NCBI GenBank assembly: GCA_035263845.1
Contig: DATFQY010000191.1
Span: forward strand, 37 to 64,036
Length of the DNA: 64,000 bases
Direction of reading: 5' to 3'
DNA from: Thermoanaerobaculia bacterium
GTDB taxonomy: Bacteria; Acidobacteriota; Thermoanaerobaculia; UBA5066; Gp7-AA6
Shown: positions 1 through 64,000 of the stretch, one piece after another
How positions within the stretch are numbered: position 1 is the first letter of the stretch
How the letters are laid out: each line of letters opens with the position of its first letter
The notes under the pieces: generated by a model
Told to the model about the DNA's origin: nothing
The model's database searches: none
Seen by the model: the letters and a program-made list of their open reading frames with translations, nothing else
Made by a program: the position numbers and the translations under genes

Positions 1-378
1 GATCTCCCGGGGTCCCCAGAGGAGGCGGCAGGCGAACGGGAGCGGGAGCCCCGTTCCTCCCTTCTGTGGCGCGGCGGCCGCGTCAGCGGCGAACGCGTAG
101 CCGAATCGCGGGACGGTCCGAAGGATTTTCTGAGACCGCGCTCCGTCGCCGAGAGCCGTTCGCAGCTCGACGATCAGGTTGGGAAGGTTCGCGTCCGAGA
201 CGAAGGTCTCCGGCCAGAGGAGCCGGTGGAGCTCTTCCTTGGAAACGGCGTTGGGACGCCGCTCCGCGAGGATCTCGAGGAGCCGGAAGGCTTTGGGGGT
301 GACGGTGACGAGTTTGCCCTTCCGGAAGATCTCCCGGGTGCCCGAATCGACGACACAATCTCCGAAAATGAGTCTCAC
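1..378 (-). CDS. Winged-helix (OmpR/CadC-type trans_reg_C) DNA-binding regulator; N-terminal part only, continues past the window start
   Basis: Minus-strand frame open from 378 to 1 translates MRLIFGDCVVDSGTREIFRKGKLVTVTPKAFRLLEILAERRPNAVSKEELHRLLWPETFVSDANLPNLIVELRTALGD, which matches the trans_reg_C domain consensus. Putative GTG start at 378. Divergent from truA. Confidence 0.45.
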   Translation of the reverse strand, partial: MRLIFGDCVVDSGTREIFRKGKLVTVTPKAFRLLEILAERRPNAVSKEELHRLLWPETFVSDANLPNLIVELRTALGDGARSQKILRTVPRFGYAFAADAAAAPQKGGTGLPLPFACRLLWGPREI

Positions 379-440
379 CTCGGCGCCCGCCGAAATCCAT
401 CTTAGCAAGCGGGCCCGGGGCCGGATCGTAAGATCTCGAC

Positions 441-1172
441 GTGCCGGCCTGGAAGTTGACGCTGGAGTACGACGGGACGCGCTACCGCGGCTGGCAGTCC
501 CAGAAGAATACGGACCGGACCGTCCAGGGGGCCCTCTTCCGCGCCGCCCGCGAGCTCTTCGAGGAGGACGTCGCGATCGGAGGCGCCGGGCGGACCGACG
601 CCGGCGTCCACGCGCTCGGCCAGGTGGCGCACCTGAAGGCGAAGCGGAAGCTGGCGGAGAAGGCGATCGAGCACGGGATGAACGACCGGCTCCCCTTCGA
701 CGTCAACGTTCTCTCCGTCGAGTCCGCCTCCCCTTCCTTCCACGCGCGGCACGACGCGAAGTCGCGGACGTATCTCTACCGGATCTCGCGTCGCCGGACG
801 GCGTTCGACAAGCGGTACGTATGGTGGGTCAAGGACCGGCTGAACTTCACCGCGATGGCCCGGGCGGCGAAAGGGATCGCGGGACGGCACGACTTCGCGT
901 CCTTCTGTGAGAACCCGGAGGGGCAGGAGTCAACCCTCGTGGTCGTCGAGAAGAGCGACGTCCTCGACTGGACGCACGAGATCCACTACCGCATCGAGGC
1001 GTCGCACTTCCTCTGGAAGATGGTCCGCCGGCTGGCAGGCGCGCTCGTCGAGGTCGGGCGCGGCGCGCTCGACGCCTCGGACGTCGAGCGCCTGCTGGGG
1101 GAGAGGTCCTCCGAGCCGGCGAAGTGGACGGCGCCGCCCTCGGGTCTCTTTCTCGAGAAGGTGACCTACTAG
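441..1172 (+). CDS. truA: tRNA pseudouridine(38-40) synthase TruA
   Basis: YDGTRYRGWQSQ and GAGRTDAGVHA motifs; about 243 aa; GTG start. Confidence 0.9.
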   Translation: MPAWKLTLEYDGTRYRGWQSQKNTDRTVQGALFRAARELFEEDVAIGGAGRTDAGVHALGQVAHLKAKRKLAEKAIEHGMNDRLPFDVNVLSVESASPSFHARHDAKSRTYLYRISRRRTAFDKRYVWWVKDRLNFTAMARAAKGIAGRHDFASFCENPEGQESTLVVVEKSDVLDWTHEIHYRIEASHFLWKMVRRLAGALVEVGRGALDASDVERLLGERSSEPAKWTAPPSGLFLEKVTY

Positions 1173-1175
1173 AGG

Positions 1176-3386
1176 CTAGAGAACGTCGGCGGCTTCCATG
1201 GCGTGGGCGAAGGAGCTCGTCCAGAGCGCCTGGAGAGACGCGACGGATTCGTCGATCAACGTTCTCGATCCGATCGAAAAGGTCAGGCGTTCGCCGCCAA
1301 CCCGGCCGATCGGCTGAAAAGCGACGCCAGTCTTCCCGGCCGCCTCGCGCACGCGGCCCTCCATCTCCGCCCCGAAGGAGACGAGGGCGCGCCCCGTGGT
1401 TTCGCCGAAGAGGAGAGAGGAGGGACGCAGGCCGGAGTCCAGTCGGATCTCCGCGCCGAGGCCGGACTTCATCGCGCACTCGGCCGCTGCGACTCCGAGC
1501 CCGCCCTCGGAGAGATCGTGCGCCGATGCGAGCGATCCGCCGTCCGCGAGAGCGAGGAGGAGCTCGATCAACCGCTTCTCCCCTTCCAGGTCAAGCTCCG
1601 GGCACGGCCCTTCGTCGCGCGACCGGACAACGCGGAGGAACTCGCTTCCGCCGAGCTCGTCGCGGCTCTCTCCGAGCTGTGCGATCACGTCGCCCTGCCG
1701 CCGGAAGGGCACGCGCAGGCGCTTCTCGACGTCGCCGAGGAGACCGACCATCCCGACCGTGGGCGTGGGCGGGATCGCGCGCCCGTCGGTCTCGTTGTAG
1801 AAGGAGACGTTGCCGGACACGACCGGGATCTCCAGCGAGCGGCACGCGTCGGAGAGGCCGCGGACAGCCGCCTCGAACTGGCCCATGACTTCCGGCTTCT
1901 CGGGATTGCCGAAGTTCAGGCAGTCGGTGATCGCGAGGGGCCGCGCCCCCGTGCAGGCGATCGAGCGGGCCGCCTCCGCGACGGCGATCCCCGCTCCGCG
2001 GTACGGATCGAGCGCGCAGAAGAAGGGGTTGACCTCGCTCTTCAGGGCGAGGGCCTTCTTCGTTCCCTTGACTCGGACAAGCGCCGCGTCGCCGCCCGGC
2101 CGCTCGACGGTGTTGGTCCCGACCATGTGGTCGTACTGGGTCCAGATCCAGGATTTCTCCGCGACGTTGGGCGAGGCGAGGATCCGGCGAAGGCTATCGC
2201 CGTAATCGGGGGGCTCGGGCTCCGAAGGCCATCTCGGAGGCGCAAGCGGCCTCGGCGCGGAGCGAGGGCGGTCGTACAACGGCGCCTCGGCGGAGAGCGG
2301 CTCGGCCGGCAGGTCCGCGACGATCTTCCCCTCGAAGAACAGCACCACGCGGCCCGAGTCCGTGACCCGGCCGATCTCCGCGGCGTCCAGGTCCCACTTG
2401 CGAAAGATCTCGAAGACCCTGTCCAGGCGGTCTCGGCGCGCCACGAGGAGCATCCGCTCCTGAGACTCCGACAGCATGATCTCGTAGGGGGACATGCCGG
2501 CTTCGCGCACGGGCACCTTCGAGAGATCCAGCTCCACTCCGCTACCGGCCCGACCCGCCATCTCGAAGGCGGAGGACGTCAGGCCCGCTGCGCCCATGTC
2601 CTGGATCCCCACGACCGCGTCGGTCTCGAAGAGCTCGAGGCACGCCTCCAGCAGCAGCTTTTCGGTGAAGGGGTCGCCGACCTGGACTGTCGGCTTCTTC
2701 TGCTTCGTCTCGTCGCCGGCGAACTCCTCCGAGGCCATCGTCGCGCCGTGGATCCCGTCGCGCCCCGTCTTCGAGCCGACGTACACGACGGGGTTGCCGC
2801 TGCCCTCCGCGCGGCCCTTGAAGATCCGGTCCTTCGCGACGATCCCGACGTTCATGACGTTGACGAGGATGTTGCCGTTGTAGGCCGGGTGGAACGTCGT
2901 CTCCCCGGCCACCGTCGGTATGCCCATGCAGTTGCCGTAGCCGGCGATGCCCCGGACGACGCCGTCCACCAGGTGCTTCATTCGCGGAGCGGAGAGCGCC
3001 CCGAAGCGCAGCGAGTCGAGCGAGGCGACCGGCCTCGCGCCCATCGTGAAGATGTCGCGGAGGATCCCGCCCACTCCCGTCGCCGCTCCCTGGTACGGCT
3101 CGATGAAGGAGGGGTGGTTGTGCGACTCCATCTTGAACGCGGCGGCGAGCCCGTCGCCGATGTCCACGATCCCCGCGTTCTCGCCGGGCCCCTGGATGAC
3201 CCGCGGCCCGGACGTCGGCAGCTTCTTGAGGTGAACCCTCGAGGACTTGTAGGAGCAGTGCTCGCTCCACATCGCCGAGAAGATCCCGAGCTCGACGAGG
3301 TTCGGCTCCCTCCCGAGGATCTTCAGGATGCGTTCGTATTCGTCGGAGGAGAGGTTGTGCTCGGTGACGAGCTCGGGCGTGATCAT
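1176..3386 (-). CDS. purL: Phosphoribosylformylglycinamidine synthase subunit PurL
   Basis: 736 aa with strong full-length PurL similarity (AIR-synthase-related domains). ATGA overlap with purQ. Confidence 0.93.
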
Positions 3387-4078
3387 CTCGCCGCGAGCGC
3401 GGTGACCACGGACTCGAACATCTTGCGGCCGACGTCGTTGCCGAGGAGGCCCTCGGAGCAGCGGTCGGGGTGGGGCATCAGACCGACGACGTTGCCCTCG
3501 CGGTTGGCGATGCCGGCGATGTTCTCGGCGGCGCCGTTGGGGTTGCCGGCGTCGTTGACCCGGCCCTGTTCGTCGCAGTAGCGGAAGACGACGCGGCGCT
3601 CCCGCCGCAGCTCCTCCATCGTCTCGGGCGGCGCCGTGTAGTTGCCCTCGCCGTGTCCGATCGGCATCTTCACGATCTGGCCGGGCTCGTAGAGGCGGGT
3701 AAAGGCGGTGTCGGAGCTCTCGACCCGCATGAAGATGTCGCGGCAGATGTAGCGAAGCGTCTTGTTCGGCCGGACCGCGCCGGGAAGGAGGCCCGCCTCC
3801 AGCAGAACCTGGAAACCGTTGCAGATCCCGAGGACCGGGCCGCCGGCCCGCGCGAACTCCGCCACGCTGTCCATGACCGGCGAGAAGCGCGCGAGCGCGC
3901 CCGCCCGCAGGTAGTCGCCGTAGGCGAAGCCGCCCGGCAGGATGACGGCGTCGGCGCCCTTCAAGTCCGTCTCCTTGTGCCAGACGTAGCCGGCCTCGCA
4001 GCCGAGCAGGTCCTTCGCGATATGGAAGCAGTCGGCGTCGCAGTTGGAGCCGGGGAAAACGACGATCGCGAACTTCAT
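3383..4078 (-). CDS. purQ: Phosphoribosylformylglycinamidine synthase glutaminase subunit PurQ
   Basis: Class I glutamine amidotransferase, [14 protein letters not shown]...GGFAYGD. Sits in a purS-purQ-purL run. Confidence 0.92.
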
Positions 4079-4317
4079 GGCACCACCCTCACGTCGTAAC
4101 CCTCGATGACGGTGTTGGCGAGGAGCTCCTCGGCCATCTTCTTCGCGTCCCGCACGATCTCGGAGGTGTCCGAGCCTTCCACCTCGACGAAGAAGACCTT
4201 GCCCGCCCGGACGTCCGTGACCGACCGGTGGCCCAGCCGCGTGAGCGCCGCGGCGATCGCCTTGCCCTGGGGGTCCAGGACGTCGTGGCGCGGGTAGACC
4301 CGGATCTCGACCTTCAC
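4075..4317 (-). CDS. purS: FGAM synthase subunit PurS
   Basis: 80-aa PurS-like protein immediately upstream of purQ. GTG start overlaps the upstream stop. Confidence 0.85.
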
Positions 4318-5084
4318 GCGTCGAACGTCTCGAAGCCGGTGACCTGGTCGGCGAGCCCGGCGGCGGCCGGCGAATTGGCGCGGGCCAGGGCCTCCGCCAG
4401 CGCGGCCATCGCGAGCGGCGGAATGTTGTTGGTCCGCGAAAGGTGCGTCGCGACGACGCGCTTCAAACCCGGCCAGCTCGAGCGGCGGATCGCCTCAGCG
4501 GACTGGCGGTTGGAGAGGTGCCCCCAGCCGCCCGAGATGCGCTGCTTGAGCGGCCACGTGTAGGGCCCGTCCCGGAGCATGTCCTCGTCGTGGTTGAACT
4601 CCAGGAGGATCGTGGTCGAGCCCTTCAGGAAGTCCACGAAATCTTCCTCCGCCCGCCCCAGGTCCGAGGCGATGACGACGCGGGCGTCGTCGGCCTCGAA
4701 GGCGTACGCGACGGACTCGTTGGCGTCGTGGGGCGTGGCGAAGGCGCGGAATCCCAGGTCCCCGATCCTCGACTCCCGCCGGGCGTCCACCCTCACGAAC
4801 GGGGAGAAGAGGTCTCCCTCCAGGCCGATCGCGTCCGCGGTCCCGGCGGTGGTGAAAATCGGGCACTCCCAGCGGGCGGAGAAGACGAGCGCGCCACTGG
4901 AGTGGTCGCCGTGCTCGTGCGTGACGAAGATGCCGCGGATGGACTCCGGCTCGATGCCGCGGGCGGCCATGCGCCGCTCGATCTCCTTCGCCGAGAGTCC
5001 CGCATCCACCAGCACCCTCGTCCGGCCCGATTCGACGACGCAAGCATTGCCGCCGGATCCGGACGCGAGGATGGACACGCGCAT
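4314..5084 (-). CDS. MBL-fold metallo-hydrolase
   Basis: HEHGDHSSG metallo-beta-lactamase motif; 256 aa. Confidence 0.75.
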   Translation of the reverse strand: MRVSILASGSGGNACVVESGRTRVLVDAGLSAKEIERRMAARGIEPESIRGIFVTHEHGDHSSGALVFSARWECPIFTTAGTADAIGLEGDLFSPFVRVDARRESRIGDLGFRAFATPHDANESVAYAFEADDARVVIASDLGRAEEDFVDFLKGSTTILLEFNHDEDMLRDGPYTWPLKQRISGGWGHLSNRQSAEAIRRSSWPGLKRVVATHLSRTNNIPPLAMAALAEALARANSPAAAGLADQVTGFETFDA

Positions 5085-5109
5085 CGAAGTGTTTAGATTA
5101 GCAGGAAAG

Positions 5110-5560
5110 TCATCGTCCGGTGGAACCGAAGCCTCCCTCGCCTCGCGAGCTCGGCGGAAGCTCCTCCACTTTCTCGAATCGAGCCTGGACGACCGGCGCG
5201 AAGACGAGCTGAGCGATGCGCTCTCCCCTCTCCAGCGTCACGGGCTCGGAGCCGAGGTTCGCGATGATCACCTGGATCTCGCCGCGGTAGTCGCTGTCGA
5301 TGGTGCCCGGCGCGTTCAGTGTCGCCAGGCCCTTGTCGTGCGCGAGACCGCTTCGCATCCGGACCTGCCCCTCGTACCCCGGCGGAATGGCCACCGCGAT
5401 GCCGGTCGGCACCCGCGCCCGTCCTCCCGAAAGGATCATCAGCGGCGCCTCGATCGCCGCGCGAAGGTCGCATCCCGCCGACCCCGATGTCGCGTAGCGG
5501 GGCAGATCCAGGCCCTCGCCGTGGCGAAGGACCTTCACGGCAACCGTGATGTCAGGCACG
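5110..5560 (-). CDS. dut: dUTP diphosphatase
   Basis: C-terminal about 150 aa carry dUTPase motifs (RSGLA..G..N.PGTIDSDYRGEI). The long ORF 5110..6300 is a GC-rich over-extension, so the real start is probably the GTG near 5560. Confidence 0.7.
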
Positions 5561-5603
5561 GCCGGATCGTAACCCGGCGATAGGACAGATAACGACCGGG
5601 CGT

Positions 5604-6887
5604 TTAGTTGAGGGAGGTTGCGAAATCGGGCGCCGTTAGCGGGAGTTTGGCGACGTTTCCCACGACGGCCATGGAGATGATCCGGCCGTCGAAGAGGCGC
5701 TCGGCCTCCTCGGCGATGTCGCCGGAGGTAACCGCCTCGACGCGGGTGATCATCTCTTCGGTCGAGGCGGGCTTGCCGAAGTAGAACTCGTGGCGGGCAT
5801 GCATGGACATGCGCGAGACGGTGGATTCCAGCGACAGCATCATGTTGCCCTTGAGGTTTTCCTTGGCCCAGGCCAGCTCCCTCGGCCGGACCCCCTCGCG
5901 CTTCAGCCTCTTGAGCTCCCGCAGCGTCACCTCCAGGAGCCGTCCCAGGTTCTTCGGCGCGCAGGCGGCGTAGATCGTCTCGTAGCCCCCCAGGCGGAAG
6001 GAGTTCAGCGAAGAGGCGATCGAGTACGCCAGCCCACGCTTCTCGCGAACCTCCTGGAAGAGCCGGGAGGACATCCCTCCGCCCAGGACGATGTCGAGCA
6101 GGTTCGCCGCGAACCGCCGGCCGGAAGCCTGCGACGGCCCCTCCACCCCGAGGCATATGTGGGCCTGCTCGAGCCCGCGCCGGGACTTGAGCAACAGGTC
6201 CTGGTGACCGCGGGGCCGCGCCAGCCGCCGGCCCGGTTCCCCGGAGCGTCCCGGGCGGGAGCGCCGGCGTGAGAAGAGGGCCTCGATCCGGGCGAGGCAT
6301 TCCCGGACGGGCACGTGCCCCGCGAGGGAGACGATCAGGTTCTCCGGCCGGTAGCTCGCCCCGTAGTAGCGGTAGAGGTCCGCCAGGCTGATGGAGCCGA
6401 CCGTCTCCGCCGTCCCGAGGATCGGGGCGCCCAGCGGGTGGCTGCGCCAGAAGGACCGGACGAAGAGCTCGTGGACCTCGTCATCCGGGTTGTCGCTGGC
6501 CTCCCGGATCTCGTCGAGGATGACACCCCGCTCCATCTCGATGTCCACGGACTCGAATGCGGGCGACAGGACCACGTCACCCAGGAGGTCGAGCGCCTCG
6601 GGGAACCGGGAATCCAGCGTGTGGACGTAGAACCCGGTGTACTCCTTGGTGGTGAAGGCGTCCACGTCCCCCCCGAGACGGTCAATCTCCCGGGCGATCT
6701 GGACGGTCGAGCGCCGGCGGGTCCGCTTGAAGAGGACGTGCTCCAGGAAGTGGGAGATCCCCTGCTTGGCTGTCGGCTCGTCTCCCGACCCGGCCCCCAC
6801 GAAGAAGCCGAGGGAGAAGGAGCGGACGTCCTGCATCCGGTCGATGAGAACCGTGGCTCCGTTGGGGAGGATGAACTTCTTGACCAT
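5604..6887 (-). CDS. M16 family zinc peptidase (insulinase-like)
   Basis: HFLEHVLFK inverted zincin HxxEH motif; 427 aa. Confidence 0.8.
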   Translation of the reverse strand: MVKKFILPNGATVLIDRMQDVRSFSLGFFVGAGSGDEPTAKQGISHFLEHVLFKRTRRRSTVQIAREIDRLGGDVDAFTTKEYTGFYVHTLDSRFPEALDLLGDVVLSPAFESVDIEMERGVILDEIREASDNPDDEVHELFVRSFWRSHPLGAPILGTAETVGSISLADLYRYYGASYRPENLIVSLAGHVPVRECLARIEALFSRRRSRPGRSGEPGRRLARPRGHQDLLLKSRRGLEQAHICLGVEGPSQASGRRFAANLLDIVLGGGMSSRLFQEVREKRGLAYSIASSLNSFRLGGYETIYAACAPKNLGRLLEVTLRELKRLKREGVRPRELAWAKENLKGNMMLSLESTVSRMSMHARHEFYFGKPASTEEMITRVEAVTSGDIAEEAERLFDGRIISMAVVGNVAKLPLTAPDFATSLN

Positions 6888-6980
6888 AAACCGGGCCCGG
6901 CGGGCTCTCCTATTCTAATTCCGTGCCCGGTTTGGCCGGAGGGAGCCGGCAAAAGGACCTAATTTTTGATGGTGTTCGAC

Positions 6981-7613
6981 TTAGCGGCCGCGAACCGGAG
7001 TCACCTGGCCCGGGATCCCCGGGCCGCCGATGCCGCCGGGGCCTCTCATCCCGCCGCCGCCCGGCAGGCCCGTCATAGTGTCGCGGTCGGCGTCTCCCAT
7101 GATGAAGCGCCACTGGTCGTAGTACTTCTGACCGCGCCACTCCGACAGTGCCTCTTCGTGGAGGTTCGAGCGCACGCCGATGATCGGCCCGACGCTCTTG
7201 GTCTGACTCGCCCCGAAGACCCCGGGGGTCGGGCTGGGGAGCGGCGCCGGCTGCCCCGGCGATCCCGGCAGGCCCGAGCCTCCGACCGGAGCGTTCGGGT
7301 TGGCGTCGGGCGAGTTCTGGTAGATGACGTGCCAGTCCATGCAGTTGCAGAACGGCTCCTTGAAGAGGTGGCGGATCGTCCGCGGGCGGTTCTCGTAGAG
7401 CTCCTTCAGCTCCGTCGGGAAGCGGCCGTAGCGCTTCTGGAAGAGCGCGATCGCCCGGGCGTACTGCTTGCCGCGAAAGAGGAGCTCCTGCTCGCGCTCC
7501 CTCTTCATGATGGTGGCGATCGAAGGCGCCACACCCATCAGGAGGATCGCCATCACCGTCATCGCGATGACGATGGCGACCATCGTGTACCCGGATTCGC
7601 GGTTGTTTCTCAC
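6981..7613 (-). CDS. Pseudopilin-like protein (atypical; Gly-rich C-terminus)
   Basis: N-terminal hydrophobic helix GYTMVAIVIAMTVMAILL followed by a GspG-like region (YARAIALFQKRYGRFPTELKEL). It lacks the conserved Glu at +5. Confidence 0.5.
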   Translation of the reverse strand: MRNNRESGYTMVAIVIAMTVMAILLMGVAPSIATIMKREREQELLFRGKQYARAIALFQKRYGRFPTELKELYENRPRTIRHLFKEPFCNCMDWHVIYQNSPDANPNAPVGGSGLPGSPGQPAPLPSPTPGVFGASQTKSVGPIIGVRSNLHEEALSEWRGQKYYDQWRFIMGDADRDTMTGLPGGGGMRGPGGIGGPGIPGQVTPVRGR

Positions 7614-8026
7614 CAGTCTTTGTAGAGCGTGCCGTCCAATGCCTTGTCCGGGGAGCCGCTGTGGACGTCGATGACCCCCGGGTTGGTCGGAGCGTCGGCT
7701 GCGCCGGGCTGCTGGGAAGTGTCGGCGGTCGCTTCCTCGAGCGCGATGACCCAGGTCTCAGCGGACTTCGTCATCGGGTCCGTCGGGATCTTGCGCAGGT
7801 AGCCGGCCGACACGAGCGTCTGCAGGTCCGGCGGATAGGCGCCCTTGTCGCCGTGGTACTGGTCGATGACGCTTCGCATCGTGAAGAGGTCCTCCCGGAG
7901 GGCCGCCTCCCGCGCCCGCTGAGGAGAGTCCCGCAGGGCGGGGACGGCGATCGCCGCCAGGATCCCCACGATCGTCATGACGACGAGGAGCTCGAGAAGA
8001 GTGAACCCGCGTTCCGTTGACTTCAT
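7610..8026 (-). CDS. gspG: Type II secretion major pseudopilin GspG-like
   Basis: MKSTERGFTLLELLVVMTIVGILAAIAVP prepilin leader with GFTLLE, and IPTDP near the C-terminus. Confidence 0.7.
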   Translation of the reverse strand: MKSTERGFTLLELLVVMTIVGILAAIAVPALRDSPQRAREAALREDLFTMRSVIDQYHGDKGAYPPDLQTLVSAGYLRKIPTDPMTKSAETWVIALEEATADTSQQPGAADAPTNPGVIDVHSGSPDKALDGTLYKDW

Positions 8027-8030
8027 CTCC

Positions 8031-8570
8031 TCACCAGTCCTTGTAGTAGGTGCCGTCGATGGCCCGCAGGTCAGAGAGGGAGAAGACGTCGTAGACGTTC
8101 TGGCCACCCCAGGACAGCGTGTCCGGTTCGTCCTGGAAGGACCTCATTCCCCACTCGTCCTTCTTGGTCATGGGGTCGGTCGGAACCCGCCGGAGAAACT
8201 TCTGCTTCTTGTCGAGCTGGCCAACGAGCGTGACCCCCTCGACCAGGGTCTTCAAGTCGGGCGGGTAGCCTTCCGAGCCGATCTTGACGGGGATCAGGCC
8301 GAGGTCGGAGTACTGCTTGTACTTGTCGATGGCGTCCCGCATCAGGCGGAGCTGGTAGCGCAGCTCCAGTTCGTCCTGGCGTTTGACGGTGTACCGCGCG
8401 ATCGGGACCGCCATGGAGGCGAGGATCGCCACCATCGCCGCGACCACGGCGAGCTCGACGATCGTGAACCCGGATTCGTGAGCCGTGAACCGTGAGCCGT
8501 GAGCCGCGATTGCGGCGACACGCTCCCTCCACGGCTCACGGCTAACGGCTAACGGCTTACGGATCGTCAC
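8031..8570 (-). CDS. GspG-like pseudopilin, second paralog, with an unusually long N-terminal leader
   Basis: ESGFTIVELAVVAAMVAILA plus VPTDP. The only in-frame start is a GTG overlapping the secretin stop, so the first roughly 30 codons are encoded by the palindromic heptamer element. Confidence 0.6.
   Translation of the reverse strand: MTIRKPLAVSREPWRERVAAIAAHGSRFTAHESGFTIVELAVVAAMVAILASMAVPIARYTVKRQDELELRYQLRLMRDAIDKYKQYSDLGLIPVKIGSEGYPPDLKTLVEGVTLVGQLDKKQKFLRRVPTDPMTKKDEWGMRSFQDEPDTLSWGGQNVYDVFSLSDLRAIDGTYYKDW
8477..8566 (-). repeat. Palindromic heptamer-array element, copy 1 (CCGTAAG x4 / loop / CGGCTCA x4)
   Basis: Read directly: four tandem 7-mers on each arm, with the arms complementary. 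It is near-identical apart from the loop to the copy at 25018..25108. Confidence 0.6.
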
Positions 8571-10879
8571 TTCACCTCCACCGCGATCGGGGTCGAGCCG
8601 GCCCCGTCGGGGACCTTCTCGAAGGAAAGCGTGGAATTGCCCTTCGCGATTCCCCGCAACACGATTTCCGCGATCGCCCGGGTGCCCGAAACGTTCAAGA
8701 CGCTGGGGATGTCGATGATGACCCGGCCCGGGTCGATGTGGGAATCGGCGTAGCCGCCGTCGGAAAGGATCGGGCGCACCGAGACAGCGGCGGCCACCGC
8801 GGGGTCGAAGCGGACGGCGATCGAGGTGTTCTCGAGCGTCTTGTTGCCGCCGACCCGGACAATGACGGTCTTCTGCTCTCCCGGCGCCAGCACGAGCTGC
8901 GGCGGGTCGAAGTCGAAGGACACCGAGCCCGCGGGGGCGTCGGTCTGCGCCTGGATGGCGGCCTCCTGCGGCGCCGCCGCTCCGGCTCCCGGGGCGGCCG
9001 CCCCGCCCGGCGGGGGCGTGGGTCGAGGGGTGGGCCGGAAGATGTCGCTCGGCCCCCCGGCCGGGGCCAGGTTGATTCCGGCCGGCGGAGGCGGCGTCGT
9101 GGCCGGCCGCGCCGGGGCCACCGACGGCTGCCGGCCGAGGTCGAAGGGGCCTCCTCCGGCGGGCGACTCGATCCGCGGAGTGCCCTGGAACGAGATGTTG
9201 GCGTCGGTACCGACGTAGACCGGGGTCAGGTCCTCATCGGTGACGTCCGGGATCCGGATGATGTGCGGCGTCAGGGTCAGGACGAGGTCCGTCGTCGACT
9301 TGGTCGTCTTCTTCCTCGAAAGCAGCCTCCCCAGGATCGGGATGTCGCCGAGGAACGGGATCGTGACGTTCCCGTTGGCGATGTCCGTCCGCAACAGCCC
9401 GGCGAGGAAGTTCGTCTCGCCGTCCTTCAGGCGGATGTTGGACGAGATCGTCCGGGTGCCGATGATGGGCTGCTCCTGACCCTGCTGGACGGTGATCGAG
9501 CCGTTCAAGTTGGAGACCTCGACGGTCAGCTTCATCGTGATCTCGCGGTTGTGGTGGACGCGAGGCTCGACGTCGATCTTGATCCCGACGTCCTGGTACT
9601 GGAACGACGTGACCGGGACGATGTTGCCGCCGACGGTCGTGCCGGTGTTGAAGGTCGTCGTCGGGATCGGGACCTTGTCGCCGATGAGCAACTGCGCCTT
9701 CTGCCCCTCGGAGATCCGAAGCTGCGGCTTGGCGAGCAGCTCAGCGTCCGTGTTGTTCTTGATGAACGTGTAGGTCAGCGACGGGATCGTGAAGCCGAAG
9801 GAGCGGACCGAGATCTCCTTCAACTGGTCCCAGGTGAAGCTGCCGTCCGGGACGGGGTTGCCGAAGTTCGTGTTGCCGCCCGGGGGAGCCAGGGTCGCCC
9901 CGACGGAGTAGGAGGAGAGCAGCAGGCCGATGTCGATGTTCTTCGTTGCGTTGATCTGGAGCAGCTCGACGTCCACGATGACCTCGGAAAGCTGCTTGTC
10001 GTTCTGCTCGATGATCTTCTCGGCGATCGCGACCTTGTCGGCCGTGTCGCGCAGGGTGATGGAGTTCTCCGCCTTGTTGATCGAAATGCGGGTCGTCTGA
10101 AGCAGCGACCGCAGCGCGTTGGAGACCTCGGTGACGTCCCCGTTGGAGAGGAAGAAGGTCCGGATGACCAGGTCCTCGTAGGTCTTGCGGTTCTGCGGGT
10201 TATCGGCGGCGATCAGCATCGTGTGCTCGTCCACGACCTTGTAGAAGTGGTTCTCCTGCCGCATCAGGGTCTCCAGGGCGGTCTGGAACTCCACGTTGTT
10301 GAGCACGATCGAGACATTGTCGTCCTTCAGCTGCGGGTCGAAGATGACGTTGATGCCGGCGGCCGAGGCCAGCGACTGGTAGATCTGCTTGATCGGCTTG
10401 GGCGTCGGGAAGTTCAGGTTGATCGGCCGGTCGCTCGTGGGCTCGAGCATCGGGGCGCGGGCGCGGATGCCGCGGGTCCTGCGCTTGGCCGCCTCCATCC
10501 GGCTTTCCCCCGTCCGCTCGGCGATCGCCTTGGCGGCCTCGTCCCTCGCCTTGCGCAGCTCCGTCTCCGCGTACTTGTTGTTGTTGTCCAGGACGACCGC
10601 CTGCTCGAGCTCGACGACGGCCAGCTCCGGCTGGGCGGCGGCTCGGTACGTCTTCCCCTTCTCGAAGTGGAACTGAGACGCCTTGATTTTCGCCTTGGCG
10701 TAGGAAATCCGGTATTGCGAGTTGGCCGGGTCGAGCTCCACCGCCCGGCTGTACTTCATGACCGCGATGTCCCAATGCCCGAGCTGCTCTTCGTCCCGCG
10801 CCTCCTGGTAGGCGCGCGAGCCGGCGCAGCCGACGGCGAAGACAAGAGTCAGGAGTGCAAGAAGTCGCGATAGCTTCAT
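8567..10879 (-). CDS. gspD: Secretin (GspD/PilQ family) with N-terminal lipoprotein/TPR domain and C-terminal Pro-rich plus Ig-like extension
   Basis: Lipoprotein signal MKLSRLLALLTLVFAVGC; secretin C-domain (LKDGETNFLAGLL...GDIPILGRLLS); about 200-aa C-terminal extension. Confidence 0.8.
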   Translation of the reverse strand: MKLSRLLALLTLVFAVGCAGSRAYQEARDEEQLGHWDIAVMKYSRAVELDPANSQYRISYAKAKIKASQFHFEKGKTYRAAAQPELAVVELEQAVVLDNNNKYAETELRKARDEAAKAIAERTGESRMEAAKRRTRGIRARAPMLEPTSDRPINLNFPTPKPIKQIYQSLASAAGINVIFDPQLKDDNVSIVLNNVEFQTALETLMRQENHFYKVVDEHTMLIAADNPQNRKTYEDLVIRTFFLSNGDVTEVSNALRSLLQTTRISINKAENSITLRDTADKVAIAEKIIEQNDKQLSEVIVDVELLQINATKNIDIGLLLSSYSVGATLAPPGGNTNFGNPVPDGSFTWDQLKEISVRSFGFTIPSLTYTFIKNNTDAELLAKPQLRISEGQKAQLLIGDKVPIPTTTFNTGTTVGGNIVPVTSFQYQDVGIKIDVEPRVHHNREITMKLTVEVSNLNGSITVQQGQEQPIIGTRTISSNIRLKDGETNFLAGLLRTDIANGNVTIPFLGDIPILGRLLSRKKTTKSTTDLVLTLTPHIIRIPDVTDEDLTPVYVGTDANISFQGTPRIESPAGGGPFDLGRQPSVAPARPATTPPPPAGINLAPAGGPSDIFRPTPRPTPPPGGAAAPGAGAAAPQEAAIQAQTDAPAGSVSFDFDPPQLVLAPGEQKTVIVRVGGNKTLENTSIAVRFDPAVAAAVSVRPILSDGGYADSHIDPGRVIIDIPSVLNVSGTRAIAEIVLRGIAKGNSTLSFEKVPDGAGSTPIAVEVK

Positions 10880-10907
10880 GAGAAGTCTTCCCTTCGATCA
10901 ACAGGTC

Positions 10908-11561
10908 TCATGGTGTGATCCCCAGGCGTTTCGTCACGGACTGCGGATAGCCGACGTAGCCGATCTCGACGGACTCGTATCCGATGTTTCGGAGGATGAA
11001 ACGGTTGAAGACGACGTCCCCGGCGCGCGCGTTCAAGAGCTGGTCTCCCTGGAGCAGGACCGCGATCGGCGCCTCCCGGGGCCCGAACGTGCCGATGAAC
11101 TTGAAGCTGACCTCCGGCGGAACCGGGGTCGGCGTCGGGCCGGGCGGCGGGAGCGGCCCGATGAAGAGCGCGCTTCCGGGCGCGGGGGGCGGAGGCGGGG
11201 GCGGCGTCGGCGTGGGAGGCGGCGTCGGGGATGGCTGCCGCGGGTCGAAGATGTTGCGCCCGGTCTCCCCCGCTCGGGGCCGCGGAGGGTTGAGCATGTC
11301 CTTGCTCAGGAACGGCACGTCTTCCGGCGCGGTCTTCTTCTCGCGCGAGGCGCGGGCGCGCGGGCGGGCCACGGGTCGGTCGTCCTCCGCGCTGGCCGCG
11401 GGCGAGCCCGTGGCGGACGAGGCGGAGGCCGGGCCCGAGCGCGCGGTTGCGTCGCCTCCTCCCCGGTTGCCCCACTTCACGACGGCCAGGACCAGCACGA
11501 CGGCGAGGGCGCCGAGCAGGTAGAGCTGGCTTCGGGTCGAGCCGGAGGGGGCCCTCATTGC
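10908..11561 (-). CDS. GspC/PilP-like proline-rich periplasmic protein
   Basis: N-terminal TM segment, PPTPTPPPPPPP linker and a C-terminal beta-rich domain. Position after the GspM-like gene supports the call. Weak. Confidence 0.4.
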   Translation of the reverse strand, partial: AMRAPSGSTRSQLYLLGALAVVLVLAVVKWGNRGGGDATARSGPASASSATGSPAASAEDDRPVARPRARASREKKTAPEDVPFLSKDMLNPPRPRAGETGRNIFDPRQPSPTPPPTPTPPPPPPPAPGSALFIGPLPPPGPTPTPVPPEVSFKFIGTFGPREAPIAVLLQGDQLLNARAGDVVFNRFILRNIGYESVEIGYVGYPQSVTKRLGITP

Positions 11562-12163
11562 GGCGTGCTCCCGGCGAGCCTCGCGCGCGTCGAGGGCGCC
11601 TCGCCTTCCTCGGCGAGGAAGTAGGTCACCAGCGTCACGTGGACCTGAACCGAGCCCGGCATCTCCTGGTCCCGGGTCAGGCCGATCTCCCGGACGGCGA
11701 TCCACTTGCGGCTCGTCTGGAAGGCGTCGAGGAGCTGCTTGAACCGGCCGTATTCCCCGCGGAAGGAGAAGGCCACGTTCATCGGAACGAGCGAGCCGCT
11801 CTCCTGCTTGATCGCTGCGTACGAGATCTGCGCCGGGGAGACCCCTCCCTTGCGCAGGATCGTGTGGATCTCGTCCACGACGGCGGCCAGCGTCTCGCGC
11901 TGGGAGCCGATGCGGTGTCCGTAGAACTCGTCGAGCGCGGCGCGAACCTCCGAGAGGCGCTTGCGGTCGGAGGCGAGCTTCTTCGCCTCCGCCTCCTTCG
12001 ACTCGACCTCCTTCTCGAGCGCGACGCGCCGCCCCTCGAGGGCCTCGCGGCGCTCGCGGGCGGTGCCGCGATACCAGAAGAAGAACCCGGCGTTGGCGAC
12101 GAGCAGGACTCCCGCCGCGATCAGCCAGCCCAGCCGCCTCGCCCAGACGCCGCCGCCCGTCAC
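11555..12163 (-). CDS. GspM/PilO-like inner-membrane component
   Basis: Single N-terminal TM, a coiled-coil and a periplasmic domain, plus operon position. Confidence 0.45.
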   Translation of the reverse strand: MTGGGVWARRLGWLIAAGVLLVANAGFFFWYRGTARERREALEGRRVALEKEVESKEAEAKKLASDRKRLSEVRAALDEFYGHRIGSQRETLAAVVDEIHTILRKGGVSPAQISYAAIKQESGSLVPMNVAFSFRGEYGRFKQLLDAFQTSRKWIAVREIGLTRDQEMPGSVQVHVTLVTYFLAEEGEAPSTRARLAGSTPQ

Positions 12164-12738
12164 GACTTCGCTCCGGGACGGTACTGGACCGTCACCTCGA
12201 AGGTGTGCCCCTCGGGCACGCCCTTCTCGGGATTGGACTCCGTGTGGAGGGCCAGGGACTCGAAGGACGGGTCCTTCGAGAACGCGGCGATCGTCTTGAC
12301 GACGCTCTCGGAGTCCTTGCCCAGCAACCCGATGCTCAACGTCGTCTCGCCCGTATCCTCGAAGTGCGGCGCCAGGCGGACCACACGCACGTCGGGCGGG
12401 AGCGTCTTCTCGAGCCTCGTCAGCAGGCCGGTCCAGGAGAAGCGGCGCTCCCCGACGATCCGGAGCAAGCCACGGCTCTCCTGGGCCAGCGCGGAGACCT
12501 TGTAGTTGTTCAGCGCCGTCCGGGACTCGTCGGCCCCCCTCATCGCCTTCGCACGCCGCTGCTCGAGAAACTCGATCTGGCGCCCGGTGCCCTCGCTGTC
12601 GCGCTGAAAATCGCGGTACAGCGAGACGTTCTGGGCCAGGAAGACGAGCGCGACCGCGAAGGCGAGCCCCGCGATCAGGAAGACGGGACGCTCGTCGCGG
12701 AAGGGGCGGCGCGCGAAATCGAGCCGGCGGAGCCTCAT
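12160..12738 (-). CDS. PilN / GspL C-terminal-domain-like protein
   Basis: Bitopic membrane protein sitting between the PilM-like and PilO-like genes. Confidence 0.45.
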   Translation of the reverse strand: MRLRRLDFARRPFRDERPVFLIAGLAFAVALVFLAQNVSLYRDFQRDSEGTGRQIEFLEQRRAKAMRGADESRTALNNYKVSALAQESRGLLRIVGERRFSWTGLLTRLEKTLPPDVRVVRLAPHFEDTGETTLSIGLLGKDSESVVKTIAAFSKDPSFESLALHTESNPEKGVPEGHTFEVTVQYRPGAKS

Positions 12739-13642
12739 CGCCCGTACACCGCCGCGAACCCGGGCAGCAGCTCGGGCCGCGAAACGATCCGCTCGTCGAA
12801 CGTGGGATCAGTCGAGAAGAGCCGGCCCTGGATCCTCTGGGGGGGCACCGGGAGCCTCTCGGCGTGCCACGACTCCGCGGGCGACTGGTCGTGGACGTAG
12901 ATCGCCGCGAGGCCCTGCCCGTTCAACTTCTCGGCGTAATAGGAGAGCGACAGCCGCAGCTCCTGCTCGTGCCCCTCTTCCTCCTCGGAAGGACGCTGCC
13001 GGAAGAGAAGCAGCGTCTCGCCGCGCGCGATGATGAAGACGATCGACCCGGAGGAGCGGTGGATCAGCGCATAGTCTCCGGGGCTCTTCGCCGAGAGCGT
13101 CGGCGCCAGCCCCTCGAAGAGGACGAGGCTCGCCGGCGCCAGCGCGCCGACCCGCACCCCCTTCTCCTCGAACGCCGCCTCGATCGAGCGGAGCATCTCG
13201 GCCGGCGCGGCCGCGACGAGCAGGCGCTTCTGCTCGCCCGCGGGGGCCATTTCGACGTGGACGATCTCCAGCTCGGTGGTCACGCCCGGAAGGAGCTTCT
13301 TCAACTTCCACAGCACCATCTCGCGGATCGACTCGTCGGAGCTGGGGATCGAGTCGAGCTCGACGGGAAGGATCCGCGCCCAGGAATCCGGGAAGACGAC
13401 GGAGGCGCGGGTCAGCCGGCCCTGGGAGAACCGGCGCGCGGCCTCGACCGCGGGCGCCAGGGCGGCGGCCGAGAAGAGCGGCGTCCCGGAGGCGCCGGTC
13501 CCGACCGTGTTGGGCGGATAGGGGAAGTTCTGCGAGAAGGAGATCCCGGCCGGCGACTTGCGGTTGACGAAGGCGTAGGTCACTCCGTCCGCCATCAGGC
13601 AGAAGACGTGCGGGGGCACGACCGGTTTCAGAAAGGGCAGCG

Positions 13643-13646
<4 letters not shown>
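12735..13646 (-). CDS. PilM / GspL cytoplasmic-domain-like (actin-like) protein
   Basis: About 303 aa, ATGA-coupled to gspE. Architecture fits a split GspL. Confidence 0.55.
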
Positions 13647-15256
<1,610 letters not shown>

Positions 15257-15266
15257 GGTCCTCCTC

Positions 15267-16481
15267 CTATCCCTTGATCTGCGACATGAGACGGAAGATC
15301 GGCAGATACACCGAGAGGAGGATCGTCATGATGACCCCTCCCATGATCACGAGGATCGCCGGCTCGACGAAGGAGATCACCCGCGCCAGCAGAAGGTCGA
15401 TTTCCTCGTCGTAGAACTCCGACACGGAGGAGAGCATCTCCTCCAGGGCGCCCGAGGCCTCGCCGACCTTGATCATCTCGATTGTCAGGTTCGTGAAGAT
15501 GCCCGTTCCCTCGAGGGCCCTCCACAGCTCGCCTCCCTCTCGGATCTTCGGGACGATCTCGCCGATCTGGCGCGAGACGAAGCGGTTGCCGACCGCCGCG
15601 GACGCGTTCTCCAGCGCCGGGACGAGCGGCGTGCCCCCTCCCAGGAGCGTCGCCAGGCTGCGCGTGAACTGAGAGATCGCGAAGCGGCGGAAGATGCCGC
15701 CGAGGACGGGGAGCTTCAGGATGAACGAGTCGCCCCACTCGGCGCCCCGCGAGGACTTCAGCCACCGCGTCGCGAAGAAGCCCCCGACGATCAGGACCAC
15801 GAGGAGGAGGAAGATGTTGCGCCGCAGGAACGTCGCGGAACCGATGACGATGACCGTCAGCAGCGGCAGCTCCGCCTTGAAGTCTCCGAAGAACTCCTGG
15901 AACTTCGGGATCACGACGGTCATCAGGATCGCGATCAGCCCGATCGAGAGCGCGATCAGGATGGCCGGGTAGACGAGCGTCGAGATGACCTTGCGGGTCA
16001 GCGCCATGATCGTGCGCTGGTACTTGACGTACCGGCGCAGCACGCTCTCGATCTCGCCGGACTTCTCGCCGGCTTTCAACGACGTCCAGTACAGCCGCGG
16101 AAAGAGGTCTCCCTGCTGCTCGAAGGCGTCGGAGATCGCGGCTCCGGCGTTGACCCTCTCCCGGACGTCCGCGAGGACGCGGCGCAGGACCGGGCTCTCT
16201 TGCCGCTCCAGCAGCAGCTCGAAGGAGTGGAGGACCGGCAGCCCGGCCTTCAGCAGCGCGATCAGCTCCTGGTTGAAGATCAGGAAGTCGCGCATCTTGA
16301 CGTGCCCGCGGCGGCGCCGACGGCCGCCCACCAGCGACAGGCCCTCGCGGCGGATCTCGAAGACATGCCCGCCGCGGCGCTCCATCTCCAGGCGCGCCGC
16401 CGTGGCGTCGGCCGCCTGGATCGCCTCCTCGGCCACCCTCCCGTCGGGCCATCCGACCTTGGCTCGGAACTCGCGGCTCAT
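15267..16481 (-). CDS. gspF: Type II secretion platform protein GspF
   Basis: 404 aa with duplicated GspF/PilC domains. Confidence 0.85.
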   Translation of the reverse strand: MSREFRAKVGWPDGRVAEEAIQAADATAARLEMERRGGHVFEIRREGLSLVGGRRRRRGHVKMRDFLIFNQELIALLKAGLPVLHSFELLLERQESPVLRRVLADVRERVNAGAAISDAFEQQGDLFPRLYWTSLKAGEKSGEIESVLRRYVKYQRTIMALTRKVISTLVYPAILIALSIGLIAILMTVVIPKFQEFFGDFKAELPLLTVIVIGSATFLRRNIFLLLVVLIVGGFFATRWLKSSRGAEWGDSFILKLPVLGGIFRRFAISQFTRSLATLLGGGTPLVPALENASAAVGNRFVSRQIGEIVPKIREGGELWRALEGTGIFTNLTIEMIKVGEASGALEEMLSSVSEFYDEEIDLLLARVISFVEPAILVIMGGVIMTILLSVYLPIFRLMSQIKG

Positions 16482-16484
16482 CGC

Positions 16485-17234
16485 CTAGCGCTTCTCCACC
16501 GACTTGCCCCCCGGCGCTCCGGGGCGGGCCGTCTCCTGCGCGAGCAGGATCAGGATCAGGGCGTTCTTGGAGCCTTCCTCCTTGGACGCCCCGACGACCA
16601 GCGTCTGGTTGAGCGTCACCGGCACGGAGGCGCGGTACAGGAGCGTGGGCTGCACGCGGCCCTGCTCGTCCTTCTTCAGCCTGGACAGAGCGAACGGCGA
16701 GAGCAGCAGCTCGTCGCCCGCCCCGGCCGGGCCGATGGTGAAGGTCAGGATGTACTCGTCGCCGAGCCGGTAGGAGACCGGCCGTCCCTCGACTCCCTGC
16801 ATCGTGGCGGAATCCAGGAGCGTGTAGTCGTTGAACTGGAACATGGATTTCAGCTTCGCCCCCAGACCGCCGATCTCGCGCGCCATGGACCCGGCGGGCG
16901 CGTCGGCGCGGGCACGCACGAGCTTGACCGCGAAGGTGAAGCCGCGCGGGGGAACGTCGAACTCGGAGAGGACCTTCGCGATCGTCTTCAAGTTCTCCTC
17001 CCGATCCGTGACGGTCATCGCATTCAGGCGCTGCGCCAGCGTGATCGAGGCCGAGTCGGAGAGGTGGGGACGGATCAGCAGGGCCGCCTCTTCGACCCGC
17101 TTGTACTTCAGCACGAAGACCCGGACCGCCGTCTCCGAGGCCGCCCCCGCCGGGGACGCGTTCTCCGGTCCCGGCAGCGCGATCGCGTCGAGCGACATGG
17201 CCACGAGGGCCGCGAAGAGAATTCCTTTTCTCAC
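16485..17234 (-). CDS. Periplasmic protein with a Secretin_N-like domain
   Basis: Signal peptide, then VRVFVLKYKRVEEAALLIRP...TVTDREENLKTIAKVLSEFD, which resembles the secretin N domain. No secretin C-domain. Confidence 0.5.
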   Translation of the reverse strand: MRKGILFAALVAMSLDAIALPGPENASPAGAASETAVRVFVLKYKRVEEAALLIRPHLSDSASITLAQRLNAMTVTDREENLKTIAKVLSEFDVPPRGFTFAVKLVRARADAPAGSMAREIGGLGAKLKSMFQFNDYTLLDSATMQGVEGRPVSYRLGDEYILTFTIGPAGAGDELLLSPFALSRLKKDEQGRVQPTLLYRASVPVTLNQTLVVGASKEEGSKNALILILLAQETARPGAPGGKSVEKR

Positions 17235-17276
17235 CGAATGAAGAACCCCGCCCGGGAACCGAGATGCCCGGAACGC

Positions 17277-17822
17277 TTAGATGTCGATCGAACGATCCAC
17301 GATCCAGACCACGCGCGGCTGTCCCGCGCCGGGGTTGAAGTCGTAGATCGTCGCGTCCGCCGGAAACTTCTGGGTCCCGCTCGTGACGCCGGGCGCCTGC
17401 GGCGGCGCGATCGCCGCCGGAGCGAAGCCCGTGTCCGCCGACTGGCGGGGCCCCGCCACCGCCGCCGGCGCATCCCGCCGAGGCGGCGCTCCCGGCGCCA
17501 GAAGCGTCAGGAGAAGGGCCGCCGCGGCCGCGCCCAGGATGCTCCACCGCCGCCGGCGCGAAGGAGCCTCGACCCGCCGCTCCGCCTGCTTCCAGGCGAT
17601 GCCCGACCGGACGCCCTCGAGGATCCGCGAGATCTCGGCGGGCGGGACCGGCGGCTCGGCCGCTCCCGCGAAGAGAAACAGCGGATCCGCCGCGGCCGCC
17701 ACCCGGCGGCACTCCTCGCACGAGGCGAGGTGCTCGCGAACGGCCCTTCGCTGCTCTCGGGTCAGCGCTTCCGCGGAGTAGTCGTCGAAACGGCCGCGGA
17801 TCTGGCCGCAAGAGGGCGTCAT
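17277..17822 (-). CDS. Anti-sigma factor (zf-HC2 type), single TM
   Basis: CGQIR...HLASCEECR zinc finger with a TM helix. ATGA-coupled to the sigma gene. Confidence 0.6.
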   Translation of the reverse strand: MTPSCGQIRGRFDDYSAEALTREQRRAVREHLASCEECRRVAAAADPLFLFAGAAEPPVPPAEISRILEGVRSGIAWKQAERRVEAPSRRRRWSILGAAAAALLLTLLAPGAPPRRDAPAAVAGPRQSADTGFAPAAIAPPQAPGVTSGTQKFPADATIYDFNPGAGQPRVVWIVDRSIDI

Positions 17823-18514
17823 GGCTCGACCTTGTCCCGCTGGTCCCGCCGCCGCGAGAGCCCCGGCGAGATCCGCTCGATCTCTCGGCGAAGCGCGCGT
17901 CGTGCGTTGAAGAGGTGGTTGCGGACGGTGGACTCGCCGCAATTCAGGATCTCCGCGATCTCGCTGGTTTCCAGGTCCTCGAGCTCGCGCAGCACGAAGG
18001 CTGCCTTCTGCTTGCCCGTCAGCCTGCCCGCGACCTTCTGGAAGAGCCGCGAGGCGGAATCATCCTCGGCCGCCCGCGTCGTCTCGTTGCCGGTCTCGCT
18101 CTCGCGCATCCGGACGAGGTGAAGCGTGGCGGTATGGGCCTTCTCGCGGCTCCGGGCGGACCGAAGAAAGTCGATCGCGAGGTTGGTCGCGATCCGGTAG
18201 AGCCAGGTGTTGAAGGAGTATGTCTCGTCGTAGCGGGACAGCTGCTCCCAGACCCGCAGGAAGGACAGCTGCGCGACGTCCCTCGCGTCCTCGAGGTTTC
18301 CCACGATGCGGCGGGCGACCGCGACGACGGAGGGGGTCTTGCGCACCACCAGCGCCTCGAAGGCGACCATGTCGCCGCCCCGCGCCTGGATGGCCAGCTC
18401 GCGGTCCGGCAGCTGGCCGACTTCCTCCCGCCGCCGGTTCTCGCTGTAGATGAGCTCCATCGGCGTTTTATACGGAGACGGATCGCCCGGCGTTGGAGGC
18501 TTTTTCTCCGACAT
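17819..18514 (-). CDS. ECF-type RNA polymerase sigma-70 family factor
   Basis: Region 2 (LSFLRVWEQLSRYDETYSFNTWLYRIATNLAIDFLR) and region 4 (EIAEILNCGESTVRNHLFNARRALR). Confidence 0.75.
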   Translation of the reverse strand: MSEKKPPTPGDPSPYKTPMELIYSENRRREEVGQLPDRELAIQARGGDMVAFEALVVRKTPSVVAVARRIVGNLEDARDVAQLSFLRVWEQLSRYDETYSFNTWLYRIATNLAIDFLRSARSREKAHTATLHLVRMRESETGNETTRAAEDDSASRLFQKVAGRLTGKQKAAFVLRELEDLETSEIAEILNCGESTVRNHLFNARRALRREIERISPGLSRRRDQRDKVEP

Positions 18515-18649
18515 AAGCCATTGAATGGTAGGGCCTTGGGGCGGCCGGGGCAAGTCGAAGGTCCGAGGGAGGGGTAGGAGTGGCCAACCTGGACCTGAAA
18601 CAGTCCGCTCGCGGCCCTCGATTCCTGTGGTCGGGGATAATCGACGCGG

Positions 18650-19966
18650 ATGTTTCTCTACCGAATCCTGTCGGTCCTGGCGCTGCTGGCCTACTCCCCG
18701 GTCGCCCTTTTCCGGTCGATGACCGGGCGGAAGAAAATGGGGGACGTCCGGGGCAAGCTGGGGCTGCTCCCCTACCCCGATCTGGACGGCGGAATCTGGG
18801 TCCACGCAGTCTCGGTCGGCGAGGTCGGGGTGGCGCGCAACCTGTTGACCGCGCTCTCGAAGCGGGCGCCGGCGGGCACGCGGCTCGGGCTGTCCGCGAC
18901 GACTGTCGCCGGCCTGGAAACGGCCCGCCGCACGTCGGTGGATCGCTGGCCGGTCTTCTCGTTCCCGCTCGACCTCGCGGGTCCGGTCGAGAAGGCCCTG
19001 GCGGCCGTCCGGCCGGGCCTCGTCGTCCTGACGGAGACGGAACTCTGGCCGCTCCTGATCGACCGGGCTGTCCGGCGAGGAGCCGGCGTCGCCCTGGTCA
19101 ACGGGAGGATTTCGGACCGGTCGCTGCGCCGTTACCGGCTCGTGCGGCGGTGGTTCGCACGGAGCCTGGAGCGGATTTCCCTCTTCGCGATGCAAAGCGA
19201 GGAGGACTCGAGGCGCATCCGGGAGCTTGGGGCGCCGGCGGACCGCGTCCTCGTAACCGGCAACGTCAAGTACGACCTCGCGCCGGCTCCCCCCTTCGCG
19301 GACGCCGCCCGGCTTTCGTCTCTCGCGGCCGGCCGGCCGGTCCTCGTCGCGGCTTCGACCGGGCCGGGCGAAGAAGCGATCGTGCTGGACGCCTGGAAGG
19401 GTTTGGAGTCGCGCACCGTGCTCGCGATCGCCCCGCGCCGCCCCGAGCGGTTCGAAGAGGTCGCCCGGCTGGTCGAATCGAAAGGCTTCGCGGTGATCCG
19501 CCGCTCGGACCCCGGCGCGCTCTCAAATCACAAATCACAAATCCCAAATCACAAATCTTCGGTCTACGTTCTCGATACGGTCGGAGAGCTCGCTTCGCTG
19601 TACGGCGAGGCGGCGATCGCCTTCATCGGGGGGAGCCTGATCCCCACCGGCGGCCACAATCCGATCGAGGCCTGGGCGCAAGGAGTCGCCGTCCTCGTCG
19701 GCCCGCACACTCAGAGTTTTCGCGAGATCACCGAGGCGGGCGAGAAGCAGGGAGTCCTCCACCGAGTGGCCGGGGGCGAGGAGCTCGCGAGGGCGTTCGA
19801 GGCCGCCGCCGCCGACCCCGAGGCCGCCGCCGCGCGAGGCGCCGCCGCTCGCGCGTTCGTCGCGAAGAGCCGGGGAGCGGCCGAGGCGACCGCGGAGGCC
19901 ATCGTCAAGCTCCTGCCCGCCGAGCCGGTTCCCGCCAAAGAGAAGTCGCGAGCTGCGCTCCCGTGA
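18650..19966 (+). CDS. waaA: 3-deoxy-D-manno-octulosonic acid transferase
   Basis: KdtA-like over its full length (VSVGEV..., LDTVGEL...GGSL...GGHNP). Carries an in-frame heptamer-repeat segment. Confidence 0.85.
   Translation: MFLYRILSVLALLAYSPVALFRSMTGRKKMGDVRGKLGLLPYPDLDGGIWVHAVSVGEVGVARNLLTALSKRAPAGTRLGLSATTVAGLETARRTSVDRWPVFSFPLDLAGPVEKALAAVRPGLVVLTETELWPLLIDRAVRRGAGVALVNGRISDRSLRRYRLVRRWFARSLERISLFAMQSEEDSRRIRELGAPADRVLVTGNVKYDLAPAPPFADAARLSSLAAGRPVLVAASTGPGEEAIVLDAWKGLESRTVLAIAPRRPERFEEVARLVESKGFAVIRRSDPGALSNHKSQIPNHKSSVYVLDTVGELASLYGEAAIAFIGGSLIPTGGHNPIEAWAQGVAVLVGPHTQSFREITEAGEKQGVLHRVAGGEELARAFEAAAADPEAAAARGAAARAFVAKSRGAAEATAEAIVKLLPAEPVPAKEKSRAALP
19524..19560 (-). repeat. GAAGA-(TTTGTGA)4 element, in-frame inside kdtA in reverse orientation
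   Basis: aaatcacaaatcacaaatcccaaatcacaaatcttc encodes SNHKSQIPNHKS. Confidence 0.6.
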
Positions 19967-20988
19967 TCTCCAGGCTCTACGCGAAGCTTCTCGAAGCCCG
20001 GGCCCGCCGCTACGCGTCGGGGAGGACCCCTTCGCATCGCCTGGACCAGCCGGTCATCTCGGTCGGCAACATCACGATGGGCGGGACCGGCAAGACACCC
20101 TTCGTCGCGCACCTGGCGCGCCGGCTCCGGTTCGAGGGAAAGCGTCCCGCCATCCTCTCGCGCGGCTACGGACGGACCTCGCGCGGCGTGATCCTCGTCT
20201 CCGAGGGGCACGGCCCGCTCGTCAAACCCGACGTGGGCGGAGACGAGCCGGTGGCGCTGGCGATGCGGCTGCCGGGAGTCATCGTGGCAGTCGGAGAGAA
20301 GCGGATCGAGGCGGCCCGAGCGGCGGTGGCCGCCGGGGCCGACGTCCTCATCCTCGACGACGGCTACCAGCACCTCTCCCTCGAGAGGGACGCGAACCTG
20401 CTGCTGCTCGACGCGAAGGACCCCTTCGGCGGCGGACGGTTTCCGCCGCGGGGGCGCTTGCGCGAGCCGCTCTCTGCCCTCGCGCGCGCCGACGCGTTCG
20501 TTTTCACGCGGGCCGAGTCGGACACTCCCTCCGCGGAGGCGCTGGCGACAGTCCGAAAGTGGAATCCTTCCGCGCCGGTCTTCACGGCGCGCTTCAAGCC
20601 CGCGGGGCTCTACGACGACAGCGGCGCGCCGGTCGAGGGAGCGGTCCTCGAGGAGCGCCGGTGCCTCGCGGTCTGCGGAATCGCGCAGCCGGAGGGGTTC
20701 GCCGCGACTCTCCTGGAGCTCAACATCTCGGCCGAGCAGATCCTGGCCTTTCGCGACCACCAACGCTACAAAGCGCGGGACCTCGCCCGGATCGAGAGAG
20801 CGGCGCGGGCGACCGGCGCCTCGTGGATCGTCACGACGGAGAAGGACGCCGTCAAGCTCGGCGGGTCTCTTTCACTCCCGACGGTGACGGTGCGCCTGAG
20901 TGGCGAGGTCGGCGAGCCGGGATTCTTTCCGTTTCTCGCCTCGCGCATCTCCAGCCCCTCCCGGACTGCCGCCCGGGCGGGGAGATGA
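19963..20988 (+). CDS. lpxK: Tetraacyldisaccharide 4'-kinase
   Basis: P-loop ISVGNITMGGTGKTP. GTG start overlaps the kdtA stop. Confidence 0.8.
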   Translation: MISRLYAKLLEARARRYASGRTPSHRLDQPVISVGNITMGGTGKTPFVAHLARRLRFEGKRPAILSRGYGRTSRGVILVSEGHGPLVKPDVGGDEPVALAMRLPGVIVAVGEKRIEAARAAVAAGADVLILDDGYQHLSLERDANLLLLDAKDPFGGGRFPPRGRLREPLSALARADAFVFTRAESDTPSAEALATVRKWNPSAPVFTARFKPAGLYDDSGAPVEGAVLEERRCLAVCGIAQPEGFAATLLELNISAEQILAFRDHQRYKARDLARIERAARATGASWIVTTEKDAVKLGGSLSLPTVTVRLSGEVGEPGFFPFLASRISSPSRTAARAGR

Positions 20989-21902
20989 GCGCGGAGGCGG
21001 GAGAGGGGGTCGGGCTGCGGCACCGGCTCGAGCACGCGCTCGTGCGCGGAGCGCTGGCGGCCCTGAAGGTTCTGCCGGCGGGAGCCGCGACGGGATTCGG
21101 GAGGGGCGCGGCGAAAGTGTTCTTCGGGTTCGCGCCGTCCCGGCGGGGCATCCTCCGGAGGAACATCGACGCCGCGTTTCCCGAGAAGTCGGCCGCCGAG
21201 AAGAAGGCGATCGGGAAGGCGAGTGTCGAGAACCTGGGCGCCGCCTTCATGGAGTTCCTCGGGTCCTCGGAGCTTTCGCGGGAAGACATCCTGGCGCGCG
21301 TGGAGCTCGAAGGAGAGGAGAACTTCGCCGCCGCCCGGCGCCGCGGCAAGGGAGTCTTCCTCCTCTCCGCACACTTCGGCAGCTGGGAGCTCGGAGCGAT
21401 CCGGGCGGGATTGATCGCCGACCCGATCTCCTCGGTCGTGAGGCCGCTCGACAACCCGCTCCTCGAAGAGGAGCTGGAGTTTCGCCGGACCCGGCTGGGC
21501 AACCGCGTCATCCGCAAGCGGCAGGCGGCCCGCGAGATCCTCAAGGCGCTGCGGGCGAAAGAGACCGTCGCGATCCTGGTGGACCAGAACGTGATTCCCG
21601 AGGAGGCGATCTTCGTCCCGTTCTTCGGCCGGGCGGCCGCGACGACGCCCTCCCTCGCGCTCCTGCAATTGAAGACGGACGCCGCGGTCGTGCCGGTCTA
21701 CACGTGGCCGCTCGGCGGAGGCCGATACCGCTTGAGGTTCGAAAAGCCGATCCTGGCGGAGGAATTCGCCGGCGAGGGGGAGCGCGAGGAGCGGGTCCGG
21801 GCCGCGACCGCGCGCTACATGGCGGTGACCGAGGAGGCCATCCGCGGCGATCCCGGCGCCTGGCTGTGGATGCACAACCGCTGGAGAACGCGGCCCGCCT
21901 GA
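20985..21902 (+). CDS. Lipid A biosynthesis (Kdo)2-lipid IVA acyltransferase (LpxL/HtrB family)
   Basis: LPLAT-superfamily acyltransferase (HFGSWE). ATGA overlap with lpxK. Confidence 0.7.
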   Translation: MSAEAGEGVGLRHRLEHALVRGALAALKVLPAGAATGFGRGAAKVFFGFAPSRRGILRRNIDAAFPEKSAAEKKAIGKASVENLGAAFMEFLGSSELSREDILARVELEGEENFAAARRRGKGVFLLSAHFGSWELGAIRAGLIADPISSVVRPLDNPLLEEELEFRRTRLGNRVIRKRQAAREILKALRAKETVAILVDQNVIPEEAIFVPFFGRAAATTPSLALLQLKTDAAVVPVYTWPLGGGRYRLRFEKPILAEEFAGEGEREERVRAATARYMAVTEEAIRGDPGAWLWMHNRWRTRPA

Positions 21903-22897
21903 TGGGTAAAGGACGGGTCGTCGTCGCGCCAAACTGGCTCGGAGACTGCGTGATGGCCCTTCCCCTCCTCCGCGCGATCCGGACCGCGCATCCGGAGGAC
22001 CTGCTGGCGGTCCTGGCCAGGCCCGGCGCCGCCTCGATCTTTCGCGCCGAAGGGAGCGCGGGCTCGGTCCTGGAGCGCGGCTCCCTTCTCGACGACGCCC
22101 GGTCGCTGCGGCGCGGCCGGTTCGCGGAGGCGTGGCTCCTTCCGAATTCCTTCCGATCGGCCGTGGCCCCTTTCCTCGCGCGGGTCCCCGAGAGGATCGG
22201 CTATGCGACCGACCGCCGCGGCGCCCTCCTGACTCGGTCCCTGGAGAAGCCGGACCGGACGGCCCACCAGCTTCGCGACTACGACGATCTGCTCCGCTCG
22301 CGCGGGATCGAGCCGGACCTCGGGCCGCCTCGGCTTCCGATCCCGCCGGCGGCGGCACAGAGAGCGCGCGAGGCGCTCGAGCGCGCCGGGATCTCCGCCG
22401 AGAAGCCGCTCGCGCTCCTGTGCCTGGGCGCGGCCTTCGGGTGGACGAAGCGCTGGCCGCCGGAGAGGTTCGGCGCCCTTTCCGGCCGGCTCGCCGGGCG
22501 CGGATACGCCTGCGCCGCGGTGATCGGCCCGGGAGAGGAAGATCTCGCGGCGAAGGCGTCCGCCGCGGCAAAGTCGCCGCTTCCAGTGCTCGGGCGCGAC
22601 CTCGATCCGATCGGCCTCGCCGCGCTGCTGGCCCGCGCCCGCCTCGCGGTCGCCAACGACTCGGGGCCCGCGCACCTCGCCGCCGCGGTGGGAACTCCGG
22701 TCGTCGCGCTCTTCGGCCCGACGGACCCTGGCCGGACTTCCCCTTCCGGCGCCCCGGTGGAAGTCCTCGACCGCTTCGTCTTCTGCTCGCCCTGTTTTTT
22801 GAAGGAGTGCCCCTACGGGCACGAGTGCCTTCGCGAGATCACGGTCGAGATGGTGCTGGCGGCGGCGGAGCGGCTCCCGGGCTCGACGGATCGGTGA
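21902..22897 (+). CDS. ADP-heptose:LPS heptosyltransferase (GT9, WaaF-like)
   Basis: GT9 signature (VVAPNWLGDCVMALP...NDSGPAHLAAAVGTP). Confidence 0.7.
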   Translation: MGKGRVVVAPNWLGDCVMALPLLRAIRTAHPEDLLAVLARPGAASIFRAEGSAGSVLERGSLLDDARSLRRGRFAEAWLLPNSFRSAVAPFLARVPERIGYATDRRGALLTRSLEKPDRTAHQLRDYDDLLRSRGIEPDLGPPRLPIPPAAAQRAREALERAGISAEKPLALLCLGAAFGWTKRWPPERFGALSGRLAGRGYACAAVIGPGEEDLAAKASAAAKSPLPVLGRDLDPIGLAALLARARLAVANDSGPAHLAAAVGTPVVALFGPTDPGRTSPSGAPVEVLDRFVFCSPCFLKECPYGHECLREITVEMVLAAAERLPGSTDR

Positions 22898-23479
22898 CTA
22901 TCGCAGCTCGGAATTCCAGTAAGCGACGTCGAGGAAGTTCCGCCAGGCCGGGTGGACCTTGTTCGAGCCGAAGTGGCCGACCGGATGCCAGCGGGGCTTC
23001 TTGGGCTGGCTGATCAGCCTCATCGAGGCCTCGTGCGGGCTGCGGTTGCCCTTCTTGACGTTGCAGGCCAGGCACGCGCACACGACGTTCTCCCAGTTGG
23101 ACCGCCCGCCCCGCGACAACGGGATGACGTGGTCGAGCGACAGGTCCGAGGAAGAGAACTTGTGCCCGCAGTACTGGCAGCGGTTCCCGTCGCGCAGGTA
23201 AATGTTGTGCCGCGAGAACTTCACGTCCTGCCTCGGCAGCCGGTCGAACTCCTTCAGCACGATGACGCGCGGAACGCGGATCGCCATCGAGGGCGTCAGG
23301 ACGACCTCGTCCTGCGGCTGCACGGGGATGTCGCACCAGTTCTCGAACTCGTAGGTCGAGTAGTCCGGCAGGACGGCGCGGACGTGCCCCTTGTAGAAGA
23401 GCGAGAACGCCTTCCGGACCGAAGTGACCTGAATCGCCTGAAATACGCGATTCAAAACGAGCACATGAGTATCCAGCAT
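22898..23479 (-). CDS. HNH endonuclease (McrA-like)
   Basis: CQYCGHKF...LDHVIPLSRGG...NWENVVCACLACNVKKGN. Confidence 0.7.
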   Translation of the reverse strand: MLDTHVLVLNRVFQAIQVTSVRKAFSLFYKGHVRAVLPDYSTYEFENWCDIPVQPQDEVVLTPSMAIRVPRVIVLKEFDRLPRQDVKFSRHNIYLRDGNRCQYCGHKFSSSDLSLDHVIPLSRGGRSNWENVVCACLACNVKKGNRSPHEASMRLISQPKKPRWHPVGHFGSNKVHPAWRNFLDVAYWNSELR

Positions 23480-23532
23480 GCGACTTTCTCGAAGGCGGCA
23501 ATTATAGTCAAAGGAGTGAGGAAGGTCAGGTC

Positions 23533-24555
23533 TTGACGCCACGCGTGCCGCGGAAACGGCTGCTTTCCGTCATCGACGGCTTCGCCGGGAGGCGCCTCGT
23601 CGTGGCCGGAGACTACGTCCTCGACCGGTTCCTCTACGGGCATCCCAAGCGCGTCAGCCGCGAGGCACCGGTCCTGATCCTCCGGTTCTGGAAGGAGGAG
23701 CACCTGCCCGGCGGCGCCGGAAACACCGCGGCCAACGTCCGGTCGCTCGGGGGCGTCCCGATCCCCGTCGGGGCGGTGGGAAAGGACGACGCCGGCGCGA
23801 GACTGCGGGAAGCGCTGGCCGGACGCGGGATCGACACCGACGGACTGCTGGCGGCACCGGACTACGGGACCCCGACGAAGACGAGGATCCTCGCGGGAGC
23901 TCCGCACGGGATCAAGCAGCAGGTCGTCCGCTACGACCGCGAGTCGAATCTCCCGGAAGACTCCGCGCTCGCCGCGAGGATCGCCGACGCGCTCGAAAGG
24001 AGCGCCGCCGGAGCCGACGCGGCGGTCCTCTCGGACTACGGTTACGGCGCGGTCCCGAAGGACGCGAACGCAATCCTGCGCGGGAGCCTTCCCTCCGGCG
24101 CGCCGATCCTGGTGGATTCGCGCCACGGTCTGACCGGCTTCGCGGGCGCGGACGCGCTGACGCCCAACGAGGAAGAGCTCGAGGAGTGGATCGGCAAGCC
24201 GCTCGGCGACTCCGCCGAGGAGCTTGAGAGCGCCGCGCGCTCGCTCCAGAAGGCCGTGGCCGCCCGGATCGTCCTCGTCACCCGCGGCTCGCGGGGGATG
24301 GCGCTCTTCCAGGATGGCGCCTCGCCAGTCTCGATCCCGGTCCACGGGACCGACCAGGTCGCCGACGTCACCGGGGCCGGGGACACGGTGCTCGCGACCT
24401 TCTCGCTCGCGCTCGCCTCCGGAGCCTCGCCGCTCGAGGCCGCGCTGCTGGCCAACTTCGCCGGCGGCGTGGTCGTCATGAAGATGGGGACGGCGACGAT
24501 CACCCCGGAGGAGCTCCGAGACGCGGTCGGTTCGGATCGAACGATCCTCGAATGA
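23533..24555 (+). CDS. hldA: D-glycero-beta-D-manno-heptose-7-phosphate kinase (HldE domain I / HldA)
   Basis: PfkB carbohydrate kinase (TGAGDT). Sits next to the adenylyltransferase half. Confidence 0.8.
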   Translation: MTPRVPRKRLLSVIDGFAGRRLVVAGDYVLDRFLYGHPKRVSREAPVLILRFWKEEHLPGGAGNTAANVRSLGGVPIPVGAVGKDDAGARLREALAGRGIDTDGLLAAPDYGTPTKTRILAGAPHGIKQQVVRYDRESNLPEDSALAARIADALERSAAGADAAVLSDYGYGAVPKDANAILRGSLPSGAPILVDSRHGLTGFAGADALTPNEEELEEWIGKPLGDSAEELESAARSLQKAVAARIVLVTRGSRGMALFQDGASPVSIPVHGTDQVADVTGAGDTVLATFSLALASGASPLEAALLANFAGGVVVMKMGTATITPEELRDAVGSDRTILE

Positions 24556-25034
24556 CGGGAGGCCTCTCGAAGATCCTCTCCCGCGAGGAGCTTCTCGAAG
24601 CGGCGAAGCGCCAGGGCGCCGCGGGCCGCTCGATCGTGTTCGCCAACGGCGCGTTCGACCTGCTCCACGTGGGCCACGTCCGCTACCTCGAGGCGGCGCG
24701 CCGCGAGGGGGACTGGCTCGTGGTCGGCGTCAACTCCGACCGGTCGGTCCGCGCGTCCAAGGGGGACGGCCGCCCGATCCTGCCGGAGTCCGAGCGGTCG
24801 GAGGTCGTCGCTGCCCTCCGGTGCGTGGACGCCGTCGTGATCTTCGACGAGGACTCTCCGGCGGAGCTGATCGCGGCGCTGCGCCCGGCGGTCCACGCCA
24901 AGGGCACCGACTACACTTCCGAGTCGGTTCCCGAGCGCTCGGTCGTCGCCTCTTACGGGGGCCGAACTGTGATCGTCGGGGACCCGAAGGACCACGCCAC
25001 GACCGACCTGATCGAACGGATCCGTAAGCCGTAA
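24552..25034 (+). CDS. hldC: D-glycero-beta-D-manno-heptose-1-phosphate adenylyltransferase (HldE domain II / HldC)
   Basis: Cytidylyltransferase HxGH motif (GAFDLLHVGHVRYL). ATGA overlap with the kinase gene. Confidence 0.8.
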   Translation: MTGGLSKILSREELLEAAKRQGAAGRSIVFANGAFDLLHVGHVRYLEAARREGDWLVVGVNSDRSVRASKGDGRPILPESERSEVVAALRCVDAVVIFDEDSPAELIAALRPAVHAKGTDYTSESVPERSVVASYGGRTVIVGDPKDHATTDLIERIRKP

Positions 25035-25108
25035 GCCGTCAGCCGTCAGCCGAAGCCATGCTTGATACTGGGACTCCGGCTCACCGCTCACGGCTCACGG
25101 CTCACGCG
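25018..25108 (+). repeat. Palindromic heptamer-array element, copy 2
   Basis: ccgtaagccgtaagccgtcagccgtcagccg / 25-nt loop / cggctcaccgctcacggctcacggctcacg. It contains the hldC stop and ends 2 nt before the waaC-like ATG. Confidence 0.6.
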
Positions 25109-25110
25109 TC

Positions 25111-26100
25111 ATGAGGATCCTGATCGTCCGCCTCTCGTCGCTGGGCGACATCATCCACACGCTCCCGCTGGCGCTGAACGCGCACATGGGCGGCGCCCGG
25201 GTCGCGTGGCTGACGGAGCGCGGATACCGGGGGCTGCTCGAAGGAAACCCGTGCATCGAGCGGCTCTTCCTCGCCGACACGAGGCGATGGCGCGCCAACC
25301 TCGCTTCGATCTCACACTGGAAGGCGGTGGTGGAGCTGCGCCGCGGGCTGAAAGAGTTCGACCCCGAGGTGACTCTCGATCCGCAGGGGCTCTGGAAGTC
25401 GGCCCTCCTGGCGAAGCTGGCGGGCTGTCCCGTGGTTGGGTTCTCCGCGGGGTCCCGCCGGGAGCCCTCCTCCGCCGTGCTCGCCGCGACGGGCGTGGAC
25501 ATCGCGCCGGAGGCGGAGCACGTCGTGGACCAGAACCTTTCCCTGCTCGCCCCGCTGGGAATCCCGGTCGCTCGCCGAGCCCCGGATGCCCGCTACCTTC
25601 TGGAGCCGGAAGACTCCCGGGCCGCCGCCTTCCTCCGGACACTGCCGACTCCCTTCGCGCTCTACCATCCCGGCTCGGCCCGCTCGACGAAATCCTGGGG
25701 GGAGCGCAACTACGCCCAGCTCGCCGAGCAGCTGCACAAGAAGCTCGGGCTCTACCCGGCGATCTCCTGGGGGCCGGGAGACGAGCGTCGCGCCGAGCGG
25801 CTCGGGAGACTCCTCCCCTACTCCGCGAAGATCCCCGCGGTCCATTTTCGCGGCCTCGCCCAGGTCCTCTCGCGCGCGAGCCTGTTCGTCGCGGGCGACA
25901 CCGGGCCGGTCCACCTCGCAGACGCGATCGGCGTCCCGGCGCTGGCGCTCTTCGGCCCCGACGCGTACAAGCGCAACCTGCCCGAGCGCAACCGGCCGTA
26001 CCGGGGCGCCGCCTTGAGTTACGATCAGGCGGCGTCGGTCGAAACCGTCGCGCGCAAGGCCGTGGAGCTCGTCGAGAACGCCGGAACGATCGAGGGGTGA
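25111..26100 (+). CDS. ADP-heptose:LPS heptosyltransferase I (GT9, WaaC-like)
   Basis: MRILIVRLSSLGDIIHTLP...GDTGPVHLADAIGVP. Confidence 0.7.
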   Translation: MRILIVRLSSLGDIIHTLPLALNAHMGGARVAWLTERGYRGLLEGNPCIERLFLADTRRWRANLASISHWKAVVELRRGLKEFDPEVTLDPQGLWKSALLAKLAGCPVVGFSAGSRREPSSAVLAATGVDIAPEAEHVVDQNLSLLAPLGIPVARRAPDARYLLEPEDSRAAAFLRTLPTPFALYHPGSARSTKSWGERNYAQLAEQLHKKLGLYPAISWGPGDERRAERLGRLLPYSAKIPAVHFRGLAQVLSRASLFVAGDTGPVHLADAIGVPALALFGPDAYKRNLPERNRPYRGAALSYDQAASVETVARKAVELVENAGTIEG

Positions 26101-26807
26101 GGACGCTTTCCCTGGCGCTCCTTCTGATCGCCGCGTCTCCCGCCGAACAGGACAAGCCCGAGCCGCCCTCGTTCCTCGGCGAAAAGCTGCGCTTCGCCAT
26201 GTCCATCCTCGGGGTGGCCGGAGGAGAGCTGACGCTGTCGGCGGCGCCGGCAGAGCTCTCGGGCAAGCCGGCCTGGAAGTTCGAGATGTCGGTCGTCTCC
26301 AACGACTTCCTCTCCAAGTTCTACCTGGTGCGGGACACGATCGTGTCGTGGATCGATCCGACCTCCTTCCGCTCGCTGCGGTACGAGAAGCACTCCGTCG
26401 AAGGCAAGCGCGTCCGCGACGAGCTGACCGAGTTCGATTACGAGAAGGGAGTCGCGGTCCTCGACGGGACGCCGCTGTCGCTCGACCAGGCGACGCTCGA
26501 CACGCTCTCCTCCGTCTACTACCTGCGGACGCTCGCCCTCGACGCGGGAAAGCCTCCGTCGCTTCACGTCTTCTCGGGCAAGCCGCACGTGCTCGACGTC
26601 GAGGTCCAGGCCAGAGAAACGATCGAGGTGCCCGCCGGAAAGTTCCAGACCATCCGCGTCGAGCCCAAGAGCGCCGGCAGCAGCCTCGTCGGCAAGAACC
26701 TCATCCTCTGGCTGACGGACGACGCGAGGAAGATCCCGGTTCAGCTTCGATCGAAACTCAAGGTCGGCACACTTGTCGGGAGGTTGAAGTCGATCGAAAC
26801 AAAATGA
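26097..26807 (+). CDS. DUF3108-like secreted protein
   Basis: Signal peptide; GTG start overlaps the upstream stop. Position after heptose genes fits where this family is commonly found. Confidence 0.5.
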   Translation: MRTLSLALLLIAASPAEQDKPEPPSFLGEKLRFAMSILGVAGGELTLSAAPAELSGKPAWKFEMSVVSNDFLSKFYLVRDTIVSWIDPTSFRSLRYEKHSVEGKRVRDELTEFDYEKGVAVLDGTPLSLDQATLDTLSSVYYLRTLALDAGKPPSLHVFSGKPHVLDVEVQARETIEVPAGKFQTIRVEPKSAGSSLVGKNLILWLTDDARKIPVQLRSKLKVGTLVGRLKSIETK

Positions 26808-26885
26808 GCAGTTTGTGATTTGTGATTTGTGATTTGTGAACAGGGCGGAAAGGCCGACTTCTTGCCCTGATCAGAAATCACCAAT
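26808..26885 (+). repeat. (TTTGTGA)4-ACAGGGCGGAAAGGCCGA hairpin module, right after a stop codon
   Basis: Read directly. The heptamer run places TGA in all three frames. The downstream GAAATCACCAATCCCTCAC is partly complementary to it. Confidence 0.6.
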
Positions 26886-26915
26886 CCCTCACTGGGGTAC
26901 AATCCTTCACCATCC

Positions 26916-28760
<1,845 letters not shown>

Positions 28761-28762
28761 GC

Positions 28763-28836
28763 GGTGGGTGTTAGGTCCTAGGTGGTAGGAAAGCCCCGCT
28801 TCCGGGCCTACCACCTACCACTTGCCACCTAACACC
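28763..28836 (+). repeat. Heptamer-array palindrome (GGTGGGT GTTAGGT CCTAGGT GGTAGGA / loop / CCTACCA CCTACCA CTTGCCA CCTAACA)
   Basis: Read directly. Lies between the pilB stop and the pilT start. Confidence 0.5.
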
Positions 28837-28907
28837 TTGCGGGTAAACCGGTAGGCTTTCCTTTCGGCCGGCGAGCGGCTAAACTAACGCACTTCCCTAA
28901 GGGACCG

Positions 28908-30029
28908 ATGCCCAGCGATACGACACTCCACCAGCTCCTCAAGCAGATGGTCGAAATGGGGGCCTCCGACCTCCACCTGACGACCAACTCGCCACCGATG
29001 GTCCGGCTGGACGGGCGGCTCATTCCGCTTCCGTACCCGCCTCTGACGGTGTCGGAAACCAAACACCTCGCGTACTCGGTTTTGACAGACAGCCAGAAGC
29101 ACCGCTTCGAGGAGACGCTGGAGCTGGACTTCTCCTTCGGCGTCAAGGGGCTCGCCCGGTTCCGCGCCAACAATTTCAACCAGCGCGGAGCGGTCGCCGG
29201 CGTCTACAGGCAGATCCCCTATCAGATCCTCGGCTTCCGCGAGCTGGGGCTGCCGCCGATCGTCGAGACCCTCTGCGACAAGCCGCGAGGCCTGATCCTC
29301 GTCACGGGCCCCACCGGCTCGGGCAAGACGACGTCGCTCGCCGCGATGCTCGACAAGGTCAACGTCGAGAAGCAGCTCCACATCGTCACCATCGAGGACC
29401 CCATCGAGTTCCTCCACGGGCACAAGAAGTGCCTCGTCAACCAGCGCGAGCTCCACGCCGACACGCACTCCTTCCCCAACGCGCTGCGGGCCTGCCTGCG
29501 CGAGGACCCCGACGTCGTCCTCATCGGCGAGATGCGCGACCTGGAAACCATCGAGTCGGCCCTGCGCATCGCCGAGACCGGCCACCTCACGCTCGCGACC
29601 CTGCACACCAACTCCGCGATCTCCTCGATCAACCGGATCATCGACGTGTTCCCCGCGCACCAGCAGACGCAGATCCGCACACAGCTCTCCTTCGTGCTCG
29701 AGGGGATCCTCTGCCAGTCCCTCCTCGAGAGGGCGAGCGGCAAGGGCCGCATCATGGCGATGGAAGTCCTGGTCCCCAACGCCGCCATCCGCAACCTGAT
29801 CCGCGAGGACAAGGTCCACCAGATCTACTCGATGATGCAGACGGGCCAGTCGAAGTTCGGGATGCAGACTTTCAACCAGTCGCTGGCGACGCTCTACCAC
29901 CGCAAGCTGATCACGCTGGAGACGGCGCTGTCTCGCTCCTCCAATCCCGACGAGCTGCAGGAGCTGATCGGGCGCGGGGCAGGGCTGAACGTCGCCGCGC
30001 CGCCGGCCGTGGCCGGCAGGCGCGTTTAA
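28908..30029 (+). CDS. pilT: Twitching motility ATPase PilT
   Basis: 373 aa, GPTGSGKTTSLAAM, PilT-specific C-terminus. Confidence 0.88.
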   Translation: MPSDTTLHQLLKQMVEMGASDLHLTTNSPPMVRLDGRLIPLPYPPLTVSETKHLAYSVLTDSQKHRFEETLELDFSFGVKGLARFRANNFNQRGAVAGVYRQIPYQILGFRELGLPPIVETLCDKPRGLILVTGPTGSGKTTSLAAMLDKVNVEKQLHIVTIEDPIEFLHGHKKCLVNQRELHADTHSFPNALRACLREDPDVVLIGEMRDLETIESALRIAETGHLTLATLHTNSAISSINRIIDVFPAHQQTQIRTQLSFVLEGILCQSLLERASGKGRIMAMEVLVPNAAIRNLIREDKVHQIYSMMQTGQSKFGMQTFNQSLATLYHRKLITLETALSRSSNPDELQELIGRGAGLNVAAPPAVAGRRV

Positions 30030-30041
30030 GGAAGTCCCGCC

Positions 30042-31244
30042 GTGCCGAGCTACGCCTGGAAAGGGCGCAACCGCGCTGGCCTGGTCAAGGAAGGCGTCCT
30101 CGCCGCCGACTCCAAGGAAGTCGCGCTGGCGTCGCTGCGGCGCCAGAACATCGTCGTCACCGGCATCCGGGAGCGCGGCAAGGAGATCTCCCTCACCAAG
30201 GTCGGCCGCAAGGTCCCGCCCAAGACGCTCGCGGTTTTCACCCGGCAGTTCTCCGTCATGATCGACGCGGGCCTGCCGCTGGTCCAGTGCATCGAGATCC
30301 TCGCGAACCAGCAGGAGCACAAGAATTTCCAGAAGATCCTGCTCCAGGTCCGGCAGGACGTCGAGGCCGGCTCGACGCTGGCCGACGCGATGCGCCGGCA
30401 CCCGAAGGCCTTCGACGCGCTTTACGTCAACATGGTCGCGGCGGGCGAGGCGGGCGGTATCCTCGACACGATCCTCCAGCGCCTCTCCGTCTACATCGAG
30501 AAGGCCGTCAAGCTGAAGTCCCAGGTCCGGTCGGCGCTGATCTACCCGGTCGCCGTCATCGTCATCGCGGCCATCGTCGTCGCGGTCATCCTGCTCAAGG
30601 TCATCCCGACCTTCGCCGCCCTGTTCACGAGCCTCGGGGCGGAGCTGCCGCTGCCGACGCGCGTGGTCATCGCGATGTCGAACTTCCTGGCGCGGTACTT
30701 CATCTTCTTCGTCATCGGCGTCGCGGCCGGCGTCTACGGCATCCGGCGGTACTACGCGACCTACCGTGGGCGCCGCGTCATCGACGGGCTGCTCCTGAAG
30801 CTCCCGGTCCTCGGGATGATCCTGCGCAAGGTCGCCGTCGCCCGCTTCTGCCGCACGCTCGCGACGCTGACCTCCTCGGGCGTGCCGATCCTGGAGAGCC
30901 TCGACATCACGGCCCGCACCGCCGGCAACGCCATCGTCGAGGACGCCATCTACGAGACCCGTAAGAGCGTCGAGGGAGGCAAGACGATCGTCGAGCCCCT
31001 CCGCGCCACCAACATCTTCCCGAACATGGTCGTCCAGATGATCGGGGTCGGCGAGCAGACCGGCGCGCTCGACGCCATGCTCAACAAGATCGCGGACTTC
31101 TACGAGGACGAGGTGGACGCCGCGGTGTCCGGCCTGGTCAAGCTGCTCGAGCCGATCCTGATCTTCATCCTCGGCATCGTCATCGGCGGAATCGTCATCG
31201 CCATGTACCTGCCGATGTTCACCCTGATCAACAAGATCGGCTGA
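30042..31244 (+). CDS. pilC: Type IV pilus platform protein PilC
   Basis: 400 aa GspF/PilC family. Confidence 0.85.
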   Translation: MPSYAWKGRNRAGLVKEGVLAADSKEVALASLRRQNIVVTGIRERGKEISLTKVGRKVPPKTLAVFTRQFSVMIDAGLPLVQCIEILANQQEHKNFQKILLQVRQDVEAGSTLADAMRRHPKAFDALYVNMVAAGEAGGILDTILQRLSVYIEKAVKLKSQVRSALIYPVAVIVIAAIVVAVILLKVIPTFAALFTSLGAELPLPTRVVIAMSNFLARYFIFFVIGVAAGVYGIRRYYATYRGRRVIDGLLLKLPVLGMILRKVAVARFCRTLATLTSSGVPILESLDITARTAGNAIVEDAIYETRKSVEGGKTIVEPLRATNIFPNMVVQMIGVGEQTGALDAMLNKIADFYEDEVDAAVSGLVKLLEPILIFILGIVIGGIVIAMYLPMFTLINKIG

Positions 31245-31250
31245 GGGTCT

Positions 31251-32942
31251 TTGCGCCCCGAAACCCGCACGCCGGCATCTCCCCGGTCGTTGAACCTGCT
31301 CACGGCGATCCGGCTCGCCGTGCTGCTCGTCATCCTCGTCTCGGCCTTCCTGCTCCACACGAGCTCGGCCGGCGACCTCCCGCTGACGTTCCTGTACTTC
31401 CTCCTCGGATTGAACGCCGCCGCCCTGACGCTGGGGATCTTCCAGTGGACGATGGGCCGGTCGCTGCCTCACACCGTCTGCGCGTACCTCCAGTCGCTCG
31501 GGGACATCGTCCTGGTGACGCTCCTGGTTTACGCCTCCGGCGGACCGTACTCCGTCTTCAACTTTCTCTACCTGGTGGTCATCGGGGTCTCCGCGGTCCT
31601 CCTCGTGCGGCCGGGTTCGCTCGTCATCGCGACGGCGGCCGCGCTCTCCTACGGCGCGGTCGTGGAGCTGCTCGCCAAGGGGGTGCTCCCGGCACCGCCC
31701 GTCACACCCGTATCGGACTGGACGGGAAGCCAGGTCCGCTACAACTTCGCGATCTCGGTCGTGGGGTTCTACGGCGTGGCGTTCATGGCGGGGTACCTCT
31801 CCGAGAAGCTCCGCGCGACGAGGACCGAGCTCGGCCGCCGGCAGAAAGCCCTCCAGAAGCTCCAGAACCTCCACGGCAACGTCATCGCGACGATGGCCTC
31901 GGGCCTGCTGACGACGGACTCGCATCAGCGCATCACCTTCGTCAATCCGGCGGGGGGCGCGCTGCTGGGCGTGGACCCGGCGCACGCGGCGGGGATGTTC
32001 CTCCAGGACTTCGATTTCGAAATGCCCGAGAACTGGGCGACGATCTGGGACGGCGACAGCACCTGGGACAGTTTTCGCGGAGAGATCGAGATCAACCGCA
32101 AGACGTCCCGGCGCGTCATCGGCTACTCGCTGCGCGGGCTGGTGGACGCCGACCGAGAGATGGGGCTGCTCATCCTCTTCCAGGACCTGACCGAGATCAA
32201 GAAGCTCCAGCGGCGCGCCCGCTTCAACGAGCAGCTCGCCGCGGTCGGGGAGCTCGCCGCCGGCATCGCCCACGAGATCCGCAACCCGCTGGCGTCCATC
32301 TCGGGCTCGGTCCAGGTGCTCTCCAACGAGTTGACCGTCGGCTCCGCCGAGAGGCGGCTGATGGAGATCATCGTGTCCGAGTCCAAGCGCCTCTCCAAGA
32401 TCCTCGAGGACTTCCTGCGCTTCGTGCGCCCGCAGGAGCGGCGGGTCGCGGACTTCGACGTGGCCAACTGCGTCTCCGAGGTGATGGACCTCTTCCGGCT
32501 CTCCGACGAAGTCTCCGATTCCCACCGCATCGAGGCAGTCGTCGAGCCGCCGCACTCGACGCTATCGGGCGACCGGGACCAGGTCCGGCAGATCATCTAC
32601 AACATCGCCAAGAACGCGGTTCGCGCGATGGCCGCGGGCGGCACGCTCACGGTCCTGGGACGAGAGCAGGAAGGCTGGTATAGCATCCGCTTCATCGATA
32701 CAGGCCGAGGCATGAGCGAGGAAGAGCTGAGCCGTCTCTTCACCCCGTTCTCCACGGCGTTCGACGGCGGGACGGGGCTCGGGATGGCCATCGTCCGGAA
32801 GATCGTGGAGGACCATGGAGGCACGATCGAGGCGGACTCGACCCCAGGGGAGGGGACCACGGTGACGGTGCTTCTGCCGCGCAACCCGGTCCCGCGCGAG
32901 GCGACACCGGCCAGGACATCCTTCCAGGAGGCGGCCCTGTGA
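31251..32942 (+). CDS. pilS: Sensor histidine kinase (PilS-like)
   Basis: Six TM segments, a PAS domain, HisKA (GIAHEIRNPL) and HATPase_c. TTG start. Confidence 0.75.
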   Translation: MRPETRTPASPRSLNLLTAIRLAVLLVILVSAFLLHTSSAGDLPLTFLYFLLGLNAAALTLGIFQWTMGRSLPHTVCAYLQSLGDIVLVTLLVYASGGPYSVFNFLYLVVIGVSAVLLVRPGSLVIATAAALSYGAVVELLAKGVLPAPPVTPVSDWTGSQVRYNFAISVVGFYGVAFMAGYLSEKLRATRTELGRRQKALQKLQNLHGNVIATMASGLLTTDSHQRITFVNPAGGALLGVDPAHAAGMFLQDFDFEMPENWATIWDGDSTWDSFRGEIEINRKTSRRVIGYSLRGLVDADREMGLLILFQDLTEIKKLQRRARFNEQLAAVGELAAGIAHEIRNPLASISGSVQVLSNELTVGSAERRLMEIIVSESKRLSKILEDFLRFVRPQERRVADFDVANCVSEVMDLFRLSDEVSDSHRIEAVVEPPHSTLSGDRDQVRQIIYNIAKNAVRAMAAGGTLTVLGREQEGWYSIRFIDTGRGMSEEELSRLFTPFSTAFDGGTGLGMAIVRKIVEDHGGTIEADSTPGEGTTVTVLLPRNPVPREATPARTSFQEAAL

Positions 32943-34381
32943 GCGGCGCGCGGCTCCTGATCGTGGACGACGAGGCGTCGATCCGCGACATGCTGGCCTT
33001 CTTTTTCCACAAGCGAGGCTTCGAGGTCCTGACCGCCTCGAACTACGCCGAGGGCTCGGCCTCCGCGCTGCGCTCCTCGCCCGACCTGATCCTCTGCGAC
33101 ATCAAGATGCCCGACGGCAACGGGCTGGACCTGCTCCGCAAGACCAAAGCCGAGAACCCCAAGACGCCGGTCATCATGATCACCGCGCACACATCCGCCA
33201 AGGACGCGATCGACGCGATGAAGGCCGGCGCCATCGACTACATCTCCAAGCCGTTCGACGTCGAGGAGCTGGGGCTGCTGGTGGACCGCGCGCTCGGCGA
33301 GAAGCAGCTCCAGGACGAGAACATCTACCTCAAGCAGGAGCTCGCGGCCAAGTACACCTTCGCCAACATCATCGGCAAGGGATCGCGGATGCAGGAGATC
33401 TTCCGCACGATCGAGAGGATCGGCCGGGTCTCCTCGACGGTCCTGCTGACGGGCGAGAGCGGGACGGGCAAGGAGCTCATCGCGCGGGCGATCCACTACA
33501 CGTCGATCCGCAAGGAGAAGAAGTTCGTCTCGATCAACTGCGGCGCTCTGCCGGAGACGCTGCTCGAGTCCGAGCTCTTCGGCCACGAGCGGGGAGCCTT
33601 CACCGGCGCGGTCAAGGAGAAGCGAGGCCTCTTCTCGGAGGCGGACGGCGGGACGCTGTTCCTGGACGAGATCTCCGAGACCACCCCGACGATGCAGGTC
33701 AAGCTCCTCCGGGCGATCCAGGAGAAGCTGATCCGGAAGGTCGGCGGCAACGAGGAAACCAGCGTGGACGTCCGCATCATCGCGGCGACCAACAAGGACT
33801 TGAACGACCTCGTCTCCTCGCAGCGCTTCCGCGAGGACCTCTTCTACCGGATCAACGTCATCCCGATCGCGCTGCCGCCGCTGCGCTCGCGCGTGGAGGA
33901 CATCGCCCCCCTGACGCAGCACTTCATCGGGATGATCTGCAAGGAGCAGAGGATCCCGGAGAAGAAAATCTCGACGGAGGCGATGCGGCTCCTCGAGGCG
34001 TACCCGTGGCCGGGCAACGTCCGGGAGCTCGAGAACACGCTGGAGCGGACGGTCGCCCTGGAGGGAGGACCGGTCATCACGGCGTCGAGCCTCCCCGAGG
34101 CGATCGCGCTCGGCGTGCGGACGCGCGTGCCCGACTTCGAGAGCCTTCCCGCCGAGGGGATCAACCTGGAGGCGTACCTCGAGGCGGTCGGCAAGCGGCT
34201 CATGCGCGAGGCGCTCGACCGCTGCGACGGGGTCCAGACGAAGGCCGCGGAGCTGCTGCGGATGTCCTTCCGCTCCTTCCGCTACTACGCCAAGAAGTAC
34301 AACCTGGTCCGGAAGGAAGACCTCTACGAGGACGAGTCCGCGACGCAGCCCGCCGAGCCCGCGGAGATGGAAGGAAACTGA
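32939..34381 (+). CDS. pilR: Sigma-54-dependent response regulator (PilR-like, NtrC family)
   Basis: REC domain, AAA+ sigma-54 activator (GESGTGKE, GAFTGA) and a C-terminal HTH. Confidence 0.85.
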   Translation: MSGARLLIVDDEASIRDMLAFFFHKRGFEVLTASNYAEGSASALRSSPDLILCDIKMPDGNGLDLLRKTKAENPKTPVIMITAHTSAKDAIDAMKAGAIDYISKPFDVEELGLLVDRALGEKQLQDENIYLKQELAAKYTFANIIGKGSRMQEIFRTIERIGRVSSTVLLTGESGTGKELIARAIHYTSIRKEKKFVSINCGALPETLLESELFGHERGAFTGAVKEKRGLFSEADGGTLFLDEISETTPTMQVKLLRAIQEKLIRKVGGNEETSVDVRIIAATNKDLNDLVSSQRFREDLFYRINVIPIALPPLRSRVEDIAPLTQHFIGMICKEQRIPEKKISTEAMRLLEAYPWPGNVRELENTLERTVALEGGPVITASSLPEAIALGVRTRVPDFESLPAEGINLEAYLEAVGKRLMREALDRCDGVQTKAAELLRMSFRSFRYYAKKYNLVRKEDLYEDESATQPAEPAEMEGN

Positions 34382-34845
34382 TCCGAATCCTCACCGTCTC
34401 GCTGGTCTTCGTCGCCGCCTGCGGCGCGGCACCCACGCCGGCGAAGCCGTCCCCCACGCCGGCCGCCGCCGCGGGCCCCAGGGTCGCGATGCCGTCGGGC
34501 GCCGTCTACAAGCTCGAGGTGGCGCGCACCCCCGAGGAACAGGCGCAGGGGCTGATGTTCCGCGAGAGCCTGCCTGAGCGCGGCGGGATGATCTTTCTCT
34601 TCAACGACAAGTCCTCTCACCGTTTCTGGATGAAGAACACGATGATCCCGCTCGACATGATCTGGATGGACGAGGCCGGGAAGGTCCTCTTCATCTCCCC
34701 CGACACGCCGCCTTGCAAGGCCGATCCCTGCGCGAGCTACGGCCCCGAGACTCCCGCCGCCCAGGTCCTGGAAATCGCCGGAGGGATGGCGGTCAAGGAA
34801 AAGATCGTCGTGGGGTCAGTCCTTCGCTTCGAGAACGTGAAGTGA
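34378..34845 (+). CDS. DUF192-family lipoprotein
   Basis: Lipobox LVFVAAC and conserved DUF192 core (LDMIW.D). No in-frame ATG; start is probably CTG or another non-ATG codon. Start uncertain. Confidence 0.5.
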   Translation: MIRILTVSLVFVAACGAAPTPAKPSPTPAAAAGPRVAMPSGAVYKLEVARTPEEQAQGLMFRESLPERGGMIFLFNDKSSHRFWMKNTMIPLDMIWMDEAGKVLFISPDTPPCKADPCASYGPETPAAQVLEIAGGMAVKEKIVVGSVLRFENVK

Positions 34846-34912
34846 AGAATCTGTGATTTGTGATTTTGTGATTTGTGAACAGGGCGGAAAGCCGATAGCG
34901 CGGCTGCCCTCA
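34846..34912 (+). repeat. GAAGAATC-(TGTGATTTGTGATTTTGTGATTTGTGA)-ACAGGGCGGAAAGCCGA hairpin module
   Basis: Read directly. Begins right after the DUF192 stop codon. Confidence 0.6.
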
Positions 34913-34937
34913 GTGGCCCGGTCAGGAACGATGGAGA

Positions 34938-36695
34938 CTACGGCTCGAAGAGGAAGAGGCCGTCGCCGGTTGTCCCGACGTAGAGGCGTCCCCCGGGGGC
35001 GGGGGCGGCGGTGGCGAGAGCGAGGCCCGCGCGGGGGCTCGAGACGGCGAGGCGGCGGCCGCCTTCTTCCCAGATGAGCTTGCCGCCGATCTCCTGCAGG
35101 GAGCTGTAGGAGCCGGTGGCCGTCTTCTCTTCCATGAAGATGCCTCCCTTGAGCAACCCGGCGCGGTGGCTCGACCACGCCTGGCCGTTCCAGCGAGAGA
35201 TGCCTTCGCTCGAGCGGACCTCCAGGAGCGGCCCGCCCGCGGAATCCGAGAGCAGCTCCGCCGCGGAGGGCGCGGCGGGTCCGCCGATCGTCGCGAACTC
35301 TTCTCCGGCTCCCCCGATTCGGAAGCTTCCCGCGCTGGTCACCAGCACAGGCTGGAGGAACGGCGACCCGTAGAGAGCGATCGGGCTTCCCGCTGGCGGG
35401 CTCGCCGGCGCCGCCCAGTGCTCCCCCAGGTCGCGCGAGAACCGCAGTCCCGAGGACGAGGCGAGGCCCAGCACCGTCTTGCCGGCCGCGTCGCGGAAGG
35501 CAATGAGCGACGCCGACGGCGGAAGGGTGTCGCGCGAGACCCTGCGGACCCGCAGGCCCCTCGCCTCCCAGACGCCGCTCTCGTCGCCTCCGTACGCCCG
35601 GAAGAAGAAGAGCCGCGAGGGATCGTTGGGATCCGGCACGAGGTCCGCGACCCGCCCCTCGGTCAGCCCGACCGATCCGTTGACGAGCGTCGCTCCCCCG
35701 TCGTCCGAGTAGAAGACGCCTTCGCCTTCGGTCCCGACGAAGAGGCGTCCCGTCGACCGGTCCACCTCGAGCGAGGTGACGACGAGGCTCTCCCTCGAGA
35801 TGCGCGACCACGTCTCTCCCCCGTCGGTCGAGCGGTGCAGCCCTCCGACGGTCGCCGCGTAGACGACCCCCGGCCGCGTCGGGTCGCGCCGCACCGAGTG
35901 CGACCGCCGGTTCGTGAAGCCGTTCTTGAAGCGGATCCACTTGTCGCCGCCGTCCTTCGTCCGGTAGACCCAGCCGCAGGTGGAGACCCAGATGTCGCGG
36001 GGGTCGGATGCCGCGAAGTCCCACGAGTACACCGTCGCGTCGAGCACCATGCCCTCCGCGATCCGCGCCCACGTCTCGCCGCCGTCGCGGGTCCGGAAGG
36101 CCTGCCGCCAGGTCCCCGCATAGAGGACGCGCGGGTCGGCGGGATCGAAGGCCATCGATTCGACCTGCGCGAGCCCCGGGGTCTCCGCTCCCGTCCGCGA
36201 CCACGTCCGGCCGCCGTCGCGAGAGAGACGGACTCCGTCGTCGCCGCCCACGGCGAGCAGGGCCGGGTCGCCCGGCACGACGGCCAGTGCGCGCGTCGCG
36301 ACGGTCTCTTTCCAGGTCGCGAGGATCGTCCAGTCGGCGCCGCGGTTGTCGCTGCGGACGACGAGCCCGCCGGCGTACTGCCCCGCGAGCGACGCCCACA
36401 GCCTGCCGGCGACGCGCGAATCCGCGATCAGCGACGTGACGACGTAGCCCGGAAAGGCCGGGCCCGGGCGAAGCGGCGACCACGAGGCCCCGCCGTCGGT
36501 GGACCCGTAGAAGTTGCCCCGCGAAGTCCCGCAGTAGAGAGAGCCCGGCCGGAACGGATCCATTTCGAAAACGCGGACCTCGGCGCCCCAGATCGGGAGC
36601 CGCCACCACGTGGCCGCGCCGGCGGCGGACGCGACGGCGCCGGCGAGGCACGCCGCCGCGAAGACGCGAAGGAAGCGAGTGGAAAGAAGGCTCAC
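34938..36695 (-). CDS. BNR/Asp-box repeat protein (sialidase-like / Ycf48-like beta-propeller)
   Basis: At least six S-x-D-x-G-x-T-W repeats; signal peptide; GTG start overlaps the xdhC stop. Confidence 0.6.
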   Translation of the reverse strand: MSLLSTRFLRVFAAACLAGAVASAAGAATWWRLPIWGAEVRVFEMDPFRPGSLYCGTSRGNFYGSTDGGASWSPLRPGPAFPGYVVTSLIADSRVAGRLWASLAGQYAGGLVVRSDNRGADWTILATWKETVATRALAVVPGDPALLAVGGDDGVRLSRDGGRTWSRTGAETPGLAQVESMAFDPADPRVLYAGTWRQAFRTRDGGETWARIAEGMVLDATVYSWDFAASDPRDIWVSTCGWVYRTKDGGDKWIRFKNGFTNRRSHSVRRDPTRPGVVYAATVGGLHRSTDGGETWSRISRESLVVTSLEVDRSTGRLFVGTEGEGVFYSDDGGATLVNGSVGLTEGRVADLVPDPNDPSRLFFFRAYGGDESGVWEARGLRVRRVSRDTLPPSASLIAFRDAAGKTVLGLASSSGLRFSRDLGEHWAAPASPPAGSPIALYGSPFLQPVLVTSAGSFRIGGAGEEFATIGGPAAPSAAELLSDSAGGPLLEVRSSEGISRWNGQAWSSHRAGLLKGGIFMEEKTATGSYSSLQEIGGKLIWEEGGRRLAVSSPRAGLALATAAPAPGGRLYVGTTGDGLFLFEP

Positions 36696-37558
36696 GGCTC
36701 GAGGACGCTCTCCCGGACGCGGGAGCGGACAGCGGCGGCGCGGCGGACCGCCGTGACTTCGGCCAGGATCGAGACCGCGATCTCCTCGGGAGTCACGGCG
36801 CCGATCTCCAGGCCGATCGGGGCGCAGACTCGCCGGATCTCGTCTTCCCGGATTCCCTCCTCGCGGAGCCGATCGAAGACGCCGCGAATCTTCCGGTTCG
36901 AGCCGATCAGCCCGACGTACTTCGCCTCGGGGGCGCCGGGCGAGACCCACGGCCGCAGCGCCGCGAGGTCGGTCTCCCAGCAGCGCGTCACGACCGCGAC
37001 GTAGAGGTCTCGCCCCTTCGGCATCGCCTCGGAGGGGAGCGCGTAGTCCCTGCCGGCGCGGATCGTCCGGACGCCGGCGGGGAACCTCTCCGGCTTCGAA
37101 TACTCCTCGCGGTCGTCCGCGACGGCGACGTCGAACCCCAGGGACGGCCCGATCCGCGCGAGGGCGAGGCCGACGTGACCTCCCCCGTAGACGAGCAGCG
37201 CCGGCTTCGCATCGAGACGCTCGACGAGCACCCGGGCCGATCCGCCGCAGATCATGTTGGTGGGCTCGCGCTCGTCTCCGCCGATCTCCCTCTCGAAGAA
37301 GTCGTACCACTTCAGCAGGCGCCTGGGCCCGTCCGCCCGGAAGAGCGCGGCCGAGTCGGCGACGACGAGCGCCTCGAAGGGCCCGCCGCCGATCGTCCCC
37401 GAGAAGGTCCCGTCCTCGAAGACGAGGAAGCGCCGCCCGTCCTTCGACGGCCCGGACCCCTTCGTCTCCACGACGGTCGCCAGGGCGACCCTGCCGCGGT
37501 TCTGAAGTTGTTCGGCCAGGTTACGAAAGAAGGCCTCATCCGACATGGAACGGTTCAT
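36692..37558 (-). CDS. XdhC/CoxI family molybdoenzyme maturation protein
   Basis: XdhC_CoxI N-domain and Rossmann-like C-domain. Confidence 0.7.
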   Translation of the reverse strand: MNRSMSDEAFFRNLAEQLQNRGRVALATVVETKGSGPSKDGRRFLVFEDGTFSGTIGGGPFEALVVADSAALFRADGPRRLLKWYDFFEREIGGDEREPTNMICGGSARVLVERLDAKPALLVYGGGHVGLALARIGPSLGFDVAVADDREEYSKPERFPAGVRTIRAGRDYALPSEAMPKGRDLYVAVVTRCWETDLAALRPWVSPGAPEAKYVGLIGSNRKIRGVFDRLREEGIREDEIRRVCAPIGLEIGAVTPEEIAVSILAEVTAVRRAAAVRSRVRESVLEP

Positions 37559-37595
37559 TTTAGCAAGCCTTCTCTTCGGTTAGGATTCCCCGGCC

Positions 37596-38471
37596 ATGCC
37601 CTCCGTTCGCGTCGCGGTTTTTCCGGCAGCTGGCCTCGGGACCAGGTTCCTCCCGGCCACCAAGGCGCAGCCCAAGGAAATGCTGCCGCTGGTGGATCGG
37701 CCGCTCGTCCAGTACGTCGTGGAAGAGGCGTGCGCGGCGGGGCTCGACCGCATCGTCATCGTGACCGGACGCGGGAAGAACGCGATCGAGGACCACTTCG
37801 ACACCTCCTTCGAGCTGGAGAAGATGCTCGAGGAGCGGGGCAAGAGCGAGCTGCTCGAGCAGGTCCGCGAGATCTCGGGCCTCGCCCGGGTCTCTTACGT
37901 GCGGCAGAAGTCGGCGCTCGGCCTGGGCCACGCCGTGCTCCAGGCGAGGGACCTCGTCGGCCACGAGCCGTTCGCCGTGATGCTCGGCGACGACATCGTG
38001 GACGCCGAGGAGCCGTGCATCGGCCAGATGATCCGGGTCTTCGAGCGCCGCGGGAATCCCGTCATCGCGCTCCAGGAGGTCCCTCGCGAGCAGACGCGCC
38101 AGTACGGGATCGTGGCGGCGCGGCCGGCTGCGGGCGAGAGCCGCGTCGTGGAGATCCAGGACATGGTCGAGAAGCCCAGCCCCGAGAAGGCGCCGTCCAA
38201 CCTCGCCATCATTGGAAGGTACCTGCTTCCGCCCGAACTCTTCGGGATCCTGGAGGCAACCGCGGCCGACGTCGGCGGAGAGATCCAGCTCACGACGGGC
38301 CTGAGAGCGCTCTTGAAGCAGAGGCCGATCGACGGCTACCTCTTCGAGGGGAAACGCTACGACGCCGGCGACAAGCTGGGCTTCCTCGAAGCGACCGTGG
38401 AGTTCGCCCTGAAGCGCCACGACCTCGGAGCGCCCTTCCGGAAATACCTGAAGACCCTGAAGCTCGAGTGA
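37596..38471 (+). CDS. galU: UTP--glucose-1-phosphate uridylyltransferase
   Basis: AAGLGTRFLPATKAQPKEMLPLVDRPLVQYVVEEA. Confidence 0.88.
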   Translation: MPSVRVAVFPAAGLGTRFLPATKAQPKEMLPLVDRPLVQYVVEEACAAGLDRIVIVTGRGKNAIEDHFDTSFELEKMLEERGKSELLEQVREISGLARVSYVRQKSALGLGHAVLQARDLVGHEPFAVMLGDDIVDAEEPCIGQMIRVFERRGNPVIALQEVPREQTRQYGIVAARPAAGESRVVEIQDMVEKPSPEKAPSNLAIIGRYLLPPELFGILEATAADVGGEIQLTTGLRALLKQRPIDGYLFEGKRYDAGDKLGFLEATVEFALKRHDLGAPFRKYLKTLKLE

Positions 38472-38510
38472 AGAAGAATTTGTGATTTGTGAATTGTGAT
38501 CAGGGCCAAC
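38472..38510 (+). repeat. GAAGAAT-(TTGTGATTTGTGAATTGTGA)-TCAGGGCC element right after the galU stop
   Basis: Read directly. Confidence 0.55.
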
Positions 38511-38535
38511 CCGGTCTGGTCACGAGGTAGCCGTA

Positions 38536-38567
38536 GGGGCGGGGCTTGTCCCCGCCCGCCCCTTTCC
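38536..38567 (+). terminator. GC-rich hairpin GGGGCGGGGCTTGTCCCCGCCCGCCCC followed by TTTCC
   Basis: Perfect 9-bp stem downstream of galU with a weak U-tract. Confidence 0.3.
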
Positions 38568-38683
38568 GATTCGCCGTGCGAGCGAGGCGGCGACGATCGT
38601 CGAAAGAGATGACCGCTGACGACGCTGTCCGTCTCAGAGCCGTCGGCGCGGTGGAGAGGGGCGGGAGGGCGCAAGGCCCTCCC

Positions 38684-38968
38684 CTACGGCACCTTTTTCT
38701 TCGCTTCCGGCTTCGTTTCGGCTGGCTTCTCTTTCTTCGATTCCGTTTCGCCCGAATCAGAGCCGGAGCCTTTCTTTCCTTCCTTCTTCGCCCGGGCGTA
38801 GTCGGTCACGTACCAGCCGCTCCCCTTGAACTGGATAGCGGGGGCGGAGATCGCCTTCTTGAGCTTCCCGCCGCAGTGCGGGCAGATCTTGAGCGGCCTC
38901 TCGTTGAGCCTCTGGAGGACCTCCGTCTTCTTCCCGCAGGACTGGCAGACGTACTCGTAAAGGGGCAT
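38684..38968 (-). CDS. FmdB family zinc-ribbon protein
   Basis: MPLYEYVCQSCGKK...CPHCGG. Confidence 0.7.
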   Translation of the reverse strand: MPLYEYVCQSCGKKTEVLQRLNERPLKICPHCGGKLKKAISAPAIQFKGSGWYVTDYARAKKEGKKGSGSDSGETESKKEKPAETKPEAKKKVP

Positions 38969-38985
38969 CGAGCGATTCTAGATTG

Positions 38986-39741
38986 CTAGCTCGACAGGTT
39001 GCCGCCCGTTTTGTACTGGATCTTCTTGGCGCCGGAGACGGTGGCGCGGCCCCGTCGCAGCAGTCCCAGGCAGAAGAAGGCGTAGAGAATCCGGGCATTG
39101 TCGGCTTCGGAGCGGGGCGGGCGGGCGCAGAGCTCTCGCAGCGGGGTCTTTCCGTCCACGGCCTCGTAGAGGGCCCGCTCGGAAGGGTCGAAGAGGGAAA
39201 GCGGCGGGCCCGAGGTCTTCTCCAGGACCGTCCCGGCCGACCCGAGCCGGCGCGCGAGGCGCCGGACGTCGGATGTCCGGCGGATCCCGTCGAGGACCAC
39301 GTCGAGGATCGGGATGTCCACTCGCAGGAAGTCGGCGGAGCGGCGCGCGCCAACTTCGAACACGGCCTCGCCGGCGTCCCAGTCGAGCGCGCCGAGGACG
39401 ATGTCCCGGATCTGTCCCGCGATCGCGGCGTTCAACTTCTCCGGAGTGACGACACCCATCTGGAGAAGGACCTGGCCCATCCGCAGTCCCTCGCGGGCCT
39501 GCCGCGCGTAGGCCTCCCGCGCGGAGTCGGCGTCGAGGACCCCCTGCCTGTTAAGGAAGGACGCCAGCCCGCTCTCCCTCTCGTTGGAGGCGGCGTACAG
39601 CACCACTCCCTCGTCCAGGAAGAGTCGCCGGGCCCGCTTGTCACGGGTGACGCTCACGATCCCCGGCACGCGGTATCGGTGGATCGTGGTCAGCATCTCC
39701 GCCAGCGGCGTGGCGGAGAGATCGCCGCGGTACTCGAAGGT
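38986..39741 (-). CDS. DUF4388 domain protein
   Basis: GDLSATPLAEMLTTIHRYRVPGIVSV motif. The long 751-aa ORF is an over-extension. Confidence 0.5.
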   Translation of the reverse strand, partial: TFEYRGDLSATPLAEMLTTIHRYRVPGIVSVTRDKRARRLFLDEGVVLYAASNERESGLASFLNRQGVLDADSAREAYARQAREGLRMGQVLLQMGVVTPEKLNAAIAGQIRDIVLGALDWDAGEAVFEVGARRSADFLRVDIPILDVVLDGIRRTSDVRRLARRLGSAGTVLEKTSGPPLSLFDPSERALYEAVDGKTPLRELCARPPRSEADNARILYAFFCLGLLRRGRATVSGAKKIQYKTGGNLSS

Positions 39742-39801
39742 CCTGCTCATTTTGTGAGGCTTGGAGAAATGGTACCCCGACTGCGCCCTTAGAATGCCGG
39801 C

Positions 39802-40998
39802 GTGATCCGTGTTTCCGAGGCCCTGGAGGTCATCGCCGCAAATGCTCCGGCCCTGGAGGCCGAGAGCGTCGCGCTGGGGGACGCCCTCGGGAGGGTCCTC
39901 GCCTCTGACCTTGCCGCGGACGTGGACTGGCCCCCATTCGACACGTCGGCGATGGACGGATACGCCATCCGGCTGGCCGATGTGCCCGCCCCGGGGGCGC
40001 GCCTGCCCGAGCGCGGACGGGCGGTGATGGCCGGCGACGCTCCTCCCGGGCCGCTCCCGGCGGGAGAGACGGTGCGCGTGATGACGGGCGCGCCGATTCC
40101 GCCCGGAACCGAGGCGATCATCCCAGTCGAGCAGGCCCGGGCGAACGGCGGCGCCGTGATTTTCGAGCACCCGCCGGCGGCCGGGGCACACCTGCGCCGG
40201 CGCGGGGAGAGCATCCGGGCAGGCTCGGTCCTGGTCGCCGCCGGAAGACGGCTCACGCCGGGCGACGTGGCGCTCGCGGCCCTGGGCGGCGCCGACCCTG
40301 TCCGCGTGACCAGGCGCCCCCGGATCGCGATCGCCGCGACGGGCAACGAGCTCGTCGCCCCCGGCGGAAGGCCCCGGCCCGGGCAGATCCGGGATTCCAA
40401 CGGCCCGATGCTCGTCGCGCTTTGCCGGGCTCGGGGCTGGGACGCCCGCCGGCTTCCCAACGCCTCGGACGACGAGGCGGGCCTCGCGGCGCTCTTCTCC
40501 ACCGGCACGGAAGAGGCTGACGTGCTGATCACGTCCGGCGGAGTCTCGGCGGGAGACCTCGACCTCGTGCCGGCGGCCGCGGAGCGGCGGGGCTTCGAGA
40601 TCCTCTTCCACGGCGTGTCGGTCCGCCCGGGAAAGCCCGTGGCGTTCGGAAAGCGCGGCCGGACGCTCTGGTTCGGCCTGCCGGGCAATCCCGTCTCGAG
40701 CTCGGTCTGCTTCCACCTCTTCGCGCGGGACGCCCTCGACCGCCTGGAAGGCTGCTCGGCGCCGGGAGCGCCCCGCGCGCGTGTGCCCTTGGCGGGCGAA
40801 CTCCCCCGCAACGGCCCCCGCGAGACGTACCGCGACGCGAGGATCTCCGCGAACGGCGGGGTCACGTCCGTCGAGCCGCTCGCGACCGCGGGTAGCCACG
40901 ACATCCGGGCCCACGCGGCGGCCGACGCCCTGATCCGGATCCCCGCCGGCGCCGAGGCTCAGGTCTCCGGCGCGGTCGTCGAGTGCGTGCTGCTGTGA
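39802..40998 (+). CDS. moeA: Molybdopterin molybdotransferase MoeA
   Basis: 398 aa MoeA domains (SAMDGYA...GGVSAGD). Confidence 0.85.
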   Translation: MIRVSEALEVIAANAPALEAESVALGDALGRVLASDLAADVDWPPFDTSAMDGYAIRLADVPAPGARLPERGRAVMAGDAPPGPLPAGETVRVMTGAPIPPGTEAIIPVEQARANGGAVIFEHPPAAGAHLRRRGESIRAGSVLVAAGRRLTPGDVALAALGGADPVRVTRRPRIAIAATGNELVAPGGRPRPGQIRDSNGPMLVALCRARGWDARRLPNASDDEAGLAALFSTGTEEADVLITSGGVSAGDLDLVPAAAERRGFEILFHGVSVRPGKPVAFGKRGRTLWFGLPGNPVSSSVCFHLFARDALDRLEGCSAPGAPRARVPLAGELPRNGPRETYRDARISANGGVTSVEPLATAGSHDIRAHAAADALIRIPAGAEAQVSGAVVECVLL

Positions 40999-41774
40999 GC
41001 CCGGCGCGGCGTCCGAGGCCGCAGACCGAGCACCGAACGATTCGTACCTCGGACGGCGTGCGGATCGCGTACACCTGGTGGCGCCGGCCGTCGAAAGAAC
41101 TCCTCCTCCTCGCGCCCGGCTTCTGGAGGGTACGCCTCGCGAAGGAGAACCTCTTCCTCGCGGAACACTTCCTGCGCCAGGGCTACGACGTCGCGGCGAT
41201 CGACTTCCGCGGGCACGGCGACAGCGGGGGCGCCTACACATTCGGCACCGAGGAGCGGCAGGACTTCCTTTCCGTCGTCGAAGATCTCGTCGGAGAGGGA
41301 AAGCCGTACTCGCGCTTCGCCGTGCTCGGTTTCTCCATGGGCGGCTCGATCGCCGCCGACACCCTGGCGCGGACTCCGGATCTGCCGTGCCGGGGGCTTG
41401 CGATGGTCTGCTCGCCCGAGCACGTCTCCTCGCTTCGCCCCCGCCCCTGGAAGGCGAACGCGGCCAGACAGATCCGGATCCGGCACGTCATTCACGTTCC
41501 GCGGATCTCCGGGAGGCGGCTGCTCTCCCCCAAGCCGAAGATCTCCCGCGCGCTCGCCCGGCTGTCCATTCCCAAGCTCATCGTGACCGCCGAAGGGGAC
41601 TGGCTCGTGGATCCCTCCCAGGGCCGGGCGCTCGCGAAAGGTGCGGCCCCGCCGGTCGAGCACGTGCACCTGGCGCTCGGCGGGTCCCTCCACGCGGACG
41701 CCCTGGTGCGGTGGGCGCCGCTGGCCCTCCTGCGGCCGCTGGACCGCTGGTTCGCGAAGCACGCGCCACCTTAA
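40983..41774 (+). CDS. Alpha/beta hydrolase
   Basis: HG..SGG box with GFSMGG nucleophile elbow. Confidence 0.65.
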   Translation: MRAAVSPARRPRPQTEHRTIRTSDGVRIAYTWWRRPSKELLLLAPGFWRVRLAKENLFLAEHFLRQGYDVAAIDFRGHGDSGGAYTFGTEERQDFLSVVEDLVGEGKPYSRFAVLGFSMGGSIAADTLARTPDLPCRGLAMVCSPEHVSSLRPRPWKANAARQIRIRHVIHVPRISGRRLLSPKPKISRALARLSIPKLIVTAEGDWLVDPSQGRALAKGAAPPVEHVHLALGGSLHADALVRWAPLALLRPLDRWFAKHAPP

Positions 41775-41829
41775 GAGAATCCTCAGCCGGCACCCGACTC
41801 GCACGGATCGTGCAAATAGAATCGGAGTG

Positions 41830-43080
41830 ATGTCTCGACGGGTCGTCGTGACCGGCATCGGCTGTCTCTCCCCCAACGGCAACAGCCGCGAGGGCTACGC
41901 GCGGGCTCTGCGCGAGGGGACGAGCGGAATCGGGCGGATCTCGCTCTTCGATCCGGAGGGCCTGCCGGCGACGATCGCCGGGGAGCTGAAGGGGTTCGAC
42001 CCGTCCGCGCACCTGCCCGCCAAGGACGCGCGGCACGTGTCCCGCGCCGTGCCGATGGCCGTGGCCGCCTCGGCGGAAGCGCTGGCCGACGCGGGCATCG
42101 AGCCGGAGTCGCTGAGCCTCGAGGAGAAGCGGCAGCTCGGCGTCATCCTCGGAACGGGCGGAGGCCCCATCGAGTTCTCCGAGCGGATGTACCACCTCTA
42201 CTACACCAACCAGGTCAAGAAGGCATCCGTGTACGCGATCCCCTCCGGAACGATCGGCACGCTCTCCTCGGAGATCTCGATGATCTTCGGCTTGCGCGGC
42301 CTCTCGCACGTGATCTCGACCGGCTGCGCGTCCTCGACCGACGCGCTGGGATACGCCTTCCGCTCGATCAAGTTCGGGACTGGCGACATCTTCCTCTGCG
42401 GCGGCGTGGACGCGACGGTCGTCCGCGGGATCATGGAGGGATTCGTGATGATGCGGATCGTCTCGACCTCCTGGGAAGACGACCCGCCGCGCGCCTCGCG
42501 CCCCTTCTCCGCCGACCGCGACGGGTTCGTGCTGGGAGAGGGCGCGTGGATGTTCGTGCTCGAGGAGCGCGAGCGCGCCCGGGCCCGCGGCGCCCGCATC
42601 TACGGCGAGATCCGCGGTTACGGCGCGACCTGCGACGCCCACCACCGTGTCCGGCTGGACGAGACGGGCGAGGAGCCCGCCCGGGCCATGGCGCTGGCGC
42701 TCGAGGAGTCCGGGCTCGCGGCCGACGCGGTGGACTACCTCGCCTACCACGGGACCTCGACGGAGTTGAACGACCGCGTCGAGACTCGCGCCGTCCGCCT
42801 GGCCTTCGGGCGCCGCGCCTCGCGTCTGCCGGGCTCGTCGATCAAGTCCATGATCGGCCACCCTCAGGGAGCCTGCGGAGCGGCGGGCCTCGCCGCGACC
42901 CTCCTGGGAATGCGGGACTCCTTCCTGCCGCCGACCGTCAACCTGGATCGCCCGGACCCGGAGTGCGACCTCGACTACGTCGCCAACGAGGCGCGACGCG
43001 ACTCCTTCGAGCACGCCGTCTGCAACACGATCGGGTTCGGATCCAAGAACAGCGCGCTGGTGGTATCCCAGGCGCTCTAA
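41830..43080 (+). CDS. Beta-ketoacyl-ACP synthase (FabF/KAS-II family)
   Basis: Active-site Cys (STGCASS) and His/His (CDAHH, HGTST); C-terminal GHPQGACG. Good RBS (GGAGTG). Confidence 0.85.
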   Translation: MSRRVVVTGIGCLSPNGNSREGYARALREGTSGIGRISLFDPEGLPATIAGELKGFDPSAHLPAKDARHVSRAVPMAVAASAEALADAGIEPESLSLEEKRQLGVILGTGGGPIEFSERMYHLYYTNQVKKASVYAIPSGTIGTLSSEISMIFGLRGLSHVISTGCASSTDALGYAFRSIKFGTGDIFLCGGVDATVVRGIMEGFVMMRIVSTSWEDDPPRASRPFSADRDGFVLGEGAWMFVLEERERARARGARIYGEIRGYGATCDAHHRVRLDETGEEPARAMALALEESGLAADAVDYLAYHGTSTELNDRVETRAVRLAFGRRASRLPGSSIKSMIGHPQGACGAAGLAATLLGMRDSFLPPTVNLDRPDPECDLDYVANEARRDSFEHAVCNTIGFGSKNSALVVSQAL

Positions 43081-43104
43081 GGTCTAAGCTCGGAGGCCGG
43101 GACG

Positions 43105-43809
43105 ATGTCGTTTCTGGTTCCGGCCCGCCGTCCTTCGAAGGAGCTCCTCGACGATCCCGACTTCCCCGCCGAGGATTTGCCGCTCTACTTCGACGACCTC
43201 GAGCTGGTGGACCGGCTCTGGGGCAACTCGCGCCTGCTGGCGGGCCACCTCGAAAAAAACCTGAAGAGCCAGGATGGCGTTCCCCTCACCGTCCTCGACG
43301 TCGGCGCGGGATCTGGTCACGTCTCCTCGGAGATCGCGGCCCGTCTCCGGCGCAGGGGCCGGTCGGCCCGGGTCGTCGCGCTCGACATCCAGTGGAGCCA
43401 CCTCGCCGCGGGGCACGCGCACGACGGCGCGGGAACGGCCCGCGCCGCTGCCGACGCCTTCGAGCTCCCTTTCCGGGACGACTCGGCGGACTGGATCGTC
43501 TCCGCCCTGTTCTTCCACCACTTCTCCCCGGAGGAGAACGTCCGGCTTCTGCGCGAGCTCTCGCGGGTGGCGAGGCTCGGCTTCGCTCTCGTGGACATCC
43601 GCAGGCACCGTTTCCTGCTCTCGTTCTTCCGGATCGCGGGCCGGCTGCGCCTGGGCTGCCCCGCGTCGCTGGAGGACGGCATCGCCTCCGTGCGCCAGGC
43701 TTACACGGTCGAGGAAGCGAGGGAGATCGCCGAGCGCGCTGTCCCCGGCGCCCGCGTGCGCCGCGTGTTCCCCTACCGCCTCCTGGTCTTCAAGCCTCCT
43801 CCCCATTGA
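43105..43809 (+). CDS. Class I SAM-dependent methyltransferase
   Basis: LDVGAGSGH motif I. Confidence 0.7.
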   Translation: MSFLVPARRPSKELLDDPDFPAEDLPLYFDDLELVDRLWGNSRLLAGHLEKNLKSQDGVPLTVLDVGAGSGHVSSEIAARLRRRGRSARVVALDIQWSHLAAGHAHDGAGTARAAADAFELPFRDDSADWIVSALFFHHFSPEENVRLLRELSRVARLGFALVDIRRHRFLLSFFRIAGRLRLGCPASLEDGIASVRQAYTVEEAREIAERAVPGARVRRVFPYRLLVFKPPPH

Positions 43810-44939
43810 CGACGCGCTTCGACGCGGCGGTCATCGGCGCCGGGCCGGCGGGGAGCGCGGCCGCCGCGATCCTGGCGGAGGCCGGCCGCCGGGTCCTGCT
43901 GCTGGAGAAAGACCGGTTTCCGCGGCCGAAGGTCTGCGGGGAATTCCTATCGGGAGACGCAATGGCCTCCCTCGACCGGCTCGGCGTCCGCAAGCGGGTC
44001 GATCGGGCGAGGCCAGAGCGGATCTCCCGCGGCCGGATCCACCCTCCGCGGGGACGCGGGATCTCCTTCGACCTGCCGTTTCCCGCTCTCGGGATCTCGC
44101 GGTTCCTCCTCGACGATCTGCTCGCGCGGCGGGCGGCGGAGGCGGGCGCGAACGTCCGCTTCGGAGCGCGGGTCTCCTTCGTCCGGCGGGAAGAGCCCGC
44201 CGGGTTTCGAATTCGCGTCGTCGAAGGGGGCGAAGAGTCGGACCTGGAAGCGGGCGCCGTCATCGGCGCGTGGGGGCGGTGGGATTCGCTCGACCGGCGG
44301 CTGGAGCGCGGGTTCCTGGCGAAGCGCCGTAGGTTCTTCGCGTGGAGCCGCGACTACACGGGCGACACCGGGCCACTCGCCGGAGAGGTCCGCCTCTACC
44401 TCTTCGATGGAGGCTACTGCGGCTTGACCCGCGTCGAAGGCGGCGCCGCCAACCTCGCCGGGGTCGTTTCGGAGAAAACGTTCCGCCGGCGCGGCTCCCG
44501 GTGGGACGCGATCTGCGCGCACGCGCGCGCCACGAACCAGTTCCTCGATGCCGACCTGTCGCGTCTGGCGCCGGGACCGATCGGCTTTCTCGGAACCGGG
44601 CCCGTCTACTTCACCGCGAAGCCGCCCGTCGAGGACGGGATGCTGATGGCGGGGGACGCCGCCGGCTTCCTCGATCCGTTCTCCGGCGAGGGCCAGGCCT
44701 CCGCGCTCCTCTCGGGGATCCTCGCCGGGGAGACCGCCGAGCTGTTTCTGTCAGGAAGGTTCCCGCGCGAGAAGCTCGCGGAAACCTACGAGAAGGCGTG
44801 GCGCAGCCGCTTCTCGCCGCGGTTCCAGTGGAGCGCCCGGCTTCGGACGCTGATGCTCAACCCCGCCGCCGGCGCTCTCGCCGCGTGGCTCCTGGGCGAC
44901 CGCCTGGCCCGCTTCGGCTTCGCCGCCACGCGGCGGTGA
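43806..44939 (+). CDS. FAD-dependent oxidoreductase, geranylgeranyl-reductase family
   Basis: AVIGAGPAGSAAA dinucleotide motif and GDAAGFLDPFSGEG. Confidence 0.7.
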   Translation: MTTRFDAAVIGAGPAGSAAAAILAEAGRRVLLLEKDRFPRPKVCGEFLSGDAMASLDRLGVRKRVDRARPERISRGRIHPPRGRGISFDLPFPALGISRFLLDDLLARRAAEAGANVRFGARVSFVRREEPAGFRIRVVEGGEESDLEAGAVIGAWGRWDSLDRRLERGFLAKRRRFFAWSRDYTGDTGPLAGEVRLYLFDGGYCGLTRVEGGAANLAGVVSEKTFRRRGSRWDAICAHARATNQFLDADLSRLAPGPIGFLGTGPVYFTAKPPVEDGMLMAGDAAGFLDPFSGEGQASALLSGILAGETAELFLSGRFPREKLAETYEKAWRSRFSPRFQWSARLRTLMLNPAAGALAAWLLGDRLARFGFAATRR

Positions 44940-44942
44940 CCG

Positions 44943-45653
44943 CTACAGCCCCCTAGCTCCCTCCGGAGTGAAGAGCGCGTCGTCGAGCTTGCCGGGCCGG
45001 TAGTCGAGGTACTCGAGCTTCGTCACCGACTTCGGGTCCTTCGACAGCAGGTCGCGGATCTCCATCTCCGAGACGATCGTCTTCCCGGCCTTCGTCGAGA
45101 ACTTCGTGAAGGTGATCTCCTTGGCTTCCTTCCCCGACGGGAGGTGGAAGAGGACCTTCACGGGGAGTTTCTCCGCCTCGTTCCACCAGAGAAGGACACG
45201 AGGGTAGGGAGCGGTGGGCGACCTGGCCGTCAGCTCCAGAACGCGGCACGGCTTTCCGTTCACGGTGTCGGTCTCGGGCTTGAGCGTCGCGGTGTAGTCC
45301 ACGGAGAAGCGCAGGCTGGCGACGTCGGCCATCGAGGCGCCGCCGAGAAGCCGCTGGTTGGGCGTGACGGGAATCGGCCGGCTCGCGCCCGGGATCAGAA
45401 TCCACATCCTCGGCCCGTCGGTCAGAACTTTGCGCCCCTTGTTCCCCCCGCTTCGGAAAACGATGACTCCGCGATCGCGCCCCTTCGTGTACACCTCGAA
45501 GTCCGTGGATTGGCCCGGCTTCCCATCGGTCACCTGGGTAGCCCTGGCCGAGATGACCGCCTCGTCGAACGCGTTGCGCGTGGCATCCGCGATCTGCAGC
45601 CACGACTGCACGTCCGGCGCCGCCGCCAGTAAAGCGATCAAGAGAGCTCTCAT
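44943..45653 (-). CDS. LolA-like outer-membrane lipoprotein carrier/sorting protein
   Basis: Signal peptide; about 237-aa LolA_like fold; immediately downstream of the ABC pair. Confidence 0.55.
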   Translation of the reverse strand: MRALLIALLAAAPDVQSWLQIADATRNAFDEAVISARATQVTDGKPGQSTDFEVYTKGRDRGVIVFRSGGNKGRKVLTDGPRMWILIPGASRPIPVTPNQRLLGGASMADVASLRFSVDYTATLKPETDTVNGKPCRVLELTARSPTAPYPRVLLWWNEAEKLPVKVLFHLPSGKEAKEITFTKFSTKAGKTIVSEMEIRDLLSKDPKSVTKLEYLDYRPGKLDDALFTPEGARGL

Positions 45654-45707
45654 GGAATCTTCAACGTCGGGGCGGCGATCAGTCTTCCTCAAAGGGGCGG
45701 CGAGGCC

Positions 45708-45818
45708 GGGTCCAATGGACCTTGGACGAACCTTTGACCTTGGACTTGGGACTTTCGACACACTGGACCTTGGACTTTGGACGTGCGACCGACCTTGGAC
45801 CTTGGACCTTGGACCGTC
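45708..45818 (-). repeat. Degenerate (GGTCCAA)n / (CTTGGAC)n heptamer array, about 14 units
   Basis: Read directly. Lies between the tandem TGATGA stops of the permease and the lolA-like start. Confidence 0.55.
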
Positions 45819-45819
45819 A

Positions 45820-47043
45820 TCAGATATGGGCGAGCGCTTCGACTATGGAAACCCGTGACGCCCGTCGTGCCGGGAAGTACGACGCCACCACCATGGTCGC
45901 GATCATCGCCAACAGACCGGCGGCGTACGCCAGCGGGTAGAAACGAACGTTGATCGGCATCCCGTGGGTCGCGCCGGGAGGAGGCGGGAGGATGATCCCC
46001 GAGGCGTTCAGGACGGCGCGGATCGCGAGCGCGAGAACCATTCCGGCAACGCAGCCGACGGCCGCCAGCGCGATCCCCTCGACGAGGAACATCCGCAGGA
46101 TCCCGGCCGGCCGGGTGCCGAGCGCGCGCAGCGTCCCGATCTCGCGCGTCCTCTCGGAGACCGCCATCGTCATGACGATCGCCGCCGACAGGATGACGAT
46201 GACGACGAGCACCGCCCCAACGAATCCGAAGATCCCGATGTAGAGCAGCTTGACCTGGCCGTAGAAGACCGCGAGCTCTTTCCAGTGGCGGATGACGACG
46301 TCGTAGCCGGCCGCCTTCAGCTCGCTTCCGATCCTCGCGGCGGCGCGGTTCTCGTCGGCGTCGCGTCTCAAGAAGACCACGAGCTTGGTCACCGTCTCCG
46401 GGCTCTGCAGCAGCCGCGCGGCGAGGCCGATCCCGCACGCGAGGTACCGGTCGTTCAACTCCTTGATGCGGACGTCGGCAAGGCCGGCGACCACGGCGTC
46501 CACCGCGTTCAACGACCCGTCGGGAGTCGTCGCCATGAGGGTGAGCCCGTCGCCCGGCTTGACCTGGAGCGCTGACGCGAGACCGGTGCCCAGGACGACG
46601 CCGTCGCCGCCGTCTCCCGACAGGTACTTGCCCGACACGACGAGGTCCCGCGCGCCGGTGGCCTTGCCCTCCGGGTCCGGGTCCACTCCTACTCCCAGGT
46701 AGGGAACGGACTTGGCTCCGGCCACTGCGAGGCCGACGAACTCGATGCGCGGAAGGACGGCCGAGACGGCGGGGTCCTTCGCGACGGCGGAGCGCGCGCG
46801 CGAGGACTCCTTCAACCCGAACTCCAGCGTCCTCTCCTCGGCCCGGTCCACGGACCTGCGGTCCACCGCCTGGAGCTGCCCGACCGTCTGGATGGTCCCC
46901 TCGCGAAGCCCCTCGAAGGACTGCGCGATGAACCCTCCCGCCAGCGCGAAGGCGGCGAACCCGAAGGCCACGACCGTCCCCATCAGGATGGTCCGCCGGC
47001 GCTGCCGGACCAGGTTGCGCCACGCGAGCGACAGAGAGCTCAT
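45820..47043 (-). CDS. ABC transporter permease, FtsX/LolC/E family
   Basis: 407 aa: N-terminal TM, large periplasmic loop, three C-terminal TM segments. Confidence 0.75.
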   Translation of the reverse strand: MSSLSLAWRNLVRQRRRTILMGTVVAFGFAAFALAGGFIAQSFEGLREGTIQTVGQLQAVDRRSVDRAEERTLEFGLKESSRARSAVAKDPAVSAVLPRIEFVGLAVAGAKSVPYLGVGVDPDPEGKATGARDLVVSGKYLSGDGGDGVVLGTGLASALQVKPGDGLTLMATTPDGSLNAVDAVVAGLADVRIKELNDRYLACGIGLAARLLQSPETVTKLVVFLRRDADENRAAARIGSELKAAGYDVVIRHWKELAVFYGQVKLLYIGIFGFVGAVLVVIVILSAAIVMTMAVSERTREIGTLRALGTRPAGILRMFLVEGIALAAVGCVAGMVLALAIRAVLNASGIILPPPPGATHGMPINVRFYPLAYAAGLLAMIATMVVASYFPARRASRVSIVEALAHI

Positions 47044-47765
47044 CTCGCCGCCCCGTCGCTCTCGACTAAGCCGTCGTGGAGGCGAACCACGCGGCGCGCC
47101 CGCGCGACCACGCGGGGGTCGTGCGTCGCGAAGAGAAACGCCACGGAGCTCTCCTCGTTGATCTTCCGCATCAGGTCGAGGATCTCCTCGGCGGTGCGCG
47201 AGTCCAGGTTCGCCGTCGGCTCGTCGGCGAAGACGATCGCGGGCCGATTGGCGAGCGCGCGGGCGATCGCGACGCGCTGGCGCTGCCCTCCCGAGAGGAG
47301 ATCCGGCCTCACCGCCAGCTTCTCGCCGAGGCCGACGGCCGTGAGAAGCTCCCGCGCCCTCTGGCGCCGCTCCTCGGGGGCCCTGCCCGCGATGACCATC
47401 GGGTAGGCGACGTTCTCCTCGGAGGAGAGGACCGGGATGAGGTTGAAGGTCTGGAAGACGAACCCGAAACGGTCGCGCCGCAGGTCCGACCGCGCGTTCT
47501 CGGAGAGCGACTCCCCTTCCCGCCCCTCGATAAGGATCGTCCCCTCGTCCGGCCGGTCGAGCAGCCCGAGAAGGTTCAGCAGGGTCGTCTTGCCCGATCC
47601 GCTCGGCCCCTGGAGGGCGACGAACTCGCCGGGCGCGATCGTGAGCGTCACGCCGCGAAGGGCGGCGACCTGGGAGGCGCCGAGCCGGTAGTTGCGCGAG
47701 AGGCCCTTCGCCTCGACGAGCGGCTCCCGGTCCCGGCGGATCCCCTGCGACTGCGGCTCGCCCAA
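47040..47765 (-). CDS. ABC transporter ATP-binding protein (LolD/MacB-like)
   Basis: Walker A GPSGSGKTT, signature LSGGQRQR, Walker B. Confidence 0.85.
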   Translation of the reverse strand: MGEPQSQGIRRDREPLVEAKGLSRNYRLGASQVAALRGVTLTIAPGEFVALQGPSGSGKTTLLNLLGLLDRPDEGTILIEGREGESLSENARSDLRRDRFGFVFQTFNLIPVLSSEENVAYPMVIAGRAPEERRQRARELLTAVGLGEKLAVRPDLLSGGQRQRVAIARALANRPAIVFADEPTANLDSRTAEEILDLMRKINEESSVAFLFATHDPRVVARARRVVRLHDGLVESDGAAR

Positions 47766-47792
47766 GCGGCCGCAGTTTACCCAAGCCGCGGC

Positions 47793-49103
47793 TTACGCCG
47801 GGCCCACCCCCACCACCTCGAGCTCCACCCGCCGGTTCTTCGCGCGGCCTTCGTCGGTGCTGTTGCTGGCGACTGGCTTGCTCAACCCCTCGCCGCGGAC
47901 CTGGAGCTTCTTGGGATCCACCCCGAGGCTGACGAGGTAATCGCGAACCGACTGCGCCCGACGCAGGGAGAGCTTCTTGTTGTAGGCCGCCGTACCCTTG
48001 TTGTCGGTGTGGCCCGTGATGATCACCTTGTCCGCGCGGGAGAGCTTCTCCCTCGCTTCCTCGCGGTAGGACTTGATGGCCTCCTTCCCTTCCGGTTTCA
48101 GAACGGCCTTGTCGAAATCGAAGAGCACCGCGTCGAAGAGGATGGTTTTCTCCCTCGCAGGCGCGGGCGCCGGCGCCCTCGGAGCAGGAGCGGGGGCGGG
48201 GGCCGGAGGAGGCGGCGCGGAGGCGACCTGGGGCGGCGGGAACTCATAGCTGACGGTGTACTGGCGCGTGGTCCTGGTGCCCATCTTCTGGAAGGCCGCC
48301 ACCATGTCGCCGCCCTTCCCGGCCTTGCGGGCCATGCCCTTGGTTCCTTCGGCAAACTTCGCGAAGAAGGGATCCATGTTCGGACCCGGCATCGAATCGA
48401 CCAGGAACACGCAGAGGTTGTCGATGCCCTGTGCGGCCTGGGCGACGACGTCGCCCTTGAAGGCGCTGTTCAGGTCCTCGCCATCCGAGAAGACCCAGAT
48501 GCACCGCGACTCGCTGGCCGGCGCAGCCTTGAGGAGAACCAGGCCGGCGTACATCTCCTCGTAGAGGTAGGTGTTGTCGGTGATGTTCTTCTTCAGGTAG
48601 GCCTTGTTCGCGTAATCCTGAAGCTCGGCGGGCTTGTTCGACTTGAAGGTGTCGACATGGACGTTGCGATCGCCCATCTTCACGACCTTCCCGTCGCGGA
48701 GGATGACGATCTGCGCGTCGTCGGCGGGGCGGATCGTCTGGATCACGGCGCTCGCCTCGGCAAGCTGCGGCTGGATCCTCCGGCGCTCCTCGATCGAATA
48801 AGAGTTGTCCAGCACGAGGACAACGTGCCGCGGAACGTCCACGGTCTTGTCCACCGACTCGACCGAGACGATCCTTCCCGTCTCGCCTCCTCGCGACACC
48901 GTGAAATCCCGGGCGGTCAACGAGGGGACGGGCTCTTTCCTGGAATCCAGGACGGTCACGAGGGCCTTGCCCTCCCCCATGGTCCGGTCAATCGTCACCG
49001 TCGCGTCGGACCGGGTCGTCCCGATCCGGACGTCCTGCGCAACCAGGACTGCTCCCCAAGCCATCAGGGCGACCAGGAAAACGGATGTGCGCTTGATCAA
49101 CAT
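47793..49103 (-). CDS. vWA-domain / OmpA-domain outer-membrane-associated protein
   Basis: Signal peptide, vWA domain, Pro/Ala linker, C-terminal OmpA_C (TDNKGTAAYNKKLSLRRAQSV). Confidence 0.7.
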   Translation of the reverse strand: MLIKRTSVFLVALMAWGAVLVAQDVRIGTTRSDATVTIDRTMGEGKALVTVLDSRKEPVPSLTARDFTVSRGGETGRIVSVESVDKTVDVPRHVVLVLDNSYSIEERRRIQPQLAEASAVIQTIRPADDAQIVILRDGKVVKMGDRNVHVDTFKSNKPAELQDYANKAYLKKNITDNTYLYEEMYAGLVLLKAAPASESRCIWVFSDGEDLNSAFKGDVVAQAAQGIDNLCVFLVDSMPGPNMDPFFAKFAEGTKGMARKAGKGGDMVAAFQKMGTRTTRQYTVSYEFPPPQVASAPPPPAPAPAPAPRAPAPAPAREKTILFDAVLFDFDKAVLKPEGKEAIKSYREEAREKLSRADKVIITGHTDNKGTAAYNKKLSLRRAQSVRDYLVSLGVDPKKLQVRGEGLSKPVASNSTDEGRAKNRRVELEVVGVGPA

Positions 49104-49294
49104 GACCTTCCTTCCCCCTCTCCGGGCTTCCGTTCTGGCCCGCCCGCAAACACTTCCGAGGATGCGGGCGGTCGACCCCGATGCCCGTTCTCGACGGCCG
49201 TACGGATGCTGCAATCCTGCTGAAACTCTCCCACTTCCGGCCATTCCCTTTGATTCAACCGCACCAACACCAAAGTTCATTGATAATCCGCGCC

Positions 49295-49392
49295 GGAAGC
49301 GCATGGGGCCTGGTGGCTCTCGCGGACTTCAAATCCGTCGGCGTCGCGGTTATGCCGGGACGGGTGGGTTCGATTCCCACACGCTTCCGCCA
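49295..49392 (+). tRNA. selC: tRNA-Sec (anticodon UCA)
   Basis: Folded by hand: 7-bp acceptor stem GGAAGCG/CGCTTCC, 6-bp D-stem with 4-nt loop, anticodon loop CTTCAAA, long variable arm, T-arm GTGGG-TTCGATT-CCCAC, G discriminator and CCA. Confidence 0.75.
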
Positions 49393-49395
49393 CCG

Positions 49396-49425
49396 ACCCG
49401 CCCCTCGCAGCGGAGGGTTTCTTGC
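49396..49425 (+). terminator. Hairpin CCCTCGCAGCGGAGGG followed by TTTCTT, downstream of selC
   Basis: Read directly. Confidence 0.35.
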
Positions 49426-49426
49426 C

Positions 49427-50836
49427 TCAGTGGAGGTGGGCGCTGGGGTTGCCCTGCGGAAGGGCGGCGAAGGCGGGGTTGTCGGGCTTCCCGCGGTTTA
49501 GGATGATCGCGTAGAGGAAGGGGGCGAAGCTCGTTCCCTTGCGGCCGTTGATCGCGACGATCGGGGTGCCGTCGGAGTCGAAGCGGCTGGCGTTCGCGAT
49601 GTCCTGCTCCAGGGTCTGGCGGACCTCCCGGGAATCCAGGCACGAGTCGATCTGGGCGCGCGACAGGAACCGCGAGGCGATATCGATCGCCTGCGAGCGT
49701 GTCAGGCCCTCCTGCTTCTCGAAGAGCGCCGTCGCGAGGTCCGGCTCCTTTCCCGACGGCTCGGCGCAGATGCGAAGCTTCGCCGCAACGCAGCGCACGT
49801 CGTCACGATTGCCGCCCGGCTTCAGGAGCGGGTTGCACCTTCCGTCCAGCGGGAACTGCCTCGAGTCCACGCTGTAGCTGCCGGGCGGCACCTCCTGGCG
49901 CAAGGAACGCAGGGTCTCGTTCAGGCTCGCGCAGTGCTCGCAAAGGATGTCGGTGAAATCCGTGATTCGGACCGGCGACATCTCGGGGCCGACGAGCGAG
50001 CGCGGCGGTGGAAGCTCCTGCGGGGTCGAGGCCCGGTAGATTGCGAGGGAATCCGCCAGCGTCTGCTTCAGGGACGGCTCCAGAGAGGCGATCATGTCGG
50101 CGATCGCCTTGTTGCGCTGCGGGCTGCCGGAAGAGACCTCCGGGGGCTCCGCGGCGACCTCGGAGCTCGGGGAGGACTTCGCCGCGGCGGCCACGGCCCG
50201 GCGCCCCGGCTCGCCGGTGGAGCGGGGCGTGTTGACGCCCGGGTAGAGGAGGACGAGGAACGCGGCGACGGCGCATCCTCCCGCGAGCGCGGCGGCGCGC
50301 GGCCAGTCAGGCAGGCCGAACGGGCGCCAGCGGCGCAGCGCGAACACGGCGTAGGCGGCGACGAGCGCGTCCATCGCGAGGCAGCCCAGGCACGCCGCGC
50401 CGGCGGCGACGCTCGCGCCCAGCATCACGACGATCCCGGCAGCCCCGGCGATCGCCGTGACACGAGCGGCGCCGAAGACCCTTCCGATGGATCTGCCGCG
50501 GGCCGCGCGCGAGAGCCCAGCGAGGGCGAGGGAGAACGCCCCGGCGCTCCAGACGAGGCCCCACGCCGCGACCGGCAGGCCGGTCAGGCCCTGGACTTCC
50601 GAGGCAAACTTCCCGTTCCATACCGCCGAGCAGTCGAGGCTGCCCTCGGTCGCGCAGAAAGTGTTTCCCCCGGAACGCAGGATCACAAGCTCCATCCAGA
50701 GAAAGAGCGACCAGAGCCCGGAAACCGCCGAGAGAGCGATGAGCGTTGCCCATGGCGGAGCGTCGGTCGAGCGTGGCGGACGCGGCGACGGATCAGCCGG
50801 TCGGGTTTCCTTTTTCTTTTTCTCCAACATCGTCAT
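49427..50836 (-). CDS. VKOR-domain / DsbA-like thioredoxin fusion protein
   Basis: N-terminal VKOR membrane domain with CxxC; C-terminal DsbA-like domain with a CEHC motif. Start limited by the downstream tRNA gene. Confidence 0.65.
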   Translation of the reverse strand: MTMLEKKKKETRPADPSPRPPRSTDAPPWATLIALSAVSGLWSLFLWMELVILRSGGNTFCATEGSLDCSAVWNGKFASEVQGLTGLPVAAWGLVWSAGAFSLALAGLSRAARGRSIGRVFGAARVTAIAGAAGIVVMLGASVAAGAACLGCLAMDALVAAYAVFALRRWRPFGLPDWPRAAALAGGCAVAAFLVLLYPGVNTPRSTGEPGRRAVAAAAKSSPSSEVAAEPPEVSSGSPQRNKAIADMIASLEPSLKQTLADSLAIYRASTPQELPPPRSLVGPEMSPVRITDFTDILCEHCASLNETLRSLRQEVPPGSYSVDSRQFPLDGRCNPLLKPGGNRDDVRCVAAKLRICAEPSGKEPDLATALFEKQEGLTRSQAIDIASRFLSRAQIDSCLDSREVRQTLEQDIANASRFDSDGTPIVAINGRKGTSFAPFLYAIILNRGKPDNPAFAALPQGNPSAHLH

Positions 50837-50904
50837 TGTGTCATCAGGCAGGGAACTCTCTTGATCCCTCTGGCCTGAGACCGTGCTATCCTCCGCGGTC
50901 CCGT

Positions 50905-50981
50905 GGGGCTGTAGCTCAGTTTGGGAGAGCGCCTGAATGGCATTCAGGAGGTCGACGGTTCGATCCCGTTCAGGGCTTTCG
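50905..50981 (+). tRNA. tRNA-Ala-like copy with a disrupted acceptor stem (probable pseudo-tRNA)
   Basis: Its first 66 nt are identical to tRNA-Ala(GGC), but the 3' acceptor strand CAGGGCT cannot pair with GGGGCTG and no CCA is present. Confidence 0.4.
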
Positions 50982-51090
50982 GCGCGGGCGCTCGCTCCGC
51001 GAGCGGCGCCGAGAGAGTTAGCTACCAGGGGCACTTAGCCGGCGAGCGCCTGCTGACTCAGGAGAGCCGTGCTATCCTGCGCGGTCCCGT

Positions 51091-51167
51091 GGGGCTGTAG
51101 CTCAGTTTGGGAGAGCGCCTGAATGGCATTCAGGAGGTCGACGGTTCGATCCCGTTCAGCTCCACCA
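51091..51167 (+). tRNA. tRNA-Ala (anticodon GGC)
   Basis: Canonical cloverleaf, G3:U70 identity pair, CCA encoded. Confidence 0.9.
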
Positions 51168-51246
51168 AGCAAGATCAACCACTAACATCCTAAGGCACAG
51201 AGCCTTCGTGCCCTAAGGGGAGGGACTCACCCCTCCCGCCGGGTCG

Positions 51247-52230
51247 ATGCCCCCTGCGTATTCGATAATCGTAAGGGTGTCGGCGGGGTTGGTTTGTTGC
51301 CGCTGCAAGGGGGCGCTGGCGGAGGAGGTTGGGGGCCTTCACTGCACCTCCTGCGATCTTGATTTCCCGGTCTCGAACGGGATCGCGGACTTTTCGGGGG
51401 GCGTCTACTACGACAACTTTCCCGGACCCGAGGTCCTTTCGGAGGAGAACCGGCGCGGCCTGGAGAACGAGAGCGAAGGAGCGCGGATCGAGGACTTCTA
51501 TCTTCCGCATCTGGACCGAATCGCGGCGGAGCGCGGGATTCCGCGAGCCGCGCTGCGGGTCCTGGATTCCGGCTGTGGCAACGGGGAGTCCGTCGATGTT
51601 CTGAATCGCCACGGCATCGACGCGTGGGGGCACGATCTCTCGGCGCTTCGCAAGTGGCAGTGGCGCGGCCGGGGGCGCCGCGATCGCCTCGTCGTGGCCG
51701 ACGGGGCGTCGCTGCCCTTCGCCGGCGGCTTCTTCGGAGCCGTCATCGCCTCCGGCGTCCTGGAGCACATCGGCGTTTCCGAAAGCGGTGGCCTTCGCTA
51801 CGAGGTCCGGCCGCTGCCCGAGCGAGACGAGCTTCGCCGACGATACCTCGCGGAGCTGATCCGCGTGCTGGCCCAGGGCGGATTCCTGTTCCTGGACTTC
51901 CCGAACGGAAGTTTTCCGATCGACTTCTGGCACGGCACGAGCCCGGGCGGAGCCCGGTTTCACCCACCCGGGGAAGGCTTCCTGCCGACCCTCTCGCAAG
52001 TTCGGTCGCTCTGTCGTCAGATCGACCTACTCCTCGTCGCGCGCACGCGAAGCCCCGAGGGGCGGCTGCGCTTCAACCAGGTTTCTTCTCACTGGTATGG
52101 GCCCCTCTTCCGAGCGCCCATGGCGGGGTTTTTCCGCTTGATGTCGGTCAAGCCTCTCCGGTTCCTGGCGGCGACCGCCCTGAACCCCTATCTAGTCATC
52201 GAGATCCGGCAGCGCCGGCCGGTCCGCTGA
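51247..52230 (+). CDS. SAM-dependent methyltransferase with N-terminal Trm112-like zinc ribbon
   Basis: CCRCKG...CTSC, then LDSGCGNGE motif I. Confidence 0.65.
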   Translation: MPPAYSIIVRVSAGLVCCRCKGALAEEVGGLHCTSCDLDFPVSNGIADFSGGVYYDNFPGPEVLSEENRRGLENESEGARIEDFYLPHLDRIAAERGIPRAALRVLDSGCGNGESVDVLNRHGIDAWGHDLSALRKWQWRGRGRRDRLVVADGASLPFAGGFFGAVIASGVLEHIGVSESGGLRYEVRPLPERDELRRRYLAELIRVLAQGGFLFLDFPNGSFPIDFWHGTSPGGARFHPPGEGFLPTLSQVRSLCRQIDLLLVARTRSPEGRLRFNQVSSHWYGPLFRAPMAGFFRLMSVKPLRFLAATALNPYLVIEIRQRRPVR

Positions 52231-52948
52231 ACGGCGGCGCCGGAAAGGCGTTGCGCGTGTACAGGAGCTGGAGCGCGAGACGCCGTCGCGAGGCGAGAGG
52301 AGTCCCTTTGTGAAGGCAAAAGGGATCCTCGGCGATGACCGTGCCGGCCGGGCCATGGATCGTGATGATCCTCTCCCGGCCGTAGGACCGAATCACCTCC
52401 TCGTCGGATCGGTGCCGGCGCGGGTGGAGTTGGTCCCTCCACCTTCGGAACCGATGACTGGCTCGCACGCACACGTGGGGGCCGGCGGAGGCATCTACGT
52501 CGGACAGGTAGAACAGGAACGCCAGCGAGCCGTAGTCATACAGGTCATAGTGGAACCGGGTCCCGCTCTCCCTCGGATCGCCGGGTGCCTCCGAGCTTTT
52601 CCACCACAGCCGGCTCCCCCGGTAAATCGCGGGAACTCCGAGATAGAGGGCGGCGATCCGCTCGAGCGCCGGATCCTTCGCGATCCTTTCGACCACCTCG
52701 AAAGGCGGGCCCTGGGCGGCGCATGGCGTGGACGCGGAGACTCGCTTTCCGAGACAAACGATCTCCCCGACGAGCGTCGCGGGAAGCCGCAGCCGGGCAT
52801 CGAAGCCATCGGCCCGCAGGGACGCCGCGAGCGCGTCCGCGTCCACATCGAAGATCGATCCGGCCCGGAAACCGAGGGCGCTAGTCCGGCGAACCGGACG
52901 GCACCGGGCGATCGTCCTCACCATGACGATCCGGGCCAGGGCGTACAT
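52196..52948 (-). CDS. PhyH-like Fe(II)/2OG-dependent dioxygenase
   Basis: HYD...LAFLFYLSDVD..GP..V...SH and a second His (TIHG). Start uncertain. Confidence 0.5.
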   Translation of the reverse strand: MYALARIVMVRTIARCRPVRRTSALGFRAGSIFDVDADALAASLRADGFDARLRLPATLVGEIVCLGKRVSASTPCAAQGPPFEVVERIAKDPALERIAALYLGVPAIYRGSRLWWKSSEAPGDPRESGTRFHYDLYDYGSLAFLFYLSDVDASAGPHVCVRASHRFRRWRDQLHPRRHRSDEEVIRSYGRERIITIHGPAGTVIAEDPFCLHKGTPLASRRRLALQLLYTRNAFPAPPFSGPAGAAGSR

Positions 52949-53159
52949 CGCGAGCCATCGGACCGCGGGCACGATTCCGGCGGATCGCGAGGCGAGGCCT
53001 CTGACTATGCCGAGCCAGTACCGCCCTGGCCTCGACGGAACCGCCCGTGAAGCGGCTTCGGGCGCTGCGATCCGAAACACTCCAGCGATCTACGTGGAGA
53101 CCCGGCGCGGCGTTGACCCGGGCACGTAAAACGAACCCCCAGCCGCCTCGCCGGCGGAC

Positions 53160-54254
53160 TCAGGCGGCCGTGATCTCCTTGGACGTGATCTCGTACTTGA
53201 AGTTGTCGGGATCCAGGCTATCCACGCGTCCGTCCGCGGTCTCGGCCTGCGGATACATGAAGAACGCGATCGTCGGCCCTGTGGAGCCCGGCAGCGAGAC
53301 GTCGCTGGCGAAGTTGTACGCCATCCAGTTCATCTCCCACGACCCGAAGAGCCTCGCGCGGGCCTTCTTGACCATCTCGTCATCGATCGGGCGGTTGCCT
53401 GGCGGCTCCTCGAGAACGACCTTGCGAACGTCGGCCGGATCCACCGGCACCCAGCCGTAGCCGGCGAGGTACACCTCCGCGCGGCAGTGCTGCGACTTCG
53501 TCACCGTCTCGGAGTTCGCGCCGAGGCTCTTGTAGCCGAGGTCGGACTTCGCGACCCGGATGCCGTAGACGTCGCGCGCGGGGATCCCGGAGGAGCGCGC
53601 CAGCCCGACGTAGAGGGCGTTCAAGTCGGCGCACTTGCCGCCGAGGTCCTTCGTCTCGAGCATCCCTCGGACGTCGCCGATTCCGCAGCCGCGGGTCTTG
53701 GGATTGCGGAAGGTGTTGTCCACGATCCACTCGTAGATCGCGCGGGCCTTCTCGACGTCGGTCTTCGCGCCCTTCGTGGCGAGATCGGCCGTGGCCTTGA
53801 CGATCCCCCCGGTCGGAATGAGCTTCGTCGGCCGCAGGAAGTGCTCGACCTCCGCGTGATCGGCCTTCGGCGCCTTGCCGGGGGCGGAGAGGTCCACCGC
53901 GGCGTTCTTCGTGGAGATCCGGCTAGTCAGCGTCAGGACCGGCCTGGCCCCGGCCGGGAACCTCGCCGCGACGATGCCGAGGCGGTCCTCCCGGCTCTCG
54001 AGGAGCTCGGCCGTTCCGCCATCCGCCGTAAACCGGTTGGCGAGCGTCTTCTGGTAGGGGGTCTCCCCGATCAGGGCCGCCGGCAGCCAGACCAGCGTCT
54101 GGCCGGAAGGTTTCAGGACCTCGGCGCGCGTGGTCACCTCGAAAGTGCGCCAGTCGCCGGCGGACGGCGCCTGCGCGAACAGGCGGCCCGTCTTCGGAAA
54201 AGCCAGGGTCGCGGAAGCGACACCGGCAGTACGCAAGAAATCGCGGCGGTTCAT
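53160..54254 (-). CDS. Transglutaminase-like protein with Tat signal
   Basis: RRDFLRTAGVASA twin-arginine signal; Cys-His-Asp core (GKCADL...CRAEVYLAGYGWVPVDP). Confidence 0.7.
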   Translation of the reverse strand: MNRRDFLRTAGVASATLAFPKTGRLFAQAPSAGDWRTFEVTTRAEVLKPSGQTLVWLPAALIGETPYQKTLANRFTADGGTAELLESREDRLGIVAARFPAGARPVLTLTSRISTKNAAVDLSAPGKAPKADHAEVEHFLRPTKLIPTGGIVKATADLATKGAKTDVEKARAIYEWIVDNTFRNPKTRGCGIGDVRGMLETKDLGGKCADLNALYVGLARSSGIPARDVYGIRVAKSDLGYKSLGANSETVTKSQHCRAEVYLAGYGWVPVDPADVRKVVLEEPPGNRPIDDEMVKKARARLFGSWEMNWMAYNFASDVSLPGSTGPTIAFFMYPQAETADGRVDSLDPDNFKYEITSKEITAA

Positions 54255-54340
54255 GAGACGACTCCTTTCGCCCGGAACGTCACGCCCACGTTCCCGTCTG
54301 GAAAGCTACCTCCAATTCCCGTGCCCGCGCAACGGGGGGA

Positions 54341-55942
54341 TCAGCGCGGCCCCGCCGGTCCCCGGAAGCGCCCCCGGGCCCGAAGGACCCAGTAGGCGCC
54401 GAGGAAGAGGAAGAAAGCGAGCGTCGTCCAGAGGACCAGCTCGTTGGGAGGCAGGGCGAAGACGACCGTGATGAAGAGGATCCAGGCGACCGCGACGATG
54501 TTGACGAAGACCGCCTTCCGGCCGAGGTTCCAGGGGGCGGTCTCGCGCGTCGCGAACTCGCCCCGCCCGCGCAGGCGGTTCCTCAGGTTCAGGAAGATCG
54601 GGATGCCGTAGGCCAGGTAGAGCGTGATGGTGCTCGCGGAGGTCAGGACCGTAAAGGCCGCCGCGTAGAGCGAGACGGCGACGGCGAGCGAGCTCGCCGT
54701 CAGGATCGCGGCGACCGGCACTCCCCTCGAGGCGGAGACGACGGCGAGCCGCCGGGATCCAGGCATGCCGCCGTCGCGGGCGAAGGCGAACCACATGCGG
54801 GCCATCGAAGAGACCGAGGAGGAGCCGCAGAGCCACATCGCTCCGCCGATGATGACCGCGACCAGGTTGGCGAGCGTGCGCGACAGGTTGCCGTCCGCGA
54901 TCGCGAGAACGGGGTACGGGTCGCGCGCGACGGCCGCGATGTCGCCTCCGGGGATCGTCCAGGTCAGGACGACCAGGAGGACGTAGCCGACGACGGCCGA
55001 GACCGCGACGGAAAGGAAGATCCCCCAGGCCGAGTTCAACCTCGCCATCCGCGTCTCCTCGGCCATGTGCGCCGACGCGTCGTAGCCGGTGTAGGTCCAC
55101 TGCGCCTGGAGCAGCGCGAGGACGAAGACGAGGAAAAACGGGGCCGCGCGGTAAACCTCGGAGAGGCCCGGCAAGAGCGCGAAGAGCGGAGAGGGGACCT
55201 TCATGTCGCCGAAAACGAGGGCCGGGACCATCCGGCCGCCGCCGAAGTCGGCCGAGGAGGCCTCGAGGGGGTTGACGGTGTTGACGAAGCGGAAGAGGAA
55301 GGCGAGGTCGTTGTGGTACTTCCCGAGAACCGCCAGCAGGAAGACGATGACCGCGCCGCCGGCGATGTGCCAGTAGACCGAGAGGTCGTTCAGGCGCGCC
55401 GTCAGGCGCACGCCATAGATGTTGATAACGACCTGCGGAATCATGAGCAGGACCATCACGAAGAGCTGGAAGCCCCAGCCCGTGACCGATCCGAAGAGGG
55501 GCAGGCGCAGGTCCGCCGGGAGACCCAGGATCCGGGTCGCCGCGCCGATGAAGTAGATCGCGGCGGCGACATTGATCCCGGCGGTGATCGTGACCTGGCC
55601 GACCATGTTCAGCCACGCGGTCGTCCACGCCCATCCGCGTCCCCCGAGCCGGAACGCCCAGAAGTAGAGGCCGCCCGCGGTCGGATAGGCCGAGGCGAGC
55701 TCCGCCATCGAGGCGGCGATCGCGAGGGTGAGCACGGAGGCGACGGGCCACCCGACGGTGTTGACGATCGGCCCCGCGAGCTTCAGCCCGTAACCGTAGA
55801 GGAGGACCGCCCCCGTCAGGACCGAGATGATCGAGAAGCTGATCGCGAAGTTGGAGAAGCCCCCCATCTCGCGGAGGAGCTGCTGCGTATAGCCGAGACG
55901 CTTCAGGTCCTCTTCGTCTTGTCGTAGGACCTGGTCGTTCAA
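54341..55942 (-). CDS. Amino acid/polyamine permease (APC family)
   Basis: 12 TM segments, APC signature near the N-terminus. TTG start, uncertain. Confidence 0.8.
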   Translation of the reverse strand: MNDQVLRQDEEDLKRLGYTQQLLREMGGFSNFAISFSIISVLTGAVLLYGYGLKLAGPIVNTVGWPVASVLTLAIAASMAELASAYPTAGGLYFWAFRLGGRGWAWTTAWLNMVGQVTITAGINVAAAIYFIGAATRILGLPADLRLPLFGSVTGWGFQLFVMVLLMIPQVVINIYGVRLTARLNDLSVYWHIAGGAVIVFLLAVLGKYHNDLAFLFRFVNTVNPLEASSADFGGGRMVPALVFGDMKVPSPLFALLPGLSEVYRAAPFFLVFVLALLQAQWTYTGYDASAHMAEETRMARLNSAWGIFLSVAVSAVVGYVLLVVLTWTIPGGDIAAVARDPYPVLAIADGNLSRTLANLVAVIIGGAMWLCGSSSVSSMARMWFAFARDGGMPGSRRLAVVSASRGVPVAAILTASSLAVAVSLYAAAFTVLTSASTITLYLAYGIPIFLNLRNRLRGRGEFATRETAPWNLGRKAVFVNIVAVAWILFITVVFALPPNELVLWTTLAFFLFLGAYWVLRARGRFRGPAGPR

Positions 55943-55952
55943 GAAAGAGTTC

Positions 55953-56010
55953 CTTAGTCCTTGGTCCTTGGTCCCTGGTCGTGGTCGCCCCGACCAAGGA
56001 CGAAGGACAA
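55953..56010 (-). repeat. Heptamer-array palindrome (CTTAGTC CTTGGTC CTTGGTC CCTGGTC / GACCAAG GACGAAG GACAAGG GACTAAG)
   Basis: Read directly. Lies between the SDR stop and the permease start. Confidence 0.55.
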
Positions 56011-56025
56011 GGGACTAAGCACGCT

Positions 56026-56799
56026 TCATTCCGGGGTGGTGTAGGCCACTGTGATCCCGCCGTCAACGGTCAGGGCGACCCCGTTGATGTAGGAGGACTC
56101 GTCGGAGGCGAGGAAGAGGGCCGCGTGGGCGACCTCCGAGGCCTTCGCGAGGCGGCCGAAGGGAATGTGGACCATCCTCCGCGCGCGGCGGGCGGGATCT
56201 CCCAGCAGCTCCGCCATCAGCGGCGTGTCCACGGGGCCCGGGCAGAGCGCGTTGACGCGGATGTTGCGGCGCGCGAACTCGACGGCGGTCTCGCGGGTCA
56301 GCGACAGGACGCCTCCCTTGCTCGCCGTGTAGGCGATCTGGGGCGTCGCGGCCCCCATCAGGGCCACGAAGGAGGCCGTGTTGACGACGCTTCCCCCGCC
56401 CGCGCGAAGGAGCGCGGGGATCCCGTACTTGCAGCCGAGGAAGACCCCCTTCAGGTTGATGTTCATCACCAGGTCCCAGGTCTTCTCGTCGGTCTCCAGG
56501 ACTCCCCCGTCGTTGCCCGGAAAGATTCCCGCGTTGTTGAAGAGCACGTTCAGCTTCCCGAAGGCCTTCTCCGCCGAGGCGACCATTCCCTCGACGTCGG
56601 CCGCCTTCGAGACGTCAGCATGGACGAACTTCGCCTTCCCGCCGGCAGTCTCGATCTCGCGGACCGTCTGCCGCCCGCCTTCGTCAGCGACGTCCGCGAC
56701 GACGACGCTCGCTCCCTCTTTCGCGAAGAGCAGCGAGGCCTCGCGGCCGATACCGCTGCCTCCGCCGGTGATCAACGCAACCTTGTCTTTCAGCCTCAT
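56026..56799 (-). CDS. SDR family oxidoreductase
   Basis: TGGGSGIG and YTASK motifs, with NNAG. Good RBS. Confidence 0.85.
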   Translation of the reverse strand: MRLKDKVALITGGGSGIGREASLLFAKEGASVVVADVADEGGRQTVREIETAGGKAKFVHADVSKAADVEGMVASAEKAFGKLNVLFNNAGIFPGNDGGVLETDEKTWDLVMNINLKGVFLGCKYGIPALLRAGGGSVVNTASFVALMGAATPQIAYTASKGGVLSLTRETAVEFARRNIRVNALCPGPVDTPLMAELLGDPARRARRMVHIPFGRLAKASEVAHAALFLASDESSYINGVALTVDGGITVAYTTPE

Positions 56800-56816
56800 G
56801 GTCTTCTCCGGGCTTC

Positions 56817-56853
56817 CGTCAATCACAAATCACAAATCACAGATTCTTCCTCA
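56817..56853 (-). repeat. GGAAGAATC-(TGTGATTTGTGATTTGTGA) element right after the glutamine-synthetase-like stop
   Basis: Read directly. Confidence 0.6.
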
Positions 56854-58239
56854 GCCTCTTTCGAAAAAACGCGCTTTTTCCCAATCGGTAACTGCCTCGT
56901 CGAACTTCCTCTGCTCGGTCCGGAGGAAATGCACGTAGTGATCCACGAACTCCGTTCCGAAAGCCTCGCGAGCGAAGGAGCTCGACGCGAGCCGGTCGGT
57001 CGCGTCCCGCAGCGTTCCCGGCACGCGGGCGAGCGACTTCGCGGCGTAGGCGTCTCCGTCGAAGGCCGGGAGCGGCTCGATACGCATCGCGATCCCGTCG
57101 AGCCCCGCGGCGAGCGCCGCCGAGTAGGCGAGGTACGGGTTCGCGTCCGCTCCCGGGATCCGGCACTCGATCCGCAATGACTCCCCGTGCCCGACGACCC
57201 GGAACCCGACCGTGCGGTTGTCGCGGCTCCAGGCCACGGAGGTCGGCGCGAACGACGCGCTCTGGAAGCGCTTGTAGGAGTTGACCGACGGCGCGCAGAG
57301 CGCGGCGAGCTCCTCGGCGTGCGCCATCCACCCGCCCAGGAACCAGCGGAAGAGGTCGCTCCCCTCGGCTCCGTCCGGCGACCCTCCCGCGAAGAGGTTC
57401 TGCTCGCCCGCGGGATTCCAGAGCGAGAGGTGCTGGTGCATGGAGCTGCCCGCGAGCCTCTCGTTCCACTTCGCCATGAACGTCACGGCGAGGCCCTGCC
57501 GGTGAGCGATCTCCTTGGCCGCGTGCTTGGTCAGGACGTTGGCGTCGGCCTGGTCGAGCACGTCGGAAAAGCGCGAGTTCAACTCCTGCTGGCCCGGCCC
57601 CCACTCCCCCTTCGACCCCTCCATCGGCACGCCGCTCGCTTCGAGCGCCCTCACGATCGCGCCGACGAGCGGCTCTTCTTTCGATCCCTGGAGGATGTTG
57701 TAGTCCTCGATGTAGGAGCCGAAGGTCTCCAGCTCCCGGTACCCCTTCTTCCGCGCCGAGTCGTAGCTCTCGGCGAAGAGGTACATCTCCAGCTCCGACC
57801 CCGCCCGCGGCCGCAGTCCGATCTCCCGCGCCCGCTCGACCTGCCGCGCGAGCAGCCGCCTCGGCGCGAGCTCGATCGCCCGCCTTCCCGAGTTGACGAG
57901 GTCGCAGAGAACGATCGCGGTCTTCTCCAGCCAGGCCGCGCGGCGCAGCGTCCGCCCGTCCGCCACGCAGTGGAAGTCGCCGTAGCCGGTCTCCCAGCTC
58001 GTGAAGGCGTAGCCAGGGACCGGGTCCATCTCCATGTCGCAGGCGAGCAGGTAGTCGCAGGCGTGGAACCCGTGGGACGCGACGTTTTCCAAGAAGAACC
58101 GAGCGACGAAACGCTTGCCCATCAGGCGGCCGTAGAAGTCCGGGAAGACGGCCAGGACCGTCTCGATCTCGCCCGCCTCGACGGCGCGCGCCAGATCCTC
58201 TTCCGTCAGCTTCCCCGGAACGGACTTCCCCGCCGCCAT
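56851..58239 (-). CDS. Glutamine synthetase family protein (gamma-glutamyl-polyamine synthetase-like)
   Basis: 462 aa GS catalytic domain. Confidence 0.8.
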   Translation of the reverse strand: MAAGKSVPGKLTEEDLARAVEAGEIETVLAVFPDFYGRLMGKRFVARFFLENVASHGFHACDYLLACDMEMDPVPGYAFTSWETGYGDFHCVADGRTLRRAAWLEKTAIVLCDLVNSGRRAIELAPRRLLARQVERAREIGLRPRAGSELEMYLFAESYDSARKKGYRELETFGSYIEDYNILQGSKEEPLVGAIVRALEASGVPMEGSKGEWGPGQQELNSRFSDVLDQADANVLTKHAAKEIAHRQGLAVTFMAKWNERLAGSSMHQHLSLWNPAGEQNLFAGGSPDGAEGSDLFRWFLGGWMAHAEELAALCAPSVNSYKRFQSASFAPTSVAWSRDNRTVGFRVVGHGESLRIECRIPGADANPYLAYSAALAAGLDGIAMRIEPLPAFDGDAYAAKSLARVPGTLRDATDRLASSSFAREAFGTEFVDHYVHFLRTEQRKFDEAVTDWEKARFFERG

Positions 58240-58333
58240 CCTGACCCCCGACCGTCGAAACGGTGCCAGAGTCTAACCTCTGGCGGATCGCGCCGGGGCG
58301 AGGAGGGACGGGGAAGTTCCGTCCGGACCGTTC

Positions 58334-58927
58334 TCAGGCCTGCGGCTTGCTCGCCTCCTGGTTTCCGATCAGGCTCGCCAGGAGCGCCCTGGCCCGCAGC
58401 CGCCGCGCGACCGTCGCCTTGTGGCGCCCGCCGGGCAGGCGGACGCCGAGCTTGCGCAGGGCCGCCGATTCGATCTGACGGATCCGCTCGCGGGTCACGC
58501 CCATCCTGCCGGCGACCTGGGCCAGGGAAAGCGGCTCTCTCTCGAGCCCGAAGGTCAGCGTCAGGACCGACGCTTCCCTCGGCGTCAGGTCGCGCCAGCG
58601 TGCGCTCAGGGCCTCGTGAAGCTGCTCCCTCTCCTGCGGGTCGAGCGGCCGCTCCTCGGGCCGGTCCCACTCGGGGAAGAGGTCCTCGAGCCGGACGGGA
58701 CGATTGAGGAGCGCCGAGACGACGTCCGCCGCGCGCTCGCCGTGGCGCTCGATCCAGAGACGGGAAACGTTGCTGACGACCGGTTTCTCGACCGGTGAGA
58801 CCAGAAAGAGACTCAGGACCGTTCTCGGAGACCCGATCAATTGCGTGAGGCTGTGGCCGTTGCGCTCGCTCGCCTCGCGGGCCTCTCTCCAGAGATCCGA
58901 GTTGACCGTGACAGGCATCTTTCGCAC
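58334..58927 (-). CDS. Sigma-70 region 3/4 HTH protein (no recognisable region 2)
   Basis: LTPREASVLTLTFGLEREPLSLAQVAGRMGVTRERIRQIESAALRKL. Confidence 0.5.
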   Translation of the reverse strand: MRKMPVTVNSDLWREAREASERNGHSLTQLIGSPRTVLSLFLVSPVEKPVVSNVSRLWIERHGERAADVVSALLNRPVRLEDLFPEWDRPEERPLDPQEREQLHEALSARWRDLTPREASVLTLTFGLEREPLSLAQVAGRMGVTRERIRQIESAALRKLGVRLPGGRHKATVARRLRARALLASLIGNQEASKPQA

Positions 58928-59002
58928 CTCCGTCTTGAAATTGGGCCGCTCCGCCGACGAGGCGGACGAAGCCCGGACCGTTGGACGGAACGGGGGTGCG
59001 TC

Positions 59003-59653
59003 TCAGATCCGCTGAGGGATCGTGAGGGGGATGCGGGAAGGAGAGACGGGACGAAACGTTTCTGCCGGCTCGCGCGGGGCGGTTCGGAGAAGATGAGGAG
59101 ACCGGCGGGAGGATCCGACGCCCGGGAAACGCGCCGGGAAACCGGCCGCGGCGTCGCGGGGCATCGCCATCAGGCGTTCGGAGTCGGCGCAAAGGCCGTC
59201 GGGAGGGAGCGGAGTCAGGCCTTCCGTCTCCTCGCTCTCCTCGTCGGTCTCGAGCCAGATCTCGCCGGACTTCCATCTCACCACGGCCTTGCCGGGTGTC
59301 GGATCCGGGCGCAGCCGGAACGTCGCTCCCCGAAAGGTCAGGGTTTCCCTGCCGTCCATTCCGACGCGCAGGGCGAGGCACGCCTCGTCGGAGACGAGGC
59401 TGGGAACCCGCCAGAAAAAGGAGCTGGATCTGGGGGCGAGCTCCTCGGTCAGCCGCAGGGGAAACGTCCGTCCGCCGTCCACGGACAGGAGCAGCTCGAC
59501 CTCCCGGGCGGCCGCGGGAATTCCCGACCACCGGATCTCGACGAGCTGCCCGCCCTGGACCACCGATCCGGCGGCGGGCGCGGAAAGAGCGCCCTGCCGG
59601 GCTCCCGGCAGCGCCCCTGCCAGGAGAAGGACGAGAAACGACACGCCGCCCAA
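59003..59653 (-). CDS. Hypothetical secreted protein
   Basis: Signal peptide; ORF only. Confidence 0.35.
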   Translation of the reverse strand: MGGVSFLVLLLAGALPGARQGALSAPAAGSVVQGGQLVEIRWSGIPAAAREVELLLSVDGGRTFPLRLTEELAPRSSSFFWRVPSLVSDEACLALRVGMDGRETLTFRGATFRLRPDPTPGKAVVRWKSGEIWLETDEESEETEGLTPLPPDGLCADSERLMAMPRDAAAGFPARFPGVGSSRRSPHLLRTAPREPAETFRPVSPSRIPLTIPQRI

Positions 59654-59792
59654 AGTGATGCGAGAGTAGACCTGACCCTCGAAGCTGTCAATCGGGCGCC
59701 GCCGAAGCGGCAGAGAAAAGGGCCGGTCGCTCGCGCAGCCGGCCCGGCAAGTCGAATCGAATCTGAGCTTAGAAGGTGTGCGTCCAGGCCCG

Positions 59793-60869
59793 CTAGGAGG
59801 AGAGGGTCGCCCCTTCGACGATCGCGACCTTCCTCGAGCCGGCGTCGAGCTCGGCTTCGACGCCCATCGGGATCGTCGCCTTCTCCTTCGTGTGGCCGAA
59901 CACGAGGCCGGCCAGGACCGGCTTGCCCAGCGGCCCGAGGATCTCGTCGAGGATGTCGGAGATCGAGAGGTTGACCTCGTAGCTCGACTTCGCGGCGGTG
60001 CACTCGGTGCACGTGCCCCATACGATCCCGGCGCACTCGTCGAATTTCCCCGCCAGCTTCATCTGGGTCAGCATCCGGTCCACGCGGTACGGCGCTTCTC
60101 CCGTGTCCTCGAGGAAGAGGATTTTCCCCTTCGCGTCGATCTCCCAGGGAGTTCCCATCGTGGTCGAGACGAGCGTCAGGTTGCCGCCCGCGATGGCGCC
60201 CCGCGCCTTGCCGGAAGATACGGCGTGGAGCGGGAACACCGGCCAGTTCGGGTCGTCCTCAGGCGGGTTCGCGAGCTCGCCGATCGGCTCGGCGGAAAAG
60301 ATCGCCTTCTTCAGCGCCGCGAGCGACCAGGAAGGCATGGAGCCCATCGCGACCGGCCCGTGAAAGGTGACGAGGCCGGCCTTCTTCGTGATCGCGAGGT
60401 GGAGGCCCGTGATGTCCGAGTAGCCGAGGAGCACCTTCGGGTTCTTCCGGAGGAGCTCGTAGTCGATCCCGGGAAGGAGCCGCTCGGTTCCATAGCCTCC
60501 CTCCAGGCAGAAGACTCCCGACACCGACGGGTCGGCAAACATCGAGTGGAGGTCTTCGAGCCGCTCCTTCTCGGTCCCGGCCATGTAGCCGTGCCGCGCC
60601 TTCACGTAACGGCCGAGGCGGCATTTCACGCCGAGGACGGCTTCCATCCGCGCCGCGGCCAGATCGACGCGCCAGGTGTCGAAGACATAGGAGGACGGCG
60701 TGATCAGGCCGATCGTGTCGCCCTGCTTCAGCGTCTTCGGCTTGACCATCGGCCGCGAAGCCGCCGCCGACGGAGCGGGAGCCGGAGTCCTCTTCGGGGC
60801 GGCCGCCGCGGAGACGGCCCCGGCCGCGGCGGCGCCGGCGAGCCGGAGGACCTCGCGGCGAGTCTTCAT
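59793..60869 (-). CDS. LD-carboxypeptidase (S66) with Tat signal
   Basis: S66 family, GYSDITGLH...E..H. Confidence 0.75.
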   Translation of the reverse strand: MKTRREVLRLAGAAAAGAVSAAAAPKRTPAPAPSAAASRPMVKPKTLKQGDTIGLITPSSYVFDTWRVDLAAARMEAVLGVKCRLGRYVKARHGYMAGTEKERLEDLHSMFADPSVSGVFCLEGGYGTERLLPGIDYELLRKNPKVLLGYSDITGLHLAITKKAGLVTFHGPVAMGSMPSWSLAALKKAIFSAEPIGELANPPEDDPNWPVFPLHAVSSGKARGAIAGGNLTLVSTTMGTPWEIDAKGKILFLEDTGEAPYRVDRMLTQMKLAGKFDECAGIVWGTCTECTAAKSSYEVNLSISDILDEILGPLGKPVLAGLVFGHTKEKATIPMGVEAELDAGSRKVAIVEGATLSS

Positions 60870-60876
60870 CCGCGGC

Positions 60877-61437
60877 TCAGAAGATCCAGCCGACGGTCAC
60901 GGGCACAAACGTGAAATGGCTTCCCTGGATGAAATTGGGATCCGTCTGGATCTGCATGTAGCGCCCCTCGATGTAGATCGTCCCGGCCGGACCAGCCCCG
61001 AAGGAGATCCCGACCCCCGCGTTCCATCCGAACTTGTCCTGCGAGTTCTCGATCTCGCCGGCCTGCCGCGTCTGGAAGAATTTGACCCTGTAGAAACCGC
61101 CGCCGCCAATCAGATACGGCCGGAACACGATCAGCTTCGGCCCGATGACCAGGTTCGCGGTCGCTCCGCCCACGAGAACGTGCCCGCTCTGCCCCTGGAC
61201 GGTCTTCTCGTTCATGCGCGAATAGATCCCCTCGAACCGCAGTCCTACGATCGGAGCGTTGATCGTGAAAAGGAGCGACCCCTGGTAGCCCGTCTCGTAG
61301 ATGTCTTTCGCGTCCTCGTACGGAAACGCACCTCCCAGCCCGATCCCCCAGTGCATTCCCATGGATCCCTGGCCCTTCGCGGACGCGGCCGCCAGAAAGA
61401 CGACCGCCGCGCAAACGGGGAGGATCCAGCGCCTCAC
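60877..61437 (-). CDS. Outer-membrane beta-barrel protein (OmpW/OmpA-like)
   Basis: Signal peptide, alternating beta-strands, C-terminal Phe. GTG start overlaps the upstream stop. Confidence 0.5.
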   Translation of the reverse strand: MRRWILPVCAAVVFLAAASAKGQGSMGMHWGIGLGGAFPYEDAKDIYETGYQGSLLFTINAPIVGLRFEGIYSRMNEKTVQGQSGHVLVGGATANLVIGPKLIVFRPYLIGGGGFYRVKFFQTRQAGEIENSQDKFGWNAGVGISFGAGPAGTIYIEGRYMQIQTDPNFIQGSHFTFVPVTVGWIF

Positions 61438-63110
61438 TTCGCCGCTAAGGACCTTTTCCGCGCCGCTTCGAACTCGTCGCCCGGCGTCCATACCGGCATG
61501 GTATCCGCGTTCGCGATCCGCAGGCCCAACAAAAACGCGAGCTTCGCGTCCTCGACCGCGCCGGCGAAGTCGTAGCTCTCGCGGTATTCGTCCTTCGGCT
61601 GGTGGTAGACGTTCTTCTCGTAGTTCTCGACCTGCTCGCGCCCGTAGCCGGGAGGCTTGCCGATGACGTCGGTTCCGAACTTCAGGTACGCGGCCGGGAC
61701 CCCGGCCTTGGCGAAATTGAACTGGTCGGAGCGGTAGAAGCGGCCCCGGTCCGGGAACTGGTCGGGGTTGACGACGCGGCCCTGCGTCTTCGCGACGGCG
61801 AGGACGTCGCGGTCCACCGAGGACTTGCCCAGGCCGATCAGCGAGATGTCCCGCGTCCTCCCGAACCAGTTGGCCTCGTCCACGTTGATGTCCACGGCCA
61901 TCTTCGAGGAAGGCACCGGCGGATGCGCGACGAAGTACTCCGATCCGAGAAGGCGCTGCTCCTCGGCCGCCACGAAGGCGAAATACACCGACCGGCGCGG
62001 CCTCTCACGAATCCCGGCGAACGCCTTCGCCACCGACAGGATTGCCGCCACCCCGCTGGCGTTGTCGATCGCGCCGTTGTAGATCGCGTCGTCCTCGGGC
62101 TTTGGCCCGGGCTTGATCCCGAAGTGATCGTGGTGCGCGGTGTAGACGACCGCCTCGGAGGCGAGCTTCGGATCGCGTCCCGGCAGGCGCCCGACGACGT
62201 TGCCCGAATCCCGCCGGACGATCGCGTTCTCCAGGCCGAACGTCAGCTTCACGCCCAGGGAGACCGGCCGGAACGACCGCGACTCGGCCGACCCGCGCAG
62301 CTCGTCCAGGTCCTTGCCGCCGAGCTTCGCGATGGCACGGGAGAGGTCCTCGTCGGCCCACATCCGGATCTGCACGCGCTCGTCTCCCTCGTCGGGCAGC
62401 TCGAAGTTCTCGCCGGACCAGGAGTTCTGCACGACGTGCCACGGGTACCCCGCCGACGGAGTCGTGTGGATGATGATCGCGCCGGCCGCTTTCTTCTTTG
62501 CGGCCATCAGGTACTTGTAGTCCCAGCGCCCGTACCAGAGCCGCGTCTTGCCGGCGAAGAGCTTCGGGTCGTTCTCCGGGTCATTGTTCATGATGAGCAG
62601 GACCTTCCCGGAGAGGTCCGCGTCCTTGAAGTCGTTCCACTGGTACTCGGGCGCGACGATGCCGTAGCCGACGAAGACGACCTCGGCGTCGCGGATCTGC
62701 GCCGACGGCTTCTGGACGCCGGAGAAAGCCACCAGGTTCTCCCCGGGCTTCCCTTCCACCGAGCCGCGCTCGGAGCGAAAGACGGCCGGGCCGGAGAAGG
62801 TCGCCTTCATCCCGACGAGCGGAACTTTCTGGATCCACCCTCCGCCCGGCGCCGCGGGCTCGAGCCCCATGCCCTCGAGCTGCGACTGGATGTAGGCCTC
62901 GGCGAGCGCGTCGCCCCGGGTCGCGGGGCCGCGCCCCTCGAGGAGGTCGGAGGCCAGGAACTTCGTGTGAGCGCGGATCGCCCGCTCAGTGATCGCCGAT
63001 TCCGCGGAAGGCGGCGCCGGGGCCGTCCCCTTCTTGCCGGCGGGGCCGGCAGCGAGCGACGAGGCGAGAACCAGGAACCCGGCGAGAGACCGACCGGCCC
63101 GCCTCGACAC
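61434..63110 (-). CDS. M28 family aminopeptidase with PA domain
   Basis: HHDH and AAEE zinc ligands; signal peptide. Confidence 0.75.
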   Translation of the reverse strand: MSRRAGRSLAGFLVLASSLAAGPAGKKGTAPAPPSAESAITERAIRAHTKFLASDLLEGRGPATRGDALAEAYIQSQLEGMGLEPAAPGGGWIQKVPLVGMKATFSGPAVFRSERGSVEGKPGENLVAFSGVQKPSAQIRDAEVVFVGYGIVAPEYQWNDFKDADLSGKVLLIMNNDPENDPKLFAGKTRLWYGRWDYKYLMAAKKKAAGAIIIHTTPSAGYPWHVVQNSWSGENFELPDEGDERVQIRMWADEDLSRAIAKLGGKDLDELRGSAESRSFRPVSLGVKLTFGLENAIVRRDSGNVVGRLPGRDPKLASEAVVYTAHHDHFGIKPGPKPEDDAIYNGAIDNASGVAAILSVAKAFAGIRERPRRSVYFAFVAAEEQRLLGSEYFVAHPPVPSSKMAVDINVDEANWFGRTRDISLIGLGKSSVDRDVLAVAKTQGRVVNPDQFPDRGRFYRSDQFNFAKAGVPAAYLKFGTDVIGKPPGYGREQVENYEKNVYHQPKDEYRESYDFAGAVEDAKLAFLLGLRIANADTMPVWTPGDEFEAARKRSLAAK

Positions 63111-63118
63111 GCGCCGCT

Positions 63119-64000
63119 CTAGCCTCGCGGCGTCGGCGCCGGCGTCGGCGCCTTCACCGGAGCGCTGCCCGGCGTCTCCGGCTTGGCGAGCGGCCCCTTG
63201 GGGGCCGGCGTCGCCTGGGCGGCCGGCTGCTCCTTCGGAAGCGGCTTTCTCGGCATCATCGCGTCGCGCATCGCCGCGTTATAGACGAAGGTGGCGATGA
63301 CGACCGAGGCCTGCATCAGGTCTTCTTTCACGAGCCGCTCGAAAACGTCCATGTTGGTGTGGTGCGTGCGGGTCTCGTACTCGACCTCGTCCTGGATGAA
63401 CTGGAAGCCCGGCAGCCCGACCGCGTCGAAGGAGAGGTGGTCGGTCCCGCTCGTGTTGCGCATCGTGATCGCGGTGACGCCGAGGTCCTTCAGCGGCTGG
63501 ATCCAGCTCTCGAAGATCGGGACCACGCCGGCGTTCTCCTGCGCGTAGACCCCGCGGATCTTCCCCGTGCCGTTGTCGAGGTTGAAGTACGCCGAGAGCT
63601 TCGCGTGGTCCGGCTTGATCGTGAGGGGCCCGGTCGGCGGCCGAAGAAACGAAGGCATGTCGTCCTCGCCCTGCCTCCCCTCGGGCGGCGCGGGGCGAGA
63701 CGCGAAGTGTTCCGAGACGTACCCGCGGGAGCCCAGCAGGCCCTGCTCTTCCCCGCTCCAGAGCGCGATCCGGATCGTGCGCCGCGGCTTCACGTCGAGC
63801 GCTTTCAGAATCCGCACCGCCTCCATCGTGGCGACGACGCCCGCGCCGTTGTCCGTGGCGCCGGTCCCGCCGTGCCAGGAATCCATGTGGGCGCCGAGCA
63901 TGACGATCTCGCCCTTCTTGTCGGTCCCGGGGATCTCGGCGACCGTGTTGGCCGCCGTCGGCTCGTCGGTGAACTTCGTCTTGAGGTTGATCTCCAGCTC
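63119..64000 (-). CDS. M28 family peptidase (C-terminal part; start lies beyond the window end)
   Basis: GAHMDSW...DNG...[10 protein letters not shown]. Confidence 0.65.

Follow-up and report, generated by a model that had tools for sequence, protein, structure and literature searches.

We describe here a thirteen-gene operon for a lineage-specific machine of the type IV filament superfamily, which probably works in a T2S-like manner; the operon carries its own ECF sigma and anti-sigma genes. The genes are tightly packed and co-directional on the minus strand, running from about 18514 to 6981 of the window (the whole 64-kb stretch of DNA analysed) in the order ECF sigma, zf-HC2 anti-sigma, SecN, GspF-like platform, GspE-like ATPase, PilM, PilN, PilO/GspM-like protein, PilP/GspC-like protein, TPR-lipoprotein secretin and three pseudopilins (Table 1). 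The extent and orientation of this block agree with the first-pass annotation, which counted 15 genes where its own list names 13. It had also described the junctions as mostly 4-nt overlaps. With corrected starts at 17822, 13646, 11558 and 8026 this holds for seven of the twelve, and the other five are gaps of 3, 4, 10, 28 and, at the widest, 42 nt. Pfam and NCBIfam matches back the identities proposed earlier for the ECF sigma factor (Sigma70_r2 4.5e-18 and Sigma70_r4_2 4.2e-14; TIGR02937 sigma70-ECF 99.8 bits, cutoff 42.9), the zf-HC2 anti-sigma (1e-6; NF052375 1.9e-13) and the Secretin_N-only protein SecN (1.8e-8), as well as for the T2SSF platform, the T2SSE ATPase with its MshEN/T2SSE_N domain, the secretin and the three N_methyl pseudopilins.

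Table 1. Features of the sigma-headed operon, with positions in the window.
Feature	Position	Strand	Length	Remarks
P1, sigma-70-like promoter	18525..18553	-		TTGCCC (18553-18548), 17-nt spacer, TACCAT (18530-18525)
P2, ECF-type promoter	18471..18495	-		CAAC (18495-18492), 17 nt, CGTA (18474-18471)
ECF sigma	17819..18460	-	213 aa	from ATG 18460; long ORF starts 18514
Anti-sigma	17277..17822	-	181 aa	zf-HC2 with HxxxCxxC; one TM segment (93-113); short periplasmic tail
SecN	16485..17234	-	249 aa	signal peptide; one secretin N-domain-like module; beta-rich C-terminal half
GspF/PilC-family inner-membrane platform	15267..16481	-	404 aa	T2SSF 6e-52
GspE/PilB-family assembly ATPase	13643..15256	-	537 aa	T2SSE 5.8e-130
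PilM-like cytoplasmic actin-fold protein	12735..13646	-	303 aa	profile and predicted fold
PilN-like bitopic protein	12160..12738	-	192 aa	N-terminal LDFARRPF motif; one TM segment (15-41)
PilO/GspM-like bitopic protein	11555..12163	-	202 aa	PilO 21.2 bits, cutoff 22
P protein	10908..11558	-		N-terminal TM segment (8-32); proline-rich linker; conserved C-terminal domain of ~70 aa
Secretin	8567..10879	-	770 aa	lipobox Cys; N-terminal TPR; STN/N0; one Secretin_N domain; secretin domain; Pro-rich linker; C-terminal cohesin-like domain
Imperfect palindrome of heptamer repeats	8473..8565	.		between secretin stop and pp1 cleavage motif
pp1, GspG-like pseudopilin	8031..8570	-		Glu5; unusually long leader; N_methyl match
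pp2, GspG-like pseudopilin	7610..8026	-	138 aa	leader MKSTERG; Glu5; N_methyl 3.5e-9
pp3, pseudopilin without Glu5	6981..7613	-	210 aa	GYTMVA; Gly/Pro-rich tail; N_methyl 1.4e-4

The core components resemble those of a T2SS, and none of them reaches the curated family cutoffs (GspD/E/F/G), which counts against a T2S-like reading. The platform scores 319 bits against GspF TIGR02120 (cutoff 424) and 269 bits against PilC. The ATPase, which carries the tetracysteine motif and is without the c-di-GMP MshEN motif, scores 541 bits for GspE and 533 bits for PilB, both below cutoff. Among solved structures it lies slightly nearer to PilB (Geobacter, 424 bits) than to GspE (Vibrio, 355 bits), a further point against that reading. 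The secretin is closer to GspD (151 bits) than to PilQ (110 bits), again with both below cutoff, and its best PDB match is XcpQ. Its Pfam matches are to Secretin (9.5e-39), Secretin_N (3.5e-9), STN (24.5 bits) and, weakly, TPR; cohesin matches to the C-terminal domain are likewise weak. A strict lipobox pattern is present at 31 of 53 clade-1 orthologue N-termini and in 11 of 22 clade-2 secretins, and the WD.AV start of the TPR region follows the lipobox Cys wherever the latter is seen. The SecN family profile matches solely the N-domains of PilQ and GspD; the AF2 model of SecN is poor (pLDDT 49) and is a basis for no fold.

Two of the three pseudopilins are GspG-like. The pp2 subunit matches GspG TIGR01710 at 56 bits over nearly its full length (cutoff 88.85) and pp1, whose sole in-frame start is GTG 8570, at 28 bits over residues 33-155. 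Both are cysteine-free and have in common the C-terminal motif DxxSxxxxxxxDGTxYKDW, ending identically in DGTYYKDW. In the orthologues listed for pp3, position 5 is Ala, Val or Gly and never Glu. This protein is a candidate minor or initiator subunit. As had been noted at first pass, no GspH/I/J/K is recognisable, since matches to these families are confined to the N-terminal helix that pseudopilins share. The absence of this set, of a fused GspL and of a recognisable GspC all count against a T2S-like reading.

The proteins expected to connect the cytoplasmic and outer-membrane parts are instead arranged as in T4aP. The actin-like protein of the window has no Pfam match as a single sequence, but 12 of its 70 relatives match PF11104 PilM_2, and a family profile built from these 70 matches the PilM structures 2ych (3.8e-17) and 3jc8 (4e-15). 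Its AF2 model is of high confidence (pLDDT 94), the top Foldseek matches are PilM proteins, and the match to PilM (~1e-15) is stronger than that to the GspL cytoplasmic domain (~1e-8). Identification as a fused GspL was rejected on the basis of profile and fold, and a separate PilN-like protein is encoded next. The latter has no Pfam match itself, while clade-2 orthologues match PilN at 24.6 and 21.9 bits (cutoff 22.8). The PilO/GspM-like protein scores 24 bits for GspM_XpsM, and an orthologue reaches 22.0 bits for T2SSM_b (cutoff 21.7). The P protein has a C-terminal block conserved in 32 orthologues and no Pfam or PDB match; we propose a PilP/GspC-like role from its gene position only. The stand-alone PilM, the GspG-like pseudopilins and the GspD-like secretin together sustain the description of the locus as a T2SS/T4P hybrid.

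In the machine that we propose, the GspE-type ATPase and GspF platform would polymerize a short pseudopilus, composed of the two GspG-like subunits and the subunit without Glu5, beneath the outer-membrane secretin, a lipoprotein to which a TPR module is fused. The T4aP-style set of separate PilM, PilN, PilO/GspM-like and PilP/GspC-like proteins would join the ATPase and platform to the secretin, and SecN would act as an additional periplasmic secretin-N-domain protein. The output of the machine would be protein secretion. Canonical proteobacterial T2SSs (Gsp/Eps/Xcp) share with the operon a GspE-family ATPase with the tetracysteine motif, a GspF platform, a GspD-like secretin, cysteine-free GspG-like pseudopilins, organization as a single compact operon and the lack of a retraction ATPase. 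They differ in that all matches of the operon fall below curated cutoffs, PilM and PilN are separate proteins rather than a fused GspL, there is just one extra pseudopilin in place of a recognisable GspH/I/J/K set, and no GspC HR/PDZ domain is recognisable. In addition, the operon secretin has N0 plus one N-domain between a fused TPR-lipoprotein N-terminus and a cohesin-like C-terminal domain, and a Secretin_N-only protein is added. With the T4aP alignment subcomplex PilMNOPQ of Thermus, Myxococcus and Pseudomonas the operon shares the M-N-O-P-Q gene order, a cytoplasmic protein of PilM fold that stands alone, and a short conserved peptide at the N-terminus of PilN. Unlike those systems, it has a PilM that falls ~50 residues short of the solved PilM proteins and is missed by the Pfam model, a P protein with a TM anchor in place of a lipobox, a secretin nearer to GspD than to PilQ, GspG-like pilins, no PilT, and everything in one locus.

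The genome also carries a real T4aP block 8.4 kb from the operon, in which pilB, pilT, pilC, a histidine kinase and a sigma-54 response regulator occupy 26916-34381. This block had been called complete, which it is not: pilMNOPQ, pilD and prepilins of its own were not found in the window, and prepilin-type N-termini occur just three times in the 64 kb, each time in the sigma-headed operon. That the operon encodes a separate machine is borne out, its ATPase being only 37% identical to the PilB of the block and its platform only 33% identical to the PilC. A prepilin peptidase is indeed absent, with no prepilin peptidase-like multi-TM ORF in the window.

It is possible, though we think it unlikely, that the machine builds a surface filament that serves adhesion or acts in some other way as a pilus, or that it uses the TPR-secretin as an outlet for slime, exopolysaccharide or another polymer, rather than secreting folded proteins. 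The T4aP-like PilM/PilN/PilO layout and the PilB affinities of the ATPase are in line with this, as is the weak match of pp3 to the hormogonium polysaccharide-secretion pseudopilin HpsB. TPR modules beside outer-membrane exporters typify the synthase-dependent export of polysaccharides, and slime secretion has been linked to T2SS-type secretins (PMC12475490). The locus has no evident substrate gene, which also weighs against a T2S-like role. On the other side, both abundant-type pilins are GspG-like over their full length and have no disulfide-bonded D-region, the operon contains no retraction ATPase, glycosyltransferase or polymerase, and the secretin scores higher as GspD than as PilQ. TPR lipoproteins, moreover, are also classical secretin pilotins (PilF, PilW and Tgl).

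On the sequences compared, the operon is conserved across the whole class of these uncultured soil Acidobacteria. The gene order from sigma to pp3 is identical in 47 complete loci from genomes and in 15 from metagenomes. PilM identity among related loci falls to ~25%. Every named source of a locus is a Thermoanaerobaculia or Acidobacteriota MAG, and so are the named sources among the 443 SecN homologues. In each of the 74 related loci whose sequence reaches far enough upstream, the sigma pair precedes the other genes and has their orientation. A conserved neighborhood is by itself weak evidence, because kdtA and an M16 peptidase gene (downstream in the window, its product without a signal peptide) are also conserved neighbors of the operon in most loci. 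However, the linkage extends to lineages in which kdtA is not detected upstream and a conserved ECF-type promoter stands only before the sigma gene, so that the assignment of the pair to the operon is supported.

The sigma gene most likely starts at ATG 18460 and not at ATG 18514. The window start MELIYS aligns with the clade-2 start MLELVYS, the codon corresponding to ATG 18514 is AGG in many loci, and gene calls in homologous loci give lengths of 208-213 aa. Two putative promoters lie upstream. P1 is a consensus match only, which an automated promoter scan of the window did not list; when 57 sigma upstream regions are aligned, the block CTTGCC-N17-TA(C/A)(C/G)AT proves conserved, and the corresponding place in clade 2 carries GCAGTATAAT. 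Just downstream lies P2, the CGTATAA end of which is 7 nt ahead of ATG 18460. Its motif, CAAC-N17-CGTA, occurs once in the window, where 0.03 matches are expected by chance. In the 2.54 Mb of window and loci together it occurs 51 times, once per locus and every time upstream of a sigma gene, compared with 2-6 matches in shuffled sequence. The spacer varies across loci while both ends are fixed, clade 2 having [AG]AC-N17-CGTA at this place, and a relaxed motif is found upstream of sigma in 56 of 56 loci and upstream of SecN in 1 of 60. The sigma factor would recognize P2.

The anti-sigma gene overlaps the sigma stop by 4 nt, and the single TM segment of its product, placed by hydropathy scan, is followed by a tail ending in the conserved ATIYDFNPGAGQPRVVWIVDRSIDI. 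Conservation within the protein is highest over its last 25 residues, where third codon positions vary, and degenerate versions occur in distant lineages. The anti-sigma probably senses its cue through this periplasmic motif, and the cue would be an envelope signal. Basal transcription would come from P1; once the anti-sigma is inactivated, sigma would fire P2 just ahead of its own nearly leaderless start codon, amplifying itself and, by read-through, the eleven structural genes. The sigma pair appears to share one transcription unit with the structural genes, which we infer to be co-transcribed with it. In several loci the anti-sigma and SecN genes overlap or lie within ~25 nt of each other, too close for a promoter to fit between them, and in the window no terminator-like site separates them.

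It is distinctly improbable that the pair is a general envelope-stress regulator merely lying upstream, with the secretion genes transcribed mainly from the sigma-70-like or an internal promoter independently of ECF sigma: an envelope regulon would be in keeping with the LPS biogenesis genes kdtA and lpxK, which in most loci are conserved divergent neighbors of the sigma gene, the site scan covered only the single 64-kb window and ~20 kb of each locus, and hairpins between the anti-sigma and SecN genes in several loci could attenuate read-through, but the pair stays with the secretion genes in three loci where kdtA was not detected upstream (L070-L072, in the first of which the SecN start and the anti-sigma stop are no more than a few bases apart), the close spacing just described excludes a promoter in several loci, the hairpins are REP-like, locus-variable and without a U-tract, the 42-nt gap in the window folds no better than shuffled sequence, and the strict motif gives no second ECF-type site in 2.5 Mb of related sequence.

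An ECF sigma encoded beside a T2SS has a precedent in Pseudomonas aeruginosa, where the gene for the ECF sigma VreI lies directly upstream of the Hxc T2SS cluster that VreI up-regulates (PMC2729926). The likeness to Hxc with VreA-VreI-VreR (PUMA3) extends to the adjacent anti-sigma gene and to the lipobox of the secretin, HxcQ being a lipoprotein (Viarre et al. 2009, as cited in PMC12475490). In contrast to PUMA3, where the regulator is of FecR type, the anti-sigma described here is small, belongs to the zf-HC2 proteins and has ~70 aa of periplasmic tail; a VreA-like receptor is missing, the sigma pair apparently shares the transcription unit of the structural genes, the machine differs in composition as it does from the canonical T2SS, and the phylum is different. 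In FecA/FecR/FecI and FoxA/FoxR/FoxI, the periplasmic C-terminus of the anti-sigma contacts an STN domain, controlling anti-sigma proteolysis (PMC11637429); the STN fold is common to secretin N0 domains. The operon encodes STN/N0 and Secretin_N modules alongside its anti-sigma, and such TonB-dependent signaling may serve as a working analogy only; the anti-sigma tail is a ~25-residue motif and not a FecR-type beta-solenoid plus STN domain, and the operon contains no TonB-dependent transducer. The composition of the machine recalls the 'generic' or atypical TFF systems of Denise, Abby and Rocha 2019 (such as the T2SS-like systems of Chlamydia and Bacteroidetes). Those systems have an ATPase, platform, pilin and secretin but lack GspL/M or minor pilins or show mixed-type profiles, and they fall outside the specific MacSyFinder models (PMC6668835). 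The text of that study makes no mention of Acidobacteria, and according to it none of the system types has further proteins that are systematically linked to it (PMC6668835).

The palindrome ahead of the pp1 cleavage motif has arms of 34 nt that are 85% complementary and made of period-7 arrays. An element resembling it is present elsewhere in the window, at 25019-25106.

The operon forms a single unbroken run of minus-strand genes from 18514 to 6981 of the window (G+C ~68%), as judged from the ORF listing and codon-position G+C. The first-pass annotation counted 15 genes here; correction of four start codons brings the number to 13. With that amendment the earlier finding proves real and its reading largely right. 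The genes are tightly packed, with 4-nt overlaps at 7 of the 12 junctions and a widest gap of 42 nt. On sequence grounds, the parts list fits a T2SS-like, outer-membrane-spanning type IV filament machine that lacks retraction and has a putative role in secretion. In the inner-membrane scaffold, PilM and PilN remain separate proteins, as they are in T4aP. We place the operon in the T2SS/T4aP branch of the type IV filament superfamily, as a new variant that is class-wide and carries an ECF switch of its own. This analysis adds a corrected number of genes, a revised sigma start, the identification of PilM, a dual promoter with a unique ECF-type site, a conserved anti-sigma C-terminal motif and an unusual secretin architecture.

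Window coordinates of the operon genes, the two promoters upstream of the sigma gene (P1, P2) and surrounding features; SecN is the Secretin_N-only protein and pp1 to pp3 are the pseudopilins
Feature	Position	Strand	Basis or remark
Sigma	18460/18514..17819	-	Sigma70_r2 + r4_2, TIGR02937
Anti-sigma	17822..17277	-	zf-HC2
SecN	17234..16485	-	Secretin_N, 249 aa
GspF-like platform	16481..15267	-	T2SSF
GspE-like ATPase	15256..13643	-	T2SSE with T2SSE_N/MshEN-type N-domain
M	13646..12735	-	PilM by profile and fold
N	12738..12160	-	PilN-like, via orthologues
O	12163..11555	-	PilO and GspM-type models, at threshold
P	11558..10908	-	PilP/GspC role from position and topology
Secretin	10879..8567	-	secretin match, 770 aa
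Secretin C-terminal domain	8570-8974 (residues ~636-770)	-	weak cohesin similarity
pp1	8570..8031	-	prepilin N-methylation motif
pp2	8026..7610	-	prepilin N-methylation motif
pp3	7613..6981	-	prepilin N-methylation motif
P1	TTGCCC 18553-18548, 17 nt, TACCAT 18530-18525	-	sigma-70-like pair
P2	CAAC 18495-18492, 17 nt, CGTA 18474-18471	-	ECF-type
Kdo transferase gene (kdtA)	18650-19966	+	divergent, upstream of sigma gene
M16 zinc peptidase gene	5604-6887	-	HFLEH motif; 93 nt downstream of pp3
pilB, pilT, pilC, histidine kinase, sigma-54 response regulator	26916-34381		
Window pilT	28908-30029		part of pilBTC block, not of operon
Heptanucleotide arrays	8473-8565; 25019-25106; 19524-19557; 26812-26839; 28807-28840; 34852-34878; 45730-45816; 55951-55980; 56821-56841		

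Protein identities were assigned with Pfam and NCBIfam. None of the structural proteins of the operon reaches its curated equivalog cutoff (GspE 630, GspF 424, GspD 351 and GspG TIGR01710 88.85 bits). The ATPase scores 541 bits with the GspE model and 533 bits with PilB, and the platform protein 319 bits with GspF and 269 bits with PilC. A Tad system, one of the outcomes that would speak against the earlier reading, does not describe these proteins: the ATPase scores only 58 bits with a TadA-family model, and the platform is a single two-domain T2SSF protein rather than split TadB and TadC. A PilT-family gene is absent from the operon. The proposal that the operon and the nearby pilBTC block encode separate machines is upheld, the operon ATPase and platform being only 37% and 33% identical to the window PilB and PilC, respectively. 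The window PilB passes the PilB model TIGR02538 at 754 bits and has a c-di-GMP motif that is missing from the operon ATPase. That block had been called a complete T4aP locus, but no pilin, pilMNOPQ or prepilin peptidase accompanies pilBTC in the window. The motif in the window PilB is of the MshE c-di-GMP-binding type (NF053729, 65.6 bits against a cutoff of 38).

The four genes after the ATPase gene, M to P, encode the candidate inner-membrane scaffold. As a single sequence M has no Pfam match, and its relatives fall into 594 clusters at E<=1e-3 in an exhaustive representative search. A profile built from 70 relatives retrieves the PilM structures 2ych (3.8e-17), 3jc8 (4e-15) and 5eox (2e-8), and 12 of the 70 relatives match PF11104 PilM_2. 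The AlphaFold model of M (pLDDT 94) is structurally closest to PilM (~1e-15), followed by FtsA, with the GspL cytoplasmic domain reaching only ~1e-8. No transmembrane segment is present in M, so it is not a GspL-type fusion to a transmembrane and periplasmic domain, and a separate PilN-like gene follows. Both profile and fold thus favor a stand-alone PilM over GspL, with PilN on its own gene, in keeping with the hybrid character proposed for the operon. N, O and P each have one N-terminal transmembrane helix. The scores of N orthologues with the Pfam PilN model lie above or just below its cutoff, and O is borderline for both the PilO and the GspM/T2SSM_b models. P combines a proline-rich linker with a conserved C-terminal block of ~70 residues, and matches no family in Pfam scans or in profile comparison with the PDB; its position and topology suggest a PilP/GspC role.

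The secretin is closer to GspD (151 bits) than to PilQ (110 bits) but has an unusual architecture. At its N-terminus, a lipobox cysteine closes the signal peptide and a TPR region comes next. Of the orthologue N-termini in clade 1, 31 of 53 match a strict lipobox pattern, as do 11 of 22 secretins in clade 2 (the two groups of related loci are described below); wherever the cysteine is seen, the TPR start comes after it. PilF, PilW and Tgl are pilotins, and HxcQ is a liposecretin; by analogy with these proteins, it is plausible that the fused TPR-lipoprotein N-terminus does the work of a separate pilotin. Ahead of the pore domain there is just an STN/N0 domain and a single Secretin_N domain. 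SecN may supply the periplasmic ring that is missing from this short secretin; its model, from a shallow 30-sequence alignment, has a pLDDT of only 49, and we claim no fold for it. Behind the pore, a proline-rich linker leads to a C-terminal domain of ~120 residues, for which cohesin matches are weak (PDB 3l8q at 1e-3; Pfam Cohesin in 3 of 25 orthologues). We tentatively regard this domain as cohesin-like from its sequence, and it would be unusual for a secretin to carry such a module.

The pseudopilins pp1 and pp2 are paralogues that have Glu5, lack cysteine and share a GspG-like C-terminus (...DGT[LY]YKDW). With the GspG model, pp2 scores 56 bits over a nearly full-length alignment and pp1 28 bits. 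The only further pseudopilin is pp3, which lacks Glu5 and has a Gly/Pro-rich tail, and there is no other prepilin-type N-terminus in the window. As first reported, no GspH, GspI, GspJ or GspK is recognizable, matches to GspH and GspI being limited to the N-terminal helix and below cutoff. The operon therefore differs from a canonical Gsp T2SS in lacking both the GspH/I/J/K set and a fused GspL, and its clear GspE, GspF and GspD homologues each fall below the curated cutoffs. With T4aP it shares PilM and, as judged from orthologues, PilN, which would suit a pilus or polymer exporter, but it has no PilT and its pilins are GspG-like and cysteine-free. We consider a pilus or polymer exporter unlikely, since GspG-type subunits, a GspD-like pore and the lack of retraction together point to a T2SS-like device.

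The T2SS-like operon is conserved well beyond the window. Exact matches to its ATPase occur in soil metagenome contigs, and an NCBI entry from a Thermoanaerobaculia MAG, on a 128-kb contig, is identical to M. Scanning GTDB species representatives with the PilM-like alignment yielded 68 loci (clade 1), all from Thermoanaerobaculia or Acidobacteriota MAGs, and comparison of the window proteins with locus ORFs by BLASTP gave the same sigma-to-pp3 order in every clade-1 locus that is long enough. The distant loci L070-L072 are 27-34% identical to the window in PilM, 46-47% in sigma and ~72% in the ATPase. A metagenome scan with a distant PilM-like subfamily, ~25% identical to the window protein, yielded a further 80 loci (clade 2); one member of this subfamily is named Thermoanaerobaculia. 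The 20 long clade-2 loci that reach upstream of gspF carry sigma, SecN, F, E, M, N, O, P, Q and pp1-pp3, with kdtA ahead of sigma in 18. An anti-sigma gene was found by similarity in only 9 of these 20, and a conserved anti-sigma-type C-terminus lies ahead of SecN in all 17 clade-2 loci examined. When distant relatives were sought by profile search, close orthologues were the only matches. Across both sets, 74 loci extend at least 2.6 kb upstream of gspF, and each of them has a sigma gene on the same strand no more than 2.5 kb upstream of it. That the sigma is just a neighboring general stress regulator seems to us quite improbable.

The sigma protein is an ECF factor comprising regions 2 and 4 only (TIGR02937, 99.8 bits against a cutoff of 42.9), and its gene overlaps the anti-sigma gene by 4 nt. 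The anti-sigma (181 aa; PF13490 zf-HC2, 29.1 bits against a cutoff of 22.2) has an HxxxCxxC motif that reads H-LAS-C-EE-C and a transmembrane segment at residues 93-113. As a whole it is weakly conserved (~37-58% identity in most loci), and its last 25 residues, ATIYDFNPGAGQPRVVWIVDRSIDI-COOH, are at least 90% conserved. Related C-terminal motifs occur in anti-sigma orthologues of two distant groups, VRVYQY...GAVFIVNPAMEL in one and ARVYHMDGEGLSVVMIVDESLDV in the other. Third codon positions vary within the conserved stretch, so the constraint acts on the protein; a hidden DNA element or promoter was rejected on this basis. The conserved C-terminus is likely to be a sensor or interaction element.

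Alignment of the sigma upstream regions reveals two conserved blocks, P1 and, ~30-55 nt downstream, P2, in which both ends are conserved and the spacer is free to vary. Clade 2 has GCAGTATAAT at the P1-equivalent place and [AG]AC-N17-CGTA at the P2-equivalent place. The pattern CAAC-N15-YCCGTA has 51 matches in 2.54 Mb (window plus loci), exactly one per locus and always at the P2 site, compared with 2-6 matches in shuffled sequence; the window has one match against 0.03 expected. A relaxed pattern is found upstream of sigma in 56 of 56 loci, of most other genes in 0-12% and of the secretin gene in 25%. The ECF-like motif upstream of the secretin gene (15 loci) was rejected as a promoter because it is a conserved coding stretch, D-T-L-F-G-K-F-V, of one sub-clade only. 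Autoregulatory ECF promoters are of the type AAC-N16-17-CGT upstream of the sigma factor's own gene. Judged by its sequence, P2 is such a promoter, putatively recognized by the operon's sigma.

The position of P2 bears on the sigma start. Its -10 element CGTATAA ends 7 nt before ATG 18460 (element and ATG within 18458-18474), and the clade-2 -10 elements are close to the start codon too, only ~10-22 nt ahead of it. ATG 18460 begins MELIYS, homologous to the clade-2 start MLELVYS, and the codon at the place of ATG 18514 is AGG in many loci. From these observations ATG 18460 is the probable sigma start, and a sigma mRNA started at P2 would have little or no leader and no Shine-Dalgarno sequence. 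No terminator-like site separates the anti-sigma and SecN genes in the window, where the 42-nt gap shows no folding beyond that of shuffled sequence (z = +1.4). A hairpin here was rejected as a conserved attenuator, given this lack of a significant fold and the variable, REP-like heptamer hairpins without U-tracts in relatives. In the simplest account, P1 would provide basal transcription and P2 a positive feedback driven by the ECF sigma, with read-through into all genes of the operon, a two-step scheme that fits the tight packing and the lack of a second ECF-type site in the window and loci.

Literature searches did not find a description of this operon. In P. aeruginosa the VreI/VreR ECF sigma/anti-sigma pair adjoins the Hxc T2SS and up-regulates it (PMC2729926), whereas the 181-aa anti-sigma here is of the zf-HC2 rather than the FecR type, and the operon has no VreA-like receptor or TonB-transducer-like gene. 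The main text of the ECF reclassification has no secretins and no T2SS-linked group, its only mention of a secretion system being the link of ECF32 to T3SS genes (PMC7826278). Denise et al. report hundreds of TFF systems that are 'generic' or chimeric, along with atypical T2SS without GspL/M or minor pilins in Chlamydiae and Bacteroidetes; their text does not mention Acidobacteria (PMC6668835). In TonB-dependent signaling, STN-bound anti-sigma C-termini are thereby protected from proteolysis (PMC11637429), which motivates, but does not support, a more speculative idea to which we give little credence: that secretion machine and sigma switch form a single signaling device, a T2SS-borne counterpart of TonB-dependent cell-surface signaling. 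The C-terminal periplasmic hairpin of the anti-sigma (...VYDxNPG...VVWIVDxSLDI-COOH) would dock by beta-strand addition to the STN/N0 or ring-building domain of the operon secretin or SecN, with the cohesin-like domain as a possible extra docking site, and the machine, through its assembly state or substrate load, would control anti-sigma proteolysis and hence its own synthesis.

Thermoanaerobaculia are widespread soil Acidobacteria, nearly all uncultured, whose envelope machines are known only through automatic annotation. With its separate PilM and PilN, GspG-type subunits and minimal pseudopilins, the operon is a conserved, compact intermediate between T2SS and T4aP layouts, which bears on the origin of T2SS from pilus machines and on the question of which components such a system really needs. 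The sigma, the anti-sigma with its conserved putative sensor motif and the defined promoter make up a regulatory module that is clean and predictable. Should the sigma drive the machine, these bacteria would have a secretion capacity that is induced in response to a signal and is not a housekeeping trait.

There is no obvious substrate gene in the locus. The M16 peptidase gene follows pp3 in clade-1 loci, including L070 and L071 at ~31% identity. The protein has no detected signal peptide and the gene was not detected after pp3 in clade-2 loci, so we set it aside as a machine component; it is probably a conserved neighbor. At the other end, kdtA (in L003 and L004 also lpxK) is divergent from the sigma gene in both major clades; in L070-L072 it was not detected upstream and this arrangement is not seen. 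The divergence raises the question of an intergenic control region common to LPS-core and secretion-machine expression.

The window is dotted with short heptanucleotide tandem arrays (4-5 copies, with differing units). Two pairs make up imperfect palindromes whose arms measure ~34 nt; one palindrome is located after the secretin stop and before the pp1 cleavage motif, and its translation forms part of a 32-aa prepilin leader. A further array is found within the kdtA ORF. Similar elements occur in the anti-sigma/SecN gap of L006-L010 and L069, and upstream of sigma in L070-L072. The arrays look like REP-type mobile hairpins.

Follow-up and report, generated by a model that had tools for sequence, protein, structure and literature searches.

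Both palindromes in the 64,000-nt window, i.e., the whole stretch of DNA that was analysed, are members of a large and fast-changing class of heptamer-repeat hairpins and not a special two-copy element. Each member consists of an array of a 7-nt unit and, after a gap of 10-50 nt, a second array made of the complementary unit. The class is lineage-wide and occupies junctions between co-transcribed genes in Thermoanaerobaculia; it represents a little-studied kind of bacterial repeat and not a unique RNA gene. An earlier sequence-only reading had interpreted the two loci as a dispersed structured RNA element tied to translational coupling or mRNA processing. This interpretation is partly supported.

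Two palindromes and their gene junctions

The two palindromes of about 90 nt lie where they had first been noticed, and each consists of two complementary heptamer arrays (Table 1). All four arms are reported by TRF with a period of 7 and 4.3-5.3 copies. The arms of copy A are 34 nt long and 85% complementary, those of copy B 33 nt and 82%. The variable base is confined to the 5' arm (CCGTNAG, N being A/T/G in copy A, A/C in copy B). Nearly all units of the 3' arm read CGGCTCA, and the formula CGGCT(C/A/T)A once given for it is really the complement of the copy A 5' arm. A two-unit pattern (up to 2 mismatches) gave 14 matches vs 1.5 expected, a count reached by 0/100 shuffles.

Table 1 Coordinates of the heptamer palindromes in the window and of the signals at their gene junctions
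Feature	Position	Strand	Description
Copy A, whole palindrome	8473-8566	minus	TRF, arm alignment, RNA fold
Copy A, 5' arm	8566-8532	minus	CCGTAAG CCGTTAG CCGTTAG CCGTGAG CCG (CCGTNAG x4.7)
Copy A, spacer	8531-8507	minus	25 nt separating the arms
Copy A, 3' arm	8506-8477	minus	CGGCTCA CGGCTCA CGGTTCA CGGCTCA CG (CGGCTCA x4.3)
GTGA overlap	8567-8570	minus	Secretin stop TGA 8569-8567; pseudopilin start GTG 8570-8568
Prepilin cleavage/methylation site G|FTIVE	8454-8471	minus	Gly codon 8471-8469, 6 nt past the 3' arm
Copy B, whole palindrome	25019-25106	plus	TRF, arm alignment, RNA fold
Copy B, 5' arm	25022-25055	plus	CCGTAAG x2, CCGTCAG x2
Copy B, 3' arm	25074-25106	plus	CGGCTCA CCGCTCA CGGCTCA CGGCTCA CG
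Stop TAA of hldC-like cytidylyltransferase gene (24552-25034)	25032-25034	plus	Supplied by the second heptamer of the 5' arm
ATG of family-9 glycosyltransferase (heptosyltransferase, 25111-26100)	25111-25113	plus	5 nt past the copy B 3' arm
GGTGGTA/CCTACCA heptamer palindrome	28767-28836	plus	Directly past TAG of T2SSE ATPase gene, before second T2SSE ATPase gene
TCCTTGG/CCAAGGA heptamer palindrome	55951-56018	minus	About 8-10 nt past SDR-gene TGA, before amino-acid permease gene

The loops (25 nt in A, 18 nt in B) differ completely, as had been pointed out before, so that neither copy derives from the other as a complete unit. The loops are unrelated in sequence and unalignable, and the arms are low-complexity arrays. 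The 14-mer GATCCGTAAGCCGT was rightly described as common to both copies. It occurs exactly twice in the window, at 8552-8565 (minus strand) and 25019-25032 (plus strand), with 0 expected, and its presence at the 5' edges of both copies makes purely local growth insufficient as an explanation. A segmental duplication is ruled out, as unrelated genes flank the two copies and the loops differ.

Both copies fold far better than shuffles. For copy A, the gene strand gave -60.8 kcal/mol (z -6.6) and the opposite strand -61.3 (z -9.2); for copy B, the values were -45.6 kcal/mol (z -4.4) and -64.5 (z -8.0), respectively. In the predicted folds, the two arms pair with each other, and neither has internal pairing. 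At the gathering threshold of Rfam 15, only tRNAs pass within the window. Permissive Rfam scans of copy A were empty, and those of copy B gave only a chance match to mir-4529 (33 bits vs a threshold of 88). Neither promoter-like nor terminator-like sites were found at copy A or copy B. The combination of a GC-rich stem with a U tract, which defines an intrinsic terminator, is lacking, the 3' flanks being AAUCCGGG and CGUCAUGA.

The ORF upstream of copy A matches the Pfam family Secretin. The downstream gene was once thought to start at the 3' arm, which proved incorrect. The GTG ahead of the palindrome is the sole in-frame ATG/GTG/TTG of the pseudopilin ORF (8031-8570, 179 aa), and since this only canonical start overlaps the secretin stop, the whole of copy A lies inside the ORF. 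The same ORF was called by gene callers on two independent assemblies (L121, L122). Its residues 31-54 gave a sub-threshold match to N_methyl (19.5 bits vs a cut-off of 21.2). As the Gly codon of the cleavage site sits just past the 3' arm, the leader comprises 33 aa and is encoded by the palindrome; leaders of homologues finish at this G|FT as well. The variable bases, in the order A, T, T, G, keep the GTG-started frame open, and a perfectly complementary G in unit 2 would make TGA. In L122 (99.45% identical), two substitutions are present in the copy A 5' arm. Both still pair as G-U on the mRNA strand, and both alter the leader peptide.

At the copy B junction, the downstream start codon follows shortly after the 3' arm, as first described, and no Shine-Dalgarno-like motif lies ahead of it. 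The 5' arms had been said to begin at the upstream stop codon; this placement holds at both junctions, except that the TAA at copy B actually lies inside the second heptamer. Junction B is empty in L203/L204 and L207/L208, with GTGA or TTGA overlaps; in such empty-site relatives, the hldC-like gene ends in a TGA overlapping the next start. The junction is filled in L205 by the CCGTNAG/CGGCTCA family and in L206 by CGGAAAC/CGATTCC. The first unit at junction B merges with native Ile-Arg-Lys codons, which the empty sites also have. On comparison of filled (window, L205, L206) with empty (L203, L207) junction B sites, no target-site duplication was found.

A lineage-wide class of heptamer palindromes

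The window has a GC content of 68%, and its long repeats are mainly heptamer arrays. Perfect repeats of about three copies occur at 9 loci for 7-nt units, at none for 8-12 nt, at 4 for 5 nt and at 3 for 6 nt. Two further palindromes of the class lie in the window (Table 1), and in the one at 55951-56018 the polarity is reversed, the C-rich arm leading. In 255 kb of relatives (L123-L202; Thermoanaerobaculia, soil metagenomes), 161 heptamer arrays were counted, with a density around the pilus/secretion operon of about 1 per 1.6 kb. Neighbouring array couples were inverted complements (at least 80%) in 54/62 cases and direct in 2/62; after swapping partners, the inverted proportion was 12%. The inverted couples come from dozens of heptamer families.

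The CCGTNAG/CGGCTCA palindrome itself is found at other junctions in L124, L128, L134, L147 and L180, where it precedes different pseudopilin paralogues, and twice in L205. This supports the proposal of a dispersed, hairpin-forming family at stop/start junctions. Among non-orthologous junctions of relatives, the loops of this family are unrelated, and the edges have motifs in common, namely GATCCGTAAGCCGT as well as GCCGTGGA or GCCGAAG where the arm meets the loop. A contig scan with GCTCACGGCTCACGGYTCACG, covering genomes other than the source genome, returned at least 120 loci in many phyla. Among the matches listed, only 11/120 of these arrays have an inverted partner. The same palindromes are present in Gemmatimonadota and other soil phyla (L011, L030, L052, L057, L106, L108).

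Placement was taken from clean upstream frame calls only, as the longest-open-frame caller misassigned the upstream gene in about 20 pairs owing to long spurious frames in GC-rich DNA. In the clean calls, the start of the 5' arm lies 4-16 nt past the upstream stop or precedes it by a few nt. The G-rich arm leads in 42/46 informative pairs (p = 5e-9, which is optimistic like all p-values here, as the tests pool partly orthologous junctions). Units containing a stop make up 22/50 of the first arms vs 6/50 of the second arms. The pilin frame is open across the entire palindrome in 23/23 elements, and the other two frames in 20/46. An in-frame ATG/GTG is located 0-12 nt ahead of the first arm, at the upstream stop, in 18 of the 23, and the pseudopilin leaders carrying palindromes measure 31-41 aa. 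GC skew tracks the gene strand, so that replication and transcription direction are inseparable as causes of arm polarity.

The arrays turn over rapidly. At the secretin/pseudopilin junction, relatives have no array, a single array, or a palindrome, and matched arm pairs at this one junction include CCGTCAG/CGGCTCA, CGAGGTG/CACMCCG, and GGGAGAC/CGTCTAC. Each of the two junctions (A and B) is empty in some relatives, with overlapping stop/start codons instead. Heptamer families have been swapped between strains with 95-98% identical genes. For instance, L148 and L153 share 97% identity as far as the pseudopilin stop, with different families beyond it; L134 and L136 likewise differ in family after the pseudopilin stop. 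Units of leader arrays (GGCTCAC, GCCTCAC, GCCTCCC, GTCTCCC, and GTTTCCC) differ by 1-2 bases between lineages and are uniform within each, homologous leaders being their translations. Despite heptamer change, nearly all close relatives (79-94% protein identity) retain some array between secretin and pseudopilin. Unit numbers are identical among the window, L121 and L122, and between L148 and L153 at the shared junction; these are consensus assemblies, in which rare variants are missed.

On the mRNA strand, G-U pairs are not favoured: in 51 pairs, A opposite C was the commonest mismatch (61) vs 27 for G opposite T. The opposite strand folds better than the mRNA strand in 33/50 pairs. RNA covariation is not claimed, as the mismatch test (G-U vs A-C) ran against the mRNA strand. 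The idea of a discrete, conserved RNA element is not supported: loops are unconserved, one architecture is built from dozens of unrelated heptamers, some relatives lack an element at these junctions, families are swapped between near-identical strains, and a G-U preference is missing. Membership in a known REP or MITE family, the other origin considered at the outset along with segmental duplication, is rejected as well. The arms are tandem direct heptamers and not imperfect palindromes of 20-40 nt with a conserved head, as in REPs; target duplication and a conserved core sequence, expected of MITEs, are absent.

Possible origin and effect of the palindromes

On the strength of sequence comparison, we lean slightly towards palindromes that arise by slippage and template switching and are tolerated at stop/start junctions, where they would make translation of the downstream gene depend on the upstream gene. 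A C-rich heptamer array would expand by replication slippage beside a gene start, and an inverted copy would be made through strand or template switching or be copied from a locus of the same family elsewhere. Each arm would then homogenise its own variants, leaving a mismatch every 7 bp. The palindromes would be quickly lost and replaced, and the survivors, judging from the patterns, would be only those insertions that leave both genes intact. The first arm, often with a stop in every frame, would terminate the upstream ORF, and the second arm mostly lacks stops. In pseudopilin genes, an in-frame palindrome would be translated as a disposable leader of 31-41 aa and removed by prepilin peptidase.

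The anatomy of both junctions fits the translational coupling proposed by the sequence-only reading, as the start overlaps the stop in copy A and, in copy B, the stop lies in the 5' arm and an SD-less start follows the 3' arm. In copy A, the interrupted stem of about 30 bp would bury the first nucleotides past the start codon; in copy B, it would bury the start region, which lacks an SD. Translation of the downstream cistron would then fall mainly to ribosomes fresh from the upstream gene that had melted the stem, an enforced translational coupling. The hairpin may also block 3' exonucleases or serve as a processing site.

A function explains the presence or absence of the palindromes and their rapid replacement no better than neutral or selfish DNA does. 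A by-product of slippage or template-switch bias, or of inter-locus copying, with no role in expression and seen only where it is harmless, is possible but rather doubtful. Orthologous empty sites at both junctions, family replacement between strains with 95-98% identical genes, unconserved loops, and an mRNA strand without G-U preference all speak for it; a purifying filter alone would yield the open-frame and stop-codon patterns, and the same heptamer forms plain arrays in many phyla. Nevertheless, an array of some kind is present between secretin and pseudopilin in nearly all close relatives, which suggests a very high input rate or retention. Moreover, a 30-bp stem beside a start codon cannot be neutral for expression, and the polarity partly exceeds stop-codon avoidance, stops being present in only 22/50 first arms. 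A non-autonomous mobile element of the MITE/REPIN type, with its transposase elsewhere and inserting at stop/start junctions without target duplication, is quite unlikely. It would suit the recurrence of one family at different junctions within and between genomes (2 in the window, 2 in L205), the common edge motifs (GATCCGTAAGCCGT, GCCGTGGA or GCCGAAG), the polymorphic insertion with clean empty sites, and a size of about 90 nt and a hairpin shape like those of REPINs. Filled and empty sites, however, reveal no target-site duplication, the internal sequence is unconserved between copies, and the arms are tandem arrays and not REP-type palindromes. Neither a transposase nor a RAYT turned up in the Pfam scan of 20 ORFs, which covered a third of the window, and the first unit at junction B blends into the native Ile-Arg-Lys codons of empty sites. 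A sequence-specific transposase would not explain one architecture built from dozens of heptamers.

A phase-variation switch, in which gain or loss of a unit (7 is not a multiple of 3) shifts the pseudopilin frame and turns secretion or pilus formation on and off, is highly improbable. In most relatives, the arrays do follow the start codon of the major pseudopilin and precede its cleavage site. The copy A loop has an SD-like GGAGGGAG followed by an out-of-frame GTG, which, by arithmetic, one extra unit would put in frame. Against this stand the only about 4 units per array, the lack of any difference in unit number among the window, L121 and L122 or between L148 and L153 at their shared junction (consensus sequences), and the fact that every assembled consensus is in frame; furthermore, a switch is inapplicable to copy B and other intergenic members. 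The initial interpretation, a dedicated cis-regulatory RNA selected as a structure, such as a processing or stability site (e.g., an RNase III target), is very doubtful, too. Long interrupted stems that fold well beyond shuffles, the fact that the two arms of an element match whichever heptamer family fills a given junction, and the two substitutions in L122 that preserve pairing on the mRNA strand are in its favour. Matching arms are, however, equally predicted by an origin through inverted duplication. No Rfam family matches, the mismatch spectrum favours the non-mRNA strand, and the element is missing from orthologous junctions of relatives.

More speculatively, and with small probability, the palindromes could be a new self-propagating element, or a dedicated activity could be making such repeats. 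The two arms would be functionally specialised, the G-rich arm often having stops in three frames and the C-rich arm usually being stop-free. The palindromes would split overlapping stop/start junctions or ride in-frame in cleavable leaders, with the hairpin keeping the cistrons coupled. If so, this would imply active remodelling of operon junctions across Thermoanaerobaculia and possibly in Gemmatimonadota and other soil phyla.

Comparison with known repeat systems

In Neisseria opa genes, CTCTT pentamer repeats lie in the region coding for the signal peptide and are long, direct, and demonstrably phase-variable. Copy A and most homologous leaders also have a repeat unit indivisible by three after the start codon and ahead of the leader cleavage site of a surface-structure protein; they differ in having about 4 units, in being often palindromic, and in that length polymorphism was not seen. 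Rickettsia palindromic elements (RPEs) are 100-150 bp long, have a conserved sequence, and are located in surface loops of many proteins. Reportedly, they insert in-frame into genes and are translated without destroying the protein. Unlike RPEs, the translated sequences described here are heptamer arrays and are mostly confined to a cleaved leader peptide.

REPs stabilise upstream mRNA. The heptamer palindromes resemble REP/BIME/REPIN sequences (Bertels and Rainey 2011, PMC3116915) as dispersed hairpins of about 90 nt, mostly between co-transcribed genes and variably present among strains. In contrast, the arms of REP/BIME/REPIN sequences are themselves short, imperfectly palindromic sequences that have a conserved head, and a RAYT transposase is associated with them, whereas the arms here are tandem heptamers of many families, and no RAYT was among the 20 ORFs scanned.

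The sequence-only reading had placed the element in no known repeat class. It does match heptanucleotide simple-sequence repeats (SSRs), including the inverted pairs of Xanthomonas (PMC4692102): the arrays have at least 3 head-to-tail units, and 7-nt repeats are in excess (9 loci vs 0 for 8-12 nt). A general excess of heptanucleotide SSRs in prokaryotes has been described (Mrazek et al. 2007, via PMC4692102, PMC4679880). Since 2007, reports have ranked such repeats as the most abundant long simple ones in many prokaryotic genomes, without an accepted origin or function. The present lineage offers an unusually dense set with fast turnover, in which empty, single-array and palindromic states are found at one junction. 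Origin (slippage, template switching, mobility) and effect (coupling, mRNA stability) thus become directly testable. As for annotation, the pseudopilin leaders of 31-41 aa are here encoded by repeats, with the start codon upstream of the palindrome, and such intergenic hairpins should not be labelled as terminators or novel ncRNAs.

Cyanobacterial STRR heptamers and the TAACTGA repeats of Beggiatoaceae, for which a translational role has been suggested (MacGregor 2015, PMC4679880), are likewise genome-specific heptamers with 2-6 repeats at many intergenic sites. They often lie directly upstream of start codons and sometimes overlap ORF ends, and their forward-orientation units carry stop codons. 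Nearly all of them are direct, however, with 1 inverted among 170 sets in the Guaymas genome, compared with 54/62 inverted couples here.

The closest precedent is found in Xanthomonas campestris and X. axonopodis, which have inverted pairs of GGGAATC heptamers (Rehm et al. 2015, PMC4692102). In 70-75 cases, two close arrays are convergent on opposite strands. The arrays are transcribed, their function is unknown, and between species they vary in length and sequence but keep their positions (PMC4692102). As in Xanthomonas, the arrays studied here are intergenic 7-nt tandem repeats of a GC-rich genome, most often with four units, and they form close convergent couples with one array per strand (54/62 couples inverted). 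The Xanthomonas arrays, by contrast, constitute one G-tract family read as G-quadruplex-forming, and the families found here number in the dozens and mostly lack G3 tracts; GGG/CCC is absent from CCGTNAG and CGGCTCA and present only in some other families of relatives. Placement at stop/start codons, polarity relative to genes, translation as a leader, and swaps between near-identical strains, which do not feature in the description of the Xanthomonas arrays, were all found here.

Two palindromes of heptamer arrays

The palindromes at the secretin/pseudopilin junction (copy A, junction A) and at the hldC-like/heptosyltransferase junction (copy B, junction B) are both built from paired heptamer arrays. 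This description, already made in the sequence-only reading, was confirmed by the sequence, by Tandem Repeats Finder (period 7, 4.3-5.3 copies in all four arrays) and by arm complementarity, which is 85% over 34 nt in copy A and 82% over 33 nt in copy B. In the window, a two-unit pattern with at most two mismatches is matched 14 times vs 1.5 expected, and the 14-mer GATCCGTAAGCCGT, correctly described as common to both copies, occurs exactly twice vs 0 expected. The proposed fold check placed both copies, on both strands, well beyond dinucleotide shuffles (z -4.4 to -9.2). The variable base had been read into both arms and is found in the 5' arm only. Neither copy matches any Rfam family, and no promoter-like or terminator-like sites were detected at either locus.

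Features of the window, with their positions and gene context
Feature	Position	Strand	Details
Copy A palindrome	8473-8566	minus	secretin/pseudopilin junction
Copy A 5' arm	within 8566-8477	minus	CCGTAAG CCGTTAG CCGTTAG CCGTGAG CCG
Copy A 3' arm	within 8566-8477	minus	CGGCTCA CGGCTCA CGGTTCA CGGCTCA CG; 25 nt after 5' arm
Secretin gene	8567-10879	minus	Pfam; upstream of copy A
Pseudopilin gene		minus	downstream of copy A; Pfam N-terminal methylation motif, sub-threshold (19.5 bits vs cut-off 21.2)
(CAAATCA)n	19521-19557	plus	five units, inside KdtA (Kdo transferase) ORF
HNH-endonuclease-domain gene	22898-23542	minus	longest ORF 214 aa
Cytidylyltransferase-like gene (hldC / RfaE domain II type)	24552-25034	plus	Pfam; upstream of copy B
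Copy B palindrome	25019-25106	plus	hldC-like/heptosyltransferase junction
Copy B 5' arm	within 25022-25106	plus	CCGTAAG CCGTAAG CCGTCAG CCGTCAG CCG
Copy B 3' arm	within 25022-25106	plus	CGGCTCA CCGCTCA CGGCTCA CGGCTCA CG; spacer between arms
Family-9 heptosyltransferase gene	25111-26100	plus	Pfam; downstream of copy B
(TGTGATT)n	26812-26839	plus
(TGTGATT)n	34852-34878	plus
(TGTGATT)n	38478-38500	plus
(TGTGATT)n	56841-56821	minus
GGTGGTA/CCTACCA palindrome	28767-28836	plus	directly after T2SSE ATPase gene stop
LolA-like lipoprotein gene	44943-45761	minus
GGACCTT composite block	45730-45816		~12 GGACCTT-like units, direct orientation; TRF periods 7, 25, 30
Selenocysteine tRNA gene	49295-49388	plus	Rfam RF01852, 70.6 bits
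Ordinary tRNA	50905-50978
Ordinary tRNA	51091-51164
TCCTTGG/CCAAGGA palindrome	55951-56018	minus	starts ~8-10 nt past SDR gene stop

At copy A, the 3' arm is followed after 6 nt by the prepilin cleavage site G↓FTIVEL. The sole in-frame ATG/GTG/TTG 5' of this site is the GTG at 8570-8568. It overlaps with the TGA that ends the secretin gene (8569-8567), and the palindrome therefore lies entirely within a 179-aa ORF, encoding a 33-aa leader. Gene calls on L121 and L122, independent soil-metagenome assemblies of this organism (99.87% and 99.45% identity), give the same start. The earlier view that the downstream gene starts at or just after the 3' arm fails for copy A and holds for copy B, where the heptosyltransferase ATG lies 5 nt beyond the arm, with no Shine-Dalgarno-like motif before it. 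The 5' arm was also said to begin at the upstream stop; this does not apply to copy B, whose 5' arm supplies the TAA of the hldC-like gene within its second heptamer. The loop of copy A (8507-8531, minus) holds a strong Shine-Dalgarno-like GGAGGGAG with a GTG 1 nt on. This GTG is one base out of the pseudopilin frame, and by our arithmetic one added heptamer in the 3' arm would put it in frame. The HNH-endonuclease-domain gene is syntenic beside the genes of heptose biosynthesis in every relative examined (L203, L206, L207), where it is called 193 aa long; no connection to the repeats was found.

Copies A and B are not special, as heptamer arrays are abundant across the window: perfect repeats of about three copies have 7-nt units at nine loci, 8-12 nt at none, 5 nt at four and 6 nt at three. 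The GGACCTT block lies at or overlaps the 5' end of the LolA-like gene and shares its heptamer family with the TCCTTGG/CCAAGGA palindrome. Five (TGTGATT)n arrays occur in the window; the four located in the table are sited after gene stops and place stops in all three frames. A 5' non-repeat flank, GAAGAATC, is common to those at 34852 and 56841, with a variant at 38478, and a 3' flank, ACAGGGCGGAAAG(G)CCGA, to those at 26812 and 34852; this looks like another dispersed family, in which conservation reaches past the array. A glutamine-synthetase ORF seems to terminate on a TGA within the array at 56841-56821. The KdtA array, translated ...SNHKSQIPNHKS..., recurs in the ORF of a relative (L206, 4285-4322; KdtA 78% identical; translated PEPKSQITNHKSQ) and is a heptamer repeat conserved inside a coding region.

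Occupancy, turnover and polarity of the elements

Junction B is syntenic in relatives, which keep the PfkB kinase, cytidylyltransferase, heptosyltransferase and DUF3108 genes, and its occupancy is polymorphic. The site holds no element in L203/L204 (86% identity; ...ATCAAGCTCTCGTGAGGATCC, GTGA overlap) or in L207/L208 (75%; ...ATCCGCAAGACTTGAAGATCC, TTGA overlap), whereas L205 (85%) carries the window's family (CCGTAAG/CGGCTCA) there and L206 (81%; NCBI MAG GCA_035259605.1) a different one (CGGAAAC/CGATTCC). The PfkB/hldC junction has an ATGA overlap in the window, a second CCGTAAG/CGGCTCA palindrome in L205 and a GAATCGG/CGATTCC palindrome in L207. The insertion at junction B parts two genes whose ends would otherwise share 4 nt, and the first arm supplies the stop of the upstream gene. 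Its first unit blends with native Ile-Arg-Lys codons (ATCCGYAAG), found in empty sites too. No target-site duplication appeared on comparing filled with empty junction B sites, and mobility driven by a transposase is considered unlikely.

About 3,000 pseudopilin homologues were found; Thermoanaerobaculia (Acidobacteriota) is the sole taxon named for any. Most are 162 aa long with a 16-aa leader that is a translated heptamer array, the unit varying between lineages and being uniform inside each: SRLTAHGSR from (GGCTCAC)n, ASRLTPHASR from (GCCTCAC)n, ASRLPPPASR from (GCCTCCC)n, VSRLPSPVSR from (GTCTCCC)n and VSRFPFPVSR from (GTTTCCC)n. From one unit to the next, one or two bases change, the pattern expected if a slipping array evolves in concert. 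DNA from 80 metagenomic loci presents junction A in four states. The array-free state, with a short leader and an overlapping stop/start (GTGA or TGATG), occurs mainly in the more remote relatives and is probably the ancestral one. The others are a single C-rich array right behind the ATG, a lone upstream arm (L147) and palindromes with matching upstream and downstream arrays. The palindromes are CCGTNAG/CGGCTCA in the window, CCGTCAG/CGGCTCA in L127 and L128, CGAGGTG/CACMCCG in L130, GGGAGAC/CGTCTAC in L148 and L153, and GGAAGAC/GTCTCCC in L151.

Families are quickly replaced. For instance, L148 and L153 share 97% identity over a 2.85-kb stretch that reaches to the pseudopilin stop codon, and beyond it they carry different palindromes (GTAGTCG/CTACCGA vs CGGAAAA/CGTTTCC), and two junctions differ between L134 and L136, whose genes are 95-98% identical. 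The CCGTNAG/CGGCTCA family precedes different pseudopilin paralogues in L124, L128, L134, L147 and L180, always ending ...CTCACGA(A/G) before the codons of the last leader residues. The arm/loop boundary GCCGTGGA is common to copy A, L124, L128b and L134, and GCCGAAG to copy B and L128a (TCGAAG in L127). Since these sub-types are shared, copy B is closer to another genome's junction-A element than to its own genome's copy A. Loops outside orthologous junctions are unrelated.

All of the related sequence stems from metagenome assemblies centred on two operons. The 255 kb of L123-L202 hold 161 heptamer arrays, or one every 1.6 kb or so. The class statistics pool partly orthologous junctions. In them, 54 of the 62 adjacent array couples (at most 90 nt apart) are inverted-complementary at 80% or more and two are similar in direct orientation; when partners were exchanged between couples, 12% reached this level. 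Inverted pairing is thus the rule in this lineage. The complementarity filter left 51 distinct palindromes, which represent dozens of heptamer families. The elements are placed precisely at stop/start junctions: where upstream frames are clean, the first arm starts 4-16 nt past the upstream stop or a few nt ahead of it. Polarity follows gene direction, relative to which it was scored: 42 of 46 informative pairs have the G-rich arm first (p = 5e-9), and the purine-rich arm leads in 38 vs 9. Units with a stop codon, which close every frame of an array, are found in 22/50 first arms vs 6/50 second arms. Copy A and the palindrome at 28767 have the G-richer arm first relative to their own genes despite lying on opposite strands; G and C are nearly balanced in the arms of copy B, and the palindrome at 55951 has reversed polarity.

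Translation, RNA structure and possible origin

The palindromes in pseudopilin genes are, by their reading frames, translated. All 23 elements whose second arm abuts a prepilin G↓F/Y-T site leave the pilin frame open across the full palindrome, vs 20 of 46 cases for the other two frames. In 18 of the 23, the first arm is preceded at a distance of 0-12 nt by an in-frame ATG/GTG located at the upstream stop, and the encoded leaders have 31-41 aa. The variable base of CCGTNAG is explained by its making or avoiding stop codons: in the frame C CGT NAG, N must not be T, and CCG TNA G allows only T or C. In units 1-4, N is A,T,T,G in copy A, A,T,T,A in the homologue P0002 (92% identical), A,T,A,A in L147 and C throughout in L128 and P0004. 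A perfectly complementary G in unit 2 would give TGA, and at least part of the stem's periodic mismatch is therefore a cost of the open ORF.

Selection on RNA structure received no support from the mismatch spectrum or the folds of the 51 palindromes. Mismatches most often (61) set a first-arm A against a second-arm C, a combination that is a true mismatch on the mRNA strand and a G-U wobble on the other. G opposite T, a would-be wobble in mRNA, was counted 27 times; repeated units inflate these counts, but the direction is clear. Most arm mismatches have a non-G base opposite a second-arm C. In 33 of 50 cases, the better fold is that of the non-mRNA strand. The strong asymmetry of the arm mismatches is unexplained by mRNA-hairpin selection and explained only in part by stop-codon toggling. 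The sole contrary hint is small: the 5' arm of copy A differs between L122 and the window by two substitutions, both of which still pair as G-U in mRNA and alter the leader peptide. A dedicated processing RNA is rated improbable, and so is phase variation.

The main rival, that the elements are functionless and simply tolerated, is a real if lesser possibility. We lean slightly towards a combined reading, in which the classification is the strong part and coupling the weak part. Heptamer arrays would grow by slippage, and the inverted arm would come from template switching or copying off another locus. Each arm would homogenise separately, leaving periodic mismatches, as may be seen in L148, whose first arm still fits the older unit CGTCTCC while the second is now CGTCTAC. 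Purifying selection would retain only insertions that end the upstream ORF and spare the downstream one. Once transcribed, the ~30-bp stem (predicted at -45 to -61 kcal/mol) might cover the region just past the start codon at copy A and the SD-less start at copy B, to be opened only by ribosomes coming from the upstream gene. The coupling once given by the ancestral 4-nt overlap would thereby be preserved.

Comparison with known heptanucleotide repeats

Three GCTCACG units were sought in 185,579 species genomes, yielding at least 120 loci; the matches listed come from Streptomyces, Treponema, Gemmatimonadota, Acidobacteriota, Saprospiraceae and others, the window's own genome being absent among them. 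Most are plain arrays of 3-29 units, and 11 among the matches listed have an inverted partner within 130 nt. Judged by eye, these pairs and one further locus (L011) belong to Gemmatimonadota (L011, L030, L106), Pyrinomonadaceae (L057), Chitinophagaceae (L108) and Anaerolineae (L052). Among the matches listed, (GCTCACG)n arrays of up to 29 units occur in unrelated phyla (e.g., Streptomyces, Treponema primitia, Curtobacterium, Pontiella), several at the ends of contigs, a sign that assemblies may break on them.

The sequence-only reading saw no known repeat class in the two copies. They belong, however, to the heptanucleotide repeats, which among long SSRs are reported to be the most abundant class of many prokaryotes (Mrazek et al. 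2007, as cited in PMC4679880 and PMC4692102). No paper on such repeats in Acidobacteriota was found in our literature search. The nearest described case is Xanthomonas, with 70-75 convergent pairs of GGGAATC arrays on opposite strands; they mostly have four units, their positions are conserved between species while their sequences vary, and their function is unknown (PMC4692102). The TAACTGA repeats of Beggiatoaceae lie just 5' of start codons (PMC4679880) and are direct repeats, whereas the Thermoanaerobaculia elements are inverted pairs as a rule. Compared with these systems, the large number of heptamer families, the placement at stop/start junctions and the polarity, the in-frame translation as prepilin leaders and the replacement between near-identical strains appear to be new.

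Follow-up and report, generated by a model that had tools for sequence, protein, structure and literature searches.

A heptanucleotide array in the Kdo transferase gene waaA of Thermoanaerobaculia is probably a microsatellite in a permissive protein loop

The Kdo transferase gene waaA (kdtA) in the 64,000-nt stretch of Thermoanaerobaculia DNA analysed here (the window) contains an in-frame array of 7-nt units. We propose, with a probability of roughly 0.7, that this array is a heptanucleotide microsatellite in a disordered and permissive loop within the enzyme's C-terminal domain: it has 4.9 tandem copies, beyond chance; its length differs between relatives by whole-unit steps; and its lineage has an excess of arrays specific to this period. 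Essential genes are expected to lose microsatellites whose unit length is not divisible by three. Here, a non-triplet microsatellite persists clade-wide in an essential lipopolysaccharide (LPS) enzyme, and one loop is far more variable than the remaining protein.

Results

The array is in frame in a variable loop of WaaA

The array lies in the plus-strand ORF at 18650..19966, which is intact, encodes 438 aa and ends in a stop codon that overlaps the start of lpxK. The ORF matches the Kdo transferase N-terminal domain (Pfam PF04413, E 7.8e-50), and residues P262-R263, G312-E313-L314 and G335-H336-N337...E340, which correspond to the conserved CMP-binding motifs of WaaA (PRxPERF with the catalytic Arg, the loop before GEL, and GGHNxxE), are invariant in the orthologue alignment; their counterparts in Aquifex WaaA are P211/R212, F247-G248 and N273/E276. 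Aquifex WaaA is also the top Foldseek match of the structural model (2xci, E 2e-21), which has a two-domain Rossmann-like fold. Downstream of waaA are lpxK and then genes for an LpxL-like acyltransferase and a GT9 heptosyltransferase, and the order sigma factor, anti-sigma factor, waaA, lpxK, lpxL-like, GT9 is syntenic in every relative examined. Predicted family membership, modelled fold and gene linkage together identify the product as a WaaA/KdtA Kdo transferase of the GT-B fold. WaaA works at the cytoplasmic face and is normally required for viability (PMC6286764).

The array, (CAAATCA)x4.9, occupies 19524..19557 on the plus strand as two CAAATCA units, a single variant unit CAAATCC, a further CAAATCA and a terminal CAAATC; Tandem Repeats Finder scores it at 61, with 4.9 copies of period 7 and 92% matches. 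It is translated as S292-N-H-K-S-Q-I-P-N-H-K-S303 (...RRSDPGALSNHKSQIPNHKSSVYVLDTVGEL... in context), the same translation as was given in an earlier note made from the letters alone (the sequence-only reading), whose central claim of a heptamer array in frame within kdtA is confirmed by the sequence, Tandem Repeats Finder, the Pfam match and the translation. That reading placed the array at 19524-19560; the start is correct, whereas the end lies 3 nt beyond the array, and the 32-nt string quoted corresponds to 19526-19557. It was also right that the translatable orientation is free of stops in every frame: (AATCACA)3 reads AAT CAC AAA TCA CAA ATC ACA and, because 7 and 3 share no factor, this single reading covers all three phases. 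The opposite orientation meets a TGA within 12 nt. An assembly artefact can be ruled out as the source of the array, since an independent JGI metagenome assembly that is 99.85% identical across 6.7 kb (L081, from sample 3300010366) has an array identical in length and sequence.

The array falls within a variable loop, residues D287-S304 (19508..19561, plus strand), between the RRS and VYVLDTVGEL blocks. In the AlphaFold2 model (mean pLDDT 86.6), residues 292-299 are below 50, and the loop is a low-confidence coil that links strand 281-283 to strand 304-307 in the C-terminal Rossmann-like domain; the solved WaaA chains 4bfc and 2xci have an alignment gap of 6-15 residues exactly at the array. 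The spacing from PRxPERF to GEL is 53 aa in the window WaaA and 43-46 aa in Gammaproteobacteria, other Acidobacteriota and a short-loop subclade of Thermoanaerobaculia, which bears out the earlier statement that homologues have a short linker here, and the loop is 8-10 residues shorter outside this Thermoanaerobaculia clade. The surface-loop insertion of about 11 aa that had been suggested holds as an in-frame extra loop segment, with a size of about 8-10 aa.

Repeat-bearing loops occur across the clade

The orthologue alignment that the sequence-only reading had proposed as a check shows the extra segment, with no unrelated, non-repetitive equivalent in the orthologues; nor is the segment a fixed conserved loop, since the loop varies across the clade, with lengths among orthologues of 8 to 38 aa. 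A 7-residue peptide period, defined as at least three self-matches at a 7-aa offset, is present in the loop of 83 of the 142 orthologues (in shuffled loops the mean is 13 and the highest value 23). At the DNA level, the loops contain different heptamers: AAATCCA plus CTCGGGA in L001, AATCCGA in L004 and L207, ACTCACA in L006, CTCTCAA plus TCCAAAC in L082, and AATCACC plus CGGGACT in L210, with an octamer, ATCACCCG in L023, as the sole exception among the tandem heptamers. The members of the paired loop arrays (GGGACTC/AATCCAA and TCCAAAC/CTCTCAA) are not complementary, as judged by inspection of the units. All waaA arrays of relatives are at most 34 nt long, with fewer than five units per array, and they are often interrupted.

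Every close relative has an array, and absence is confined to a single, distinct, nested Thermoanaerobaculia subclade that has a short, repeat-free loop and is otherwise normal. In an outgroup-rooted tree, the basal branches and most of the others have repeat-bearing loops, with the short-loop group nested among them; the tree is a rough neighbour-joining one, compatible with either one ancient gain or several. These comparisons indicate that the waaA array is old and spans the whole Thermoanaerobaculia clade, rather than being a recent mobile insertion.

Such long retention could mean that the inserted peptide is under selection as a linker specific to the lineage, with a role in, for instance, regulation or partner binding, and the closest group to the query is indeed fairly stable, with P0001, P0002, P0005 and P0006 all having NHKSQI-type loops of a constant 18 aa. 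We give this idea hardly any credence. Loop sequence and length differ completely between some proteins that are 96-99% identical elsewhere, the peptide merely tracks the three reading phases of whichever heptamer is resident, model confidence is low, and the loop is missing from the nested subclade and all outgroups.

Alleles change by three units at a time

Closely related alleles support the view that the loop is hypervariable and that the array, as judged from these alignments, can expand and is tolerated. The expandability suggested by the sequence-only reading is supported by L085 and L086, which differ by a gap of exactly 21 nt (3 units, 7 aa) inside the repeat tract and whose proteins (P0020 and P0013) are 97.8% identical outside the loop; 7-aa loop differences also separate P0003 from P0004 and P0017 from P0075. 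The L084 array is (GGGACTC)4 plus (AATCCAA)4.5, and those of L085 and L086 are (AAATCAC)1-4. A change from AATCACA to AATCCAA would require two substitutions per unit plus homogenisation, which is fast for alleles that are only 3-5% diverged and is a point against the slippage reading. The flanks of these three loops have 0-9 mismatches per 100 nt, with no increase beside the loop; import by homologous recombination was therefore rejected for the swap between L084 and L085/L086, although import of a very short tract is possible.

A 7-nt tract in an LPS gene causes a frameshift unless it changes by a multiple of 3 units, so slippage by 1-2 units could in principle make waaA a contingency locus, switching Kdo transfer and the LPS core off and on. 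Intragenic heptanucleotide simple sequence repeats (SSRs) that act through frameshifts are known, such as (AATTTTG)14 in hmw1A and (AACAACC)8-13 in a TonB-dependent gene, with 8-38 units in known cases (PMC2651432). The Haemophilus influenzae phase-variation tracts resemble the waaA array in being 7-nt tracts in ORFs that shift frame upon any change other than by a multiple of 3 units, but they have 8-14 units, lie in surface or accessory genes and have out-of-frame alleles (PMC2651432), whereas the waaA arrays fall short of the at least 8 units of known switches, lie in a core LPS enzyme that is normally essential and works at the cytoplasmic face, and show no clean out-of-frame allele among those examined. 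Two metagenome-assembled genomes, L024 and L027, are frameshifted near the loop. They have several scattered indels and no clean 7-nt change, and are therefore uninformative on phase variation; we suspect assembly error, possibly of long-read origin, the sequencing platform being our assumption. All other waaA alleles examined are in frame, in a protein database that is biased toward intact ORFs. We consider a contingency locus very unlikely.

The same unit recurs in intergenic arrays

Matches to the 14-mer AATCACAAATCACA with at most two mismatches number 12, overlapping, at five places in the window (0.01 expected from shuffles). Four of these places are intergenic: (TTTGTGA)x4 at 26812..26839 (plus strand), in the stop-containing orientation and beginning 4 nt past the stop of ORF 25062..26807; (TGTGATT)x3.7 at 34852..34878 (plus strand), beginning 6 nt past the stop of ORF 34006..34845 and followed by ACAGGGCGGAAAG; (ATTTGTG)x3.3 at 38478..38500 (plus strand), beginning 6 nt past the stop of the gene that ends at 38471; and (TGTGATT)x3 on the minus strand at 56821..56841, between a gene stop at 56851 and the next gene start at 56801, both genes being on the minus strand. 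At 26812..26839, the final units of the array can fold back on a degenerate AAATCAC arm, with CAGGGCGGAAAGG... as the loop (predicted hairpin, z -3.7). The waaA-type unit, which is 29% GC in a 68% GC genome, also occurs in intergenic hairpins of relatives, and in frame in UvrA-family and Y-family-polymerase ORFs on other high-GC metagenome contigs. A protein search with six NHKSQIT repeats, which is too insensitive for inserts of 1.5-2 repeats, returned only spurious ORFs of 34-74 aa over intergenic arrays.

We defined the hairpin element of the lineage as an array with an inverse array within about 120 nt, in the stop-containing orientation and often about 10 nt from a stop codon. Among intergenic metagenome copies, 25 of 46 have an inverse partner and 14 of 39 adjoin a stop codon. 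More generally, heptamer arrays are present in many intergenic gaps of the loci examined, often as inverted pairs that may form long hairpins, at or a few bases from stop codons, and draw on a small vocabulary of units common to the genomes. A CCTACCA array after the T2SSE gene and a GCCGTAA/GCTCACG hairpin are conserved in position and in unit between genomes that share only 64-65% identity in WaaA.

The sequence-only reading regarded the waaA array as the same element as the intergenic copies and as mobile or expandable. The identity of the unit stands; the identity of the element is not supported. Recent movement would mean that a copy or arm of an intergenic TTTGTGA hairpin jumped into waaA in reversed orientation and proved readable by chance. 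The five places sharing one unit, and its in-frame presence in unrelated genes of other contigs, would fit such an event, as would the flank GAAGAAT, which is common to three intergenic window copies and appears as GAAG-AT at the equivalent end of the waaA copy. However, none of the 46 high-GC metagenome copies has this flank, and we rejected it as defining an element. The waaA array has neither an inverse partner arm nor an apical loop, and we found no target-site duplication and no terminal or inverted repeats flanking 19524-19557; neither defined ends with a target duplication nor presence and absence at an identical site, as expected of MITE- or REP-like elements, was seen. Loop length is equal in the 99.85% identical strain and in orthologues 70-77% identical to the query. 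Indeed, orthologues down to about 60% protein identity have an array at the syntenic locus, with turnover of the unit, and because the array site is common to orthologues across the clade, the waaA copy is not recent. A recent mobile insertion is thus, in our estimation, extremely unlikely.

Period-7 arrays are in excess across the lineage

Period-7 arrays are strongly and specifically over-represented in this lineage, a family-level clade of Thermoanaerobaculia (Acidobacteriota). The window contains nine arrays of period 7 and, at comparable thresholds, none of periods 4-6 or 8-12; 27 Thermoanaerobaculia loci contain 17 arrays in 172 kb, and 53 loci from other bacteria contain one in 361 kb. 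Syntenic loci of relatives have 8-16 arrays per 17-21 kb. We found no paper describing period-7 arrays in Thermoanaerobaculia or Acidobacteriota.

Slippage from random local sequence, on its own, does not explain the recurrence of the same AT-rich unit at other sites. Units of waaA arrays match other arrays in the same genome in 14 of 72 comparisons and in other genomes in 83 of 828 (permutation P about 0.04), a weak signal from 11 non-independent loci, each with between 1 and 15 other arrays. The enrichment points tentatively to copying between loci or to a process specific to certain units.

The factor or process behind the intergenic arrays might therefore also act at waaA, such that persistence there is not neutral and the array has a selected role at the level of nucleic acid or lineage; candidates would be a copying mechanism or a protein that binds RNA or DNA. 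Consistent with this, arrays are pure in many divergent lineages, the small unit vocabulary is shared (10% between-genome matches, with the within-genome enrichment given above), and some intergenic arrays hold position and unit at 64-65% WaaA identity. On the other hand, the array has been lost in one otherwise normal subclade, the unit differs so widely among orthologues as to argue against a sequence-specific site, and the statistical signal is weak, with non-independent genomes. The waaA array is also predicted to be unstructured on both strands (z -0.2 and +1.4), with no promoter- or terminator-like site predicted, and the only Rfam families in the whole window at the gathering threshold are tRNAs and tRNA-Sec. 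We regard a selected role of this kind as unlikely. A broader possibility, which we put forward only tentatively and consider rather doubtful, is a lineage-wide heptamer system, in which a dedicated copying or homogenising mechanism, or a heptamer-recognising factor, creates and maintains the arrays. If so, the in-frame arrays in waaA and in genes for the LpxL-like acyltransferase, the UvrA-family protein and the Y-family polymerase would be by-products, with permissive loops as recurrent landing sites.

Discussion

Our preferred reading, a microsatellite in a permissive loop, can be framed as follows. Early in the history of the clade, an array would have taken hold in the loop of one member, in the sole stop-free orientation, and would later have turned over by replication slippage. 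Frame would be kept only by changes of 3 units (21 nt, 7 aa); since only such changes keep an essential enzyme in frame, viable alleles would hop between about 2, 5 and 8 units. Contraction followed by regrowth would re-homogenise the array on the surviving unit variant, which would account for the purity of arrays whose unit nevertheless drifts (AATCACA, AATCCCA, AATCCAA, AATCCGA, ACTCACA, ACTCTCA). Selection would hold the tract short, at fewer than five units per array, and clear out-of-frame variants. The encoded peptide would have no required sequence and would most likely be neutral for the enzyme. The waaA array may thus be a clean natural example of reading-frame constraint shaping repeat dynamics. 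For strain typing in this uncultured soil lineage, the site could be a sensitive marker, and such repeats may disturb sequence alignment, the clustering of its proteins and assembly from long reads.

An excess of heptanucleotide SSRs in prokaryotes, explained by polymerase slippage, was found in earlier work by Mrazek and co-workers (2007), as reported in PMC4679880 and PMC4692102. As described there, those tandem 7-nt units are likewise over-represented, mostly intergenic, variable between relatives and attributed to slippage; unlike the SSRs in that description, the arrays here fill one coding site across a whole clade, with 3-unit quanta set by the frame. The G-rich, quadruplex-prone GGGAATC/GGGGAYT heptamers of Xanthomonas and Nostoc (Rehm 2015, PMC4692102) share with the present arrays a lineage-specific intergenic excess, some inverted pairs, and positions that are often conserved among relatives despite variation in length and sequence, whereas the waaA unit is AT-rich and has no G run. 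The tandem heptanucleotide repeats of Calothrix PCC7601, as cited in PMC4692102, can be grouped with the same lineage-specific likeness.

The TAACTGA repeats of marine Beggiatoaceae, cyanobacteria and Bacteroidetes (MacGregor 2015, PMC4679880) also adjoin start or stop codons, and their forward orientation has stops while the reverse encodes a 7-residue repeat, LSVISYQ, comparable to NHKSQIT here. In that case one unit dominates the genome, whereas here many units coexist, often as inverted pairs, and comparative evidence documents an in-frame array in an essential enzyme. Two relatives of the window genome (L082 and L207) have units of the TAACTGA type as well.

An in-frame heptanucleotide array in waaA

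The array at 19524-19557 reads CAAATCA CAAATCA CAAATCC CAAATCA CAAATC, and Tandem Repeats Finder describes it as 4.9 copies of a period of 7 with 92% matches (score 61). A search for the 14-mer AATCACAAATCACA with up to 2 mismatches finds five sites in the window, where dinucleotide-preserving shuffles predict 0.01. The array-bearing ORF (18650..19966, plus strand, 438 aa) matches the Kdo-transferase family PF04413 (E 7.8e-50), and its top homologues are annotated Kdo transferases of Thermoanaerobaculia or Acidobacteriota. Codon 292 begins at 19523, and in this frame the array encodes S-N-H-K-S-Q-I-P-N-H-K-S (residues 292-303); GC content, about 0.70 in the gene, drops to 0.55 there. The same 34-nt array is present in an independent JGI metagenome contig (L081) with 99.85% identity over 6,696 nt, and we therefore reject an assembly artefact as its source. 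The sequence-only reading of an in-frame heptamer array inside waaA is confirmed. The locus order (sigma factor, anti-sigma factor, waaA, lpxK, LpxL-like acyltransferase, GT9) is unchanged in every relative fetched. In two MAGs, waaA is frameshifted near the array, with several scattered indels (L024, 3700-3900; L027, 3780-3990). We suspect consensus errors, possibly from long reads, which we assume to be the platform; alternatively, these may be genuine out-of-frame waaA alleles.

An AlphaFold2 model of WaaA built from a 21-sequence alignment (mean pLDDT 86.6) has Aquifex aeolicus WaaA (2xci) as its top PDB match. Residues 292-299, with pLDDT <50, connect strand 281-283 to strand 304-307, which runs into D309-x-x-G312-E313-L314. 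This last motif aligns with the F247-G248 cytosine pocket of the Aquifex enzyme, P262-R263 with its P211/R212, and N337/E340 with its N273/E276; all three are invariant in our WaaA protein alignment (A1). Aligning both solved WaaA sequences opens a 6-15-residue gap where the array lies. Judging from Rossmann-fold topology, the loop would sit at the strand end opposite the nucleotide site.

The loop in orthologues

The spacing from PRxPERF to GEL, which spans the loop, is 43-46 aa in Gammaproteobacteria, in other Acidobacteriota and in a short-loop subclade of Thermoanaerobaculia; it is 53 aa in the window's WaaA and reaches 64 aa among the genome loci. Across 120 database homologues, loop length ranges from 8 to 38 aa. 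Many loop peptides are repetitive, among them NHKSQITNHKS, IQNPKSKIQNP, IRNPKSEIRN, LNSQLSTLNS, LDSRLSTLDS and GLGTRDSGL. At least 3 self-matches at a 7-residue offset were found in 83 of 142 loops (shuffled mean 13, maximum 23), and every other offset gave at most 21 of 142. At the DNA level, the waaA loops of other loci contain heptamers in tandem: (AAATCCA)4.9 and (CTCGGGA)4.6 (L001), (AATCCGA) (L004 and L207), (ACTCACA)4.3 (L006), (TCCAAAC)4.4 and (CTCTCAA)4.7 (L082), or (CGGGACT) and (AATCACC) (L210). Many units are one substitution apart, as in the series AATCACA, AATCCCA, AATCCAA, AATCCGA, whose second member occurs in the window's own array, and AATCACA, ACTCACA, ACTCTCA, ACTCTCG. One locus has an octamer array, (ATCACCCG)4, in its waaA loop (L023, 3787-3843), which gives the 8-residue period ITRSPDHP; going by this sequence, the length of the repeat unit itself can change. 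Similar peptides occur in the homologues P0083, P0088, P0093, P0094 and P0102.

In a neighbour-joining WaaA tree rooted on eight outgroup sequences, repeat-bearing loops lie on basal and most other branches, and the short-loop group (8-10 aa) is nested. On these sequences, the simplest reading would be one early gain of the array followed by loss in the short-loop group; given the roughness of the tree, there may instead have been several gains. The query's nearest group (P0001, P0002, P0005 and P0006; 70-100% identity) keeps an 18-aa loop with the NHKSQI pattern, from which we conclude that the window's copy is old.

Comparisons of close relatives indicate that the loop evolves much faster than the gene, with changes limited to the arrays. 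Among WaaA pairs compared outside the loop, P0013 and P0020 (97.8% identity) have loops that differ by 7 aa, P0027 and P0020 (97.5%) have unrelated loops (SPGLGTRDSGLDNPGGIQNPKSKIQNPPP and SPDPAATNHKSL), and P0065 and P0070 (98.8%) have loops of 26 and 36 aa. In DNA, the loci L085 and L086 differ by a single 21-nt gap, inside the repeat tract; where these carry (AAATCAC)1-4, L084 has (GGGACTC)4 and (AATCCAA)4.5. In the flanks of these three loci, 0-9 positions per 100 nt are mismatched, and the divergence does not increase beside the loop.

We consider it likely (probability roughly 0.72) that a permissive loop of WaaA has long carried the array as a heptanucleotide microsatellite whose changes are constrained by the reading frame. 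Only changes in multiples of 21 nt keep the frame. An array would shrink to about 2 units and regrow to about 5; through such a cycle arrays would stay pure, and a variant unit that survived could replace the others. All waaA arrays are at most 34 nt long; intergenic arrays reach 46-86 nt in the same loci and are longer in metagenomes. The earlier proposal of a mobile or expandable element, tolerated as a loop insertion, holds for tolerance and for expandability, given close alleles that differ by exactly 21 nt or 7 aa; recent mobility of this copy is not supported, the loop length and pattern being kept in relatives.

Relationship to intergenic arrays of the same unit

Elsewhere in the window, AATCACA-type arrays lie at 26812-26839, 34852-34878, 38478-38500 and 56821-56841. 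All four are intergenic and have the opposite, stop-containing orientation relative to flanking genes, with TTTGTGA in the sense of the genes. Each begins 4-9 nt past the stop codon of the upstream gene, and from three units upwards (TTTGTGA)n puts a TGA into each frame. The hairpin at 26812 consists of the array and a degenerate inverse arm, paired across the loop CAGGGCGGAAAGG... (z -3.7). A metagenome scan with (TTTGTGA)3 gave 120 loci, and the analysis covered the 46 arrays whose contigs have a GC content of 60% or more. An AATCACA-like inverse arm lies no more than 120 nt away in 25 of the 46, and 4 share an AGGGCG[AG]AAAG-type apical motif. Upstream sequence was long enough in 39, and 14 of these adjoin the stop codon of a coding-like ORF. 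The motif ACAGGGCGGAAAG follows two of the four window arrays, and it recurs after arrays of this type in the unrelated metagenome contigs L105, L109, L175 and L087. The waaA array has neither a partner arm nor a site resembling a promoter or terminator, its flanks show no recognisable element ends, and folding predicts no structure on either strand (z -0.2 and +1.4). It therefore has its unit in common with the intergenic elements and lacks their architecture, so that the claim of the same heptamer element in waaA stands for the unit only.

Slippage alone does not explain the recurrence of the same AT-rich unit, and waaA is not the only gene with in-frame heptamer inserts. In high-GC metagenome contigs, a UvrA-family ORF (L177, 421-3354, minus strand) has (AATCACA)3 in frame (peptide ADHKSQITNHKSPP) in the linker between its two ABC (ATPase) halves, and an impB/mucB/samB-family (Y-family polymerase) ORF (L122, 6561-8408, minus strand) has the AATCACA unit in frame three times; L122 and L081 both belong to one JGI contig series (Ga0126379). 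In L084, the second gene downstream of waaA encodes the LpxL-like acyltransferase, whose N-terminal tail contains an in-frame (GGACTCG)n array (4457-4487; peptide DSGLGTRDSG); the window's orthologue lacks this array. Arrays lie at a similar distance downstream of waaA in L001 (5400-5435), L027 (5410-5437) and L003 (5040-5060); of the four loci, the frame was checked in L084. Across 11 loci, waaA units matched other arrays in 14 of 72 comparisons within a genome and 83 of 828 between genomes (permutation P about 0.04), which is suggestive only, since the genomes are related and some arrays orthologous. In L207, for example, the waaA units are of AATCCGA type, and 8 kb from them lies a pure (CGAAATC)5 array. 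The same-unit in-frame copies and the within-genome matches leave room for copying between loci or a unit-specific process. This is the ground for a further reading, unlikely in our view, in which a dedicated copying or homogenising mechanism, or a heptamer-recognising factor, makes and maintains the Thermoanaerobaculia arrays.

Comparison with known repeats

An excess of heptanucleotide repeats in prokaryotes, and the proposal that 7 nt corresponds to the polymerase footprint, have been summarised previously (PMC4679880, PMC4692102). TAACTGA repeats have stop codons in one orientation and are translated as a 7-residue repeat in the other (PMC4679880), the same orientation logic as in the waaA and intergenic arrays here. 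In Haemophilus influenzae, intragenic heptanucleotide tracts of 8-14 units frameshift genes (PMC2651432), compared with 4.9 copies in waaA. What is unusual in the waaA array is its long persistence in an essential enzyme and its quantisation in three units. Our literature search found nothing relevant on tandem repeats in Thermoanaerobaculia or heptamer repeats in Acidobacteria.

Other heptamer arrays

Inverted array pairs form long hairpins at 8463-8562, (CGTGAGC)n with (ACGGCTA)n (fold z -6.1 on the plus and -6.3 on the minus strand), and at 25022-25106, (CCGTAAG)n with (CGGCTCA)n (-4.9 and -8.0). The latter folds better on the minus strand, by 19 kcal/mol, although its flanking genes lie on the plus strand. 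The final 13 nt of ORF 24552..25034, including the TAA stop, fall within the first arm of this hairpin. Between two minus-strand genes, a (TCCTTGG)/(CCAAGGA) pair (55940-56030, minus strand; hairpin z -6.9) has AAGGA in its second arm, about 9 nt ahead of a TTG start at 55942. A run of about 12 GTCCAAG-type units (45730-45815) begins directly behind the stop codon of the minus-strand gene upstream of it.

Some intergenic arrays are conserved, and this hints at function. A (CCTACCA)-type array downstream of a T2SSE-family gene keeps position and unit in the window (28807-28840) and two relatives whose WaaA is 64-70% identical to the query (L207, 20542-20619; L210, 20367-20435), and the GCCGTAA/GCTCACG hairpin of 25022-25106 recurs twice in L208 (16059-16152 and 16633-16730). 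Syntenic relatives (L082, 1-21359; L207-L210) have 8-16 period-7 arrays per 17-21 kb, which occupy many intergenic gaps and often overlap a stop codon; among their units are TAACTGA and AACTGAG, the heptamer known from Beggiatoaceae and cyanobacteria. Rfam matches in the window, unrelated to the array, are a selenocysteine tRNA (70.6 bits) and two ordinary tRNAs (49295-49388, 50905-50978 and 51091-51164).
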